Virus record (IMG/VR): IMGVR_UViG_3300001344_000002
Reading direction: 5' to 3' (one strand)
From: an uncultured virus (IMG/VR IMGVR_UViG_3300001344_000002)
Taxonomy: Duplodnaviria > Heunggongvirae > Uroviricota > Caudoviricetes
Length of the DNA: 64,000 nt
Below the pieces are notes generated by a model. The model had not been told where the DNA came from and made no database searches. It was given only the letters and a program-made list of their open reading frames with translations. Made by a program: the position numbers and the translations under genes. Below, piece by piece: positions 1 to 64,000 of this stretch (position 1 is its first letter; every line of letters starts with the position of its first letter).

Positions 1-40
1 TTTTTTTTAACTAAAAGCTGGAGAGCGTACTCACTAAATT

Positions 41-259
41 ATGGAAAACAGATTGTACAAAATGCATCACAAGATAAAACTACAACTTGATGCTATCTGC
101 CAAGAGGCAGGAGATATGAATGTAGAAGAGTTTATGAAAGTGTATGAATCACTTAAACAAAAGGCTACTAAACCTAAACTAACAGGCATTGACCGTAGAT
201 TCCAAGAAGATATGATTGATGCAGAGTTTAGTGAGATGGATATGATGGATGAATGGTAG
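41..259 (+). CDS. hypothetical early protein (72 aa)
   Basis: ATG ORF with an AT-rich leader, followed by a terminator. Confidence 0.6.
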   Translation: MENRLYKMHHKIKLQLDAICQEAGDMNVEEFMKVYESLKQKATKPKLTGIDRRFQEDMIDAEFSEMDMMDEW

Positions 260-264
260 TAAAT

Positions 265-294
265 AAAGGTGTGTGTAAAAGCACATCTTTTTTT
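265..294 (+). terminator. intrinsic terminator
   Basis: AAAGGTGTGT/GCACATCTTT stem followed by a T-tract. Confidence 0.7.
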
Positions 295-299
295 AAACA

Positions 300-321
300 A
301 CTGCTCCCTTCCCATAATATG
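300..321 (+). promoter_or_regulatory. repeated motif copy 1 (ACTGCTCCCTTCC-N6-ATG), putative phage RNAP promoter
   Basis: ACTGCTCCCTTCCCATATAATG, one of five co-oriented copies. Confidence 0.7.
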
Positions 322-417
322 TACTGGGAATGCATCCTGGGGAAGCAAGGCCTGCGGAGGCTACTGCTTAATACACCTACCAGAGGAGGTTCTACGGATG
401 CACCAGTACTTTTTTTA
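321..417 (+). ncRNA. putative structured small non-coding RNA
   Basis: Nested stems GTACTGG/CCAGTAC, TGCATCC/GGATGCA, AAGCA/TGCTT and ACCT/AGGT; GC-rich island; ends in a T-tract; starts at the last base of the repeated motif. Confidence 0.65.
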
Positions 418-465
418 TTTTAACTGCTACTGGTCATACAATCTTATACCATCCATATAACTTTC

Positions 466-487
466 ACTGCTCCCTTCCTTTCTTATG
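466..487 (+). promoter_or_regulatory. repeated motif copy 2
   Basis: ACTGCTCCCTTCCTTTCTTATG, 35 nt before the ORF at 523. Confidence 0.7.
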
Positions 488-522
488 CAAATATTTATTA
501 ATCATTAATTATAATTAAAATT

Positions 523-861
523 ATGGAAACAAATTCAGTTTATTTTAGAAAGCTCAATATCAATGAGTCAACAGGAAGTGCAACTATTATTGCATCAGAT
601 GTACCATTGATACAAAAAGCTACTACATTAGCAGGCGTTAATGTAGCAACAAGAACACAGAACAACATCACATTTGGCGTATTAAGCCTAATAGATCCAG
701 AGACTGGACAAGTAATGCGTTCTGATCATCCAGTCATCAAACAGTTAAGTGCTAAACTTAATAGAGGTGATGAGATGAAAGGCTTCAAGCTATCTGATAA
801 TCCTGTGTTAAACCTAACAACAGGAGAAGAATCAGGTATGTTTTGGATAGAAGCAGTGTAA
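523..861 (+). CDS. hypothetical early protein (112 aa)
   Basis: ORF bracketed by the promoter-like motif and a terminator. Confidence 0.75.
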   Translation: METNSVYFRKLNINESTGSATIIASDVPLIQKATTLAGVNVATRTQNNITFGVLSLIDPETGQVMRSDHPVIKQLSAKLNRGDEMKGFKLSDNPVLNLTTGEESGMFWIEAV

Positions 862-884
862 ACCTGCAGTAAAAGGTAAAAACT

Positions 885-927
885 CTACAGATCTGGTGTA
901 ACAACCAGGTTTGTAGTTGTTTTTTTT
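885..927 (+). terminator. intrinsic terminator
   Basis: CTACAGATCTGGT/ACCAGGTTTGTAG stem followed by a T-tract. Confidence 0.75.
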
Positions 928-1254
928 ATTTAAATGTGTATAGCATTATAAATGTGAGGTCTCATACCCACAATATACCACCTTTTACCACTATCATAAC
1001 TATCATAGCACATTAATATATTAATATAGCTAACATAAGAGCATAAACATTAAATTGGGTATGGTACGGAGATTGACAATTGATTTGCAAGTCATGCGTC
1101 CACGTTTATCATCACTCTTATGCTAGCTTATATTACAAGAGTAACTATTACACTCAACAATACTACATGGGTAATGTCTGTCTCTTCCTCTATAGGATAA
1201 TAGACATAGTACCCGGAATCTTATTAATCAAATGTCTAAATTAAATAAACAATT

Positions 1255-1446
1255 ATGAAAATTTCATCAGTAAAGGTTTTAAGATCAGCAGCTGGATATT
1301 ACATAGGTCGTACAGAGAATGGTATGCCTTATGATAGACAGTCACGTTATCATAAAACTAAGCAAGAAGCAGAACACACATTAAAAGTAATCAAACATAA
1401 CCAGGAGAGAGAATATATATCGTATTGTAATCTCCATAATAATTAA
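1255..1446 (+). CDS. small hypothetical phage protein
   Basis: 63-aa ORF with a KVLRSAAGYYIG segment and an AT-rich leader. Confidence 0.65.
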   Translation: MKISSVKVLRSAAGYYIGRTENGMPYDRQSRYHKTKQEAEHTLKVIKHNQEREYISYCNLHNN

Positions 1447-1450
1447 TCTT

Positions 1451-1882
1451 ATGAAATATATATCAATATTCTTTCTCTTAGTATCTATAATGAGCTGTGA
1501 AAAAGAGCCTCTTGAAATAGTAGAGGTACAACAACCGCCTGTTGATACACTCACAGTGTATGCTGTGAATGTGGAATCATATGTATGGGATAGTGTTAAT
1601 AATACTACAATCATAAATTATAAGTATTATGCATGGGATAGCTTTGATATGCCAGTATATATGCTAGCATGGTTTGCAACAAACCCACCAACTGATACAC
1701 AAAGTGATTGGTTAGAGTGGGCTATGGACACATCAAATACAAATCCGGATTACTTTATATATACTACATCAAATTACTATATGAGTCTATATGATGTATC
1801 ATATTGGAATGGAGACTATGAGTATAATCAGTTAGACTTATCAGATCTAATAATCAACGGTGATTCAATCGTACCATTATAA
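1451..1882 (+). CDS. putative lipoprotein
   Basis: MKYISIFFLLVSIMSC lipobox-like signal peptide. Confidence 0.65.
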   Translation: MKYISIFFLLVSIMSCEKEPLEIVEVQQPPVDTLTVYAVNVESYVWDSVNNTTIINYKYYAWDSFDMPVYMLAWFATNPPTDTQSDWLEWAMDTSNTNPDYFIYTTSNYYMSLYDVSYWNGDYEYNQLDLSDLIINGDSIVPL

Positions 1883-1917
1883 AAACAAATTAATTAATCA
1901 ATAAACAATTAGAAATT

Positions 1918-2247
1918 ATGAAACATTTATTCAGGTCATTATTAAAATTATTATTCGTAGTAGTACTACCTATATTATTTATAGTAGGAGCATACATGAT
2001 ACTAACCATGTATGAGACATCCGCAGTTATACTTATAACTTTACTGTTAGTGGGCATAGCAATAGTAGCTAACTCTGTTGTGTATTTAGTCTTTATGTCC
2101 AAGGTAAGAATGTTACCTAAAGCATCTATAGAAATAGTACCAATATTTGGATTTGCATTTGGTGTAGATCCTCATCACAAGATTGATGAAATCTCTTGGT
2201 TGATGCTATTACCGTTTGTATCAATAGAATTTACATCAAAAAAGTGA
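1918..2247 (+). CDS. membrane protein
   Basis: Two long hydrophobic N-terminal segments. Confidence 0.65.
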   Translation: MKHLFRSLLKLLFVVVLPILFIVGAYMILTMYETSAVILITLLLVGIAIVANSVVYLVFMSKVRMLPKASIEIVPIFGFAFGVDPHHKIDEISWLMLLPFVSIEFTSKK

Positions 2248-2410
2248 ACCACAGTTCATACAAACAGTACCAGTAGTTAGTTATATATAATATATACTAC
2301 TGTAGTTAGGCCTTGTAGAATAAAATAATGAGTGGTGGGCAAAATGGATAGTAATAATACCTTTTATATAATTGTTTAGGGTTGCGTTACTATCCATACT
2401 TGTTACTCTA

Positions 2411-2432
2411 ACTGCTCCCTTCCTCACTTATG
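2411..2432 (+). promoter_or_regulatory. repeated motif copy 3
   Basis: ACTGCTCCCTTCCTCACTTATG, 33 nt before the ORF at 2466. Confidence 0.7.
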
Positions 2433-2465
2433 GAATAAATTAAATAATAATCAATTAAAATAATC

Positions 2466-2993
2466 ATGGCAAATCAATTTAAGATCAATGAGATCATAGT
2501 AAATAACATATTAAAAAATGTTTTAATACCAAACACACCGTGTAATAATGAACATATATTCAATATTATAATGAGAGAGTTACCAGATCATGCTAAAGAG
2601 ATTATATTACATCTAAGTTTATCTAAAGATGAGTATAATACTGTTAGTATAGGTGATTTTGTAACATTAGAACCATTAAGTTACCACCCAGGATCAGAGT
2701 TTGAATGGGATATACTTGAAGATATGGGCCTAAGCCCAGGTAATGGAAGAGTATATGGTAAAGTCACAGGTGATTCATCATGGGGTAATGATAAGTTTAA
2801 CCCATTTTATAGCTCTATCAAAGTAGATTTATTCTATCATGATAAACAAAAGAAGCTAAAAACATATGATCANCAAGTAAATCCATTAGATTTGACCAAG
2901 GTTAATGAGTCTGATATAAAATATTTTGATATATTAGATACAGACGTAGTTATAAATCAAGAGGAATTATTTCCAGAAGATAAAACAGATTAA
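2466..2993 (+). CDS. hypothetical protein (175 aa; one ambiguous base at 2873)
   Basis: ORF directly after the promoter-like motif. Confidence 0.7.
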   Translation: MANQFKINEIIVNNILKNVLIPNTPCNNEHIFNIIMRELPDHAKEIILHLSLSKDEYNTVSIGDFVTLEPLSYHPGSEFEWDILEDMGLSPGNGRVYGKVTGDSSWGNDKFNPFYSSIKVDLFYHDKQKKLKTYDXQVNPLDLTKVNESDIKYFDILDTDVVINQEELFPEDKTD

Positions 2994-2994
2994 A

Positions 2995-3207
2995 ATGGCA
3001 GATATATCAATGGAGTTACTACAAAGTGAACAAAAAGCATGGCGTGCATTAGATAATGCATTAAACCGTGTAGATGGAAAGAATATGTCTTTTGGGAGAT
3101 ATATGAATAATAAGTATAATATGGGTAATGACACACTTGCTAATGAAGAAAGTGAGTCTTTGGCCGTACTTATACTATTAAAGGACCATGTCAAAGAAAT
3201 CAGATAG
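2995..3207 (+). CDS. hypothetical protein
   Basis: ORF tightly packed in the operon. Confidence 0.6.
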   Translation: MADISMELLQSEQKAWRALDNALNRVDGKNMSFGRYMNNKYNMGNDTLANEESESLAVLILLKDHVKEIR

Positions 3208-3439
3208 ATTTGGCATAGTTAAGTATAAAGTCTTGTCAGATCCCAATTTATCTATTCAAGCAAAAGGGTTATATAGTCTCATAGCATGTTATGCAGATAA
3301 AAACCGTGAAGCATATCCGTCTGCTTCAACACTTGCTGACTCAATGGATGTATCACAAAGATATGTCTTTAAGCTCTTAAAAGAGTTGAGACAGCATAAT
3401 TACATAAAAAGAGTAAAAGGCAAACTAGTTATTATTTAA
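3188..3439 (+). CDS. helix-turn-helix DNA-binding protein
   Basis: LSIQAKGLY...AYPSASTLADSMDVSQRYVFKLLKEL matches the HTH_36-like pattern of phage replication proteins. Confidence 0.75.
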   Translation: MSKKSDRFGIVKYKVLSDPNLSIQAKGLYSLIACYADKNREAYPSASTLADSMDVSQRYVFKLLKELRQHNYIKRVKGKLVII

Positions 3440-3521
3440 GTGATAGCTATATAAGTGCAGTTTATTTTTGAATTTAACTAATAATTTCTTATAATTAGTG
3501 AGCCAAGGTAAGTTATATTTA

Positions 3522-3529
3522 TATCTTTG
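3522..3529 (+). promoter_or_regulatory. Bacteroidota sigma-70 -7 element
   Basis: TATCTTTG (TAnnTTTG) upstream of the ATG at 3539. Confidence 0.5.
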
Positions 3530-3538
3530 TTAATAGAT

Positions 3539-3805
3539 ATGATAGTACAACTACCCAATGGCCGTATAATTGAGTGCTCAGTAGAGCAATACCTCTCGTT
3601 AACTGATGATGAGGTAAAAGATCTTAATGGCTTAAGTTCAGCATACACAAAAGAAGTGGTTAATCCCTTTTATAATGCTTTCTCAGGTAAAACAGTAGTA
3701 GTAGACTATGAACTAGAGTTCATAGATGAAAATGAACCTGCATTAGATGAGATAGAAGCATATGAAAAGCTTGATGACCCATATTTTCATTCAGATGACG
3801 TGTAG
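3539..3805 (+). CDS. acidic hypothetical protein
   Basis: ORF; the ATG at 3539 is preferred over the TTG at 3527. Confidence 0.65.
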   Translation: MIVQLPNGRIIECSVEQYLSLTDDEVKDLNGLSSAYTKEVVNPFYNAFSGKTVVVDYELEFIDENEPALDEIEAYEKLDDPYFHSDDV

Positions 3806-3846
3806 TCATCACAAAATCAATTATTAATTTTTTAAAATCAAAAAAA

Positions 3847-4464
3847 ATGCAAAGCAAAGTCAATGTATGTGCAGATGACATGGGTAATGTTATCAATCAA
3901 TCAAAAAACAATTCAGAGTATGGTTATGTAAGACTGCAACAAGTTAGAGTTACATTTGGTAACAATGGCTGGGTTAAAAAGTCTAATGTATCAACGTTAC
4001 TACAGGGTAAGGTAGAAGACTTACAATCCCTAAACTTTAAAGCAGGTGATGAAATAGCTGGTAAGATTGTTATCAAAGAACAATTAGATCCATTTAATTC
4101 TAATGATCCTGAAAGAGATTATAAATATGCAGGTGATACTGGTATAGTATGCTGTGTTGATGGTCAACCTATATATAGGAAAGCAATGTTTACAGCTGAT
4201 ACAACAGCTCAAGACGTGCTAATAGCTCACACTAATGGGCAAGACATCAAAGATGCTAATGGTACTAGCAGTGCAAAATCTAATTCTATAAGTGTACCTG
4301 CAGCTAGTGTAGAAGAAGCATTTGATATTAAAACAGAAGGTTTTGATAATTCTACAGTAGATGATGTAGATGATTTAGAAGAAAGCAATGATACTGAGAC
4401 AGAAGAAGTTACTGATAAAGTAGAAGAACTTGTAGAAGAAGAGGCTGAAACCTTTGAACTATAA
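3847..4464 (+). CDS. hypothetical protein with acidic C-terminal tail (possible ssDNA-binding protein)
   Basis: Beta-rich N-terminal part and a very acidic tail ending EEEAETFEL. Confidence 0.5.
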   Translation: MQSKVNVCADDMGNVINQSKNNSEYGYVRLQQVRVTFGNNGWVKKSNVSTLLQGKVEDLQSLNFKAGDEIAGKIVIKEQLDPFNSNDPERDYKYAGDTGIVCCVDGQPIYRKAMFTADTTAQDVLIAHTNGQDIKDANGTSSAKSNSISVPAASVEEAFDIKTEGFDNSTVDDVDDLEESNDTETEEVTDKVEELVEEEAETFEL

Positions 4465-4546
4465 GAGTAGTTATTAATAATTTGTTTGGTTAAAAGGGGT
4501 TGTGTAAGTTTTTTAAGTAATTCTTATACAACCCTAATTAACTTTA

Positions 4547-4568
4547 ACTACTCCCTTCCTCAAATATG
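4547..4568 (+). promoter_or_regulatory. repeated motif copy 4
   Basis: ACTACTCCCTTCCTCAAATATG, 38 nt before the ORF at 4607, preceded by a hairpin at 4497-4534. Confidence 0.65.
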
Positions 4569-4606
4569 AGGACAACCTTTTACTAATCAATAACAACTAA
4601 ACAATT

Positions 4607-5146
4607 ATGCTATCTCAGGAACAATTAGAACAACTTCAACAACAACAACAACTAGACAATCTTTCCAGAAGGGAAGAACGTTACAGCTACTTTGGTATAT
4701 TAGCTGAATATCAGCTTCATCCGCCATCATTAGTAAACTCTTTAAGTTACACCAAGCTAAATCCGTATCAACATTTTTTGTTTAAACGTGTACTTCATGG
4801 CCTTAAGGTTTATAAACCTGAAGAAGTTAGGAAGCTACATTGGGACAAGAAACGTAGAATAACTAAGGTTTGGAAACGTGGACAGAGAGAGATAAATGCT
4901 TGGAAGCAAACTATTTGTAATAAGCGTGTAAATGCTTATCTTAGCAATACATTCAAGCATTCTCCATTAGCACAGTATATTGCAAATATACCAGCTAGTG
5001 AAGTATTAGATGATTACACTAACACTATGAGTTTCAAAGAGTTAGGTATGACTTATGAGGATGTAATATTAAAATTTATGTCTTTGGGATTACTCCCTAA
5101 AAACTATTTAGAACTAAAAAATGAGCATCAAAAAAGTCTCAAATAA
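4607..5146 (+). CDS. hypothetical protein
   Basis: 179-aa ORF. Confidence 0.7.
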   Translation: MLSQEQLEQLQQQQQLDNLSRREERYSYFGILAEYQLHPPSLVNSLSYTKLNPYQHFLFKRVLHGLKVYKPEEVRKLHWDKKRRITKVWKRGQREINAWKQTICNKRVNAYLSNTFKHSPLAQYIANIPASEVLDDYTNTMSFKELGMTYEDVILKFMSLGLLPKNYLELKNEHQKSLK

Positions 5147-5390
5147 AATGTCTAAACTGAATACTGCCTATTCTAAAAAGCGTAGGCAGTATTTAACAGA
5201 CAAACCAATGTGTCATGCAAAGATCCATAAGTGTTCTTTGCAGGCTACTGATGTACATCATAAACATGGACGTGGCGTATACTACTTGGATACATCTACA
5301 TGGTTACCAGTTTGCAGAAACTGTCACATGTGGATAGAAGAACACCCAGCTGAAGCCTATGAATTAGGTTTCTCAGGCTCAAGATCATAA
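5121..5390 (+). CDS. HNH-type zinc-binding endonuclease-like protein
   Basis: C-x6-C...TDVHHKHGR...LPVCRNCH. Confidence 0.7.
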   Translation: MSIKKVSNKMSKLNTAYSKKRRQYLTDKPMCHAKIHKCSLQATDVHHKHGRGVYYLDTSTWLPVCRNCHMWIEEHPAEAYELGFSGSRS

Positions 5391-5396
5391 CTTTAT

Positions 5397-5473
5397 GGTC
5401 CTATAGCTCAACTGGATAGAGCAACAGCCTTCTAAGCTGTAGGTTCTAGGTTCAAATCCTAGTGGGATCACCA
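5397..5473 (+). tRNA. tRNA-Arg(TCT)
   Basis: Cloverleaf; ACAGC-CTTCTAA-GCTGT anticodon arm; GGTTCAAATCC T-arm; encoded CCA. Confidence 0.95.
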
Positions 5474-5562
5474 GGCCGGATGATGGAATTGGTAGACATG
5501 ACAGACTTAAAATCTGTTGAACTGGATAGTTCGTGTGGGTTCAAGTCCCACTCCGGCTACCA
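5474..5562 (+). tRNA. tRNA-Leu(TAA)
   Basis: GGCCGGA/TCCGGCT acceptor stem; ACAGA-CTTAAAA-TCTGT anticodon arm; long variable arm; encoded CCA. Confidence 0.95.
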
Positions 5563-5638
5563 GGACTCTTAGCTCAGTTGGTCAGAGCACTCCGCTCATA
5601 ACGGATAGGTCATAGGTTCAAGTCCTATAGGGTCCACC
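5563..5638 (+). tRNA. tRNA with CAT anticodon, most likely tRNA-Ile2 (lysidine, reads AUA), otherwise elongator Met
   Basis: GGACTCT/AGGGTCC acceptor stem and CTCATAA loop; the body resembles bacterial Ile2 tRNAs and lacks initiator features. Confidence 0.85.
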
Positions 5639-5652
5639 TTAAATGTAACATT

Positions 5653-5748
5653 ATGAAAAACAAATTAATTAGAATACTAACCTGGACATTAGTTCTGGCA
5701 ACAACAATTATTATATGGCAAAAAATATTCAGTTGGATTACTCTGTAA
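5653..5748 (+). CDS. small membrane peptide (31 aa), not in the ORF track
   Basis: MKNKLIRILTWTLVLATTIIIWQKIFSWITL. Confidence 0.4.
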   Translation: MKNKLIRILTWTLVLATTIIIWQKIFSWITL

Positions 5749-6845
5749 ATAATAGACATGTAGTTCAACTAGAAGCATTAAATATAGCAGCTCAGCATAA
5801 AAGATGTGGTCTGGGCATTTCTATGGGTGTTGGTAAAACACGTATAGCTATACAACACCTTCAAAGGAACTTTAATCCTTTTGTACAGGCTTTAGTAGTA
5901 ATACCTAAACATTCAGTATCTCAATCATGGATAGATGAATTAGGTAAGATGAAAGTTGAAAAGTTAGTTAAGCATATAACGTTTACTACTTATCTATCAT
6001 TAAAAAAACACAATCCAAATGACTATGATATAGTTTATTTAGATGAGTGTCACTCATTACTACCAGGTCATGAAATATTCTTATCACAGTTTCAAGGTAA
6101 AATATTAGGTTTAACAGGTACACCACCAAGAGATAAGAAGTCTGTAAAAGGCATGCTTGTAAACAAGTATTGTCCAATCAGATATACCTTTGATGTAGAT
6201 GATGCAACAGAAAGTAATATACTTAATGATTATAAGATAATTATACATGAGTTAGAGCTATCTGGTTTGCCTACATTGAAAAAGAAAAATAAAAATGGTG
6301 GGCACTGGTTTACTAATGAGAAGAAAGATTATGATTATTGTAATGGTAGAGTGGCAGAGGCACAGTCTCCTAAACAAATGCAATTTGCAAGGATCATGAG
6401 AATGAGAGCTTTGATGGATTATCCAACTAAAGAATCATATGTAAAATCTATGGTTAAGAATATAGAGGATAAGTGTATAGTATTTGCTAATACACAAAAG
6501 CAGGCAGACCGTATCAGTAAGCATAGTTATCATTCAGGTAACCCTAAGTCAGAAGAAAATTTAGAATTATTTTCAGATGGAAGGATACACACTCTATCAT
6601 GTGTGTTACAGTTATCAGAAGGTGTTACAATACCAAGGTTAAAACAAGGTATTATTATGCATGCATATGGTAATGAAAAGAAAACAGCACAAAGGATAGG
6701 TAGATTACTTAGATTAAATCCAACTGAGACAGCAATATGTCATATATTGTGTTACAAAAATACTCAAGATGTAAACTGGGTGTCATCTGCACTTAAATCC
6801 TTTGATCAATCTAAAATTAAACGTTATAACCCTTTAAACAGATAA
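5715..6845 (+). CDS. superfamily 2 (DEAD/DEAH-like) helicase
   Basis: GVGKT Walker A, DECH motif II, LTGT motif III and QRIGRLLR motif VI. Confidence 0.9.
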   Translation: MAKNIQLDYSVNNRHVVQLEALNIAAQHKRCGLGISMGVGKTRIAIQHLQRNFNPFVQALVVIPKHSVSQSWIDELGKMKVEKLVKHITFTTYLSLKKHNPNDYDIVYLDECHSLLPGHEIFLSQFQGKILGLTGTPPRDKKSVKGMLVNKYCPIRYTFDVDDATESNILNDYKIIIHELELSGLPTLKKKNKNGGHWFTNEKKDYDYCNGRVAEAQSPKQMQFARIMRMRALMDYPTKESYVKSMVKNIEDKCIVFANTQKQADRISKHSYHSGNPKSEENLELFSDGRIHTLSCVLQLSEGVTIPRLKQGIIMHAYGNEKKTAQRIGRLLRLNPTETAICHILCYKNTQDVNWVSSALKSFDQSKIKRYNPLNR

Positions 6846-6849
6846 AATT

Positions 6850-7089
6850 ATGGGAAGAATGAAAGAGCTCTTTATTGAGCAACAAGAAGAATTAGAGTAC
6901 CGTGGTACGCATGATGCAATGATACACGGACTATCAAGAAAAGCAATTGAAGAGTATATAGATACCCATGATGAAACTCCATGCCCAAACTGTGGTGACC
7001 CAGCATTAATCAGAAATGAATCTAATGCTAAGTGCACAGAGTGTGCTCAGGAGTTTGTTTATGTTGGAGATGCCTTAAGATTTTTGTGA
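6850..7089 (+). CDS. zinc-ribbon protein
   Basis: CPNC...CTEC. Confidence 0.7.
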   Translation: MGRMKELFIEQQEELEYRGTHDAMIHGLSRKAIEEYIDTHDETPCPNCGDPALIRNESNAKCTECAQEFVYVGDALRFL

Positions 7090-7337
7090 TGAGTGAAATA
7101 GATTTAATAACAGACTCAGGAGAAACTGTATGTATACAGTATTCTTATGATCCAGGAGAACCAGACCAATGGTATGATTCTAATGGAGATCCAGGTACGC
7201 CAGGTTATGGACCAAGTGTTGAAGTACATCACGTATGGTATATTACTAAAGATAGAGTGGGTAACCTTGTATCTGTAGACGTGCAAGATTTATTAGAAGA
7301 AGACTTTGAAGAAAGAATATTAGAAACACATGAATAA
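7089..7337 (+). CDS. acidic hypothetical protein
   Basis: The ATG at 7089 overlaps the upstream TGA. Confidence 0.65.
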   Translation: MSEIDLITDSGETVCIQYSYDPGEPDQWYDSNGDPGTPGYGPSVEVHHVWYITKDRVGNLVSVDVQDLLEEDFEERILETHE

Positions 7338-7470
7338 TATAATTATAAAGGATATAATTAATCTATTAGATAATGTAGATACTTTACCAGGTTCCTCAAG
7401 AAGGAACTTGGAAGTAGCTATTGAGATATTAGAAGCACAACTAAAAAAAAATACAAATGAAAGATCTTAA
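7330..7470 (+). CDS. small hypothetical protein (46 aa)
   Basis: Gap-filling overlapping ORF, MNNIIIKD... Confidence 0.45.
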   Translation: MNNIIIKDIINLLDNVDTLPGSSRRNLEVAIEILEAQLKKNTNERS

Positions 7471-7612
7471 AAAAATACATGATGGATTAAAGCATCATAA
7501 CCAAGGTAGAACACGTGAAAAGATGGAACAAACCTACAAAATTATAGAATATGTAGCCTGGATGTTTGTTATAGGTATTGCAGTACTAATTGTACATAAC
7601 TTAATAAAATGA
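7457..7612 (+). CDS. small membrane protein (51 aa)
   Basis: C-terminal hydrophobic helix; ATGA overlap with the next gene. Confidence 0.5.
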   Translation: MKDLKKIHDGLKHHNQGRTREKMEQTYKIIEYVAWMFVIGIAVLIVHNLIK

Positions 7613-7992
7613 AAGATCAGTTATTTATAGAAGGTACAGTAAAAGATGGAAAGTTACATTTTCCTATAAAAGCATTCAAGAATAAATATGAAGGCTTCTT
7701 CAAGGACCATAAGGATGGTGCAAGAGTAGAGATATTTATTGGTATACAAGATGGTAAAGGTAGTAATCCACAGTTAGCTAGAGTACACGCAATGATACGT
7801 GAGATAGCAAATGAACTTGGTTATACCTTTGAAGAGGTAAAGTTACAAGTAAAAAGAAAAGCAGGCTTATGCTTTATGAAAAACAATAAAGAATATTGTA
7901 AATCATTTGCTAAGTGTGATAAAGAAGAATTGAATCTTGCTATACAAGCAGCTTTAGAAATAGGTGACTTTGCAGGTATGCAATTAAGATGA
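7609..7992 (+). CDS. NinB/Orf-like recombination accessory protein (tentative)
   Basis: SNPQLARVHAMIREIANELGYT...KS pattern resembling NinB/YbcN. Confidence 0.5.
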   Translation: MKDQLFIEGTVKDGKLHFPIKAFKNKYEGFFKDHKDGARVEIFIGIQDGKGSNPQLARVHAMIREIANELGYTFEEVKLQVKRKAGLCFMKNNKEYCKSFAKCDKEELNLAIQAALEIGDFAGMQLR

Positions 7993-8406
7993 TTTCATTT
8001 CATCTAGCTTAACAGCTAATTTTTGTAGCATCTCCGTTGGGTTGTTAGTCTCTTCTTTAAGATCAGACACAACTTTAGCAAAGTCATTTTCAGTTACTTT
8101 AAGGTCTTCATACTGTTCAAGCCCTTGCTCTTTTGCAAAAGCCTTGAATATATTAATGATAGAATATAAAGTATATAGTTCACTCTCAATTGGAGTAAAC
8201 TGTCTATTTTTGAGCTTGGCTTTTTCAGGCTCCATAATTGTTTCATTGAAGTCTTGTATAAGTATACCAAATTTGCTAGCATCTGGATAGAATTCAAGAA
8301 GGTATCTACCATATATTGCTTGTAGTCCTGAGATAAAAGCAGGATTAATATCTGCTACTAAGTTTTTAGTAGTATCATAAGTGATGAATTGTTTTTTATC
8401 TGACAT
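7984..8406 (-). CDS. hypothetical protein, lone antisense gene
   Basis: 140-aa ORF filling the gap between + strand genes, with its own TATCTTTG element at 8426-8433 (-). Confidence 0.7.
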   Translation of the reverse strand: MSDKKQFITYDTTKNLVADINPAFISGLQAIYGRYLLEFYPDASKFGILIQDFNETIMEPEKAKLKNRQFTPIESELYTLYSIINIFKAFAKEQGLEQYEDLKVTENDFAKVVSDLKEETNNPTEMLQKLAVKLDEMKSS

Positions 8407-8450
8407 AGTAACTGTATTAATTAATCAAAGATACAAAAAAGAAATAGAAT

Positions 8451-9140
8451 ATGAATAATAACTTAATAGAAATTGACATAGAACAATTAAGAAATGATGT
8501 CAATAATAAATTAGAAGATTCAGGATGGGCACCTATGCTCTCACCATTTATAAATGGACTTGAGTTTGATATGATCATGAATAAACTAGTAGAATGTGTA
8601 AATGCAGAGAAAAGATTTACACCAAGATTTAAAGATATATTTAATGCATTCTTAGAATGTCCATATGATGAACTTAAATGTATAATCATAGGGCAAGATC
8701 CATATCCTCAGCTTGGAGTTGCAGATGGTATAGCTTTTAGCTGTAGCAGAAAAGGTAAAGCAGAAAAGTCTTTACAATACATAAACAAAGCAATTGGTAC
8801 AGACCACACTGATCTAAGGTGTTGGGCTAACCAGGGTGTATTATTAATTAATACAGCTTTTACAGTAGAGATAAATTCTATAGGGTCACATTATTCTATA
8901 TGGAAACCATTTACAGAATACTTGTTTGAAAATATAAATAGACACAATAAACAAGTACCATCTATATTAATGGGTAAGAAAGCAGAAGCATGGCAACTAC
9001 TATTAGATAGACAAAAAATATTTAAGGTAGCACACCCGGCATCAGCTGCATATAGAGGTGGTGAATGGGACTGTAAAGATGTCTTTAACAAAGTTAATAC
9101 AGAACTAGAAAATCAAGATAAACCTTGCATAGATTGGTAA
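8451..9140 (+). CDS. ung: uracil-DNA glycosylase, family 1
   Basis: GQDPY, GIAFS, QGVLLIN and HPAS motifs. Confidence 0.95.
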   Translation: MNNNLIEIDIEQLRNDVNNKLEDSGWAPMLSPFINGLEFDMIMNKLVECVNAEKRFTPRFKDIFNAFLECPYDELKCIIIGQDPYPQLGVADGIAFSCSRKGKAEKSLQYINKAIGTDHTDLRCWANQGVLLINTAFTVEINSIGSHYSIWKPFTEYLFENINRHNKQVPSILMGKKAEAWQLLLDRQKIFKVAHPASAAYRGGEWDCKDVFNKVNTELENQDKPCIDW

Positions 9141-9147
9141 ATTTTAC

Positions 9148-9155
9148 TATCTTTG
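9148..9155 (+). promoter_or_regulatory. Bacteroidota sigma-70 promoter
   Basis: TATCTTTG with TTG at 9125-9127 (20-nt spacer). Confidence 0.6.
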
Positions 9156-9177
9156 ATAACCTTTAATTATAATATAA

Positions 9178-9693
9178 ATGTCTGATAATCAAGAACTTAA
9201 CCAGAAGAAACAAATTTCAGAATTTAAGAAGTCTTTTTATTTAAGTCATGGGATTAAATTGTATATTTACACCCCTCAAGATCAAAACAAAAAGATCCCA
9301 TTAGGTATATTTCATGACAGTGCTTTACTTGCATTACATGAAAATCATCCTAAGTTTCAGAGTATCAAAACTCTACAACACAGGACTAGATTGAGGGAGT
9401 TTCTTGTATACGTTCAAGTTATGTCATACTTGGCTCATAAAGAAGGGCATACTAAAACAAGTATAGGTAGATTTTTAAAACGCAATCATGCAACCATCAT
9501 TAATTCATGTAAAATGATTGAGAATGGATTTTTTACTAATGATGAATCTGTAATGAATGCATATAATAACACTTTAATAAAAATAAAAGAATATGTGGGA
9601 ACTATTTCAGAAAATACTGATGATGAAGATAACACCAAACCAAGCCCTAATACTGTTTGGGATGAAGCAAGGCGTATCCTTACCAAATGTTAA
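9178..9693 (+). CDS. DnaA C-terminal (domain IV)-like HTH protein
   Basis: TSIGRFLKRNHATIINSCK resembles the DnaA signature IGxxFxxRDHTTVxHA. Confidence 0.55.
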   Translation: MSDNQELNQKKQISEFKKSFYLSHGIKLYIYTPQDQNKKIPLGIFHDSALLALHENHPKFQSIKTLQHRTRLREFLVYVQVMSYLAHKEGHTKTSIGRFLKRNHATIINSCKMIENGFFTNDESVMNAYNNTLIKIKEYVGTISENTDDEDNTKPSPNTVWDEARRILTKC

Positions 9694-10183
9694 GTCTGAA
9701 GATAAAGAAAAGTTAATTGAAAAAGGTTTATTAATAAAAGAAGAAAACCAATATAAAATGACTGCTGAAGCTAAAGCATTTTGTGCTAGGCTTGATAACT
9801 ATTTTGTTAAAGCAAAGAAAAAAACTGATATACAACTCATGGGTAAGGACTTTAATGATAAGATCCACACATACAGAGAGATATTTCCAGCAAGGAAACT
9901 ACCAAGCGGTAAGCCAGCTAGAAATAATATCAAAGCTTTAGGAGAAAACTTTAGATGGTTTTTTGAAACATATGACTATGGTTGGGATGAGATAATCAAA
10001 GCAACTAAGATGTATGTCAATGAATATAGAGATACAGAATATATGTATATGCAGACAAGTCAATACTTTATATCAAAGCAAGACAAGCATAGGGTTAAAC
10101 ACTCTACATTAGCTGACTATTGTGATATGATTATTGATGGGGTAGAAACAGAAAAAGAACACTTTAAAGAAAACGTTGTATGA
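9593..10183 (+). CDS. hypothetical replication-associated protein
   Basis: ORF coupled to the helicase by an ATGA overlap; start position uncertain. Confidence 0.65.
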   Translation: MWELFQKILMMKITPNQALILFGMKQGVSLPNVKSEDKEKLIEKGLLIKEENQYKMTAEAKAFCARLDNYFVKAKKKTDIQLMGKDFNDKIHTYREIFPARKLPSGKPARNNIKALGENFRWFFETYDYGWDEIIKATKMYVNEYRDTEYMYMQTSQYFISKQDKHRVKHSTLADYCDMIIDGVETEKEHFKENVV

Positions 10184-11133
10184 AAAATAAACCATCATGG
10201 ATTGGGCAATATGCTGCATTTAATGATGCACTTAAATATATGTATGCTAGGTCAACAGGAGAAGAGAAATCAATCTATACTCCGTGGCCTAAGTTTAATG
10301 ATGCTGCCACTGATGGTATAGAATGGAATACTTTGACAGTAATTGGTGGTAGACCTGGTTCAGGTAAGACACTGATTAAGGATCAAATCATTAGAGAATC
10401 ATTTGCTTTAAATCCAAATGATAAGTTTAGAGTATTAGAATTTCAGTTTGAGATGGTAGGCAGAACCTCAGCTATCAGAGAATTTAGTTCTATAACTGGT
10501 AAAACATACAAAGAATTATGTAGTGCAGGATCAATATTAAATACAGATACATTAAATAAATGCCATTTATATGCTAAAGAAAGAGTAAAGCACCCGGTTG
10601 ATATAATTAGTACACCTATGACTGTTAATCAGATGCGTGAGCAAATTGATCAGTATATGACACAGCATAAAGGAGTAAATACAATGATAACACTTGATCA
10701 TACAATGTTAGTCAAGAGAGCACCATACCAGAATAACACATTAGATATGTTATTTGAGTTAGGTGAATTCTTTACACAGTGTAAAAGAGATTATCCTTGT
10801 TTGTTTATTGCTTTATCACAACTAAATAGAAACATAGATAATCCGGACAGGGCTATAGATGGTAAGTATGGTAACTATATACTTGAGTCAGATATATTTG
10901 GCTCAGATGCAATGCTACAGCATGCAGATATGTTAATAGGTATCAACCGCCCAGCTAAACAAAAGATTAGATATTATGGACCAGATAGATATATAATAGA
11001 AAATGATAGAACATTGGTTTTACATTTTCTTAAAGCAAGAAATGGTGATGCACGTATGTCATTTTTCAAAGCTAAGTTTGAACAAATGCAAATAGAAGAA
11101 ATGGCAACACCTCAACAACAAGAACGCAGATGA
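10180..11133 (+). CDS. DnaB-like replicative helicase (C-terminal motor only)
   Basis: GGRPGSGKT, LSQLNR, SDAMLQHAD and KARNG motifs. Confidence 0.9.
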   Translation: MKNKPSWIGQYAAFNDALKYMYARSTGEEKSIYTPWPKFNDAATDGIEWNTLTVIGGRPGSGKTLIKDQIIRESFALNPNDKFRVLEFQFEMVGRTSAIREFSSITGKTYKELCSAGSILNTDTLNKCHLYAKERVKHPVDIISTPMTVNQMREQIDQYMTQHKGVNTMITLDHTMLVKRAPYQNNTLDMLFELGEFFTQCKRDYPCLFIALSQLNRNIDNPDRAIDGKYGNYILESDIFGSDAMLQHADMLIGINRPAKQKIRYYGPDRYIIENDRTLVLHFLKARNGDARMSFFKAKFEQMQIEEMATPQQQERR

Positions 11134-11684
11134 TAAATACTAAAAACTTAAATAACAAAAAAAAGATGGGACTAACACCGCAAGAAAGAAAGCAGAAGGT
11201 TGCATCACTAAGAGAAGAGCATGAAGATTACTTTCAGACAGAAGGAAAGATTAATGCATTATACATACCTAAGATGGCTTACAGGCCAACTGGAAAGGAT
11301 GAGCTACATGTAAGCTTTTTTCCAAGTGAATTTGAAAAAGGAGAAGATATATATACAGAATTTGTATCTATAGATTATGATACAGAAGATCCAAAAAGGA
11401 CACTATATTATCATAAACATAATCCACACTGGCAGGAAGAGTATGAAATCATAACAAGTAATTCAGGATTTCAGAGACACATTATACCTGTTAGTGAACT
11501 AAAGGTTATAAATGATGTAACAAATAGGGGTAAAGCTATAATAGATTTTGCAAATCCAGATTTGCCTAATCCAGATGAAAGCACTGACACTGCTCCCCTC
11601 CTCTCCAATGCAGAGCTGATAAACGCATTATCAGAAATAAATGCAACATTAAATAAATTAATTAACGTAATTCAAAAAAAGTAA
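11130..11684 (+). CDS. hypothetical protein
   Basis: ORF in the replication operon. Confidence 0.7.
   Translation: MINTKNLNNKKKMGLTPQERKQKVASLREEHEDYFQTEGKINALYIPKMAYRPTGKDELHVSFFPSEFEKGEDIYTEFVSIDYDTEDPKRTLYYHKHNPHWQEEYEIITSNSGFQRHIIPVSELKVINDVTNRGKAIIDFANPDLPNPDESTDTAPLLSNAELINALSEINATLNKLINVIQKK
11589..11610 (+). promoter_or_regulatory. repeated motif copy 5 (inside a CDS)
   Basis: ACTGCTCCCCTCCTCTCCAATG, 75 nt before the AAA ATPase gene. Confidence 0.55.
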
Positions 11685-11685
11685 T

Positions 11686-12369
11686 ATGGCAAACAGCGTA
11701 TTAGTAATTGCTGACTCAGGTACAGGAAAGTCTACCTCAATCAGAACATTAAATCCTAAAGAGACTTTCATTATAAACATTGCTAACAAACCATTACCGT
11801 TCCAGGGATGGAAAAGCAAATACACACAAATTAGTAAAGATAACCCAAAAGGTAATCTGACATCAGCTTCATCAAGTGCAGGAATAATAAAAGCAATAAA
11901 GCATGTAGATGAAAAAATGAGCCATATCAAAACATTAGTAGTAGATGATTGGCAGTATATGAGTTCTTTTGAATATTTTGACAGAGCTAATGAGAAAGGT
12001 TATGATAAATTCACTCAGATTGCAGCTAACTTAGCAATGGTTGCAAAACTTCCTAAAGACTTGAGAGAAGATTTGACTATCATTTTCTTAACTCACTCAG
12101 AAGATTCAACTGATATAAATGGAAATAGAAAAGTTAAAGCAAAAACTATTGGCAAAATGATTGACAATACACTAACTTTAGAAGGACTATTCTCTATAGT
12201 ATTATTTGGTAAAGTAAATAAAAATGATGATGGTGAACTTGAATATGGTTTTGAAACTCAAAACAATGGAGAGAACACATGTAAATCACCTATGGGTATG
12301 TTTGAGGATAAGTTTATTCCAAATGACCTACAATTTGTAAAAGATTGTATTGAAAAATATAATCAATAA
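11686..12369 (+). CDS. AAA_24/Sak4-like ATPase (recombinase)
   Basis: ADSGTGKST Walker A, VVDD Walker B and KSPMGMF. Confidence 0.8.
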   Translation: MANSVLVIADSGTGKSTSIRTLNPKETFIINIANKPLPFQGWKSKYTQISKDNPKGNLTSASSSAGIIKAIKHVDEKMSHIKTLVVDDWQYMSSFEYFDRANEKGYDKFTQIAANLAMVAKLPKDLREDLTIIFLTHSEDSTDINGNRKVKAKTIGKMIDNTLTLEGLFSIVLFGKVNKNDDGELEYGFETQNNGENTCKSPMGMFEDKFIPNDLQFVKDCIEKYNQ

Positions 12370-12394
12370 TTAATAATTAATAAAAAAGTAAATT

Positions 12395-13066
12395 ATGTTA
12401 AGTACTAAAGACATGTCTGCCGGATCAGGTAGCATCAAACCAGTTATTGGAGTGGGTAACCACAAAATCAAAATCAATTCTATTACATTTGACCAAACAC
12501 CTTATGATTCAGATGCATATAATATTACATTACATGTAGAGTCTGAGCCTGTTACTGGAGAATTTAATGGTTTCTTAAAAGATATGAATAATCCTAATGG
12601 TGAGCGTTATGCAGGCCAAGTAGGTAGAGTTAGATTCTCACCATATCCATTTAAAGATGCAACATTAGCAAATGGTAATGAGATTAGCCGTGATACTGAA
12701 GTATTAAAAGCTATGGTATTTTTATCTGAAGTAGTAGGTAAAAGAAATGAGCTTGATGCTATTGAGGCAAATACAATTGAAGACTTTATGGTTAAGGCTG
12801 CTAATGTATGTTCTGAAACAGGATATATCAATGCTTGCTTAGGTGCACGTGAGTGGGAAAACAAAGAAGGTTATGTAAATAATGACTTGTTTTTACCTAA
12901 GAGAAGTAAAGATGGTATGCCATTAGAAGAGTTAGATAAAGAAAGCTCTAACCTATTAACATTTGATAGAAATAATACAAATCATTTTAGACCTTATTTA
13001 AAGAAAGAAACAACAGCTTCAAATTTTGAGCCTGCAACAGCTTCTGGAAGTGACTTTGATCTGTAA
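12395..13066 (+). CDS. putative single-stranded DNA-binding protein
   Basis: Follows the Sak4-like gene; beta-rich; ends SGSDFDL. Confidence 0.5.
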   Translation: MLSTKDMSAGSGSIKPVIGVGNHKIKINSITFDQTPYDSDAYNITLHVESEPVTGEFNGFLKDMNNPNGERYAGQVGRVRFSPYPFKDATLANGNEISRDTEVLKAMVFLSEVVGKRNELDAIEANTIEDFMVKAANVCSETGYINACLGAREWENKEGYVNNDLFLPKRSKDGMPLEELDKESSNLLTFDRNNTNHFRPYLKKETTASNFEPATASGSDFDL

Positions 13067-13081
13067 TATAAAACCAAAAGA

Positions 13082-13116
13082 GTGGGCTCAGTATAATGCT
13101 GGGCCCATATCTTTTT
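13082..13116 (+). terminator. intrinsic terminator
   Basis: TGGGCTCAG/CTGGGCCCA stem followed by a T-tract. Confidence 0.7.
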
Positions 13117-13130
13117 AATATATTTGGATT

Positions 13131-14108
13131 ATGTTCAGCACTAAAAATTTAATATTAGAAGAAACAGACGTACCAAGTTACTGGGTGTTTCAGTATTATC
13201 TAGACTTACCTGAACAGCTAACAGGTCAAGACATTAAGATTAATTCAATATTTAATCCTAATGACAAGACTCCAAGCTTTTGCATATACGTGGATAAAAC
13301 CATAATGCAATATAAGTTTAAAGACTTTTCTACAGGTATTGGAGGTAACAAGTCAGACTTAATTAGACACATGTTTAAGTTGGGTTATCCTCAGGCTACA
13401 AGAAGAATAATAGAAGATTACAATAAGTATATACAGGAAAATGGTAAAGTCAGTGTTGAGTTTGTGCCTCAGGCTAAATGGGAGATTGACTTTATAAAGT
13501 ATAGAAAATGGAATCAGGATGATGCTAATTACTGGCTATCATATAGAATAGGCAAAACATTATTAGATCAGTATAATGTAAAGCCAATAGAATATTTTAA
13601 TATGATTAAGCAAGATGCATTGGAAATAGAATCTTTAAAGATTGGAAGCAAACATTGCTATGGTTACTTTGATAGAAATGGTGAAGTATATAAAATATAT
13701 CAGCCTCATAGTAAAAAGCATAAGTTTCATAAAGTAAAGAACTATATCCAGGGAATAGATCAGCTGCAGTATAAAGAACCTTACTTGGTGATTTGCTCAT
13801 CTCTTAAAGATGCAATGTGTTTAAAAGGTATGGGTTATAACCTAGAAGTTATTAGTCCAGACTCTGAGAACACTATGATTAAACCCCATATCATAGCAAA
13901 TCTTAAGAAAAAGTACAAAAGTATAATAACGTTGTTTGATAATGATGATGCAGGTAAACATGCAGTTAAAAGATATGCAGATGCATATAATATAAATGGA
14001 TGTACACCAACTATATGCAAAGACATATCAGATGCTATGGTAGAAATAGGATTTGATAAGACACATGCTATGCTAAAACCATTATTAAAAACAACATTAA
14101 ATAAATAA
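13131..14108 (+). CDS. DNA primase (Toprim)
   Basis: SSLKD, LFDNDDAG and KDISD Toprim motifs; N-terminal DKTPSF...FKDF. Confidence 0.85.
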   Translation: MFSTKNLILEETDVPSYWVFQYYLDLPEQLTGQDIKINSIFNPNDKTPSFCIYVDKTIMQYKFKDFSTGIGGNKSDLIRHMFKLGYPQATRRIIEDYNKYIQENGKVSVEFVPQAKWEIDFIKYRKWNQDDANYWLSYRIGKTLLDQYNVKPIEYFNMIKQDALEIESLKIGSKHCYGYFDRNGEVYKIYQPHSKKHKFHKVKNYIQGIDQLQYKEPYLVICSSLKDAMCLKGMGYNLEVISPDSENTMIKPHIIANLKKKYKSIITLFDNDDAGKHAVKRYADAYNINGCTPTICKDISDAMVEIGFDKTHAMLKPLLKTTLNK

Positions 14109-14110
14109 TT

Positions 14111-14515
14111 ATGACAAAAATAAGATGGTGGATACCAGGCAATGTTCCCTCAAGTAAAAACGGTAGGCGTTGGACAGGTAAATATTTTATTGCTAGCAAA
14201 GCTGTAATGAATTATAGAAAGGCTACCAAAGATATATATGCTAAGTATGCTGAGGATTTTAAAGCTGAAGTTGCTAAGAATGATCTACCTGTTAAAGTAT
14301 CATTTGAGTTTATAAGAGGCAGCCGTCATAAGTTTGATTATATTAATCCTGCACAGACAGTACAAGATGATATGGTTAAACACGGATGGATTGAAGATGA
14401 TAATGCTGAGTTTATTATACCAGCATTTGAACAATATTCTTATGATAAAAAAAACCCCGGTGTATGGATAGAATTAATTGAAAATGGCAAAGAAGAGAAT
14501 AATAACAATAGATGA
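14111..14515 (+). CDS. RusA-like Holliday junction resolvase
   Basis: VPSSKN, FDYIN, QDDMVKHGWIEDD. Confidence 0.7.
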   Translation: MTKIRWWIPGNVPSSKNGRRWTGKYFIASKAVMNYRKATKDIYAKYAEDFKAEVAKNDLPVKVSFEFIRGSRHKFDYINPAQTVQDDMVKHGWIEDDNAEFIIPAFEQYSYDKKNPGVWIELIENGKEENNNNR

Positions 14516-14792
14516 GTTTTTTACATATAAAGAAATGTTTTCAGGATTACTTGAAGATAGAGCTTTAGCTTGTGAAATATATAATAATGCAAACTATAAA
14601 GACAAAGACATTATAGATAAGCTTATGGCTAAAGCATTGCTATTTAAAGATCGTGTAGATTTTTGTATAGCAGTAGAGTATAGCTTTGAGATAGGGTCTT
14701 TTAATACAAATAGAGTTTATGCATATATAGAAAAAAGCAAAGCAGATAAAGTTTATATGGACATACTTAGAAAAATAAAAGATAATGATTAA
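14478..14792 (+). CDS. hypothetical protein
   Basis: ORF overlapping both neighbours. Confidence 0.6.
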   Translation: MKMAKKRIITIDEFFTYKEMFSGLLEDRALACEIYNNANYKDKDIIDKLMAKALLFKDRVDFCIAVEYSFEIGSFNTNRVYAYIEKSKADKVYMDILRKIKDND

Positions 14793-15948
14793 CATACAAG
14801 ATCAGGTTGCTAGGACAACCAAAAGTTTAATATTTGCAGAGCCCTTTTACGGGCTCTTTTTAATTGGTATCAATAAAAAGTATAGCATGCAACTGCCTAC
14901 TGCAGGAGTAAGCAAACATAATATTGGATGTCAATTGACTATAAACCCTGAGTTTTATAATAACCTTAGTGAAGATCATAGATTTGGTTTAATTAAGCAT
15001 GAGCTATTGCATATTGCATTTGGTCATCTTATAACTAGAAGTCTATATTCAGATCATAAATTATTTAATATAGCTGCAGATTTAGAAATCAACCAGTACA
15101 TACTGGAAAGTAAACTACCTGAAGGTGGTTTATTACTATCAAGTTTTCCTGAGATAAATTTACCTAGGAAGGCTGGTACGGATAAATACTATGAATTACT
15201 TGAACAGGCACACCAAGATGGTACTTCACCTTCTTTAGATAATCTTATGGATCAGATGAATGGTGAGTCACAATATTGTCATGGTACATGGGATGATTTT
15301 GATTCATTACCTGAAGCTGATAAAAAACTAATGCAAAAACAAATTGAGCATCAGTTAAAAGAATCTGCTGAGCAAACAGTAAAGAAACAAGGTAATATAC
15401 CGGGTGAGTTAGCTGAGCTTATACATAGGCTGATGCATATAGAACCTCCTAAGTTTGATTGGAAAGCTTATCTAAGAAGATTTGCAGGTAACTCTAGTGT
15501 AGTTTATACAAAGAAGCTGAGACGTAAGTATAATAAACGTTATGCAGCTAACCCAGGTCTTAAGATTAAATTTAAGAATCATATACTTGTTGGTGTTGAC
15601 ACAAGCGGATCTGTAAACAATGATGAGCTAAAGGAATTCTTTAGTGAACTTACGCATATGCATAAGACAGGTCATAAGATTACAGTAGCTCAATGTGATA
15701 CTAAACTAAATAGTGTAAAAGAGTTTAATCCAAGAAAGGATTGGGAAATACATGGTCGTGGTGGAACAAGCTTCCAACCAGTAATAGACTACTATAATGA
15801 AAACAAAGGGCAATATACAGCTCTTATATATTTAACAGATGGTGAAGCATATGCTCCAGAGAACTGCCCTAATAATACTTTATGGGTTCATAGTTCTAAC
15901 TGCAGTATAAATGAAGTGTTACCAGGACAGAAAATTCAACTTAATTAA
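14785..15948 (+). CDS. metallopeptidase + vWA domain protein (DUF2201-like)
   Basis: HELLH zincin motif, NIAADLEIN, MIDAS DTSGS, GRGGT and LTDG. Confidence 0.9.
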   Translation: MINIQDQVARTTKSLIFAEPFYGLFLIGINKKYSMQLPTAGVSKHNIGCQLTINPEFYNNLSEDHRFGLIKHELLHIAFGHLITRSLYSDHKLFNIAADLEINQYILESKLPEGGLLLSSFPEINLPRKAGTDKYYELLEQAHQDGTSPSLDNLMDQMNGESQYCHGTWDDFDSLPEADKKLMQKQIEHQLKESAEQTVKKQGNIPGELAELIHRLMHIEPPKFDWKAYLRRFAGNSSVVYTKKLRRKYNKRYAANPGLKIKFKNHILVGVDTSGSVNNDELKEFFSELTHMHKTGHKITVAQCDTKLNSVKEFNPRKDWEIHGRGGTSFQPVIDYYNENKGQYTALIYLTDGEAYAPENCPNNTLWVHSSNCSINEVLPGQKIQLN

Positions 15949-15957
15949 TAAAAGAAA

Positions 15958-17226
15958 ATGGCACAAGTAAATTTAAATGTAACAGAACTAAAAGGATTTG
16001 TAAATCACATTATATCTAATAACAGATATCTTCAAGATAATGGTAAAGGACCAGTATCAGTGGAAGTTGTGGGTGAATCAGGTATAGGTAAAACTTCTAC
16101 AATAGTAGAGCTGGCTAAAGAAAATGATTTAGCATTTGTAAAATTAAACTTAGCACAGATTGAGGAGCTAGGTGATCTTGTAGGTTTCCCTGTAAGACAG
16201 TTTCAGATGTATAAAGAAAAGAAAATAGCAGTAAAGAATAATGACATTGCTATGGTTACAGCAGCACAAAGAGCTGCAGGTGCTAGTCTAGCTAACTTAA
16301 ATCAAACTGTAACCAAGAAAGTTGGTCAATGGGTTGATGAACTTGCTGTACAAGAATATCTTAAACAAGGATATAAAATTACTGGTAAAAATAGAATGTC
16401 TTATTGTGCACCTGAATGGATAGCTGATGCTAAAGAAGGTGGTATACTATTATTAGATGACTGGAATAGAGCTGACACAAGATTTATTCAAGCAGTTATG
16501 GAATTGATAGATAGACAGTCTTATATATCTTGGACACTACCTAAGAACTGGCATATTATATTAACAGCTAACCCGGATAATGGTGACTATATGGTTAACA
16601 GTGTAGATAGTGCACAGAAGACTAGATATGTTACAGCTAATCTTAAGTTTGATGTAAATGTATGGGCTCAGTGGGCAGAAGGTGCAGGTATAGATAGTAG
16701 ATGTATTAACTTTTTATTACTTCATCCTGAATTAGTAACGCAAGAGACTAATGCTAGATCTATAACAACATTCTTTAACTCTATATCAAGCTTTGAATCT
16801 TTTGAAGATAACCTCAGCATGATTCAGATGATTGGTGAGGGTAGTGTTGGAGATGCATTTGCTTCTATGTTTACTACATTCATTAATAACAAGCTAGATA
16901 AACTGGTTACACCTAAAGATTTATTGACACATGATGGAGAACAATATATCTTTAATGAGTTAAGATCTTGTATAGGTAAAGATGATACATATCGTGCAGA
17001 TATTGCATCAACATTAGCTACAAGACTTGGTAATTATGCTGTAGTATATTCACAGGATAATACTATTAACCAGAAAGTAACTGATAGGTTGAAGGCTTTA
17101 TGTACTAAAGATTATTTTACTAATGATCTTAAGTATTTAATTGTACGTACCATCTTTAATGGTAATAAAAAGAAGTTTAACAAATTGATGATGATCCCAG
17201 AGATTGTCCAAATGACAATGAAATAA
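15958..17226 (+). CDS. MoxR-like AAA+ ATPase
   Basis: GESGIGKT, LLLDDWNRA and LTANP; adjacent to the vWA gene. Confidence 0.85.
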   Translation: MAQVNLNVTELKGFVNHIISNNRYLQDNGKGPVSVEVVGESGIGKTSTIVELAKENDLAFVKLNLAQIEELGDLVGFPVRQFQMYKEKKIAVKNNDIAMVTAAQRAAGASLANLNQTVTKKVGQWVDELAVQEYLKQGYKITGKNRMSYCAPEWIADAKEGGILLLDDWNRADTRFIQAVMELIDRQSYISWTLPKNWHIILTANPDNGDYMVNSVDSAQKTRYVTANLKFDVNVWAQWAEGAGIDSRCINFLLLHPELVTQETNARSITTFFNSISSFESFEDNLSMIQMIGEGSVGDAFASMFTTFINNKLDKLVTPKDLLTHDGEQYIFNELRSCIGKDDTYRADIASTLATRLGNYAVVYSQDNTINQKVTDRLKALCTKDYFTNDLKYLIVRTIFNGNKKKFNKLMMIPEIVQMTMK

Positions 17227-17227
17227 A

Positions 17228-18259
17228 ATGGCAAATAAATCAGTATATCAAAATTTTGATACTGATGCTTTAGTATACTTTGGACTAGAGACTGACCCTA
17301 CATATGGGTTAGTTTCTAGTACAGGTATTAATAAAGTATTATGTACTCAAGATCAGACAACATATGAAAAGATAAACACTATACTATTGGAACCTACAGA
17401 GGATGACCAAACTTTTAGAACTAAAAAGAAAGCTTTTATACTACCTAGATGTAATGTATCACAAGATAGATTAAAGGCTGCTCTTAAAGAGCATGGTATA
17501 ACTGTAACAAATGATTATGAATTAGCAGATCTAATTATAGGTCATGAGGAAATAACTACTCATAAATTAAGTAATGCAGAAAATATTCCTACTACAATAA
17601 TGATGAATAAGATATGGAATTATGAAACTACAAAAGGAGATGTTAATAAACTTGGTGTTCTTAAAAAAATTGCTGATTCAGGCCTAGAATGTATTATTAC
17701 AGCCAAGGTTACTGATACAGTAAGATACTATGATATAGACGTAGAAGAAAGCCTATATGATAACTGGATAATTACTGGTATGGCTTTGAATCTGGCTCAT
17801 ATAATTGATACTACAGATGTTAGTGTTATTGATCCTGAGACAGTACTTCATGCGTCTGCTACTAAAATGACTCTTGATGAACAGCTTCTTAATGATCTTA
17901 AGACTCAGTTAAATTCATATGGTGATGATAAAGCTTTGGCTCTTAAAATCATTCCTACTATTGACTATAAGAAAAACTATCATTTATTGTGGCAGTTTGC
18001 ACAAGACTGTAATAGTATAACATATGCAGATAATAGAGATAAAGATTTGCAGTATTGGCTAGATGTATCAAACTTTAATGATTTTTACCGTAAGAGTGCA
18101 CAAGACATGATATTATGGTTAGAGGAGCAAGATAAGCTTGATAAAGTAACATTTAAGTATCTTGAGCCTATAGTAAGAAGAGAAATAAGCATTCACAATA
18201 GAGACCTTTATACGTTTCAAGTGGCTGTTAAAAAAGAGTATCAAAAATATTTAAAATAA
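17228..18259 (+). CDS. hypothetical protein, paralogue of the next ORF (BRCT-like segment)
   Basis: Shares blocks with 18264..19433. Confidence 0.7.
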   Translation: MANKSVYQNFDTDALVYFGLETDPTYGLVSSTGINKVLCTQDQTTYEKINTILLEPTEDDQTFRTKKKAFILPRCNVSQDRLKAALKEHGITVTNDYELADLIIGHEEITTHKLSNAENIPTTIMMNKIWNYETTKGDVNKLGVLKKIADSGLECIITAKVTDTVRYYDIDVEESLYDNWIITGMALNLAHIIDTTDVSVIDPETVLHASATKMTLDEQLLNDLKTQLNSYGDDKALALKIIPTIDYKKNYHLLWQFAQDCNSITYADNRDKDLQYWLDVSNFNDFYRKSAQDMILWLEEQDKLDKVTFKYLEPIVRREISIHNRDLYTFQVAVKKEYQKYLK

Positions 18260-18263
18260 AATT

Positions 18264-19433
18264 ATGAAAAAAAGATTTAAATTAGAATTTAATATGTATC
18301 CTGAAGGTACTGGTAATTGGGATAAAAATCAGTTATCAGGTGTGGCTGTAAAATGGAGTGAACAGGAATGTCAATATTTATATAGCAATTATAAGTATCA
18401 AATTGAAGAAGAAGACTTTAAATTGTTAGGATTGCCTATACCTGATAATGTAGACAATATAGATTTACAAGACAAAAAGATATATAGGTTTCCTAAATTA
18501 ACTCTACCTAGACAAAAGGTAGATTTATTAAAGGAAAGATATAACTGCAAGGTTATTAGAGATAATACAAAAGCAGACATATCTATTGTATCCTTAAAAT
18601 TATTTGATACTCTTTTTGAAAGAACATGGAATAAATCTATAGCATATAGTGATGCCTATAAGATAATTAAGCATATGAAAGACTTTGATTGGTTTACTGA
18701 TGAAGCTTTAGATGTACTTAGAGGTTTTCTTAGTAATGCTACTCCTGCATGTATGATTGAATTTCGTCTGAACCAAGGTTATTATAGTATCAATCATAAA
18801 AGTAAAAATATAAGAGAACAGATGTATGATGATCTAGTTAAATGGATGAAAAAAGAAGAGCTCAATGATTATGATAGTGGATTTGATTGGATCTTACCAA
18901 AGAAAAACTATGTAGCTTTTAATAATTTATTAAGCTCTACTAGTCAACTAGTTCTAGATTCATCAATATCAGCTATAATTGATTCTGAGCTAGCCGTAAT
19001 TGAAAATGATAAGTATGATGACATTGAAAAGATGATAACTAGTACAGATATAGATAATAGATCTTTAGCTGTGGAGATGTTGGCTAACTGTAACATAGAA
19101 AAATCATTTGATGTGGTATCAGGTTTATATTTTTGGCATTATGATTGGTTCAAAAATACTAATAACTGGAATTCAGTCAATGTCAAAGCAATGCGTACTA
19201 GATTAAAACATTATGAAGGTAATCATAACAGTAATGGTATATGGTCATTTAATAGTTATCTGAATACATTAATGAATGATAGAAAATTAACAAGGTTTGC
19301 AGTAGACAGAACAAGAGAAAAACTCATGAATACTCTAATGGACCCTATGGTTGGTAAAAGTGCTCAAGTATTTAAAGTTGACTTAGAAAATTTGTATATT
19401 GCAGATAAATTAGAAAAAATGATAAATGAATAG
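18264..19433 (+). CDS. hypothetical protein, paralogue of the previous ORF
   Basis: Shares blocks with 17228..18259. Confidence 0.7.
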   Translation: MKKRFKLEFNMYPEGTGNWDKNQLSGVAVKWSEQECQYLYSNYKYQIEEEDFKLLGLPIPDNVDNIDLQDKKIYRFPKLTLPRQKVDLLKERYNCKVIRDNTKADISIVSLKLFDTLFERTWNKSIAYSDAYKIIKHMKDFDWFTDEALDVLRGFLSNATPACMIEFRLNQGYYSINHKSKNIREQMYDDLVKWMKKEELNDYDSGFDWILPKKNYVAFNNLLSSTSQLVLDSSISAIIDSELAVIENDKYDDIEKMITSTDIDNRSLAVEMLANCNIEKSFDVVSGLYFWHYDWFKNTNNWNSVNVKAMRTRLKHYEGNHNSNGIWSFNSYLNTLMNDRKLTRFAVDRTREKLMNTLMDPMVGKSAQVFKVDLENLYIADKLEKMINE

Positions 19434-20421
19434 AAATTATCAAAAAGAAGAGGAGTTTTATGCAGATAAAGAATTCTGCTTTAGCTACTCTTCTTTAAAT
19501 AAATTATTATTTTCACCGTCCCTGTTCTACAAGGACTATATATTAAAAGATAGAGAGGTAAGAACGGATAAACATTTAGTAGAAGGCAAGCTTTTACATT
19601 GTTTGTTATTTGAGCCTGAAAATTTTGAGAGCAAGTTTAACCTTATGCCTGGTAAAATCCCAACAGATTCTGTAAAAAGAGTGCTGAAAGATTTAACACT
19701 TCATACAGATGCGGAAACACTTGCAGATTGTGAAGACTTTGTTATACTAGACTCGTTAAAGTCAGTCAATCTATATCAGTCTTTGAAAGCTGATGAAGCT
19801 AGACTTGCTAAAGTAAGAACTGATGACAATGAGTCTTATTGGAAATTCTTAAATAATACTAACAAAGATACAATTGATCAAATGACATTAGATAGGTCAA
19901 ATGATCAGGTTGATATATTAAAGGATAAGAAAGATGTAATGGCATTGTTTAGCAATGAGTCAACAGACTTTGAGTTAGATGATTATGAAACACATGCAGA
20001 ACAATACTTAAGCTGTAAGTTAAAAGGGATGCCTTTTGGTTTACATGGTTATATAGATTTCTATAGCATAGATCATAAAGAAAAGAGCATTGTTATATCA
20101 GACTTAAAGACAACCGGAAAGACTATATCTGATTTTAAAGAGACTGTTGACTTTTATAACTACTGGTTACAGGCAGCTATATATTGTAAGTTAGTTTGGG
20201 ACTCTATGGATTCTATAGAGAACCGTGATGATTATACTATAGAATTTAAATTTGTTGTTATAGACAAATATAACCAAGCTTATGTGTTTGATGTAACTCA
20301 GGATACATTAAGTGGATGGGCGGAAGGATTAGGTGGTGTTTTAAAAGCAGCAGATTACCATTATAAAGAAAGAAACTATGTTTTACCCTATGAATTCTTA
20401 GTAAATAAGGTTAACTTATAG
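19426..20421 (+). CDS. PD-(D/E)XK exonuclease (RecE/Cas4-like)
   Basis: SYSSL, GKLLH, GYID...DLKTT and YWLQAAIY motifs. Confidence 0.85.
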   Translation: MNRNYQKEEEFYADKEFCFSYSSLNKLLFSPSLFYKDYILKDREVRTDKHLVEGKLLHCLLFEPENFESKFNLMPGKIPTDSVKRVLKDLTLHTDAETLADCEDFVILDSLKSVNLYQSLKADEARLAKVRTDDNESYWKFLNNTNKDTIDQMTLDRSNDQVDILKDKKDVMALFSNESTDFELDDYETHAEQYLSCKLKGMPFGLHGYIDFYSIDHKEKSIVISDLKTTGKTISDFKETVDFYNYWLQAAIYCKLVWDSMDSIENRDDYTIEFKFVVIDKYNQAYVFDVTQDTLSGWAEGLGGVLKAADYHYKERNYVLPYEFLVNKVNL

Positions 20422-20422
20422 T

Positions 20423-21010
20423 ATGGGAGTATACACAGATTATTTTCAAAAGAGTAAGGTCTTTCTATATCCATTATTGGAGTTAAGGAAAGGCTTAACA
20501 CATGTTCCAAAGCAAACTTATTCTGCTTGGGAGGATGTGTACTCTGTTGAAGATAGAATGTTTTTATGTTTATATAAAACTCCACTGAATGAAAGCTTTC
20601 AGAAATTTATTACTGAAAATATACATTCAAATAAATATTATGATCAGCACATAGAACTTGCTGAGGGTAAACATTTATTTGTTTTTGACTTTAGTTCGCT
20701 TAAGTTTGATTATGATAACTTTATTAAAGGCAGTTATTCAAAATATTCTGTTGATAGTAAAGTTAAAATACTAGATTTCTTTGGTAATGATGATAAAGTA
20801 TCAGAATATATACATTCATTTTTATCACCAGAGGATTCACATGAAGAGTATGCTAAATTTTTAGATGTTAGTGTAGAATCACTAGTAGATGTGTATGAAG
20901 TATGCACACCTCCAGATCTAGAAAAGGAGACTCTTATAGATAATAATTATCTATTAGTTAGGTTATTAGAAGATACTTGTATATCTTTGAACCAAATAAA
21001 ATCAAAATAA
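20423..21010 (+). CDS. hypothetical phage protein
   Basis: 195-aa ORF in the operon. Confidence 0.7.
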   Translation: MGVYTDYFQKSKVFLYPLLELRKGLTHVPKQTYSAWEDVYSVEDRMFLCLYKTPLNESFQKFITENIHSNKYYDQHIELAEGKHLFVFDFSSLKFDYDNFIKGSYSKYSVDSKVKILDFFGNDDKVSEYIHSFLSPEDSHEEYAKFLDVSVESLVDVYEVCTPPDLEKETLIDNNYLLVRLLEDTCISLNQIKSK

Positions 21011-21014
21011 AATT

Positions 21015-21434
21015 ATGGCAACAATAGGACAGAACATGATGTTAGTTAACTCTAGCTTCAGAAATGCAAAATCCTTTACAATGATACCTGTGAGTTTAGA
21101 CTCACCATATACAGAAGCTATGTTTGACCCTGCGTCAGGCATTTTAGCTGTCATCAGTAAAGTAATGAAACAATCATATCATATGGTACCAAAGTTAGAT
21201 GATAACGGAGACCCTATAAGATTAAAAACACCAAATCAACAGACTGGTAAAACAGTTAAAGAGGAGAGAAGATTGGTTGATACTTTTTCTGAATTTTATT
21301 TAAGTGATAAAAAAGACATTGAAACATTTATTCATATGTTTGGTGTTAACGCTGAAGACTTTGATTACAATCAGTTTATGCAAACAGATGTAAAAGAAAC
21401 TAAAGTCTCTAATATTATATTACCTGGTCAATAG
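21015..21434 (+). CDS. hypothetical protein
   Basis: ORF preceded by TATCTTTG at 20982-20989 and followed by a terminator. Confidence 0.7.
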   Translation: MATIGQNMMLVNSSFRNAKSFTMIPVSLDSPYTEAMFDPASGILAVISKVMKQSYHMVPKLDDNGDPIRLKTPNQQTGKTVKEERRLVDTFSEFYLSDKKDIETFIHMFGVNAEDFDYNQFMQTDVKETKVSNIILPGQ

Positions 21435-21462
21435 CCTCCTATAACTCTATTGATCATAAAAA

Positions 21463-21490
21463 GAAAAGCTCATTGATTTGGGCTTTTTTT
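21463..21490 (+). terminator. intrinsic terminator
   Basis: AAAAGCTCA/TGGGCTTTT stem followed by a T-tract. Confidence 0.65.
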
Positions 21491-21509
21491 GGCTCTAATA
21501 AATTATATT

Positions 21510-21788
21510 ATGAAACAATTAAAAGAAGAAGAGATAATGGATATTAATATCCTAATAGCAATGAACAAGTGTATGGGTGAGCTAGCACATGGATTGCAAT
21601 ATATACATAGTCAAGAAGTCAAGAGAAAGATCAAGCATGTGATTAAAACGGTTGACTTATATGAAAGAGAAATAGATAGAAAGTTAGAGCGTGAAGGATC
21701 TCAAGAGGCTGTAGAGAGTATCTATGATAGTATTATGGATTTAATACTAGAAGCCAAAGTAGTTGCACTTAAAAATTATAAAGCATGA
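21510..21788 (+). CDS. hypothetical protein
   Basis: ATG at 21510; ATGA overlap with polB. Confidence 0.6.
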   Translation: MKQLKEEEIMDINILIAMNKCMGELAHGLQYIHSQEVKRKIKHVIKTVDLYEREIDRKLEREGSQEAVESIYDSIMDLILEAKVVALKNYKA

Positions 21789-23776
21789 AGCATTGGGTAA
21801 TGGATTATGAAACTTTATCTAATTGTTTCACAGGTGTATTTGAACATTATAAGACAAATGAAAGTAAAACGTTTGTTGTTCATGATCTGAGAAATGATTT
21901 TGATAAGTTTATAGATTTCCTAAAAGAAAATGTAAACAATAAAGAGTGGCATATATCATACAACGGCTTGGCCTTTGATGGTCAGATCACTCAATATATA
22001 ATAGATAATCACTACCTATGGTCTAATCTAAGTGGATGTGAGATAGCTAATATAATTTATAAGTACGCACAGTACTGTATCAATAAGTCTAATAACAAAG
22101 AGTTTATGGATTACCCCATATGGAAAATGAAGATAGGTCAAATAGATTTATTTAAGTTACATCATTGGGATAACCCGGCTAAACGTTCTAGTCTTAAGTG
22201 GATACAATACAGTATGGACTGGCAGAATATATTAGAGATGCCTATAGATCATACAGCTGAGATTAAAACTCTTGAAGAGATTGATACTGTCATTGAATAT
22301 AATGTTAATGATGTTCAGTCAACTAAAGAAGTATTTAATAGGTCAAAGTCACAGATTAAACTACGTAAGGAACTAACAGATACTTATGGTATTAATCTAT
22401 ACAGTGCATCTGAACCAAGAATCAGCAAGGAACTTTTTGGATATTATCTAACACAAAAGTTGAACATTCAGAAGAGAGACTTAAGGCAGATGAGAACCAG
22501 AAGAGATAGTATAAAAATATCTGATATTATATTGCCTTATATTAAGTTTACATCTCCTGAATTCCAGACACTACATGAAAGGTTTAAATCTTTAGAGGTT
22601 GATGGATCAAAGCTTAAGGGTAACTTTAAGTATAGCGTAAACTATAAGAATGTAAAAACAGATTTTGGTTTAGGTGGTGTTCATGGTGCTGCTAGCAAAG
22701 GTGTGTATGAATCAGATGATGATATGGTTATAATGTCATCAGATGTTACTAGTTTTTATCCTAATCTAGCTATTAGAAATAAGTTTTCACCAGGTCACTT
22801 TCCTAAAGAAGAGTTTTGTAATCAATATGAGTGGTTCTTTGATGAAAGAAAAAAGATTCCTAAGAGCAATCCAATGAACTATGTATATAAGATTATACTT
22901 AATTCAACTTTTGGTCTTAGCAATGATGAAAACAGTTTCTTTTATGATCCAGAGTTATGTTTAAAGATTACTATTAACGGTCAGCTAACTTTAATGATGC
23001 TTTATGAGCAAATTATGGAAAGAATACCAAATGCAATTCCTTTATTACATAACACAGATGGTGTAGAAACAATCATTCCTAGAGAACATATAGATTTATA
23101 TATGCAAATATGTGAAGAGTGGGAGAAAACTACTAATCTAGAATTAGAACATGATGAATATCAAAAACTAGTTCTATCTGATGTAAATAATTACATAGGT
23201 GTAAATAATTTTGTAGAAGTAGATATAACAAAGTGGAGGGAGATTAAGCAGAGTCAACCTCATTATGTATTTAAAGTAGATAATGATAAGTTTAGCTTTG
23301 CTCCTGTAAAACTGAAAGGGCGTTTTGATTTCCATGATCTACAGTTGCATAAGAACAAGTCTAAACTTGTAATACCAAAAGCTATTTATGAATACTTTGT
23401 AAATAATGTATTACCTCATGATTATTTAGATACAAATAAGAATATTTTAGATTATTGTATTGGTGGTAAATCTAAAGGTGATTGGAAACAAGTGGCTAGA
23501 TCTATTGAAGGTGGTGTTCTTAAAGAAGAAGATCTACAAAAGATTAATAGATACTTTATTTCTAAGTCAGGTGTTAAAATTACAAAAGTAAATAAGAAAG
23601 ATGGTAGGGAAATACAACTAGAAGCAGGCCGCTGGTTGCAAACAGTATATAATGATATGAAAGTAGAACCTAAATGGGAAAACTATAATATTAATAAAGT
23701 TTACTACTTGCAAGCAATTGAGTCTGAGATAGATAGTATATTGTCTGTATCAGCTAATCAATTAAAGTTATTTTAA
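21785..23776 (+). CDS. polB: family B DNA polymerase
   Basis: Exonuclease motifs DYE, YNGLAFD and YNVND; polymerase motifs DVTSFYP, KIILNSTFG and NTDG. Confidence 0.95.
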   Translation: MKHWVMDYETLSNCFTGVFEHYKTNESKTFVVHDLRNDFDKFIDFLKENVNNKEWHISYNGLAFDGQITQYIIDNHYLWSNLSGCEIANIIYKYAQYCINKSNNKEFMDYPIWKMKIGQIDLFKLHHWDNPAKRSSLKWIQYSMDWQNILEMPIDHTAEIKTLEEIDTVIEYNVNDVQSTKEVFNRSKSQIKLRKELTDTYGINLYSASEPRISKELFGYYLTQKLNIQKRDLRQMRTRRDSIKISDIILPYIKFTSPEFQTLHERFKSLEVDGSKLKGNFKYSVNYKNVKTDFGLGGVHGAASKGVYESDDDMVIMSSDVTSFYPNLAIRNKFSPGHFPKEEFCNQYEWFFDERKKIPKSNPMNYVYKIILNSTFGLSNDENSFFYDPELCLKITINGQLTLMMLYEQIMERIPNAIPLLHNTDGVETIIPREHIDLYMQICEEWEKTTNLELEHDEYQKLVLSDVNNYIGVNNFVEVDITKWREIKQSQPHYVFKVDNDKFSFAPVKLKGRFDFHDLQLHKNKSKLVIPKAIYEYFVNNVLPHDYLDTNKNILDYCIGGKSKGDWKQVARSIEGGVLKEEDLQKINRYFISKSGVKITKVNKKDGREIQLEAGRWLQTVYNDMKVEPKWENYNINKVYYLQAIESEIDSILSVSANQLKLF

Positions 23777-24609
23777 TGATTAAAAAACAAAAGACTAAGA
23801 CTCTTGTAACCAAACCAAATAACAATAGTGCAAACTGCATAGCTCCAAATGTAATCTACGGGTGTTTTGGAGGCTGTGTAGACACTTATTGTTATATGTC
23901 AAGGTATAATGGTAAAAGAGTCTTTGTCAATGAAAATGTTGATGAAATATTTCAGTCTGTTGTTGAATGGGAAAAAGGTTACTTTAAGAATCCTGATCAG
24001 CAAGACCCTATATATACTATGGTAGATGTAGCGTGTAACTCAGATTTAGTTATGATGCAGAAACATATGCCAGAACCGTTGATTGATTATCTTAAACGTT
24101 ATGATGATCACCCGCAGCTTAATACTACTATGGCTACAAAGTATCCAGGTTTATTGAAGTTAGATGTAAATCATTTTAATAAACCACCAAGGGTCCGTGT
24201 TAGTCTTATGCCTCAGAAGTATTCTAATATATTAGAACCTAAGATGCAGCCAATAGAGAGCCGTATAACTGATGTTAATAGACTCAAGAAATTGGGCTGG
24301 GAAGTACATTTAAATTATAGCCCTCTTATCTTTTATCCAGGTTGGAAAGAAGAGTACAATGATTTGTTTTCTGAAGTAAATGCATATGCAGGCATAAATA
24401 AGTGTGAAGTAATAGCATTAACTAATCATAAGCATCAAATGGCCAAGGCTTCACCAGAAGCAAAAGAGTTGATGAGACGCTCAAGTGAAGTTAAGAATCA
24501 AACGGGTGTAATGAGATATCCTTTAGAGCATAAAGGTAGATTGTTACATGAATTTAAGAAAATATATCAAAAATATTTTCCTTTAGAAACAATAAGATAC
24601 ATATTTTAA
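23776..24609 (+). CDS. spore photoproduct lyase-like radical SAM enzyme
   Basis: GCFGGCVDTYCY cluster motif, ACNSD (as in SplB xCTSD), ATK and RVRVSL. Confidence 0.8.
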   Translation: MIKKQKTKTLVTKPNNNSANCIAPNVIYGCFGGCVDTYCYMSRYNGKRVFVNENVDEIFQSVVEWEKGYFKNPDQQDPIYTMVDVACNSDLVMMQKHMPEPLIDYLKRYDDHPQLNTTMATKYPGLLKLDVNHFNKPPRVRVSLMPQKYSNILEPKMQPIESRITDVNRLKKLGWEVHLNYSPLIFYPGWKEEYNDLFSEVNAYAGINKCEVIALTNHKHQMAKASPEAKELMRRSSEVKNQTGVMRYPLEHKGRLLHEFKKIYQKYFPLETIRYIF

Positions 24610-24659
24610 TTTGCTGAGTCAGATTAATTTAGTATATTTACACTAAATAAGTTTACAAT

Positions 24660-25538
24660 ATGGGATACACAAAACCAAAAGAAGTTACTAGAGCATATCT
24701 AGAAAATGAACCTTTACCAGTACACGGTAAATCTTATACAGTTATATCACACAAAGAAGTGATAGATAACGCAAAGAATCTACTTAAAACAAGTGGATTC
24801 TCTATAATTAATGAAGTATATAGATCTAATATGAATGCTAATGTAGCACAGGGGATCTATTATTTAAGGCCAACAAACCCGGATGATACTGCAATGCAGG
24901 AAGAAGAGCTGGGTATGATGTTTGCCTGGACAAACTCTTATGACAAGAGTACTAGATTTCAATGTAGTGTTGGTGCATATGTAAAAGTATGTGGTAACGG
25001 CATGGTTGCAGGTGATATGATGAATTATAATAGAAAACATACTGGTACAGCCAATATGGATACTAAGATTCATATGTCAGACCAAATAAAGAATGCTGAG
25101 AAGTATTATAAAAGGTTGATTGCTGATAAAGAATATCTTAAATCTATAAATATTACTTGTAAAGAACAGTCAGAGCTAGTAGGAAGATTGTTTATTGATG
25201 AGGATCTTCTTGACACACAGCAAACATCTATGATTAAGAAAGAGATGGACAAACCATCTTTTGATTATGGTCAGAGTAATTACAGTGCATGGGCCTTTTA
25301 TAATCATGTAACGCATGCATTAAAGAAAGCACACCCACGGGACTGGTTAAATGATCAACAGAACTTTCATGATTTTATTACAGTGGAATTGATTAACAAG
25401 AATTTGTATAATGGTGTAGAGTTAAATACAGATCCACAGTTAATAGATATAACAATGGAAGACGCAGTTGATATAGTCATTGATGAAGATATCACAAGCA
25501 AGAGACTGATTCATGAAATGTATATGGGTAGATTATGA
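24660..25538 (+). CDS. DUF932/DUF945-like protein
   Basis: NSYDKS, VCGNGM and SAWAFYNHVTHALK motifs. Confidence 0.75.
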   Translation: MGYTKPKEVTRAYLENEPLPVHGKSYTVISHKEVIDNAKNLLKTSGFSIINEVYRSNMNANVAQGIYYLRPTNPDDTAMQEEELGMMFAWTNSYDKSTRFQCSVGAYVKVCGNGMVAGDMMNYNRKHTGTANMDTKIHMSDQIKNAEKYYKRLIADKEYLKSINITCKEQSELVGRLFIDEDLLDTQQTSMIKKEMDKPSFDYGQSNYSAWAFYNHVTHALKKAHPRDWLNDQQNFHDFITVELINKNLYNGVELNTDPQLIDITMEDAVDIVIDEDITSKRLIHEMYMGRL

Positions 25539-25618
25539 GTCCTTGGCAAACAGTAACTATTATAATACTTACCATAGCCATTGGATATTTAATCTTTAAT
25601 AAAAAATTGGGTGAATAA
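25535..25618 (+). CDS. small membrane peptide (27 aa)
   Basis: MSPWQTVTIIILTIAIGYLIFNKKLGE; ATGA overlap. Confidence 0.4.
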   Translation: MSPWQTVTIIILTIAIGYLIFNKKLGE

Positions 25619-25716
25619 ATAAGGGAGGCAAAACCAACCGTACAAAGAGGCGTATGCCAATTAATAATTATTAAATGTTTTTAACCTTTGTATGGGCCTC
25701 CTCACCTATTTAATAT

Positions 25717-25938
25717 ATGAATTGGAAAGATACTTTGATGACAGAAGCAGAACAAAGAGCAAACAGCATATATGAAAGGCTGGGCCCTATTGATGGGCAT
25801 ATACATATCCTACAGTTGCAGTACTTCTGTGAAAACATGAAACATGATTTGCTCATAGATTATTGGGGTGAAGTTATGGTTATATTCATAACTATAAAGA
25901 GTTCTAGTAGTGAAGATATAAGAGATTGGTTAGCATGA
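25717..25938 (+). CDS. hypothetical protein
   Basis: 73-aa ORF. Confidence 0.5.
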   Translation: MNWKDTLMTEAEQRANSIYERLGPIDGHIHILQLQYFCENMKHDLLIDYWGEVMVIFITIKSSSSEDIRDWLA

Positions 25939-26126
25939 AAAAGTTTTTAGAATTTGCATTAATATGGTATAGTCAGCAAATGGCAATACCGTTTTGGATC
26001 GTTGGACATATACATCTAAGCGTAAATGTTTATAAAGATATGCATGAAATTATAGCAAGTCTAGGGTTGAACATGCTCGTCCTAATTGGATTTATACTTG
26101 ATTACCGTAAAAATAAAGATAAATGA
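25935..26126 (+). CDS. small membrane protein
   Basis: Hydrophobic segments; ATGA overlaps at both ends. Confidence 0.55.
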   Translation: MKKFLEFALIWYSQQMAIPFWIVGHIHLSVNVYKDMHEIIASLGLNMLVLIGFILDYRKNKDK

Positions 26127-26407
26127 AAGCAGAAGAAAGAAAAGAAAGACCAGTCTTTACTGGCGTATTAAAATATTTTCCTAAAGCTATTATGGAAATA
26201 GCTCGTGTATCATTACAAGGGAACAAACAGCATCATCCTGATAAACCATTACATTGGGATCGTAATAAGTCTACTGATGACTATGATGCATTAGCTAGGC
26301 ATCTGATTGATGCAGGTACTATAGATGATGATGGCATTCGTCATACTGCAAAAGTAGCATGGCGTGCTCTTGCGTGTTTAGAAAAAGAACTAGAAAATGA
26401 AAGATGA
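26123..26407 (+). CDS. DUF5664-like dATP/dGTP diphosphohydrolase domain protein
   Basis: FPKAIMEIARVS..G.....W....S...DALARHL.....DDDG..H.AKVAWRALA pattern. Confidence 0.7.
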   Translation: MKAEERKERPVFTGVLKYFPKAIMEIARVSLQGNKQHHPDKPLHWDRNKSTDDYDALARHLIDAGTIDDDGIRHTAKVAWRALACLEKELENER

Positions 26408-26428
26408 TTTAGTAATAATCTGGCCTTC

Positions 26429-26611
26429 TTAGTCTTTACTCTCAAAGTTACCTGATAATATACCGTACATATTACTTGTACTAGTTGGACCACCAGTTGC
26501 AAAACCTCCGTTACCTGTTGACTTATCAACTACTACTGAGCCACCAGCCTTTACTTTAGGGCTGTGTGGGCTCATTGGGTTAGTTGCTTTATTTGTTATT
26601 TGCTTTGACAT
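26429..26611 (-). CDS. small Gly/Ser-rich late protein
   Basis: Last ORF of the - strand late operon. Confidence 0.55.
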   Translation of the reverse strand: MSKQITNKATNPMSPHSPKVKAGGSVVVDKSTGNGGFATGGPTSTSNMYGILSGNFESKD

Positions 26612-26813
26612 ATTCTATTAATTTTTGATTTAACCATTCGTAATCAGGATGTTTCTTTGTTGCCATTAATCTAAAAGAAATCTCATCAGCTAATTTTTCA
26701 GCTGATACAAGATCATCTATTGTTATATGATCTTTAAAATCTCTATTTCTATTATACTGATCTACAACCCAGTCCAGTCCTTTATCATTATATGGAAGAT
26801 TTCTTATTATCAT
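26589..26813 (-). CDS. hypothetical protein (possible fibre assembly chaperone)
   Basis: Coupled to the upstream fibre gene by a 1-nt overlap. Confidence 0.55.
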   Translation of the reverse strand: MIIRNLPYNDKGLDWVVDQYNRNRDFKDHITIDDLVSAEKLADEISFRLMATKKHPDYEWLNQKLIEYVKANNK

Positions 26814-29800
26814 TATAGTATTAATCCGTGATCTAATAATGCTGCTTTAAAAGTATTAAAATAATATTGACCTGTGTTAGCAGCACTGTTACTTACTACA
26901 CCAGGATAGGTACCGTTACCACCATTATTATGTGTAAATCCTACAGCTGTAGTTGGATAACTTCTTATTGCTTGGTTTCCACCTGCTGCGTAAGTATTAT
27001 ATAAGGTATTTAGAGATGTATTAGGAGTTATATAAGCACTTGCAGGTATTGCAGCAAAAACATTTTGGGGGTCAGAGCTAGGAATAGGAGTGTTAAGTCC
27101 CACAGTAAATGCACCATCATAACCCCATATAGATGTCAATGCTGGCCCACCATTAGGTTCCATATTCATACAAATACCTCTTAAAGTTACAGAGTTAGCT
27201 GTATTATTAAATGTAGCAACAACTTCCCCTGCATCTGCCGTAACGTCATTATTTACACTTACATTTCTATCAGTCCAAGATACTCCAGTTGTAGGGAAAT
27301 ATTTATTATTACCAACAGAAGACTCATCATAAATTGCAAATATAAAAATTTGAGTGGCATCAAAGAACCAATCTGCATTTGCTAAAGAAGTATCTGCAAC
27401 TGGTCCTACATCTAAAGCACCATTAAGTGCTTGACCTACACCTCTGTTTGCTAAACCACTTATAGGGCGTTCAGTTGCATCAAAACTCATAATCACGTGT
27501 GAAGAATAACCGTCTTCACCATTTGTTGCTGGATTATGAGGTACACCAGCTGCTGTTTCTTGAGCATATGTTTGACCTGTAGCATAAAAGTCTTGGAATG
27601 TATATCTAAAATTATTTATATCACTATAATCAGCAGCTATCATTGCAGGAGTTAACTCAAATAACAACTCTGAAGAGTTAGATACATTATGAATTACAGG
27701 GTTTCCATTGATATCTTCTAATGTCATTTCCCCTTTTATGATATCAAAGTTTGTAGCTGCAACAAATGTTCCTGCCGGAATTTGACCTGGGGCTGAAGGA
27801 TTTGTTACACTCATCCCTGCTCTTACACACCACCATGAAGCATTTCCATCTGTACTAGAAGCATTCCAACCAGTAGGAGAATTTTCTATAACGTCAACTC
27901 TTCTTAGACCACCTCTTCTGTTACACATTTGAAGAGTACTTGTTCCTGCACCTGTTCCTGCAGGGATGTTTGGGGAAGAAGTTGTATCATTTGCTTGAGC
28001 ATATACTTTTGATAAACTTGAATTCTGTGCTATCTTATTAACAATCCCATCCATTGAACCTGAAACATCAAACCAAAAGTTAAAGAATGTATCCTTATCT
28101 GGAACAAGACCTGCTATATTACAAATTTGACCTGAAGAGTTAGCAGGAGTATCAGGATCTGTTACTGTCAACGCCAATGTAAATACGCCACCTGTTGCAG
28201 GGTAAGTTCCTGTTATAGTACCAGTACAGTCATTATTATATGTATTAGTTAACCATGTAGCTGGATTACCAGTAGCATTATCTGTTAAAGTAAAACTTAC
28301 ACTGAGTTGATTACATGCGTGATCTGGATCACTTACTGTATAATTATATGTATAAACATCTCCTGCCAAAAGATTACTTGTATCAGGGCATGAGCTAGTC
28401 CATATAGGTGGTTCAGCTACCGCATTAACAATAATTGTTACAGTAATAGGGTCTGTTATACAATATCCATCAGTGGCTGTATAAGTAAATTGATCTGTAC
28501 CAAAATAATTATTAGCTGGAGTATATGTATATTGACCAGTAACTGTATTGAAATTTAATGTACCATTACTAACATTAGTTTGTAATGCATAAGTAAGACC
28601 ATACCCTCCATATCCATCATCAACAACTACAGTTTGACTTGATATAGCTACATTTTCATCTGTTGTAAGTGTTTGGTTTGTTCCTACAGGACATTCATTA
28701 GATGAATAAAGTTTACAACAAGCATCCCAAAATAAAATATTATTTGCTTGACCGGGTGCTTGGTAGTTTATATATTTAAATTTAAGTGTCTCACCAAATA
28801 ACAGTGTATCTGTATCTTTATATCCATTCATACCATTAGCACCTGTTAACCATGATACTTGATTGTCCCATAGTTCACCTGGAACTCCCCAACCATCTGG
28901 AAATCTAATAGCATCTTGTGATAAAAGAGCACCACTCTTTACATTCTTTGCAATTACATGACCTTCTTGACCATCTGTTAAAGTTGTCATACCACCTATA
29001 CGCATATATGGTACAGTTGTATCATCAAGAGGTACATATGCATTAAGATATGTTTGTGTCCAGTCATTGACTTCACTCATAACAAGTGTATCAAATCCTA
29101 CAGGAGGAACAATTGTAGCTACATCTCTAAACTTAACTTCATTAGAAGCACCTGTATCTCTTACTAATACTTCTGTAAGAGTATCATCCTGTACTACTTC
29201 ATCTAAAAATACTTTTTTTACTTGTTGTAGTTGACCATCATTAGTGATTTTAGTAGCAGGAGTACCAGAGTTTCCATCCTGAATAAGTAATGAACAACCT
29301 AATGTTTGAGCATCTGGTGTCCATAATGGAATTCTATATACATCACAAACTTCACCTACAATTGCAGCAGGATTATTTTGCCATGCAAAAGTAGTTCCAT
29401 CAGAAATAAGTATTTGATCAGCTGTTCCTATAGGTAGTTCTACCTTATAGTTAGTAGGATCTCCTTGCCATAGTGAACCATATGTTAATGCTTCAACCAC
29501 ATCATCATCTTGCCACTTTACTCTACCATCTGCTAAACCTACAAGCACTTTGTTTAATCCACCTAATACTCCAAGTGAATCATATACAGGCCCTTCTAGT
29601 TTAAGATTAGAGTTTATTCTTGTTGTTTGAGCTGGAGTACCTGCTGGTACATCAGTTCCATGTACTACATCTACATTAGCTGTAAATGTTGTACCATCCA
29701 TTGTTAAATTAGCATCATCTTCTAGTACTCCTCCTGGTCCTACAATAACAACACGGTCTTCTGTTAATGTTGGGGTTGTTATAGTACCTTGTACATATAA

Positions 29801-30142
29801 GTTACCTGCAATATTAATAGTATCACCTAATGCATTTTGTGTTATGATAGAATCCATTAATGTATCCCATGCACATGAACCTTCTGGTGTTGTATATACA
29901 GGAACAACTCCTAAATTACCTGATCCAGGTTGTGTTCTTGTTAAGTTTTCAGTAGCTTGACATACAAGATCACCCCACTTAACTACAAATGGTTCCATCT
30001 TAGGGTTATAAGCCGCACCTGTATTCAGGGAACTGTTCTGATAAAGCTTACCAAACTCAAAATGATCTCTCATTTTGTCTAGCTTTATCTTCTTTTTATT
30101 TCTTTTTAGTAGCCCTAAGACCTCTTGTATATAAACACTCAT
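26813..30142 (-). CDS. tail fibre/adhesin with Ig/cadherin-like repeats and a vWA-like C-terminal region
   Basis: YTYTPANNYFGTDQFTYTATDG (Big_9-like) and FWFDVSGSM MIDAS-like motif; Thr/Gly/Asn-rich. Confidence 0.75.
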   Translation of the reverse strand: MSVYIQEVLGLLKRNKKKIKLDKMRDHFEFGKLYQNSSLNTGAAYNPKMEPFVVKWGDLVCQATENLTRTQPGSGNLGVVPVYTTPEGSCAWDTLMDSIITQNALGDTINIAGNLYVQGTITTPTLTEDRVVIVGPGGVLEDDANLTMDGTTFTANVDVVHGTDVPAGTPAQTTRINSNLKLEGPVYDSLGVLGGLNKVLVGLADGRVKWQDDDVVEALTYGSLWQGDPTNYKVELPIGTADQILISDGTTFAWQNNPAAIVGEVCDVYRIPLWTPDAQTLGCSLLIQDGNSGTPATKITNDGQLQQVKKVFLDEVVQDDTLTEVLVRDTGASNEVKFRDVATIVPPVGFDTLVMSEVNDWTQTYLNAYVPLDDTTVPYMRIGGMTTLTDGQEGHVIAKNVKSGALLSQDAIRFPDGWGVPGELWDNQVSWLTGANGMNGYKDTDTLLFGETLKFKYINYQAPGQANNILFWDACCKLYSSNECPVGTNQTLTTDENVAISSQTVVVDDGYGGYGLTYALQTNVSNGTLNFNTVTGQYTYTPANNYFGTDQFTYTATDGYCITDPITVTIIVNAVAEPPIWTSSCPDTSNLLAGDVYTYNYTVSDPDHACNQLSVSFTLTDNATGNPATWLTNTYNNDCTGTITGTYPATGGVFTLALTVTDPDTPANSSGQICNIAGLVPDKDTFFNFWFDVSGSMDGIVNKIAQNSSLSKVYAQANDTTSSPNIPAGTGAGTSTLQMCNRRGGLRRVDVIENSPTGWNASSTDGNASWWCVRAGMSVTNPSAPGQIPAGTFVAATNFDIIKGEMTLEDINGNPVIHNVSNSSELLFELTPAMIAADYSDINNFRYTFQDFYATGQTYAQETAAGVPHNPATNGEDGYSSHVIMSFDATERPISGLANRGVGQALNGALDVGPVADTSLANADWFFDATQIFIFAIYDESSVGNNKYFPTTGVSWTDRNVSVNNDVTADAGEVVATFNNTANSVTLRGICMNMEPNGGPALTSIWGYDGAFTVGLNTPIPSSDPQNVFAAIPASAYITPNTSLNTLYNTYAAGGNQAIRSYPTTAVGFTHNNGGNGTYPGVVSNSAANTGQYYFNTFKAALLDHGLIL

Positions 30143-30162
30143 TTCTTTTTATTTTAGTTTTA

Positions 30163-33100
30163 TTATATAGTATTTAATCCAACATCATAAATTACAACGT
30201 TAACTAAAGTAGCAGCTGGTACACCTGGATTAGTAATATTATTTGATCCAATTATACAACTAGTTGTAGTCTTTAATCTACAATATGTATGAAAAGCAGT
30301 AGTTGAACTTTCAGTTGTTAAACATACTAAATAATTTGTTCCTGTTAATGGAGTTGTCCAACTTAAAGTAGATGATGCTGTACCATTACTAGTTACTGTT
30401 AATGTACCTATTCCTGATCTGCCTGAATTTGTAAATATGCTTGCACCAGTATCAAAAGAACACCATGCTGCTGCCTGAGCAAAAGTACTTCTAGATACCA
30501 TTCTATCTAGTAAATCAGCAATTACTAATTCTTTTACTTCATCAATTCCTAAACCTCCTGAGTCTACATCATTATATATTATTGTATCTTTCTCAAGATC
30601 TACATTTTCTTTAATGCCATTTGCAGCACAGTTAATTACGTTTGTTGCTAAAGGTCCATATTCTACACTTAATGTACTACCATTCTTATTAATTCCGCAA
30701 CCTGCAATAATACCTGCATTACTTGGCTCAGACCAAGCACCTGTTGCATCTAAATAAAACTTCTGATTTCCTGGATCAGAACCATATGATGGTACATGTC
30801 CTACATTAGTTCCTCCAGTAAATACATTTGATGTAATGGTTAAAGTATTACTATTAATAGATGCATCTAAAGGAGTACCTGAACTTGATCCTAATAGTAA
30901 GTTAACAGCAGTAACTCCACCACCAGTACCAGCAGAAGCAGAAGTAATATGCCCCATAGTATCTACAGTAATGTTGGCATTAACATAAGTTCCTGCTACA
31001 ACACCTGATGTATCATGTGTAAATACAACTTCATCTGTAGCTTGTGCAAAAGTGCTAATAGGAGCTGTCCCTGTTAGGTTTAACGTATCTCCATTTGTTA
31101 TAACCTGATCTGTACCACCATCAGCTTGTACTGTCCATGATGTCATACCACCTCCACCAGTTCCGTTAGCTGCTAGAGTGATTTGACCTTGAGCATTTAC
31201 TGTAATGTCTGCATTAGTATAAGATCCAGCAGTTACACCAGTGCTATCTAAACTTATATCTACTGTATTAATAACCGGAGCTGAGCCTGCAGTAGTAGCA
31301 TCAGTTGTAATACCTGTTCCTCCTTGAATATTTAATTCAAAATCTGTTGGAGAAGCAAGACCACTACCTGTAACTAAATTATCTCCTCTTGTCCAGAAAC
31401 CTGCATAGTATCCTGGCATCAAATAAAACTGTTGCTTATAAAGTTGATCACCCCCGTTAGTATCACTAAACATAAAGTAATCTAAACTAGCAATACCCGC
31501 AAGAGTAGGTCTAGCCATAATTAGATTGTCAGCACCTACTGTATCAACACCTATAGTGACAGTGTCTGTTGCACTAACATCAACTGTTAAACCTGCTCCA
31601 GTTATACCTGTTGCTGCAGAAAAAGTTACAGTATTGGCATCTAGAATTTCTTCAGTCGTAACACCATCTGTTATAAAGAAGCTTGACATTGATCCACCTC
31701 CTCCTGTGCCATTTACTGCTGCTGTTATTCTACCTTGTGCATCTACGGTTATATCTGCATTGGTATATGAGCCTGCAGTAACTGCTGTGTTGTCTAAGTC
31801 TAATGTTAAAACATTAGTTCCACTAGTTGATGAGGTAAGTGCAACACCACCTTGTATAAGAGCAGTATCACCATTACCAATATTTTTAGCAGTTCCTAAA
31901 TCACCAGTTAAATCCCAACCTGATGAACCAATATTAACAATGTCAGCTATTGTAGTATTAAATACAACAGGTGTAGCACCTGATCCTTCTGACCAGTTCA
32001 TTAATGATGTTGCTTCTGGGACTTTAATGTTGTTTAAATATATATAGTTATCTGTTCCTGAGTAATCTAGTCCTATCGTATTAGTTGTATTGTCAACTGT
32101 AATACCAGGGTCATTTGTATAAATTGTATCTGGTATTGTAACAACTATATTATCTGAAGTTGGTTCTGTTAATGTAACACCTGCTCCTACAAAATCAATT
32201 GATTGAACTGCAGTTGTTAATGATGTACCATTGTCTAGTATACTAACTGCTCCTGAAGCATATTGAGGAACGTTTAAAGTATTACCAACTAAAGTAGCAG
32301 CACCACTAGTTCCTGTTGTAGTTAATGTTAGATTGGTTGGTATTGAGCTTAATAAAGCTAAATTACCTGCACCGTTTACATATTGTGTAGCATCACCCGC
32401 CCATGTAAAACCTAGAGCAGGAGTACTTGTTGGATTTGCAACTAATACATCTAAAGCATCTCCTGCTGTTGTAGATGAAACACTTGTTACTGATCCTATA
32501 TTACCATCAATTCTAAAATTACTTCCAACATCTGTTAATACTATACCAGTACCGGCTATTACTGATACTATATCTGATGTACCATCTGAACCATTTAATG
32601 TAATATCTACATCAGATAAATTCTGTGTAGAAGATAAATTATATGTTGTGTTATTATCTGCCGGGATAGGTGCCCAAGTATTATCACCTCTTAAATATTT
32701 AGTTGAATCAGGAGTACCTGTAGCAGATAACTCTGCTGTTATAGTTCCTGCTGAAGTTATTGTTCCACCTGATACATCTACAAATACACCATTAGATGTA
32801 GCTACTGATGTAACTGTTCCTGTAAATTGATCAGTTGAATTAATTGTAACTATACCTTGTCCATTTATTGGAGTAATATTTATGTTTGTTCCTGCTATAA
32901 TTTGCTGAACACCAGAAGCATTATCCGGTAGATCAGAAACTCTAACTTTCTTTATATTATTATCTGATGCATCACTAAACCATAAGTAATCATTATCTGT
33001 AATTACTTCTGTAGGTGCAACTATAATTGCATTATCTACACCCGCATAGTCTATATTGACTATTGGATCTGCTGCTGTTCCTGTCAAGTTAATACCAACA

Positions 33101-34191
33101 CCACCAGTTACACTTTCTACAAGACCAAGATTAGTTATATATTCATATACATCGTCTCCTGTTACTAACCAAGTATTATTATCACCAACTGCTCCTGTAA
33201 TAGTGTTTACAGTTGGGTCTTCTGCTGTTCCCCCAATAGATATTGTATCTGGAGTATCAGTACCTACACTAGTAACGCCTGTTATAGTAGGCATTGTTAC
33301 ATTCTTAGTATTAACATCTGTAATATGACCTGTTGCATCTGATACTATAGTATCTATAACAGAAAACTGAACACCAGGCCCAGGAGTTACAGAAGAAGTA
33401 GTATTTGTTCTTGTAGTAGCATCATGGCTTATAGTTACTGTTCCTAATGTATCATCTGCTGTTGATAGTTTAGTACCACCAGCAATAGTTGCTGTATTTC
33501 CATCTTGGATTACTGATGTTGTACCATTATCAGCAGATAAAATCCATGAAGACATTGAGCCAGTACCATTTGTTGTCCACTCTAATCCTCCACCAGCAGA
33601 TACAGTAAGAACTTGGCCAACATTTCCTGTACCATTAGTTGCTTCTAACTTAGCTACGGCATTTGCCATATCTAAGTATCTTACTCTTAATTTTTTAGTA
33701 TCAGCCAAAGCATAAAGATCTACTCCATCATAAGTAATATCACTATTACCAAGAGAACATGTTCCTCCATCCCACATTGGAACTACATTAGCAGTATTAT
33801 TACCTGTACATTCTACATACGTTCCTGATGTAACACTAAGTTCTACATCAGATCCATTACTTACAACGGTTATTCCTGTTTTTCCAACAAGACTTACTGT
33901 ATCTACAGTACCATCTGAACCAGTCAGGTTAAGATTAGTTTTACCAGCTAGATCCACATTTGCAAAATCATAAGTGGTATTTCCTGCACCATTGATTGCT
34001 GTAGCTAGATCAAATATAGAGATTAACTCTTGATCTAACTTAGGCAGATACGCCATAACATTTAAAGAACTATCTTGTTTAGTAGATAGAACTAAGTAAT
34101 CCTCCTTACCATCTGTATTTACATCATATGGTTTTGGTGCATATTTTTTCTTGGAAAATAATCCAATTACATCTTGTAATAATGAGCCCAT
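30163..34191 (-). CDS. long tail fibre protein
   Basis: Thr/Gly-rich; three AGxYxNAxITV..G.IT repeats; GTVTSV and TKYLRGDNTW fibre motifs. Confidence 0.85.
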   Translation of the reverse strand: MGSLLQDVIGLFSKKKYAPKPYDVNTDGKEDYLVLSTKQDSSLNVMAYLPKLDQELISIFDLATAINGAGNTTYDFANVDLAGKTNLNLTGSDGTVDTVSLVGKTGITVVSNGSDVELSVTSGTYVECTGNNTANVVPMWDGGTCSLGNSDITYDGVDLYALADTKKLRVRYLDMANAVAKLEATNGTGNVGQVLTVSAGGGLEWTTNGTGSMSSWILSADNGTTSVIQDGNTATIAGGTKLSTADDTLGTVTISHDATTRTNTTSSVTPGPGVQFSVIDTIVSDATGHITDVNTKNVTMPTITGVTSVGTDTPDTISIGGTAEDPTVNTITGAVGDNNTWLVTGDDVYEYITNLGLVESVTGGVGINLTGTAADPIVNIDYAGVDNAIIVAPTEVITDNDYLWFSDASDNNIKKVRVSDLPDNASGVQQIIAGTNINITPINGQGIVTINSTDQFTGTVTSVATSNGVFVDVSGGTITSAGTITAELSATGTPDSTKYLRGDNTWAPIPADNNTTYNLSSTQNLSDVDITLNGSDGTSDIVSVIAGTGIVLTDVGSNFRIDGNIGSVTSVSSTTAGDALDVLVANPTSTPALGFTWAGDATQYVNGAGNLALLSSIPTNLTLTTTGTSGAATLVGNTLNVPQYASGAVSILDNGTSLTTAVQSIDFVGAGVTLTEPTSDNIVVTIPDTIYTNDPGITVDNTTNTIGLDYSGTDNYIYLNNIKVPEATSLMNWSEGSGATPVVFNTTIADIVNIGSSGWDLTGDLGTAKNIGNGDTALIQGGVALTSSTSGTNVLTLDLDNTAVTAGSYTNADITVDAQGRITAAVNGTGGGGSMSSFFITDGVTTEEILDANTVTFSAATGITGAGLTVDVSATDTVTIGVDTVGADNLIMARPTLAGIASLDYFMFSDTNGGDQLYKQQFYLMPGYYAGFWTRGDNLVTGSGLASPTDFELNIQGGTGITTDATTAGSAPVINTVDISLDSTGVTAGSYTNADITVNAQGQITLAANGTGGGGMTSWTVQADGGTDQVITNGDTLNLTGTAPISTFAQATDEVVFTHDTSGVVAGTYVNANITVDTMGHITSASAGTGGGVTAVNLLLGSSSGTPLDASINSNTLTITSNVFTGGTNVGHVPSYGSDPGNQKFYLDATGAWSEPSNAGIIAGCGINKNGSTLSVEYGPLATNVINCAANGIKENVDLEKDTIIYNDVDSGGLGIDEVKELVIADLLDRMVSRSTFAQAAAWCSFDTGASIFTNSGRSGIGTLTVTSNGTASSTLSWTTPLTGTNYLVCLTTESSTTAFHTYCRLKTTTSCIIGSNNITNPGVPAATLVNVVIYDVGLNTI

Positions 34192-34201
34192 TGTTTTCTA
34201 T

Positions 34202-34546
34202 TTATAAGTACAGAGCAGATAGTTTAATACTAGCTGTTGCTGAACATGTTATTGTTATATTACCATCAACATCATTAAAAGCATCAACTTCAAAAGGTCC
34301 TAAAAATCCTTCTTCACCCGCAGATAATGTTAAAACAGCATTTTCTTTTGCAAGTACTCCTAACAAAGGATCTACAACAGTAGTAACTACAGGAACAACT
34401 GTAGCTGTTACTGATGAACCACTAGCATTTTCAATATGAAAAAACTGCTTTCCAGTATTTGCAAGTTTATCACCTGTTGATTCAGGAGTTACTGTTACAG
34501 GTACTATACCTGCTTGACTTATTTGTTGTGCTGTTAATGTTGCCAT
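34202..34546 (-). CDS. small structural protein
   Basis: Beta-rich 114-aa ORF in the late operon. Confidence 0.6.
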   Translation of the reverse strand: MATLTAQQISQAGIVPVTVTPESTGDKLANTGKQFFHIENASGSSVTATVVPVVTTVVDPLLGVLAKENAVLTLSAGEEGFLGPFEVDAFNDVDGNITITCSATASIKLSALYL

Positions 34547-34552
34547 AGTAAT

Positions 34553-34780
34553 TTATTTTTTACCGTTTCTATATCCATTTTTAAAAGCTTCTGATTGAAC
34601 TGGTTCAGATGCTCTAGTAGACATACGTTTAATCTCAACTCCTTGTGCAGCTAGTCTCATTCTAGTTGCTGTAGCAGTTGCATTCTTTTTTGCTTGAATT
34701 TTTGATGGTATAGAAGTTGGGTCATAATACCCATTCTCTACCTTTCCGTCTCCCATTGGGAATGATATTTTCTTTGCCAT
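34553..34780 (-). CDS. small basic late protein
   Basis: 75-aa ORF. Confidence 0.6.
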   Translation of the reverse strand: MAKKISFPMGDGKVENGYYDPTSIPSKIQAKKNATATATRMRLAAQGVEIKRMSTRASEPVQSEAFKNGYRNGKK

Positions 34781-34786
34781 AATTGT

Positions 34787-34873
34787 TTATTTTTTAATCA
34801 AGTGAGATCCATCACAAAGCCCATCAGGATTTTGAGTGTTACCACATTGACATTGTTGTTTACTATTACTCAT
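34787..34873 (-). CDS. minimal CDGSH iron-sulfur peptide (28 aa), not in the ORF track
   Basis: MSNSKQQCQCGNTQNPDGLCDGSHLIKK; exactly fills the gap between neighbouring genes. Confidence 0.75.
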   Translation of the reverse strand: MSNSKQQCQCGNTQNPDGLCDGSHLIKK

Positions 34874-34876
34874 ATC

Positions 34877-35125
34877 TTATTTTTTATATGCTCTACGTGC
34901 AGTTTTTCTAACCATACCTTTTTTGGTACCACCACCTCTTTTCATTTGCATAGCACTTGATCCTTGGATAACATCCATTACATCCTTAGTACCCATAGCA
35001 CCACCCATTTTAGCAAACATATTTTGGTATGAATAATCCATACCACCATCTCCATAAGAGTCTTTCTTTTTTCTGGCTCCTCCTACCTTGTAAGACATTC
35101 CAGCATTTTTCATATTATTTGGCAT
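34877..35125 (-). CDS. small basic protein with repeated [YMF]xxGG-like motifs
   Basis: YKVGG, YGDGG, FAKMGG and MKRGG. Confidence 0.65.
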   Translation of the reverse strand: MPNNMKNAGMSYKVGGARKKKDSYGDGGMDYSYQNMFAKMGGAMGTKDVMDVIQGSSAMQMKRGGGTKKGMVRKTARRAYKK

Positions 35126-35143
35126 AATTTTTATTTTTAATTA

Positions 35144-35611
35144 TTAATTTTTATTGCTTATTGACTTAAATTTCTCAGCACCCCTTGAACCAAAGTATGC
35201 TACATAAACTGTTATTAGTAATGATTTTAACAAATCAACCCAGATTGAATCTACTTTAAAGTCAATATCAGAGCTGTCCAATAACATAAATATTACCATT
35301 GATATAGTTAAAAATATCAAAGTCATAGGTCTTGTATTTTTACTAAGCCAAGAATCAGAAGTCATATCTGCTTCCCAACGCTTGCTTACCTCTTGCATTT
35401 CAACCATATCTTGTTCAAGTAGTTTCAATGCATGCTCTTTATCTACCGGTGATAAAGCTGGTTCCTTTTCTATTAAAGATTTAACCATGCCTAAAACACC
35501 TGCATCTGGAAGTAACTCTCCTGCAATACCAAGTATACTAGGAACCTTCTCTGTAAGGAACTGTCCTACCTTGGTATTTTTAAATTTCTTTTTAGGTTTT
35601 TTATCACTCAT
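35144..35611 (-). CDS. holin (3TM-holin-like family)
   Basis: SDSWLSKNTRPMTL followed by TM segments and YFGSRG.EK. Confidence 0.8.
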   Translation of the reverse strand: MSDKKPKKKFKNTKVGQFLTEKVPSILGIAGELLPDAGVLGMVKSLIEKEPALSPVDKEHALKLLEQDMVEMQEVSKRWEADMTSDSWLSKNTRPMTLIFLTISMVIFMLLDSSDIDFKVDSIWVDLLKSLLITVYVAYFGSRGAEKFKSISNKN

Positions 35612-35620
35612 CTCTTTAAT

Positions 35621-36865
35621 TTAAGGGTATTTTTTAATTTCTAATGGTGTGTTTTCTAATACACCGTCTACTGCTGCACCTGTATCTACTCTAAAAGTTT
35701 TTACTGTAAAACCTGATGTAGTTACATTTACTATATTTGCTATATATGGAATAGTTCCATTACCACTAAACTTATTTTGTATTTCAAAACTTACTTTATT
35801 TAGATCTGTAAAAGAAGTAGCAAAAGTAGCTTGATATGTTCCAACAGCTGTATAAGTCCAAGTAATAGGTGAAACTCCATTATCTAAAAGCATAATCATT
35901 GCAGGAGCAGAAGTTCCTGATTGAGTAAGAAGAGAAACATGGTTGTCCCAACCTAAGCCCAGACTAATAGAATTAGGATTGGGTGGAGAACCAATTGGTA
36001 CACCTGTTATTGCTTTAATTGTAGGGGTGCTAAACATTAAAACAGTTTCACCATCATCAACAGTAAAACCAGGTCCTCCTTCTTCATCATATACTGAAAA
36101 ACTTGTAGTATACTGAGGTATGTTAAGCACTCCACTATTTAAGGTAGCTGCACCAGATGTACCTGTAGTAGTAAGACTAATTGAACTACCTCCTCCAGTA
36201 GAACTGATAGTTACTTCATTAGATCCACTATCAGATAAAGTTATATTGTTACCAGCAACTAATTTTACATTGCCTAATGATCCATCAGAACCGATTAGTT
36301 TTAAGTCTACATTAACACCTGATTGAGAACTATTATAAGTATATGTTGTATCATTATCAGCAGCACTTATAGTGATTTCATTTGTTGATTGAGCAATAGT
36401 AATTCCACTGCCCTCAACTAATGTTCTGAAATTAAGTGTCTCACCAACTTTATCTTTCCATACTTGTTTGCCACCACCAACATTAGCTGCTAAGTTTGGC
36501 TCTCCTTCTGAATCAAACTCAATATAATTATCATCTGCTGATAGTTGAATAGTTAAGTTTGGATTTAAAGATTTAAAAGATCTAAAGAATACAGCACACT
36601 TTCCAGTTGCTGGATCTATATCTTCTTTTTGAAATACACCAATAGAAGTACTGGTAGTATCTGTATTGGTATAGTCACAGTTTTCTGAAGATGCAAGGTC
36701 CTTAACTTTAATCAGCTTAACTGACTTATATGGTATAGGAGAAGCAACACCTGTCATTTCAGGTTTCTCATTCCACATACCTAATACAACAACGTCATCT
36801 TTTCCTGCAACGTTAGTAAACTTCCCTCTTTGTATTAAACTTAGTATGTCAGTTAATATATTCAT
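35621..36865 (-). CDS. tail fibre-like structural protein
   Basis: LNFRTLVEGSGITI repeats; modules shared with the 1342-aa fibre. Confidence 0.75.
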   Translation of the reverse strand: MNILTDILSLIQRGKFTNVAGKDDVVVLGMWNEKPEMTGVASPIPYKSVKLIKVKDLASSENCDYTNTDTTSTSIGVFQKEDIDPATGKCAVFFRSFKSLNPNLTIQLSADDNYIEFDSEGEPNLAANVGGGKQVWKDKVGETLNFRTLVEGSGITIAQSTNEITISAADNDTTYTYNSSQSGVNVDLKLIGSDGSLGNVKLVAGNNITLSDSGSNEVTISSTGGGSSISLTTTGTSGAATLNSGVLNIPQYTTSFSVYDEEGGPGFTVDDGETVLMFSTPTIKAITGVPIGSPPNPNSISLGLGWDNHVSLLTQSGTSAPAMIMLLDNGVSPITWTYTAVGTYQATFATSFTDLNKVSFEIQNKFSGNGTIPYIANIVNVTTSGFTVKTFRVDTGAAVDGVLENTPLEIKKYP

Positions 36866-36868
36866 ATC

Positions 36869-37105
36869 TTATTTTCCTGAGTGGGTCCAACCACCTAATT
36901 TATATGACTGCATTTTTGATGTGCCATCAGCAGATGATGCAACTCTTTTAGCATCTCCACCTTTAGTCATCTTTTGCTCCATAGAGCTCATCATGATATT
37001 ATCCATTGCTGCTTCACCACCCTCAGCCATTTTACAAAGTAGTTTAGCTTTTTGTCTTGTCATTTTTTGAGCTTTTAGGCCTCCGCCTTTTCTATATTTC
37101 TTCAT
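36869..37105 (-). CDS. small basic protein with repeated [YM]xxGG motifs
   Basis: YRKGG, MAEGG, MTKGG and YKLGG. Confidence 0.65.
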   Translation of the reverse strand: MKKYRKGGGLKAQKMTRQKAKLLCKMAEGGEAAMDNIMMSSMEQKMTKGGDAKRVASSADGTSKMQSYKLGGWTHSGK

Positions 37106-37251
37106 GATACATCAAATGTTAATGTTGCTATGAGCAAGTAAAGTTTAACTGTTGTATAATCAGCTGTCTCATCTGGTGCAATGTAATCCCAACCCAAGGC
37201 TAGTCTATTATGTGGCCAGTGAAAAGCTATTTGTAATTGCCAATCATTCAT
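37102..37251 (-). CDS. small hypothetical protein (49 aa), not in the ORF track
   Basis: MNDWQLQIAFHWPHNRLALGWDY...; overlap-coupled on both sides. Confidence 0.6.
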   Translation of the reverse strand: MNDWQLQIAFHWPHNRLALGWDYIAPDETADYTTVKLYLLIATLTFDVS

Positions 37252-37352
37252 TATATATTGCTTTTAGTTTTTTTACATAGTCCTTGACGGCAATACCCTA
37301 AACATATTCTGCCACATGATAACCATTGTATTAATAAACACACTTGTCTCAT
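37251..37352 (-). CDS. Cys-rich peptide (33 aa), not in the ORF track
   Basis: MRQVCLLIQWLSCGRICLGYCRQGLCKKTKSNI; TAATG coupling on both sides. Confidence 0.55.
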   Translation of the reverse strand: MRQVCLLIQWLSCGRICLGYCRQGLCKKTKSNI

Positions 37353-37519
37353 TACTTCTTTTTACCTTTAAGTGCTTTTACTGCAGCTTTAGTTCTTTTC
37401 TTAGTTTCTTTAGCACCAGCAATAACTTTTTCATCAACTTCTGTCTTAGACCAGGCCCATTTCCAATAGTCCTGTAGGCTAAATGTCCATACTACGTGTA
37501 AAATTTTCTTAATCATCAT
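37352..37519 (-). CDS. small basic protein (55 aa), not in the ORF track
   Basis: MMIKKILHVVWTFSLQDYWKWAW...KALKGKKK; TAATG coupling. Confidence 0.55.
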   Translation of the reverse strand: MMIKKILHVVWTFSLQDYWKWAWSKTEVDEKVIAGAKETKKRTKAAVKALKGKKK

Positions 37520-37570
37520 TTTTAATTTACATTACTATACTAATAATATACAAATTTTAAAGAACCTAAT

Positions 37571-37590
37571 CAAATATAATAGTATATTTG
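37571..37590. promoter_or_regulatory. divergent Bacteroidota-type -7 elements
   Basis: TATATTTG on the - strand (37571-37578) and the + strand (37583-37590), between divergent operons. Confidence 0.5.
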
Positions 37591-37670
37591 TAAATAGTTG
37601 GTCAGAATTGTATATAGATAATATACAAAATTTCTCTTAAAAAATTTATAAATCTTTTAATAACAAACTT

Positions 37671-37859
37671 ATGAATAAAGTAGATCCAATAATTTTTAAA
37701 AATAAATTCAGCATTGAGTTTTTACCTACTGAGACACTCCTTGGTTTAAAAACTATTAATTGTGAAGTACTATGTGAAGACAATGAATACCGTTGGGTAA
37801 ATGGTATAGAAATAGGTCTTGTATTTTTTACATTCACATATGCAAATATGAAGTCATAA
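37671..37859 (+). CDS. small hypothetical protein
   Basis: 62-aa ORF followed by a terminator. Confidence 0.55.
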   Translation: MNKVDPIIFKNKFSIEFLPTETLLGLKTINCEVLCEDNEYRWVNGIEIGLVFFTFTYANMKS

Positions 37860-37900
37860 ATTTTACTGTCTAAAAAATTTTGACTAAATTATACTTACCT

Positions 37901-37930
37901 AGCTGCACTCTTTTCAGGGTGTGGCTTTTT
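37901..37930 (+). terminator. intrinsic terminator
   Basis: AGCTGCACTCT/AGGGTGTGGCT stem followed by a T-tract. Confidence 0.65.
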
Positions 37931-37950
37931 AATCCTTAATAAATAACCTT

Positions 37951-38931
37951 ATGAACAAAGACATCTTTAAACCTAGAACAAATATATTACCTTATGAGTA
38001 CCCTCAACTATTAGCATACAAGGATGCTATAAGACATTCTTACTGGATAGACACTGAGTTTAATTTTACAGAAGACATTCAAGACTTTAAGGTCACTATA
38101 TCTAATAAAGAAAAAGATGTTATTAAAAAGACAATGCTTGCTATTGCTCAAATAGAGGTTAATGTAAAAACTTTTTGGGGAGATCTTTATAAGCGTATGC
38201 CTATTACAGAAATAGGTGATGTTGGTTTTACTTTTGCTGAGTCAGAAGTAAGACACAAAGATGCTTACGCCAGACTGCTTAGAATACTAGGATTAGAAAA
38301 AGAATTTCAATCAGTAGTTGAAGTACCGGCAATAGAAGGTAGACTTAAGTATTTAAAAAAGTACTTAGATGGTACACGTTCTAGAGATAATAAAATGTAT
38401 ACTAAGTCTGTATTACTGTTCTCTTTATTTATAGAGCACGTAAGTCTATTCAGTCAGTTCCTAATTATGATGAGTTTCAACAAAGAAAAAAATGTACTTA
38501 AAGGTATATCTAATGTTGTTGAGGCCACTAGTAAAGAAGAAGAGATACACGGAAACTTTGGTGCTGAAATTATCAATATTATTAAAAAAGAAAACCCTGA
38601 ATGGTTTGATGCAGAGTTTGAAGAGCTCATCTATTCTGCATGTAGAAAAGCGTATAGAGCAGAATGTGGTATACTAGATTGGATCTTTGAGCAAGGAGAA
38701 TTAGATTTCCTACCTAAGCAAACTGTCTATCACTTTATAAAAAATAGATTTAATAACTCTTTAGAAAAGATAGGCATGAAACCAATCTTTGAAGTAGATA
38801 ATGAATTATTAAAATCAGTGGAATGGTTTGACATAGAGATAACTGGAACCAAAGAAGGAGACTTCTTTTACAAAAAGAGTGTAGACTACAATAAAAAAAG
38901 TAAAAGCATCACAGTTGATGATTTATTTTAA
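37951..38931 (+). CDS. nrdB: ribonucleotide reductase beta subunit (class Id-like)
   Basis: AIAQIEVNVKTFW, ESEVRHKDAY, EEEIH and DFF..KSVDY motifs. Confidence 0.92.
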   Translation: MNKDIFKPRTNILPYEYPQLLAYKDAIRHSYWIDTEFNFTEDIQDFKVTISNKEKDVIKKTMLAIAQIEVNVKTFWGDLYKRMPITEIGDVGFTFAESEVRHKDAYARLLRILGLEKEFQSVVEVPAIEGRLKYLKKYLDGTRSRDNKMYTKSVLLFSLFIEHVSLFSQFLIMMSFNKEKNVLKGISNVVEATSKEEEIHGNFGAEIINIIKKENPEWFDAEFEELIYSACRKAYRAECGILDWIFEQGELDFLPKQTVYHFIKNRFNNSLEKIGMKPIFEVDNELLKSVEWFDIEITGTKEGDFFYKKSVDYNKKSKSITVDDLF

Positions 38932-38943
38932 AAACAAAAACCA

Positions 38944-40569
38944 ATGGAATATAATAAATACTACTGGCTGAATGAAGACAGCCGCACATTTTTATCAAGA
39001 GGGTATATATCAGAAAGCCCTGAACAAAGAATCAAAGACATTGCTATAAAAGCAGAAAAGTATTTGAATATAAAAGGCTTTGCAGAAAAGTTTGAGGACT
39101 ACATGGCAAGAGGGTTTTACTCTCTGTCTACTCCTGTATGGATTAATTTTGGTAAACAAAAAGGTTTGCCTATAAGCTGTTACGGATCTAATGTTGATGA
39201 CAACTTAGACAGCATATTAAATGCAGGGCGTGAAATTGGAATGATGAGTAAATATGGGGGAGGTACAAGTGCTTTTATTGGCAACATTAGAGCAAGAGGA
39301 ACAGAAATATCTACAGGTGGTTTTGCTGATGGTCCAGTTCATTATGCTAAGATTTATGATACAGTAGTAGATGTATGCAAGCAATCTGAAGCAAGACGTG
39401 GTGCTTGTGCAGTGTACCTACCAGTTGAACATCCAGACATCTCAGAGTTCTTAGACATAGGGACAGAAGGTAATCCTATACAAAACTTACAGTATGGAGT
39501 TACAGTTACAGATCAGTGGATGAATGAAATGAAAGAAGGAGATAAAGGTAAGCGTAAGGTGTGGGCAAAAATTATTCAGAACAGAAGTGAGTTTGGCTTT
39601 CCTTATATTATGTTTAAAGACAACTCTAACAATAACTCTCCTTACAAAGAGCTTGGAATGGAGATCACAGCTTCAAACTTATGTTCAGAAATTCAGCTTC
39701 CTACAGATAGTTATAACTCTTTTGTATGCTGTCTTGGGTCTATTAACTTATTACACTGGGATCAGATAAAAGAAACTGATGCAATTGAGACGTATGTGTA
39801 TTTCTTAAATGCAGTAATGGATGAATTCATTATTAAGTCTGAGACTATGCCGGGTATGAAGAGAGCATTTAACTTTGCTGAGAAACATAGAGCTATTGGC
39901 CTTGGTGTGTTAGGTTATCATTCTTTGTTTCAATCAAAGCTTCTTGAGTTTGACTCACTACAAGCTAAAGGATTAAATAGTGAAATCTTTAGAACACTAA
40001 AAGACAGAAGTGAAATTGCTTCTAGAGAGTTACATAATGACTATGGATACACATCTCTTAGAGAAGGATATGCTAATACTACTCTTATGGCCATTGCTCC
40101 TACTAAGTCTAGTTCATTTATACACGGTGCTGTGTCTATGGGTATAGAGCCTATCAAGTCTAACTACTTTATTAAAGATCTTGCTAAGTCTAAGACTATC
40201 TACAAGAATCCATTTTTGGAAGAGGAGCTTGAGAAGCACGGTCTAAATACAGACAAGACTTGGAAGTCTATCTTAAAGAAAGATGGTAGTGTACAACACT
40301 TAGATTTTCCTACCAAAGAAGTATTTAAATCATTTGTTGAGATATCTCCAAAAGAGATTGTATTGCAGGCAGCACAAAGACAAAAGTATATTGATCAGTC
40401 TCAGTCATTAAACTTAATGATAGATCCTTCTGTATCAGCTAAAGATATAAATAAGTTATATATGTATGCTTGGGAAGAGGGTGTAAAAACTTTATACTAT
40501 CAATTTAGTAAAAGCAGTGCTCAAGATTTTGCAAGAAATATTTTAGAGTGTTCTAGCTGTGAAGGCTAG
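38944..40569 (+). CDS. nrdA: ribonucleotide reductase alpha subunit (short, no ATP cone)
   Basis: ISC, SNLCSEI, APTKSSS, KTLYY and C-terminal CSSCEG motifs. Confidence 0.95.
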   Translation: MEYNKYYWLNEDSRTFLSRGYISESPEQRIKDIAIKAEKYLNIKGFAEKFEDYMARGFYSLSTPVWINFGKQKGLPISCYGSNVDDNLDSILNAGREIGMMSKYGGGTSAFIGNIRARGTEISTGGFADGPVHYAKIYDTVVDVCKQSEARRGACAVYLPVEHPDISEFLDIGTEGNPIQNLQYGVTVTDQWMNEMKEGDKGKRKVWAKIIQNRSEFGFPYIMFKDNSNNNSPYKELGMEITASNLCSEIQLPTDSYNSFVCCLGSINLLHWDQIKETDAIETYVYFLNAVMDEFIIKSETMPGMKRAFNFAEKHRAIGLGVLGYHSLFQSKLLEFDSLQAKGLNSEIFRTLKDRSEIASRELHNDYGYTSLREGYANTTLMAIAPTKSSSFIHGAVSMGIEPIKSNYFIKDLAKSKTIYKNPFLEEELEKHGLNTDKTWKSILKKDGSVQHLDFPTKEVFKSFVEISPKEIVLQAAQRQKYIDQSQSLNLMIDPSVSAKDINKLYMYAWEEGVKTLYYQFSKSSAQDFARNILECSSCEG

Positions 40570-40979
40570 TAAGAAGCTTCTCGTCTAACAACCTCTATTG
40601 CTCTAACCATCTTAGGATAGTCTATAGGGCATAGGAGGTCTAGACCGGCTTTAGCTTTAAACTTTATAAATGCGTCTCCTCCTGAAAAAATTAATATGGT
40701 GGGCACCATTCTAATTCTAAATTCTTTCTTTAATGATGGGCACTGAGCTATGTTAGCTCTTAAATATTTTACACCATCAAGATCATCTATCTTCTTCCAG
40801 TCTATAAAAGCATTGTCTTTATTAAACTCTGCCCAAAATTCTATAATAACTATATCTTCATCTTGATCACCTGAGTGTCCATTTATTTCATTAACAAAGC
40901 TATCATCACTAACCCATTGTTGACCCTGTATAGTTGAGGTAATAAACAATGCTAGAATAAACAACAGAACCTTTTTCAT
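40566..40979 (-). CDS. exported thioredoxin-fold protein lacking CxxC
   Basis: Sec-like signal peptide; IIEFWAEFN replaces WAxWCxxC; IRMVPT cis-Pro motif. Confidence 0.65.
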   Translation of the reverse strand: MKKVLLFILALFITSTIQGQQWVSDDSFVNEINGHSGDQDEDIVIIEFWAEFNKDNAFIDWKKIDDLDGVKYLRANIAQCPSLKKEFRIRMVPTILIFSGGDAFIKFKAKAGLDLLCPIDYPKMVRAIEVVRREASY

Positions 40980-40983
40980 AATA

Positions 40984-41271
40984 TTATTTTTTGGTTAACT
41001 CATAGATTCTTTCTTCCATCTTTTCAAACTTCTGAAGTAACATCTCCACGTCTTCCTGAGTTTCCATTATGGTCTGTCTTACAAGTTCATCTTTTAAATC
41101 ATATTCTACTCTTTCTATTGGTGGTTTAGGATTTTCCATAGCCTGAGCTATATCTGCCTTTAATGTAAACCACATGGTTGATAATGAAATTACAAACCCC
41201 ACTATCATCCCTATTGTTTTAAGATCTAAAGTTACTTTTGTTTGTTCTCCAATCTGAGGTACTTCTGCCAT
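40984..41271 (-). CDS. single-pass membrane protein with C-terminal coiled coil
   Basis: TM segment IGMIVGFVISLSTMWF followed by a charged heptad region. Confidence 0.7.
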   Translation of the reverse strand: MAEVPQIGEQTKVTLDLKTIGMIVGFVISLSTMWFTLKADIAQAMENPKPPIERVEYDLKDELVRQTIMETQEDVEMLLQKFEKMEERIYELTKK

Positions 41272-41285
41272 TGTTTTATTTTTTT

Positions 41286-42554
41286 TTACTTAAATGTATA
41301 ATTAAATCCTACTGTTGATTGAAACAGTTGACTGTCCCACATCTTGGAATATTCTCCTTCAACAAATACCCCAAAATTTTTATTAATCTTCCAACCTAAA
41401 TTAGCACCAAAAGAATAGTCTGACCATTGCTCTAGCTTAGAATCTTCTCTCAAACCTCCTTTACCCCAGTTATTTCTATTTAAATAAGAACAAACTTCAT
41501 CTCCTTTTAAGTATCTGTGATATGGTAGTATATAATTTGCATATGCATGTACCCAGAAATTTCTTTTATAATGATAAAAATCCATTCCTACTATTGGTGC
41601 TATCTCACCAAATGCATCTATCTCTGAAAATGCCTCATTGTTAAAGCGGTTCATCAGCTGAGTAAATATAGTTTCTCTAAATTCTAAATCTGAATCTGCT
41701 ACTCTATTACCATCTGGATCTACCCAATACCAACCAGAAGTTTGATTACCATTTTCATCAGTTTCTGTGTAATAAATATCATCATAACCATATTCAAATC
41801 CTAAGGTATACCAAGGGTTTGCTGGATATTCAAACTCCTCACCTGTATTTGGGTCAGTATACATCACTGTTTCATTTAACCAGATCTCAATTGGATTATA
41901 ACCATAAGCACGGGTGTGAGTACGGTAGATTGCACCCGCAGAGATGCTAAACTTTTCTCCTATAGGTAACCTTAATCTTGCTTCTGCTGACTCATAAGCT
42001 AGGTTTATCTTTCCTACTTCTCTTGACTCAACTTTAAATATATGATGTTTGCCTGTATGTTTTATAAAAACCCTATGATTGCTGAAGTCTTCCCCTCTCC
42101 AACGTTCCTTTTCCCAATGTAATTGATATTCTAAACCTGCTAATGCAGATGTTGGTGCACTAAATGCTAACTGCTCTTCAGTACCATCATAAAAGTTTCT
42201 AGGTTTTCTTTCATAATTAAACCTTGCTAGTTTTCTAATACCAAAACCTATTCTATAATCAAATGGATATTCAGGTGTATTATCTACAACAACAGGAATA
42301 TCATATAAACCATTTCCATCTCCTGTTCTAACAAAATAAGTTGACTCATCAGCTTCTATAGAGTTGTTTATATCACCAGCACCGTATATAGTACCATACT
42401 TTAAAAAGTCTTTATAAAGACCCTTAAAGAATTGTTTATTTTCCCAACCTTTTTTAAGTTTAATTATTTGGTCTTCTGGAAGAGTATCTATTTGTGCTTG
42501 AAGGGGTGTATAAAATAGAATAAAGATGACCAGCAGATGTATACATTTTTTCAT
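41286..42554 (-). CDS. putative outer-membrane beta-barrel protein
   Basis: Signal peptide ending LQA-Q; alternating aromatic strands; C-terminal VGFNYTFK resembling a beta-signal. Confidence 0.65.
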   Translation of the reverse strand: MKKCIHLLVIFILFYTPLQAQIDTLPEDQIIKLKKGWENKQFFKGLYKDFLKYGTIYGAGDINNSIEADESTYFVRTGDGNGLYDIPVVVDNTPEYPFDYRIGFGIRKLARFNYERKPRNFYDGTEEQLAFSAPTSALAGLEYQLHWEKERWRGEDFSNHRVFIKHTGKHHIFKVESREVGKINLAYESAEARLRLPIGEKFSISAGAIYRTHTRAYGYNPIEIWLNETVMYTDPNTGEEFEYPANPWYTLGFEYGYDDIYYTETDENGNQTSGWYWVDPDGNRVADSDLEFRETIFTQLMNRFNNEAFSEIDAFGEIAPIVGMDFYHYKRNFWVHAYANYILPYHRYLKGDEVCSYLNRNNWGKGGLREDSKLEQWSDYSFGANLGWKINKNFGVFVEGEYSKMWDSQLFQSTVGFNYTFK

Positions 42555-42658
42555 ATATATAAATTAATTGTTTACTAAGTACTGCTGGTTTATAATATAA
42601 TATACACAATCTAAATGATCCTTAAAAATTATTTCACTGCAAATTTGACGTGTAAACC

Positions 42659-45600
42659 TTATTTAATATAGAAGTCATTATTTTTTTCAAAAGAAAAGTA
42701 TTTTTGTATTGAATAAAGTAGAGGTAAAACATCATACCAGTTCTTTGCTAATTTTAATTCTCCTTTTCTTGGCTTATTTTGATAAACAATAGAGCTATCC
42801 TGTAAGAACTCTTCATCAGATAAAAATAACCACTTAATAGGAGTCTGTACAGTTAACTCCATAGCTTCACCAAGCTCTCCTAAAGTTCTTGTAGATGCAA
42901 TAGGTGTCTTGGCCATTTGATATAGTTGTTGAAATCCACCAAGTCCTGGTACTGGAACAAACATTACCATCTCTTTTCTAGATCTAACTGCAGTATAAGC
43001 TATAAAGTTTTTAAGTTTTCTTTCTAATCCTTCATCATCATCATCTGCTCCTTTTAATATTGATGTTAAAATAAATAAGTTCATTATTAAAAACGCTTCA
43101 CCCAAGGTTCTGTATACATTTTTAAGTAGCATGTTTCCTTTATTTGCATCATAAAATTCCTCACCATCTAAGTTTTCTGAGTAACCATATGCTTCCTTAA
43201 AGCTTGCACCTAGATTTGTTCCGTATGATCCCATACCTTGACCTTGCATTACTTTACCACCATACTTACTTACACCACCTAAATATTTTATAAACTTATA
43301 CATAGACTTGTATCTACCTTCAATCCATCCTAAATTTTGGTCATAGTATTGTTGTTGGAATCTTGCTCTAAATGCAGGCATAACCCATTTATGAAACTGT
43401 GCTATAAGTATACCTAAGAAGTTATTCTGTATTACCATTCTATCTTCTCTTGCATAGTTACCGTGAATTTGCTTGTTAACTTCACGTATTCTGTTTCTTA
43501 ATCTTGCTCTGTAAGTATTATTATAAGGTTGTGTAAATCCAGTTCTTTTATCTATAACTGTATCAAAGCCTTCTTTTAAAGTTGCTGTTTGAGTTTCAGC
43601 ATCCCAATCCCATGCTTCACGTATACTCAACGTCTCATTACCATCTGTTAAAAAAGTACTATATAGTATAGCATGACCTACTGTACTTTGTGCATAGTAT
43701 TCAGCACCTTGGTTAAATGAATAACCAAAGCTTGTGAATCTTTCCCATAAAGTTCCAGTGTCTTCTCTACCACTAAATGTTTCTCTAATATCTGCATCAT
43801 TATCCATCATATAATAATGATCTGATAACCATTCATATAATGATAGTGGTTTCTTTATATCATAATTACCTTTCTTTAGTTTAACTTTATTTAAAGTTGC
43901 AACTCTACCCGTAAAGTCTGCAAAGTCTCCTATAGTATCAGGAGTTCTTTGGATTATCCCCTGTACTGCTGTATATGCAAAGTCTTGTTGTGCTCTCTTA
44001 TATCCTTGTCCTGTAAAGTATAAACCACCCATTGCTTCAATTGCATTATTCAACTGACCAATAGTAAGGTTATTAAAGTTACCAAACACATTAAAAGCTA
44101 CATATGCTAATGAAGATGCATTTACTAGTAGGTTTGTAGTTTTTTCTATAGCACCTTGAGTAATCTGATCATTATCATAAAACGTCATCTTCATATAATG
44201 ATGAGCTCTTCTAGCAGCATTACTTTGTAAACCATCATAGTTTTTCTTACCAACTTCTTTTGTTATAGAGCCTTTTGCTTTATCATATAGTTTACCAACA
44301 TAGGTTGTTGCACCAGGTGCTTGATACTGTCTCATCTCTATAACCTTAACTATAGCCTGAAGTGAATCTTCTATTTCACTCATTGCCTCAAAGTTCTCAG
44401 CCATTGTACTAAACTTGATCATGCTTTTGACCATGTCTTTTTCAAGCTGACCTTTTGTAGGTTTGTTTCTCAATGATGCAAACTGTGCCTCTAGCTGTGC
44501 TCTTTTCTTTTCAAATACGTTTAAAGTAATCTTACCTTCTTTTCTTTCTTGTCTAAGCACTTCCATTTCATTCTGCACCTGCTCCAAAGCACCATCAACT
44601 CCTGCTGAACCAGTATAATAAACAGGTAAAGTATCTATCAAGTTTCCATCATTATCTACTTGAACAATTCTTTGTGTTGACGTTGTTGTAAAAAACTGTC
44701 TAACACTTCTTACCATTCTTGGTAAAAGTTTTGTAAATATTGGTGGTCTTTCTGTAAGATCTCTAACTAAGTTGTTTCTTATAATTGGCACTTTACCTAG
44801 CATCTTATTCCTCACTGATTTAGGTAACGCATTAAGCATAGACTCATAATCACTTATAAATATATCATAAAAGTTTTTTCTTGCTTGACCTAACGCATCA
44901 GTAGGATTCATTATAGCCTCATACTTTTTACTAAGTAGAGAAACTTCTTGCCCTTTACTATCTATATAAGAATCTTTTGCTTCTACATAATCAGGCCTAA
45001 CAGAAGGATATGATTGATTTTCTATTATAACCCCTGTAGGATCTTTTTGAGCATCCTTATACATTTTTGTATATGGTTGTTCTTGATAATATTTTCTTCT
45101 AAATGATTCATAAGCTTGTTTAGAAACACCTGATTTTTGTACCCAGTTACCCCCTTCACCATTAGACCAAGGTTGAAAGTACTCAAACTTTGCTCTTATC
45201 TTAATAAAATCATCTGTATACTTATGATACTTACCAGAACGGAGTTGTCCATCTTCATAAACTTCTGCATTCATAAAATCTCCAAATGCTTTTCTTTTAA
45301 GATAGACTTGTTTGTTGTAGTCTAGATCTTTTTGTTTAGCATTAACTAAAGAATGTACAGGTCTATATTTAATTGGCTTACCATTAATATCATATAACTC
45401 ATCTCTTAAAGCAGTCTTTTGTGAATAGTATTGCTGCCCTATTCTTTGTGTATACAAACCTGTAAAGTTCCCCTCCTCATCAAACTCCAACATAAAATCA
45501 TACAGCTTTTGTAAATCTGTTTCTGTATCTAAGGAAAGTATTGCTGCACCTCCTTCTCTAAGCCTCTTTTCTCTAAGTTTAACTTTATCTAAAAACTCAA

Positions 45601-48424
45601 TTCTTTTAATTTTAAATATTTTATCCATAGAAGATAAAAGAAAATCAGCTGATGTAGCTAGATCTTTTGAATACAGTTCTGCTCCATCAATATCTGGAAC
45701 CATCTTAAGTATATCTTCTATATCATCAACAGTAAATGTCTTTCCACTATGTGACTGTAGTATGTTGTTTTTATCTTGACTCATTCCATCTTGAGACAAT
45801 TGTAAAGTCAAATCATAAACATAATTAAGAATAGCTTGATTTACTATACCTTCCCCTTCTCCATTTCCTTTTATTGTTGGTGCACCTAATAGCTTTACAA
45901 GTTCAATATTAATCTGACCTATCAAAGATCTTTGTGTTGCATTAATATCAGTGTTGTCTTCTATTAGATAAAGACCATCAAATGTGGTTAAGAACTTATT
46001 AAAGTTCATTACATATCTAATATAATTTGGATCTTCAGCAACATTCTTTGGATCAATAACATAAGCAGAAAACTTTTTCATTTCAGTTAATGAGTCCCTT
46101 AGTATTTTAGTATATGCAACAGACTGAGCCACAGGACCTTCTGCCTTAGCAACATTAATATATGCTAACGTGTTAGCAATTGTTTCTTTATGATCTTCTT
46201 TAGACCTATCACTAAATATATTTGCTTCAGTCATTTCCCTAACTCTAGCTTCATCAACCAAAGCTTCATAATAATTATCTAGTGCTACACTAATAGTGCT
46301 TTCTGCAGGATATAATGATGGATCTACTTGCTCAGCTAGAGTTTCTATTTCAGAATCTTTTCTATCTACATCATAAAGTCCTTCTTCTAAATCTTTAGAT
46401 AATTTCTTTACTTCATCATCTGATACAGTATATGCAGCATATGGTATTACAGAATCTACGTGATTATCATTTTGAAATTGAGGATGAGATATATGACCAT
46501 GAAATTGTAATGCTTTACCTTTATAGCTTAATATTAAACTTTGTACAGCATTATCTCCATAAACAATATCATATCCTTGATTTTGTGCCATTCTTCTAAT
46601 TAAGCCTACCTCCACCTGATCTTGAACTGATAATGTTAATTTATCATCCTTTAATAAGTTTCCTTCTTCTAAATCAATTTTATCTTGATAGTATGAGCTT
46701 TTCTCCAGGTCTTGTTTTAATACACCTTTAATCCAAGACTTTGGATTTTTTGTCATAACATTAGCCTCATTGATTTGTATCTTTAATATTTTAAAATGAC
46801 CAACTCTATTTAATATAACCACATCAGCAATACCTGCTGTGTCAGTTAATTGATCATAGAATACTACATTTGTTAGCATTCTATCAGTTGTGTTCATTGT
46901 AGTTTGTAATTCTTGTACTAAATTATTAAATGCGTTTTGAGCAAACTCAGGTGTTAAACCAATAAGTTTATCTTGAATACTTTCAAATGATTCATCAATT
47001 GCAATTGCATCCAACATTAAACTTATATCTTGTTTAACTTCAATTGTCTTTTGAGATTCTTTCTTTCTACCAACAACATCTGAGACTGACTTAACTTCTT
47101 TTCTATTTGTTAGGTTGTAAAATTTACCGTCTTTTTTATTTAAAATAACTAGTGGATCACTATTTTGTATAGCCACTTCAGGTCCTGCACTAACAGATAA
47201 TGAATCAGCTTCTTGTTTTGAAGCATTTACTTTGTGTGTTAGTCTATCAATAATACGCTTTTGTAATTCATTTGATTTTCCCTTTACTCCATCTACCACC
47301 TTTTGTTTTCTAGGAGATAAATTATATTTTACTTTACCGTTAGTTTGTGATGTATCTATATTAAATACTATACCTGTTGTATTTAATAATTTAGCAATAT
47401 CAGATAAGCTAGCTCGTTCAGATATATTATCTATATTGATAGTTCTACCGGTAATTACTTCATTTAAGTTTTTAATTATTTTTGATAACCACTCTAATAA
47501 TTCACGGATCTTATCCATAAAACTTTGTGGTGGAGCTTCCTCATACTCATTATTATAATGTCTAGATAATGCTTGAGTAATTAATTCCATCTCTCTATCT
47601 ACCGCACTAACATTTCTTTTGCTGTTATAAGCATCATCTATTTGTTGTTTCATAACAGGAAATGTTTTACCTGCTTCTGATAATAAACCCTCAAATAATT
47701 TTATATTACTTACTCTTACAGCTTCTACAAATGGGTGAAGCACCTCTTCTATTGCTATCTCATCGGTAACCCTACCTTTTATAAGAATAACATTATTCTC
47801 TACATAAAATGAATTAATTTGATCAAAAGGAACTTTTGACTTTCTCCACTGTGGTATTTTTTCATAAAGTGCTTTTGCTTCACTTACTGATTTCATAGAG
47901 ACATTTAGTCCAGGAATCAGCTTCATTAAATGCATAACTACGTGTCTTGTTCTAGGCTTGTCCCAAGCTCTTGATGACTCAAGCATATCTATTGGGCTAA
48001 ACATGCTGCTGTCTATACTTACAGTATATGTCTTTGGTGTTTTAGAAATAAGCACTGACTCAGCCGGAATATTATTTATATCTAAATATCTTTCTAACCT
48101 TCTTCTATTTGCTTCAACTAATTCATTACTTGGTTGTAAAGTATCTCTGTCAGTATTATTTATAAAATACTTACCTTGAAAGCTATGTATAATACTAAGT
48201 CTTCTTAGATTGTTTAGTAATGACTGACCAAAATCTAATTGCTTTAAGTTATAAAGTGTTTGTTTATTAGTAATAAATTCTATTGCTTCTGCAACAGTAG
48301 GTATTGTATCCGTTTTTGTAAATGCTTGATACTGATCAATTATATTTCCTGTAGCCGCATCCGTACCATACTCTTGTTTTAAAGACTGGTATTCTGCTGT
48401 ATTTTTGTTATGACATTTACTCAT
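42659..48424 (-). CDS. giant virion cargo/ejection protein (1921 aa)
   Basis: Position next to the RNAP gene; degenerate zincin-like and nuclease-like segments; C-terminal QFHKW..P...R.....EGRY block. Confidence 0.75.
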   Translation of the reverse strand: MSKCHNKNTAEYQSLKQEYGTDAATGNIIDQYQAFTKTDTIPTVAEAIEFITNKQTLYNLKQLDFGQSLLNNLRRLSIIHSFQGKYFINNTDRDTLQPSNELVEANRRRLERYLDINNIPAESVLISKTPKTYTVSIDSSMFSPIDMLESSRAWDKPRTRHVVMHLMKLIPGLNVSMKSVSEAKALYEKIPQWRKSKVPFDQINSFYVENNVILIKGRVTDEIAIEEVLHPFVEAVRVSNIKLFEGLLSEAGKTFPVMKQQIDDAYNSKRNVSAVDREMELITQALSRHYNNEYEEAPPQSFMDKIRELLEWLSKIIKNLNEVITGRTINIDNISERASLSDIAKLLNTTGIVFNIDTSQTNGKVKYNLSPRKQKVVDGVKGKSNELQKRIIDRLTHKVNASKQEADSLSVSAGPEVAIQNSDPLVILNKKDGKFYNLTNRKEVKSVSDVVGRKKESQKTIEVKQDISLMLDAIAIDESFESIQDKLIGLTPEFAQNAFNNLVQELQTTMNTTDRMLTNVVFYDQLTDTAGIADVVILNRVGHFKILKIQINEANVMTKNPKSWIKGVLKQDLEKSSYYQDKIDLEEGNLLKDDKLTLSVQDQVEVGLIRRMAQNQGYDIVYGDNAVQSLILSYKGKALQFHGHISHPQFQNDNHVDSVIPYAAYTVSDDEVKKLSKDLEEGLYDVDRKDSEIETLAEQVDPSLYPAESTISVALDNYYEALVDEARVREMTEANIFSDRSKEDHKETIANTLAYINVAKAEGPVAQSVAYTKILRDSLTEMKKFSAYVIDPKNVAEDPNYIRYVMNFNKFLTTFDGLYLIEDNTDINATQRSLIGQINIELVKLLGAPTIKGNGEGEGIVNQAILNYVYDLTLQLSQDGMSQDKNNILQSHSGKTFTVDDIEDILKMVPDIDGAELYSKDLATSADFLLSSMDKIFKIKRIEFLDKVKLREKRLREGGAAILSLDTETDLQKLYDFMLEFDEEGNFTGLYTQRIGQQYYSQKTALRDELYDINGKPIKYRPVHSLVNAKQKDLDYNKQVYLKRKAFGDFMNAEVYEDGQLRSGKYHKYTDDFIKIRAKFEYFQPWSNGEGGNWVQKSGVSKQAYESFRRKYYQEQPYTKMYKDAQKDPTGVIIENQSYPSVRPDYVEAKDSYIDSKGQEVSLLSKKYEAIMNPTDALGQARKNFYDIFISDYESMLNALPKSVRNKMLGKVPIIRNNLVRDLTERPPIFTKLLPRMVRSVRQFFTTTSTQRIVQVDNDGNLIDTLPVYYTGSAGVDGALEQVQNEMEVLRQERKEGKITLNVFEKKRAQLEAQFASLRNKPTKGQLEKDMVKSMIKFSTMAENFEAMSEIEDSLQAIVKVIEMRQYQAPGATTYVGKLYDKAKGSITKEVGKKNYDGLQSNAARRAHHYMKMTFYDNDQITQGAIEKTTNLLVNASSLAYVAFNVFGNFNNLTIGQLNNAIEAMGGLYFTGQGYKRAQQDFAYTAVQGIIQRTPDTIGDFADFTGRVATLNKVKLKKGNYDIKKPLSLYEWLSDHYYMMDNDADIRETFSGREDTGTLWERFTSFGYSFNQGAEYYAQSTVGHAILYSTFLTDGNETLSIREAWDWDAETQTATLKEGFDTVIDKRTGFTQPYNNTYRARLRNRIREVNKQIHGNYAREDRMVIQNNFLGILIAQFHKWVMPAFRARFQQQYYDQNLGWIEGRYKSMYKFIKYLGGVSKYGGKVMQGQGMGSYGTNLGASFKEAYGYSENLDGEEFYDANKGNMLLKNVYRTLGEAFLIMNLFILTSILKGADDDDEGLERKLKNFIAYTAVRSRKEMVMFVPVPGLGGFQQLYQMAKTPIASTRTLGELGEAMELTVQTPIKWLFLSDEEFLQDSSIVYQNKPRKGELKLAKNWYDVLPLLYSIQKYFSFEKNNDFYIK

Positions 48425-48433
48425 TGCTTTCTA

Positions 48434-51400
48434 TTAAATTCCTAATATACATTTCTTTACATAATCCTCAAAAGCCTCTTCTGATTTGAACTCAGTATTT
48501 GGACTATTATAAAAGTCCACCATACCTTCAAGAGAATCTAAATTATTATTTTCTAATATATCTCTATAAGCAACTATATCTCCTCCAACCCCAGGCACTG
48601 TAAAGATACTATTATAAAATGAACTAATGACAGGATATTTATCACTAATCTCAGTATCAAAGTCAAAGGTAAGTTGTTGTCTCTCTTCTGTTTCTACTGG
48701 CATATTTTCTTGTGCATCCACTATACCTGTTGCTTCAGTTTCAACATTTTCTTCTGCTTGTTCATCTGACTTTAATATAGAGTCTAATAAACCGGTATCT
48801 GAAATATTAATGGCTTTTTGAGAATCTTCAGCTGTAAAATTGATTTCATCTTCTGTTGCTTCAATTGTTGCATTTTCATTTGCTAATGCTTGATTTTGTG
48901 GTGAATTTACAGGAGGTGCCATTTGCTCTACTGTCATTGCACCAAATGATTCTGCACCGTAAGCACTTTTCATTTCACCTTTATTCCTGATGTTATCCCT
49001 ATTCTCTAAAGTAGTAGGTCTTTCTCCAAACATAAACCCAATACCATTTTGATAATAAGAACCTTCCATTTGACTTAGTTTATAATTTGCTTTTTTCTTA
49101 TCTATATTATCTAGTACATATAGCTGGCTAAAACCGGTTATTGCATCTGCAAAATTTATATATCTAGGTAATGCATCTGGGTCACCATCTTTATCCATAG
49201 TATAAACTACATTACCTTCTTTTGATGTGTAACGTGAATTTATATCTAAAGGATCACCAACCGTAATTGTTTTAACTTTTGAGTTAGTTGATGCAGATTT
49301 AAAATAACCATTCTCAAAATAATCAACTAAGTCATTACGCTCAGCACCAAATGTTTCTAACCAACCTTTATTAGTTAGAAAAACATCATTAACATTGTTA
49401 ATTTGTTGTAAGTATTCATCCATCACAAATGGAGAAATAGCATCTAACAAACTTCCCTTAGCTGCCTGTAAACCATCTTTAACCATTATATAGTTAACTA
49501 TAGTCATAGCATCTTTTCTTAAAAGTGGGTTGCCATAAAGTTTAGTAAATGATGTTTGCAAATCAACTTTTTGTTCTTTATCTAATCCTCTCCATGTGTT
49601 AGCTTGTAATAAATTCATACCTGTAATGTTTGTTTCTGCAAACATGGGTACCATAGTAACAAAACTTTCTAAAAAGAAGTTCCCCTTATCTGCTTGACTC
49701 AATCTATTAACTGCATCAAATATTGAATTCTCAAATTCATTAGGGTATAGTAATTGGTTTGTAAGTGTTGCACCATCTTTTACTTCAGACTCCTTAGTCT
49801 TTTGTCTATAAGCTTGTATAGTAAAGAAAGAAAGCATATCTCTTTTTACTTTCTGTTGATCTAATACAGTAAACGTTTTTTTGTTAGTGCTTAAATTTCT
49901 AGAAATCTTTTTATATATTTCATTAAATGCTGGAGTACCTGAAATAAATGTAGCAGGAATTAAATTAAAAGCAATTTGATTAAATACATCTATATTTGAT
50001 TTAACCCAACTATTTTCTAGTATTGGGCTAATATCCATCATTGGTTCTTGCGTACCTGGTAATACACCTATGTCTCTAAAGTCATCAACTCTTTTTTGTA
50101 TATCACTAAAGTTAGATCCAATACCACGGCCAGACATAGAAGTTATAGAAGCCATTTTACCAGTAAAACTTGATATAGAATTTAAATTGTTTATAACAAG
50201 CAATATAGATTTTTGTTCTTGTTTAGTAAGTTCTTCTCCTCTTACAGCTTTTTCTATTGTTTCTAATCCAACCTGTGGACCAGCGTTAACTTTCTTTAAA
50301 CCTTTAAGTTGTTGTTTTACTAATGATGTAAAGCTTGCATCAAACTTATCTACTTTGTTATTAGCTTCAGCAAATAAGTCCCTAACTAATTTACCATTCA
50401 GTAATAAAACAGCATCAGTTAAAGGTACACCTAAGGAAACTGCATTTACTGCAAGACCAACTGCTGATGGATGCATTCCTAATTTAGCAACATAGTTTTC
50501 TTTTGAGTTATCTGTAAGCATTGTTATTATAGAAGATATCTCATCTTGAATTCTTTTGCCATAAGTGTTTAGCTTTGTACCAAAACTATCATATGTTTGC
50601 CCTCTTAAATTAAATGCTAAGCTGCTCTGTATGTATCCTCCTTTTGTTTTAACAATTGAGCCTCCTACATTAATTTTATACTCACCTAATAAACTTAAGT
50701 ATAGGTTTGGTGATACAGCTTTACCAATAGCAGCTCCTTTGTTTACTTCAAAAGATACTATCTTACCTGTAATACTATCAACATCAATATTTTCATTATC
50801 TAATCTAGCAACATAATCTGGTGCAACCTTCTTTAATTCTTCATAAGCTTCTTCTATAGCAGTCAAAGAAGCTGGTGTAACTGATATCTCTTTTACAGCC
50901 TCATTACCCATTAACGCATACTTATAATCTAAAACATCATTGTTTAAAGGTGCTTGATATGGCTCATCATTTTTCTTTACATAATCGTTATACTGTGATC
51001 TTGTAATTGGAAGTCCTAACCTTGAGGCAGCCTTTATTGCTCTATCTGAAAAATCAGAATCTATAAGCTCTGCATCAGTAAATGAATCTTCTAACTTACT
51101 TCCTTGATCAGTAAAAGAAGCAGCAGCCTGTGAATATATTGTATCCTTATTTACAGCTTGATTTATATATCTTACATAATCTGTATATTCTCTACCTGGC
51201 GTCTTACCATAAGCATAAAAAGTATTATCATTCTTATCATAATAAGATTCTTTTATTTGCACATATGCTGTATCTATATCAAAATCTGCTCCTGATATCT
51301 GAACAAGTTCAGAGGCAAACATTGCAGAAGACCCATAGTATGCAGGCATAAAATCTACAAGCTTTACATTCATAGAAGAATGATTATCTTGTGAAGGTAT

Positions 51401-54400
51401 ACGTACAGCAAACATTTTACCTATAGAATCTGGTATAGCAACATTAGGTTTTCTTTGTAATTGATTATATATATCAGCACTATGTGCAGCAAAAACTCCT
51501 TCACTATAATATTGTCCAGTGCGTTTTCCATTCTGATCATACTCAGCTAGTTGATACCTTAATCTATCTCTTACTAAAATTCCTTTTCCATTAGATGGAA
51601 ACTTAAAGTCAGCACCTAAGTTATTTACTTCAAGATTTAAAACAGTTTCACCTTCTGGTACACCACCTCTTATAACTTCATTTCTACCTAACCTGCCGTT
51701 ATCCTCCATACTAAAGACACGTCTAAGTACAGTAAAACCTTTGTCTGATACTAAAGCTAAACCGTGACCAGGTATCTTCTCTTGAAATACACCTTGACTA
51801 AAGTAACTCATAAATAACTGTTCAGCCTTAGCAATACTAATAGGATTGTTTATATTGTATTTTACTTCACCAGTTGTAGGATCAACAGTAAAAAACTCCA
51901 TAAGATTCGTGCTAGCTTTAGATGCTTTTAATGAGTTTATTGCATACTTTAAAAAGACTTGTAGATTGGGTGTAATAGTATTTTTTTGCTTGCCTAATGA
52001 AAACTCAGACATTAAACCTTCAAAAGTATATATAAGATTTCTTTTGTCTTTAAACTTTAGTGCAATTCTTTTACTTAACGTTTTATTATACAACCTTCTT
52101 ACATCACCAATATCTTTAACATTAGGCATTCCTTTTATTTGTACAGGTGTGCTATCTATTTGTTCAGATGTAGCCAAAGCTTTTATCTGAGATTGCTCAG
52201 TTATTATATCTTTATTGGTTTTTGTTTTTACTTGCTCTCTAAAATACCTTGCATCTAATTGTATTGATGGTTCTATTATATCATTTCCAAATGATTGCAC
52301 ATTAGTCTTTAACATTTTAAAAGCACTCTTTGGTCCGGCAAAAGTAATATCACCTAAGTTTCTTTCCATTGCTTCCATGTTTAATCTTAACCTATTCAGA
52401 TCAGGATTATTTTTTGTAAGATCTTCCGTTAAAGCAATAGCAGAAAACTTTATATAAGTCTTACCATCAAAGTAAACATACTTCTTAGAGTTTAACATTT
52501 GATTAGTTTTAGCTAAACCTTGAGGTCCATATAAATCTTCTGCAGTAAGAGGTGTGCCATCCTCAATTTTGTCCAATGCTAGTGCTCCAGCTTTTGTTAA
52601 ATTTCCTAGTGATGATTGTGCATGTCTATGAAATTTAACTGTTGTAAATACTTGTGCATCTGCATTATCTATTGATTCACCATTAAACTCAGAAAATATT
52701 GTTGGCTCATTTAAAATTATAGCATTTATATTTTCAGTACTTTCAAATACACCAAATTCAGGATTAGATACAGGAGAATATATACTATCTCCAGCAGCAT
52801 TCTGTCCTTTAGCTCTTTTAATTTGCTTTATAGAATCTTCAAGTATTACAGCTTGATCACCTAATAATAATTCATTTAATGACTTAGTATTTAAATAATC
52901 ATTTAAAAATATTTGTTTTAAGTTATGAGTTTTATTATCTGTTAAGTTAAGTTTTCTAGATGCTGCTCTTGCATTTTGTTGTGCTACAGCTCCTTCAACT
53001 CCATCTAATAAACCTTTCTCTAAAAGTCTAGATATTTTACTATCTACTTCTAAAGTGTTTACCATCTCCATAAAAGATTCAAACTTTTTATCAAGCTGGG
53101 TTTCTATTATTGTGTTTATACTCTGACTACCTAAAGCTTCTTTAACTGCCTTATCAAAAGAAGGTGGGTTTTCTTGTGTAGCAGATATCTCTAGTGAATC
53201 TTTTAGCTCTTGAGAGATTAAATCTTTTGCATTAAACATAAGATTCATTCTCATCAAACCATCCTGATCTGGAACATTGTAACCTTCTATTGCTTTTGGG
53301 ATCTGTATTACATCACCTGTCTTAGTAGTAATTTCTTGAAAAGGTAAATTTCCTTCCTCACTATTTTCTCTGACAATTCTATTATACTCATTTTCTATAA
53401 AATCAGATACATGACCTAAGTAGTCAGGAGATATTCTTAACCCTTCATCTACTGCTTTTACAACAGGTAATAATACTTGATCATTTGTATTAGAAGATTC
53501 CATTATCCTAATTAAGATTGGTGCTACTGCAGCAGAATCCATTTTAGTTTTTAAAGTGTTATTCCTAGAGTTATAATCAAACAAGTAATTGTTTATAATA
53601 GATGTAGTAAGTTGTTTAGGTGTAAAACTGCCATACTCTGTTGTACCTATAACACCATCTTGATATGAATCTAGATTAGCACTTCTATCTAATGTCTTAA
53701 CTTCTTTTAAACCAGATAACCTTAAAATTTGTAGCTGGTTAGCTTCTGACATGCTTAAGAATTCTTCACTATTTAATAGATAATTATTTTGTAAAAATTT
53801 ATCTGATTCTAATCTATTTATCTCAGCCTCTTTATTTAAATTATAAACTTTTTCTAAATGAAATGTAGGCTTCTGATGTGCATTGACTAAATCACCATTT
53901 ACATTTCTAAATACTGACAAACCAACTGTCTCATCAAGCAATGCATTATTAACAGCTAATTTTTTTAATCTTGAAATTGCCCCTTCATTTTCTGAATTAA
54001 ATAAATCTCCATTTTCTTTAATAATATCTTGTAGCCAAAACATATCGGCTGCTAGAATAGGCTTTACTTCATTATTGAATTGAAGTATAGATTCTTGATT
54101 GCTAGTTTCTGTTTGATTTGAGGCAGACAATATACTATACTTAACATACAACGGACTTAACTTAATGCCCACACCTTCAAATAAATCTTGTGCTAATTTT
54201 TTAGATATGTTATCTAAAGGAACATCCTCATACCCTTCTGGTTGAATTAACTCATCATAAATAGCATTAACTGATCTTGTAGCAGCTTTTTTCTTTTCTT
54301 TATTTATTTTCCAATCTAAAGACTTAGTTGTATAAGCTTGACCCCATAGTTCATTTTGAGTATGTGTGTCATCTCTCTCAGCCGCTGAAAAAGATATTAC

Positions 54401-57400
54401 TTCATTGGTATTGTCTTGTTGTAAGAATATCCAATTTACTTTATAGTTAGTAAATCCTTTTGTAATTTGATTAAACAACAAAGGATTTTTGATTTCCTGA
54501 GGCAGTTGTATATCAGATATCTCAGATACATCATGATAATTTATTCCTATATCATTAAATATGCTTTCTACTGCAGCTTTAGTATTAGGGTTATTACCAC
54601 TAAATGTATACATGCGTTGTAATATCTTTAGAGGATCTGTCTCATTCTTAACAGATTTGATTATACCATTGTAAGTTTTAAAAGAGTTTATTGGTATAAC
54701 TAATTTTTCACCACTTTCTAATTGCTCATTACCAAATGCATCTGTATATGGCATTGTTATAGTAGAAAGGTATTGTCTTATATATGTTGGTAAAGATGCC
54801 AGCCCTCCACTCATATATGCTTCTTTACCAAACTGAGTTACATTTCTTAATCCTTCATTGTTTTCATACTCATCAATATTGTTATCAATGATTTGTTGTT
54901 GTACATCTATAAGTTGTAAAACTTCAAATACAGATTTGTATACTGGGCTATCTTCAATCTTTTCTGATGCATTAAATGTAAGTGCATCATGTATTCTTTC
55001 AAGTTGCTCAATGGCCGCTATATTAGAAGCTTCTTGAGAAGAATTATACTTACTATTAATTGGGTTTGTTACGTTATATAACCAAGCAAAATCTTCTAGT
55101 ACATCTTCAAATATATCTGCATTACTTATTTCTGGATCTATGTTTTCAGTTTTTCTACTAACATAACTAGCAGCCATACTACTAATTAAATTATTAGCAA
55201 TGTTACTATCTAGATATAAATAACCTTTACTACCATTAACTTGCAAACCTTCGTATGGTAATATAGCATTAGCTATAATTACTTGTGGGCTTGGGTCTAA
55301 TGTAAAATCATTAGCAACTACTGATGCTTGTGCATATTTGGCAGAATCAATATTCTCAAACAATGTTTGCAGTTTATTTTTATTGTATGTACTAAATAAT
55401 GATTTAAACCATTCTATTATTCTTGTAAAGAATGATTTAACTTCTGCATCTATTTTTGTTTCTTTAGGATTAGTTTTAAATATTTCAAACTGATCCGCCA
55501 TGTACTCTTCATAGTATCTGTTTTCTAATTCTATATCAGACATATTAGCATAAGTGTCTGCAGAGTTTCTGAACTTTTTTAGTTCAGTTGAAATTGATTT
55601 GCCTTCTGACCTAAGTGATTCTCTCTTTTGTTTTTTAGCAAAAGACAATAAACTTTTTTGTTCTTGTGGTGTAAGTAGCATCCTATATACACCATGAAAA
55701 GCTTCATGATATCTAAAAGGATTAGATGCTCCAGTATATAATGTACCACTTGCTCTTAACCCCCCACTTACAGAAGATAGATCTAAAGCAAATGCTCCAA
55801 CTCTAACTCCACCAGCTTTCATATTATTACCTAGTGATTCAATATCAGCTATATTAATAAATGAAGGCAAGTTTGTTTTAGCCCACTCAGTAAATATATT
55901 GATGTCTTCTACATCTCTTTTGGATAACCTAGGAGATAAAATTTTATTAGCTGGACCAATCAGGTCCTCTCTTTGCTTTAATAAGTCTTGATATATTTTA
56001 TCTTTTCTTAATGCTCTTACCTTTTTCTTTTCACCTACTTGTTCAGATATCTCTAATTCTCTTTCAGCTATCTGATTATTTATTGCATCTATAGGAGTTT
56101 GTGCAATTAGAGTAAGGTCAATATCATTTTTTTGATCTTTAGTAACTGTAACTTTTAATATATCTTCAATCTCTTGACTCTTGGCTTGACGTATTGCCCT
56201 CTCTCTTTGTGAAAGTTGTTGACCTGTTTTAATTTTATCAGCAATAGATTGTATTACTTTAATTTCTACTACACCATTATTAGTAAATTCTAAAAATGCT
56301 TCACTAGATATAGTATCATCTTCAGACTTGTCAAATGCTTTTTCAACATTTTCTTGACTTATCTTATCACCAAGATTAGTAATTGCTCTAGCTCTTGCTC
56401 TAGCAGGATCCTCTCTTCTTTCTTCAGTATCTTCTACTCTTTTTAATTTATCTGGCTCAAGTTCTGTTCTAGGTCTAGCTAAGAATATACCTTTATCTTT
56501 TGTAGCTTGGATAGCACTAGCACTTGCCTCAACATTAATAAACTGACCTGTTCTAATTTCTGGACCTAGCTTGGTAACTAAGTCTTGCATTAACATGTCT
56601 ATAGAAGCATCTAATGGTATTGACTTTCTAAAGTTGTTGATACTTAAAGTCTCTACACCAACCTCATTTCCTTTTGGATCACTAATAATCTTTTCAGAAA
56701 ATCTTTCCAAATGCTGTATTGTAGTTCCTTGCTTTTGTTGATCAGCTGCATTATAATATACTTTGCCTTTTTTACCTGTATACTTATTAAATAGATCTGC
56801 TCTTAATGCCCCATCAGGTGCAACATCTATAGTTACATTTACTCCTTTTGGCCCACTAATAAAGAACTCACCATAATCTTTAATAAATTGTAATTTAAAC
56901 TCATCATTAAAACCTTTGTCTTTAATAACTTTCTTACCATTCTTAGTAGTCATGTTATCTTTATTAGCAACACTTGCTTGCTGCAATAAATCATTAAACA
57001 TTTTAATTACAGTATCTTCTTCTACTCTAATTGCTTTTGCAGTTGCTAATGTCATTAATCCGTTAGGCTGTTCAATAGGCATTATATATCTATCAGTATA
57101 ACCTCCATTTGGACCAGTCTTATCACCGCTTATCATTTTATTCCAAAGACCTGCATCTTTAAGATTATTTTCTATTCTATCTGCCAATTCAGTTTTAGCA
57201 TCAGATTTTAAATTAGATATAATTGTAGGTTCATCACCTACCATATTACCAGCAGAATCTCTTTTTATATCATAGATAATTATAGCACCATCTGTAGTAG
57301 TACTTTGAGATAATTGACTTAATGAAATTTCTGGGTTAGTTCCTTTTTTATAAGCAGGTATACCATCACTTCTTGTTATCTTTAACCCTTCTGATAAAGT

Positions 57401-60400
57401 ACCTACAGTCTGATCCTTAGATATCATATCATTAGCAAATGAAACTAGAACTGCCTGTGTATCATAATCATTACTAACTTGATCTAATGCAGATTGCATA
57501 CCTTGATTGTTGCTTGAAGGTATAATTATGTTTTTAGCAAAATCAGTTGTCATAGCTGATGGAACAACAACCTTACCTTTAGCATCAACAAAATATAAAG
57601 AATCATTAGGTAAGAAAGCAATAGTACCTTCACCCCTTTCATTTACAAGCCTGCCTTCTATTATAGGTAGCTTGTTGTCTGTTAGCATTTTATTAAAATC
57701 TACAGTCTGATCTTTACTTAACTTAAGAGCAATAGTATATCTCTCTCTTTGTTTTTTAATATATGGGTTAGCCTTACTTTCATCATTACCATAAAATCTA
57801 TTATCCTTTATAGGCTCATTTATCATTTCATTCTCTTGAATGTCCACAATTAAATTTTGGAAATCAGCAGGTGTCAATGAATTAAGAAGAAACTTATAAG
57901 CTTCTGGTGATAAAGGAGTGTATGCTTTGGTTACTCTATCAGAGTATAACTTGTATGTATTAGTTGGCAAAGTATCAAAAGATAATTTTTCTAATTCATA
58001 ATTAACAAAGAAATCTAATTCACTTACAGGTTTACTATTGTTGTATCTTGTCTTATAGTCATTAGTATAAAACTCAGAAGGAACAATACTAATCATACCT
58101 CCCTTATTAGCTGTACTATTTATTCTAAATTCTTCACCTGTGTTTTTATCATATATAGACATGCCTTTTGACACAGCTTGTCCATCAAACATAAACGTAG
58201 AACCATCAGATATTTCTCTATCAAGTATATCCAATAATCTTTTAGCTTTAGATAGATCTGTAAAAGTACCTGTCTCTCTTATATCTGTTGATATAATATC
58301 TAACTGAACTTGTGATAAGCTACCTCCTTGTTTATCTATAATCTTATAAAATGACCCACCATCAGTTACTACTTCTGTAATGTCAAACATTACACCTTCT
58401 GCTACAGGGGGTTTTGATTTAGATACAGTTTGACTATTTTCAGTAGTAAATATATCCATTGTTAGGTCTAATGCATTAAGTATATCTACAACTGTTGGAT
58501 CTTCTAATGCTACTTTACTATTTAAATAATCTTGAAATCCTTTTTCTGTATTTAAATCTTTCTGAGTTGGTACTCTTCTACGTGATACTTGTTGACCATT
58601 TTCTGTTACAAAAATATCATATCCTTTACCCCATACTCTTTTTAATGCATCATATGCGGTTTTAATTCTTTTACCATCATCAGAAACTCTCCAATCTGCA
58701 AATTCTTTTGCATCTTTAGTAAATGCAGATTCTTTATATTTACGGTACTCTGTTTCAAGTATATTCTTTAACATAGGTGATCTTGTAGTATCTCCTATTT
58801 GTATATCATCTATGCCTGCATCCTGTAAAGTTTCTTCAACATCTATTTGTTGCTGAGTGCTTTCATTAGATTTAAGGTCTCTAACATCTTGTTCTCTTTC
58901 TGTTAAGAGTTTATAATTTAATATTTCAGCAATTATCTTTTTCTGTATTTCTTGATCTTCATTTAACTGTATAGCACCACCAAGAGCTCTACCATCAATA
59001 CTAAACTCACCTCTATTTAAACCTTCATATAAACCCTCAACGCCTATTTCACCAGATAAAAAATCTCTAATTAGTTCAGGCTTCATGTAAACATCATACT
59101 GAGCTATGGCATTTATTAACTTATTTTTTTTATCTGCCTCTAAGTATTGTTCTGTTTGATGTCTATATATTTCTTTTCTATTCTTAAATAAATATTCAAA
59201 GTACTCTACATTTCTTTGAACAATCTCAGCAGTAACTTCTGGGTTTGCCATAATGTTAACTGTTTGAGAAAATGCAAAAGCATCTTCTTGTAGTGCCTGA
59301 TGATCAATTAATTTTTGTAATAAAGTATCAACTACTTCTGGATTAACATAATCAGACTTATCACCTGCAATACCATTTAAATAAGTTTGTAAAGCACTCT
59401 TTATTGTTTTTGTTTTTGCTCTATTAAAGAAACCTTTCTTAGTTAGATTTTTAGGGTCAGTTAAAACAGCATAATATCTTTTTAAATCTTTTAACTTTCT
59501 TTTATCTTTCTTAAGTTCAGAGGCTGGTGTACCAGCATCTTCTTTAGCTTTAATTTCTCTGGTAAGCATTTTTATTTCTGTATCAATGCTTTCTGCATTA
59601 ACAAGAACTCTTACATCTCCATACTTTTGCTTTGTAAAAATAGGCTCATTCTCAAAGGACTGTTCTATATCAGCTTGTCTTTTTACTGCATCTATAAATG
59701 ATTCTTTAGAAAATATATATAACATCTTTGCTTGATCAACAGCTCTGTTATGAAACATAGCATCTCTATACCCTTTACTTGACTCATCATACTCTGATAC
59801 ATCAATTTTCTTTTGTTCAAACATTTCATCTGTTGACTTTGATGCTATCCTTTCACCAAATTCATTTATCCTACCTAACTCAGCTATAAATTCTTCTCTT
59901 AACTTTTCTGGACTTCTACCAAAATCTTTTATGTCAAATGCTTCAGCTAGTTCAGTATCAGACATTTTAGAAAAATCAGTAACCATATCTCTATATAAAC
60001 CCATGGTACCCTTTTTATACTTACCGTATAAATTATAAAAACGTGAAAAGTTTCTACCATTCATATAATCATACTTATCATTTAAAGCAATAGATAAGTT
60101 TGCCATACCTGCTTCTTGGTCCTGCAATGCAGCACTCATTTTAGCAGGGTCTAATAGTAAATCAAGTTCCCCCAACTGTGTGCCCATCTGATTAGCTTGA
60201 GATATTACATCATCAATTACAGATTCTTCCTTTTCTCTTTGTTGTTTAGCATAATCAACAACTTGTTTATCACCGCTTGGATCAAAATATTTGCTATTAG
60301 AAACTTTAGCACGTGCAGTACTAAAAATAGAAGGTACTCCTGTAAACAAGACTTGTTGATATGGTCCCATCATACCACCAATTAAAAATCCAGATGCAAA

Positions 60401-62095
60401 TGTTTCTAATCCTTGCTTAGTAAATATTTCTTTACCAGCAGCACCATAGAATCCAGACATAGTAAGAGCACCTCCCTGTGTAGTTTCTCTTAATGCTGCA
60501 CTATAGTATCCTCCTACTGCAGCTGATATTGCTTCTTGAGATACTTCTTGTGTACCCTCAACAAGACCACTAGCACCATATCTAAACATCATGCCTCCTG
60601 TAGCTTTTGCAGCACCTTTCCAAGAACCTAATTTAAATCCTGCCTTAATTTCTTGTGGAATAGACTTAAGCATGTATTTGCTTTTCTTTGCATATTGACC
60701 AGGGCCAACTCTTAACATTCTATTTAACTGAGTAGTTGTTCCTTGATTTAATTTTTTTGCCCAACTTCCAAATACATTCTTAAACACAACCCTGTTGGAT
60801 GCTGCTATTATTGCAAAATTAGGTGCTAGCGTTTTCCAAGATGCTTCAGATGAAGCTAATTGAATTTCTTTCATTTCTTCTGGAGACACACCGTTACCAT
60901 CAGAATTAAAGTTAGCATATCTCATACCATTATTTAAAACAGTATTATAAACTAGTCCCGCTTCCATTTTAGATTCAGCTAATGCAGCATTATACATTCT
61001 CATATCTCTATAAAATGCACCAAATACTTCTGTATTCTTTCCTATATTATAAGCATTCTGAAAAGTATTACCCGTAGTCTTCCAATTTTTTATTGTATGA
61101 GCCAGCTCAGGAGTTAAGAGATGAAGTCCTCCACGGCCAATACTTCTTAAAGATTTACCACTTTTGGCAAAATCATAAAACTTTTTAGCATAAGCTATAT
61201 TATCAAAGTTTTTTACTAGATTATAAGAAGCTTTAAAACCATTTGCTATTGTCTTAGGTATTCTTGTAAGTGTAGCTAAATTCTTTAAAGTTAAAGCACC
61301 AAATGCTGCTAATGAACCACCCCCTGTTGGTGCAGCTCCTGCAGCTGCAAGACCTGCAGCAATTACTTCTTCTACTGCAATCTGATAAACTATACCTGCA
61401 GAATAAGCCCAATTCAAAGCAGTGTTTGCAAAAAAACCACCTACACTACCTGTAGTACTACCACCCAATCTCATTGCTTCTTCCATAGTAACTGCACCCT
61501 CAAGATCTGGAGCAGTTGTATATCCTTCACCATCAAACAAATCACTTAATGATCTGTAATTTGCAAATCTACCACTTCTAAACAGGCTGAAAAAATTAGG
61601 TGTAAATCTAGTTAAGAAATCACCGCTTGTCTCATTTTGATTATAGACTTTATCCATATCTGCATATGGGGTAAATCCTATATCACTAAATATATCTGTA
61701 GGGTAGTACTTGTCAAAATTAATTGACTTAGCATTTGCCCAAATAGGATTGGGAAGTTCAACAGTTGTTTCTAAAGGTGTTTGCCAAATTTCATCAAAGG
61801 CAGATGTAGATCCTAATTCTGTAGGAATAGAAGGGGCAGCATTTATAACAGAAGAATTAGCACCGGCTGATATGTTAGCTAATGTAGCTGGTGATATATT
61901 ATCCATAAGACCTTTATACATAGATATACTCTTATCATACTCATCACTTACTTCATTACGCATGTCAGGAATTAAATCTTCTATGCTCTGATAAGGCAAT
62001 GATGTATCTATTGGATTTACATCTACTGCGTCCTGTGCTATTCTCTGTTGAAGATCATAATCAGGCTGAGGCATTTTTATATTCTCGTCTGCCAT
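48434..62095 (-). CDS. virion-packaged RNA polymerase polyprotein (4553 aa) with a zincin domain
   Basis: RIPSQ and GADFDID catalytic loop (51269-51292); HEAFH (55694-55708); hydrophobic Ala/Gly-rich N-terminal region. Confidence 0.9.
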   Translation of the reverse strand: MADENIKMPQPDYDLQQRIAQDAVDVNPIDTSLPYQSIEDLIPDMRNEVSDEYDKSISMYKGLMDNISPATLANISAGANSSVINAAPSIPTELGSTSAFDEIWQTPLETTVELPNPIWANAKSINFDKYYPTDIFSDIGFTPYADMDKVYNQNETSGDFLTRFTPNFFSLFRSGRFANYRSLSDLFDGEGYTTAPDLEGAVTMEEAMRLGGSTTGSVGGFFANTALNWAYSAGIVYQIAVEEVIAAGLAAAGAAPTGGGSLAAFGALTLKNLATLTRIPKTIANGFKASYNLVKNFDNIAYAKKFYDFAKSGKSLRSIGRGGLHLLTPELAHTIKNWKTTGNTFQNAYNIGKNTEVFGAFYRDMRMYNAALAESKMEAGLVYNTVLNNGMRYANFNSDGNGVSPEEMKEIQLASSEASWKTLAPNFAIIAASNRVVFKNVFGSWAKKLNQGTTTQLNRMLRVGPGQYAKKSKYMLKSIPQEIKAGFKLGSWKGAAKATGGMMFRYGASGLVEGTQEVSQEAISAAVGGYYSAALRETTQGGALTMSGFYGAAGKEIFTKQGLETFASGFLIGGMMGPYQQVLFTGVPSIFSTARAKVSNSKYFDPSGDKQVVDYAKQQREKEESVIDDVISQANQMGTQLGELDLLLDPAKMSAALQDQEAGMANLSIALNDKYDYMNGRNFSRFYNLYGKYKKGTMGLYRDMVTDFSKMSDTELAEAFDIKDFGRSPEKLREEFIAELGRINEFGERIASKSTDEMFEQKKIDVSEYDESSKGYRDAMFHNRAVDQAKMLYIFSKESFIDAVKRQADIEQSFENEPIFTKQKYGDVRVLVNAESIDTEIKMLTREIKAKEDAGTPASELKKDKRKLKDLKRYYAVLTDPKNLTKKGFFNRAKTKTIKSALQTYLNGIAGDKSDYVNPEVVDTLLQKLIDHQALQEDAFAFSQTVNIMANPEVTAEIVQRNVEYFEYLFKNRKEIYRHQTEQYLEADKKNKLINAIAQYDVYMKPELIRDFLSGEIGVEGLYEGLNRGEFSIDGRALGGAIQLNEDQEIQKKIIAEILNYKLLTEREQDVRDLKSNESTQQQIDVEETLQDAGIDDIQIGDTTRSPMLKNILETEYRKYKESAFTKDAKEFADWRVSDDGKRIKTAYDALKRVWGKGYDIFVTENGQQVSRRRVPTQKDLNTEKGFQDYLNSKVALEDPTVVDILNALDLTMDIFTTENSQTVSKSKPPVAEGVMFDITEVVTDGGSFYKIIDKQGGSLSQVQLDIISTDIRETGTFTDLSKAKRLLDILDREISDGSTFMFDGQAVSKGMSIYDKNTGEEFRINSTANKGGMISIVPSEFYTNDYKTRYNNSKPVSELDFFVNYELEKLSFDTLPTNTYKLYSDRVTKAYTPLSPEAYKFLLNSLTPADFQNLIVDIQENEMINEPIKDNRFYGNDESKANPYIKKQRERYTIALKLSKDQTVDFNKMLTDNKLPIIEGRLVNERGEGTIAFLPNDSLYFVDAKGKVVVPSAMTTDFAKNIIIPSSNNQGMQSALDQVSNDYDTQAVLVSFANDMISKDQTVGTLSEGLKITRSDGIPAYKKGTNPEISLSQLSQSTTTDGAIIIYDIKRDSAGNMVGDEPTIISNLKSDAKTELADRIENNLKDAGLWNKMISGDKTGPNGGYTDRYIMPIEQPNGLMTLATAKAIRVEEDTVIKMFNDLLQQASVANKDNMTTKNGKKVIKDKGFNDEFKLQFIKDYGEFFISGPKGVNVTIDVAPDGALRADLFNKYTGKKGKVYYNAADQQKQGTTIQHLERFSEKIISDPKGNEVGVETLSINNFRKSIPLDASIDMLMQDLVTKLGPEIRTGQFINVEASASAIQATKDKGIFLARPRTELEPDKLKRVEDTEERREDPARARARAITNLGDKISQENVEKAFDKSEDDTISSEAFLEFTNNGVVEIKVIQSIADKIKTGQQLSQRERAIRQAKSQEIEDILKVTVTKDQKNDIDLTLIAQTPIDAINNQIAERELEISEQVGEKKKVRALRKDKIYQDLLKQREDLIGPANKILSPRLSKRDVEDINIFTEWAKTNLPSFINIADIESLGNNMKAGGVRVGAFALDLSSVSGGLRASGTLYTGASNPFRYHEAFHGVYRMLLTPQEQKSLLSFAKKQKRESLRSEGKSISTELKKFRNSADTYANMSDIELENRYYEEYMADQFEIFKTNPKETKIDAEVKSFFTRIIEWFKSLFSTYNKNKLQTLFENIDSAKYAQASVVANDFTLDPSPQVIIANAILPYEGLQVNGSKGYLYLDSNIANNLISSMAASYVSRKTENIDPEISNADIFEDVLEDFAWLYNVTNPINSKYNSSQEASNIAAIEQLERIHDALTFNASEKIEDSPVYKSVFEVLQLIDVQQQIIDNNIDEYENNEGLRNVTQFGKEAYMSGGLASLPTYIRQYLSTITMPYTDAFGNEQLESGEKLVIPINSFKTYNGIIKSVKNETDPLKILQRMYTFSGNNPNTKAAVESIFNDIGINYHDVSEISDIQLPQEIKNPLLFNQITKGFTNYKVNWIFLQQDNTNEVISFSAAERDDTHTQNELWGQAYTTKSLDWKINKEKKKAATRSVNAIYDELIQPEGYEDVPLDNISKKLAQDLFEGVGIKLSPLYVKYSILSASNQTETSNQESILQFNNEVKPILAADMFWLQDIIKENGDLFNSENEGAISRLKKLAVNNALLDETVGLSVFRNVNGDLVNAHQKPTFHLEKVYNLNKEAEINRLESDKFLQNNYLLNSEEFLSMSEANQLQILRLSGLKEVKTLDRSANLDSYQDGVIGTTEYGSFTPKQLTTSIINNYLFDYNSRNNTLKTKMDSAAVAPILIRIMESSNTNDQVLLPVVKAVDEGLRISPDYLGHVSDFIENEYNRIVRENSEEGNLPFQEITTKTGDVIQIPKAIEGYNVPDQDGLMRMNLMFNAKDLISQELKDSLEISATQENPPSFDKAVKEALGSQSINTIIETQLDKKFESFMEMVNTLEVDSKISRLLEKGLLDGVEGAVAQQNARAASRKLNLTDNKTHNLKQIFLNDYLNTKSLNELLLGDQAVILEDSIKQIKRAKGQNAAGDSIYSPVSNPEFGVFESTENINAIILNEPTIFSEFNGESIDNADAQVFTTVKFHRHAQSSLGNLTKAGALALDKIEDGTPLTAEDLYGPQGLAKTNQMLNSKKYVYFDGKTYIKFSAIALTEDLTKNNPDLNRLRLNMEAMERNLGDITFAGPKSAFKMLKTNVQSFGNDIIEPSIQLDARYFREQVKTKTNKDIITEQSQIKALATSEQIDSTPVQIKGMPNVKDIGDVRRLYNKTLSKRIALKFKDKRNLIYTFEGLMSEFSLGKQKNTITPNLQVFLKYAINSLKASKASTNLMEFFTVDPTTGEVKYNINNPISIAKAEQLFMSYFSQGVFQEKIPGHGLALVSDKGFTVLRRVFSMEDNGRLGRNEVIRGGVPEGETVLNLEVNNLGADFKFPSNGKGILVRDRLRYQLAEYDQNGKRTGQYYSEGVFAAHSADIYNQLQRKPNVAIPDSIGKMFAVRIPSQDNHSSMNVKLVDFMPAYYGSSAMFASELVQISGADFDIDTAYVQIKESYYDKNDNTFYAYGKTPGREYTDYVRYINQAVNKDTIYSQAAASFTDQGSKLEDSFTDAELIDSDFSDRAIKAASRLGLPITRSQYNDYVKKNDEPYQAPLNNDVLDYKYALMGNEAVKEISVTPASLTAIEEAYEELKKVAPDYVARLDNENIDVDSITGKIVSFEVNKGAAIGKAVSPNLYLSLLGEYKINVGGSIVKTKGGYIQSSLAFNLRGQTYDSFGTKLNTYGKRIQDEISSIITMLTDNSKENYVAKLGMHPSAVGLAVNAVSLGVPLTDAVLLLNGKLVRDLFAEANNKVDKFDASFTSLVKQQLKGLKKVNAGPQVGLETIEKAVRGEELTKQEQKSILLVINNLNSISSFTGKMASITSMSGRGIGSNFSDIQKRVDDFRDIGVLPGTQEPMMDISPILENSWVKSNIDVFNQIAFNLIPATFISGTPAFNEIYKKISRNLSTNKKTFTVLDQQKVKRDMLSFFTIQAYRQKTKESEVKDGATLTNQLLYPNEFENSIFDAVNRLSQADKGNFFLESFVTMVPMFAETNITGMNLLQANTWRGLDKEQKVDLQTSFTKLYGNPLLRKDAMTIVNYIMVKDGLQAAKGSLLDAISPFVMDEYLQQINNVNDVFLTNKGWLETFGAERNDLVDYFENGYFKSASTNSKVKTITVGDPLDINSRYTSKEGNVVYTMDKDGDPDALPRYINFADAITGFSQLYVLDNIDKKKANYKLSQMEGSYYQNGIGFMFGERPTTLENRDNIRNKGEMKSAYGAESFGAMTVEQMAPPVNSPQNQALANENATIEATEDEINFTAEDSQKAINISDTGLLDSILKSDEQAEENVETEATGIVDAQENMPVETEERQQLTFDFDTEISDKYPVISSFYNSIFTVPGVGGDIVAYRDILENNNLDSLEGMVDFYNSPNTEFKSEEAFEDYVKKCILGI

Positions 62096-62104
62096 AAACT
62101 TTAG

Positions 62105-64000
62105 TTATTGTTGTGGTTTATAATTCTTAGCTTGATTATACATATCTTTTGCTTGTTCAGTAGTAGAACCAGGGTTATTTAACATATAATCTTCAATAAA
62201 CTTTGTTTCAGATAATTGTTTTGCTCTTACCTGATAAATGGCTAAATTATTTAATCTATCAAGTTCTTTAAAGTTTTGTTGTAACTTTATAAATCTACTA
62301 TTTAAATCAGCTGCATAATTTATATTACCTTTTTTTAGTATAGCAGCATTCATAGGTTGTCTTGTATACTGCATACTTACATCAGTAGAATTAGGATTAT
62401 ATACATTAGTATATCCACTAATACTTATTGTTCCATCTCCCAAATCTTGAAAAACTATTTCTCCTGGAGAAAACCCTGCTGTTAAATTTGTTTCATCTTT
62501 ATAACTAAAAGATTGAGTATTACTCAAATTCATCATTTGTTCAATGTAAGATGAACCTTGTATAATGTTTAAGTTGTTAGGGTTTATATCTTTATTACCA
62601 CTTCTATCAAAAACCATTAAAACACCCTGATTCATTACTTTAGTCCAATCTGAAAAAGCTTCAGAATCATCTTTATAAATCTTTTTTATCTCATTTTTAA
62701 ATGCAGTACTAAAGTTATGAATCTTATAACCACCCATAGGACTTCTAGTTTCATCATCAATCTTAGTAGCTCCTAAGTTTGGATAGTATGTCATTGTAAA
62801 TTCTCCTTTAGTTGCTCTATTTTGTAAGCTTGAAAATATTTTTTTAGCAATAATATTTTCATCTTCAGACAAATCTACCCCAGCTTCAATATTAAAATTA
62901 TTAAAATCTTTTATGTCCGTTGGAGCAGGTAAAAAACTAACCCTTGTTTCTGGATCAGCTGTTGAACTAGCTAATTGATTTAATGCAGTACCTAAAACTT
63001 TATCCATAGCAGATCCTGCTTCTGGTTTTACAGAACCTGTAGCACTCATTGTTGGTACAAAACCAATATTGCCCCATGGTGAATTAGGATTATACCCAGC
63101 TGTTAAACTAAGATAAGAATTACCACCTATAGTTTCATAGCTTGAATTTATTTCTTCTGCATAAGCCGTCCATAAAGCTTTAGACTTACCAGCTATTGCA
63201 GCCTCATCTACAATAACACGCTCATTATATGTACCTGTTTTTCTACTACCAGTTTTTTGGATTTTTGACCAATCTTCTCTATCAGCACCAGCATTTTGAT
63301 CTCCACCAATACCTGACACATCAAAGTTTTTTATTTTTCCAGATAATGCTTGATCTTTAAAAAGTTTTTGGTATTCAGAAAAAGTCATAAAACGCTTAAT
63401 GCCATCTTTTTCTGTATAAGGCTTTGGATAATTAGCTTCTATCATCTCCCTCTTCCACGTAGTCTTACCATCCATCATCTTCATCTCAGCAGCTTTTGCT
63501 TTATTATATAATTCATTGTCATACTTTTCTATCCTCTGAAGATATATATCTTCTCTTAGATTTAAACCTAATGCCTCAGGATTATTTGGATCATTACCAA
63601 ATAATAGTTTATACATGACATCATATTGACTACCAGGTTTTACAAAAGCTGGAGTATGTTGAGCAATTACAGCATCCTTATTAGCAAACCATTTTGATTG
63701 TTCCTCATACATCCTTAGTATATCTGTCTCATACTTTAATGCATTTGGATCTTCAGTTACCTTTGTACCATCAATAATTGGTTTCTTCTTAAGTAAACGG
63801 TCAGTTATGGCTGAAGGAGATAAGTTAAGCATTTCACCATCTAACGTTACGGTAAATGTTTGTTGGTCAGGATATCTTGCTTTAAGCATTTGACCAAGTA
63901 GTCTAGCTTTTTCTGTTAAAATATTTTGCCCATCAGTTGCAATCATTTCAGCATTAGTATCATAAGGGTCAGCATTATTAGCTACCTGCCCATCTACAAT
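62105..64000 (-). CDS. large virion cargo protein, 5'-truncated by the window edge
   Basis: The frame stays open from 63946 to 64000; lies upstream of the RNAP gene. Confidence 0.7.
   Translation of the reverse strand: MVDGQVANNADPYDTNAEMIATDGQNILTEKARLLGQMLKARYPDQQTFTVTLDGEMLNLSPSAITDRLLKKKPIIDGTKVTEDPNALKYETDILRMYEEQSKWFANKDAVIAQHTPAFVKPGSQYDVMYKLLFGNDPNNPEALGLNLREDIYLQRIEKYDNELYNKAKAAEMKMMDGKTTWKREMIEANYPKPYTEKDGIKRFMTFSEYQKLFKDQALSGKIKNFDVSGIGGDQNAGADREDWSKIQKTGSRKTGTYNERVIVDEAAIAGKSKALWTAYAEEINSSYETIGGNSYLSLTAGYNPNSPWGNIGFVPTMSATGSVKPEAGSAMDKVLGTALNQLASSTADPETRVSFLPAPTDIKDFNNFNIEAGVDLSEDENIIAKKIFSSLQNRATKGEFTMTYYPNLGATKIDDETRSPMGGYKIHNFSTAFKNEIKKIYKDDSEAFSDWTKVMNQGVLMVFDRSGNKDINPNNLNIIQGSSYIEQMMNLSNTQSFSYKDETNLTAGFSPGEIVFQDLGDGTISISGYTNVYNPNSTDVSMQYTRQPMNAAILKKGNINYAADLNSRFIKLQQNFKELDRLNNLAIYQVRAKQLSETKFIEDYMLNNPGSTTEQAKDMYNQAKNYKPQQ

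Follow-up and report, generated by a model that had tools for sequence, protein, structure and literature searches.

Does the short GC-rich tract near the start of this genome encode a genuine structured RNA, and, if so, does it belong to a known class, and what might it do for the phage that carries it? The window analysed here is the whole stretch of 64,000 nucleotides, within which positions 321-409 form the richest of all 89-mers, with 55% GC against 32% for the whole window, in agreement with an earlier note that had described a GC-rich island in an AT-rich genome.

The carrier phage and the setting of the RNA

Judged by its genes, the carrier genome is a crAss-like phage. A near-identical genome (G008), with a polymerase 100% identical to that of the window, supplies a terminase, portal and capsid of crAss type (PHROG 6681, 6547 and 11589), and the nearest GenBank terminases, at about 25% identity and too distant for placement at family level, are those of Crassvirales and Flavobacterium phages. 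Kinship with crAss-like phages points to a Bacteroidota host. The large minus-strand protein in Table 1 bears DFDID, the motif of the crAss-like virion RNA polymerase, which transcribes early genes in phi14:2 (gp66; available part of 10.1101/2020.03.07.982082), and by analogy this polymerase would be likely to transcribe the RNA region. In G008 a strand switch and the first copy of a repeated motif precede window position 1 by about 450 nt, a layout that makes the RNA the third unit of this arm; it stands at the head of the replication-arm genes, and this position suggests early timing. The window additionally carries three abutting tRNAs, Arg(TCT), Leu(TAA) and Met(CAT), at 5397-5638, a ribonucleotide reductase pair on the plus strand inside a minus-strand block (37951-40569), a spore-photoproduct-lyase-like gene (23776-24609) and a uracil-DNA-glycosylase-like gene (8451-9140). 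The ORF headed by the second motif copy has a 109-aa paralogue, without PHROG or Pfam family, which is the first gene of the arm (G008, ~42.1-42.4 kb).

The motif CTGCTCCCTTCC occurs exactly at 301, 467 and 2412, and with one mismatch at 4548 and 11590, the last of these inside an ORF; five matches compare with 1.4 expected, and five were reached by 3 of 100 shuffles. The copies at 301 and 467 do flank the RNA, as had been claimed. A TATG follows 17-20 nt after the motif start in all four intergenic copies, and here its G is G321, the first paired base of the RNA, at or beside which we infer that transcription starts. No sigma70-like site was found at 299..320. It is the position after the strand switch, the virion RNA polymerase and the equal spacing in four motif copies that lead us to speak of a putative promoter and of a putatively immediate-early RNA; against this, the early transcripts of phi14:2 have no common upstream motif, according to the available part of that study (10.1101/2020.03.07.982082). 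The hairpin that probably ends the preceding unit is missing from the output of a terminator scan. One of six RNA runs (X5) contains a single 151-nt contig, of depth 2, at 278-428, which begins upstream of the predicted start. The RNA is likely to be transcribed early, as a discrete species of about 90-95 nt.

No credible ORF had been seen on the RNA, and this holds, as the 56-codon ORF that crosses the element (253-423) is not conserved. A small protein-coding ORF was considered and rejected: an ATG-led open frame spans the core in 4 of 26 homologues, and in-frame stops occur in 3 of 26. On this comparison the element is non-coding.

A three-way junction with a loop-loop pseudoknot

The tract folds strongly, as the proposal of a structured RNA had implied: the minimum free energy of 321-409 is -38.3 kcal/mol (z -3.87), which none of 200 shuffles equalled. 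The minus strand likewise folds (z -4.11), and because folding energy favours neither strand, the strand was assigned from G-U pairs, the T-tract and the orientation of the motif. The outer stems, GTACTGG (321-327) with CCAGTAC (403-409) and TGCATCC (331-337) with GGATGCA (396-402), lie exactly where the earlier note had placed them, and a T-tract does follow straight after the closing stem (seven Ts at 410-416). Its multi-branch junction with two hairpins was also found, although the borders of both hairpins required correction: the second consists of CCT (376-378) and AGG (384-386) around the loop ACCAG, not of ACCT with AGGT (387-390), and the first starts at G345 and leaves UU 368-369 in the junction, the register of P1b being fixed by two homologues (L264 and L448).

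In this fold a three-way junction sits atop a long closing helix; its UUAAU linker is kept, and the two hairpin loops form a loop-loop pseudoknot (Table 1). P2 has 9 bp, one bulged A and a 4-nt loop, P3 has 3 bp and a 5-nt loop, the return strand J3/1 spans 1-2 nt, and the 8-nt J2/3 linker reads UUAAUAYA or UUAAUCAA in all 26 homologues. The head comprises about 55 nt, and the closing helix is long, variable in sequence, and seals the 5' and 3' ends; in the alignments the conserved head is a module on a variable stalk.

Table 1 Features of the RNA locus and of the putative polymerase gene, with positions in the window
Feature	Position	Strand	Basis or remark
Upstream hairpin and T-run ending the preceding 72-aa ORF, likely terminator	267..293	+	Sequence; similar hairpins in relatives
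Repeated motif (A)CTGCTCCCTTCC..TAT, probable early promoter of the phage	299..320	+	Putative function
RNA body	321..409	+	Two-sided changes in 12/12 counted pairs of P0 and P1a
P0	321-327/403-409	+	
3-nt bulge	328-330	+	
P1a	331-337/396-402	+	
Conserved head	340..393	+	Homologue alignments
P1b	340-344/389-393	+	
P2	345-353/358-367	+	A363 bulged
L2	354-357	+	
J2/3 (TTAATACA)	368-375	+	
P3	376-378/384-386	+	
L3	379-383	+	
J3/1	387-388	+	
Loop-loop (kissing) pairs	355..382	+	G356-C381, G357-C380, plus C355.A382
T-tract	410..417	+	Likely transcript 3' end and right cassette border
Second motif copy, heads 112-aa ORF 523-861	465..487	+	No PHROG/Pfam family for ORF
4553-aa protein with DFDID motif, likely virion RNA polymerase	48434..62095	-	Motif and role from phi14:2 gp66

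Homologues and covariation

Pattern scans and a covariance model recovered 26 distinct homologues with flanks, comprising 17 distinct cores, all on phage-type contigs; members made up 39 of the 44 stretches in the last viral scan and 25 of the 42 in the metagenome scan, the other 5 and 17 being dropped by eye and covariance model. One divergent copy, L448, was reached only by the covariance model (32 bits, E 4e-7). The homologues covary, as the earlier note had expected of a real RNA: in a plain MAFFT alignment of 24 sequences, 21 of the 32 pairs show two-sided changes, and in a model-fitted alignment with 26 sequences 24 of the 32 do, counts that overstate independent events as many homologues are closely related. 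Neither count was reached in 500 shuffles, and slid controls gave 8-15 pairs. Within the head, P2 has two-sided changes in 6 of its 9 pairs, and P3 is invariant, so that it gains no covariation support.

The contact between the loops, which was absent from the earlier note, as were the patchy distribution and the spread across lineages described below, is compensated in its own right. Registered by hand, the central kissing pair is Watson-Crick in all 26 homologues (CG 22, GC 2, UA 1, AU 1), the second is GC in 25 and CG in one, and the third is Watson-Crick in just 10 and C.A in 16; three separate compensated departures from the majority type of kissing pair are found (the window with L025; L264; L448). 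These pairs also bear upon whether the RNA might be a base-pairing antisense RNA that silences host or competing-phage mRNAs, as its own transcription unit and highly conserved sequence could suggest. However, the loops covary with each other and not with an outside target, the ends are paired, and the longest word shared with the own genome (11-12 nt) lies within the shuffled range in 4/4 genomes, and we consider an antisense role distinctly improbable.

Homologues were not recovered from the other collections searched. One pattern scan of GTDB genomes gave two matches, both rejected by the covariance model, blastn against GenBank phages gave none, and the covariance model found no member in 6 cultured or human-gut crAss-like records; three weak model matches were set aside as chance matches selected by the pattern. 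A structure descriptor run over 1.9 Mb of retrieved loci returned known members only, with 1 match in two shuffles.

A probably mobile cassette in the predicted early region

In L020 the terminator T-run is joined directly to sequence matching the window from 418 onward, a junction that places the cassette at about 294-417. L020 and L021 represent a precise empty site, and in L030 both flanking genes are as in the window, without the RNA. On the evidence of such loci, the RNA is gained and lost as a cassette of motif, RNA and T-tract. A duplicated lineage-specific motif clearly brackets the RNA in 9 of 26 copies, involving four unrelated motif types, and bracketing beats all 20 shuffles in 11 of 26, two of them of low complexity. 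The T-tract is present in 17 of 26 homologues, a weak count in AT-rich DNA without a background control. In a second lineage (L048, L060, L064, L074, L098, L232 and L280) we found no bracketing motif, the T-tract is mostly missing, and the RNA sits among other structured elements. Furthermore, the head forms one arm of a ~150-nt multi-branch RNA in L103 (1950-2099, minus strand) and L448 (1455-1630, plus strand), with z of -5.9 and -5.0, a first hairpin that begins CAGGAG and a loop of 8 nt on the last hairpin; given these predicted long forms, the head is not always a free-standing unit.

This arrangement recalls the PeSL cassettes of T4-type phages, terminator-plus-promoter repeats that flank exchangeable cargo in hyperplastic early regions, yet PeSLs are sigma70-like and carry ORFs, whereas the window motif is not sigma70-like and its cargo is a folded RNA (comparison with the available part of PMC2839356). 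It also raises the question of whether the element is simply a cis structural element, such as a terminator, an end-protecting cap or a processing signal, or else hitch-hiking filler, given that a helix precedes a T-tract, that two copies (L048 and L232) lie directly behind a stop codon, and that repeat-bounded cassettes are shuffled in T4-type phages (same part of PMC2839356). We give little credence to this explanation, as neighbouring genes are already terminated by simple hairpins, and one would not expect a terminator to preserve, from lineage to lineage, an invariant junction and loop-loop pairs that are compensated.

Other multi-branch RNAs occupy the same motif-headed slot in L027 (2768-2875), L039 (2672-2800) and L022/L024 (2785-2895), with z of -3.5, -3.0 and -2.9; they are unrelated to the window RNA and have no Rfam match. 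Further hairpin-rich non-coding blocks recur next to the RNA, downstream in L060 and L232, upstream in L064 and L280, and ~250 nt upstream in L025/L026/L027, and suggest that the early region holds an array of small RNAs. A hairpin element at window 1165-1220 (z -2.4) is kept in L022, L024 and G023, sometimes there directly behind the motif, and window 1035-1134 is skipped in some relatives.

Distribution and probable exchange between phages

The RNA is single-copy in the five carriers searched whole, and was found in 2 of 50 records selected by terminase, which are mostly fragments. It is absent from G023, a 94% complete genome with a terminase 85% identical, though the early head is present there. 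Within 1.5 kb of the RNA, the most frequent ORF family accompanies no more than 6 of the 26 copies, several loci having short flanks, and a whole-genome BLAST across lineages, which sought a partner protein, found only core genes in common. By these comparisons the RNA is a dispensable, accessory element with no fixed neighbour gene.

Its distribution is also incongruent with phage kinship, as judged by terminases. L051 and L048 share an RNA identical at 72 of 77 nt (94%), and their terminases are 25% identical; the window and L448 have terminases 83% identical, and RNAs less than half identical (30/82 or 32/72, in imperfect registers). Horizontal exchange is probably the simplest reading of this pattern, although uneven purifying selection may be responsible instead.

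Comparison with known RNA families

The earlier note had not recognised the class of this RNA, and Rfam 15 offered no match at the gathering threshold to challenge its novelty; a relaxed search (E up to 10) with the window copy and two homologues gave only chance-level matches, different each time. Nor is it a tRNA, as the note had also stated: ARAGORN and Rfam were negative for the element, and the only tRNAs of the window are the three described above. Two kinds of mimicry were rejected. The tRNA-CCA resemblance of the window (GGATGC-A-CCA) is not conserved, most homologues having CTT there. Most homologues contain a 9-10-nt word matching E. coli 23S 2657, but 102 of 500 shuffles produced a match of at least 10 nt, the CCUA of the 5' strand is unlike rRNA, and the window copy does not contain the word, which disposes of a sarcin-ricin mimic. 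A search for Rfam CRISPR repeats placed none on the RNA; a match at E 0.11 falls on the motif at 461-486.

The order of elements is shared with the SRP Alu 5' domain, in which a closing helix, a long hairpin, a linker, a short hairpin and a loop-loop Watson-Crick pseudoknot follow one another around a family C junction (available part of PMC4231752). A direct test for SRP Alu features found the three-way junction with loop-loop pseudoknot in our RNA. However, by comparison with the same part of PMC4231752, which calls the Alu 5' domain tRNA-like without an acceptor stem, the window RNA lacks the UGU linker that defines that domain, has no helix 5, S domain or Rfam SRP match, and its loop-loop pairs number only 2-3.

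Type III hammerheads also combine a three-way junction and two interacting hairpin loops with a conserved linker between them. The hammerhead catalytic core has the consensus CUGANGA, GAAA and NUH. This core is absent here, its G residues being missing from the linker and J3/1 reading N-R in place of GAAA, and there is no Rfam match. Hammerheads do occur in phage intergenic regions, with a core that is almost never departed from (available parts of PMC3088659 and PMC6765202). The main rival to the function proposed below is a new class of self-cleaving ribozyme, which would process polycistronic early RNA, since the layout, in which a conserved linker of 7-8 nt connects two kissing hairpins, matches that of the type III hammerhead, and ribozymes are found between small phage genes and beside an anti-restriction gene (same parts of PMC3088659 and PMC6765202). 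The embedded, motif-less copies of the second lineage would also suit such a role. We nevertheless consider a ribozyme unlikely: no Rfam ribozyme matches even at E 10, a cut in the head would leave pieces held together by the 12 P0/P1a pairs plus P1b, and in many copies the RNA is the sole content of its unit.

The three-way junction, its invariance, the kissing loops and a T-tract directly behind the closing helix are also reminiscent of small-molecule aptamers of the purine-riboswitch kind, which could act as a cis switch at the T-tract or as a trans sponge for a signalling nucleotide. Comparison with purine and guanidine-II riboswitches gave no Rfam match and no consistent downstream gene class, and the ACG loop word is altered in 4 of 26 homologues. 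With no riboswitch family match, no clue to a ligand, and a fresh motif copy that would bypass a cis switch, we regard an aptamer as rather unlikely. More generally, a cis-regulator, one of the roles floated in the earlier note, is disfavoured, as the genes downstream differ between copies and the RNA is followed by a fresh copy of the motif; its suggestion of a primer found no support.

We found no description of this RNA in the literature. The parts of PMC10690425 that were searched were negative; this study reports some 10,000 viral RNA candidates drawn from IMG/VR, and its alignment files may list the RNA as an unnamed candidate. Taken on its sequence comparisons, the RNA is real and represents a new family. 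Its fold is well supported and its function putative; its architecture is of a known type, but it belongs to no known family.

A putative decoy

We favour, tentatively and with not quite even confidence, an early, trans-acting, folded decoy or inhibitor that would bind a host protein or ribonucleoprotein in defence or host take-over, a role close to the decoy or anti-defence RNA that the earlier note had listed among its suggestions. Under this proposal, the virion RNA polymerase would start at the motif promoter, with +1 near G321, and the T-tract would end the transcript; the paired 5' and 3' ends would stabilise the RNA, the invariant unpaired nucleotides of the compact head would make up the surface that a host factor recognises, and recombination at motif repeats or T-runs might move the cassettes. 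For an RNA that appears optional, exchanged, early and end-sealed, with loops occupied by each other, a shape-based binder acting in trans is a better fit than antisense pairing, switching in cis or termination.

Precedents for such an RNA are available from phages. The abundant early non-coding transcripts of phi14:2 include two, g004-g005 and g005-g006, that like the window RNA come from the head of the early region of a crAss-like phage, but these are long intergenic transcripts, unlike the window RNA (available part of 10.1101/2020.03.07.982082), and our covariance model R1 gave a best score of 12 bits in the first 7 kb of phi14:2 and no member in its whole record. The RNA anti-CRISPRs Racr, rAcrVIA1 and rAcrIIA1 are small, promoter-driven phage RNAs that act as protein decoys; they mimic CRISPR repeats or guides, often beside acr genes, whereas we found neither similarity to Rfam CRISPR repeats nor a fixed neighbour (comparison with the available part of 10.64898/2026.06.03.729762). 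Indeed, the RNA decoys known so far imitate host RNAs that can be recognised, and no such host RNA was found here, which counts against a decoy, and a free-standing one is further challenged by the unbracketed copies of the second lineage and by the embedding of L103 and L448 in a larger RNA. A more specific version, which we regard as speculative and unlikely, is that the RNA beats host defence by shape alone, as a folded aptamer resembling a riboswitch, an Alu domain or a tRNA elbow, which would sequester an immune protein or signalling nucleotide without mimicking a CRISPR guide or antitoxin, and is one of a swappable repertoire of RNA effectors in crAss-like early regions.

Implications

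The RNA family found here is new, its tertiary contact is well supported, and it comes from a very large group of uncultured phages, the terminase patterns of which match about 3500 sequence stretches. The RNA is short enough to synthesise, and would provide a defined molecule with which to address the role of crAss-like early non-coding RNAs, while neighbouring slots carry several more uncatalogued RNAs. If it proves to cleave, it would represent a new ribozyme class; if it is a decoy, distant phage lineages would trade folded RNAs much as they trade anti-defence proteins.
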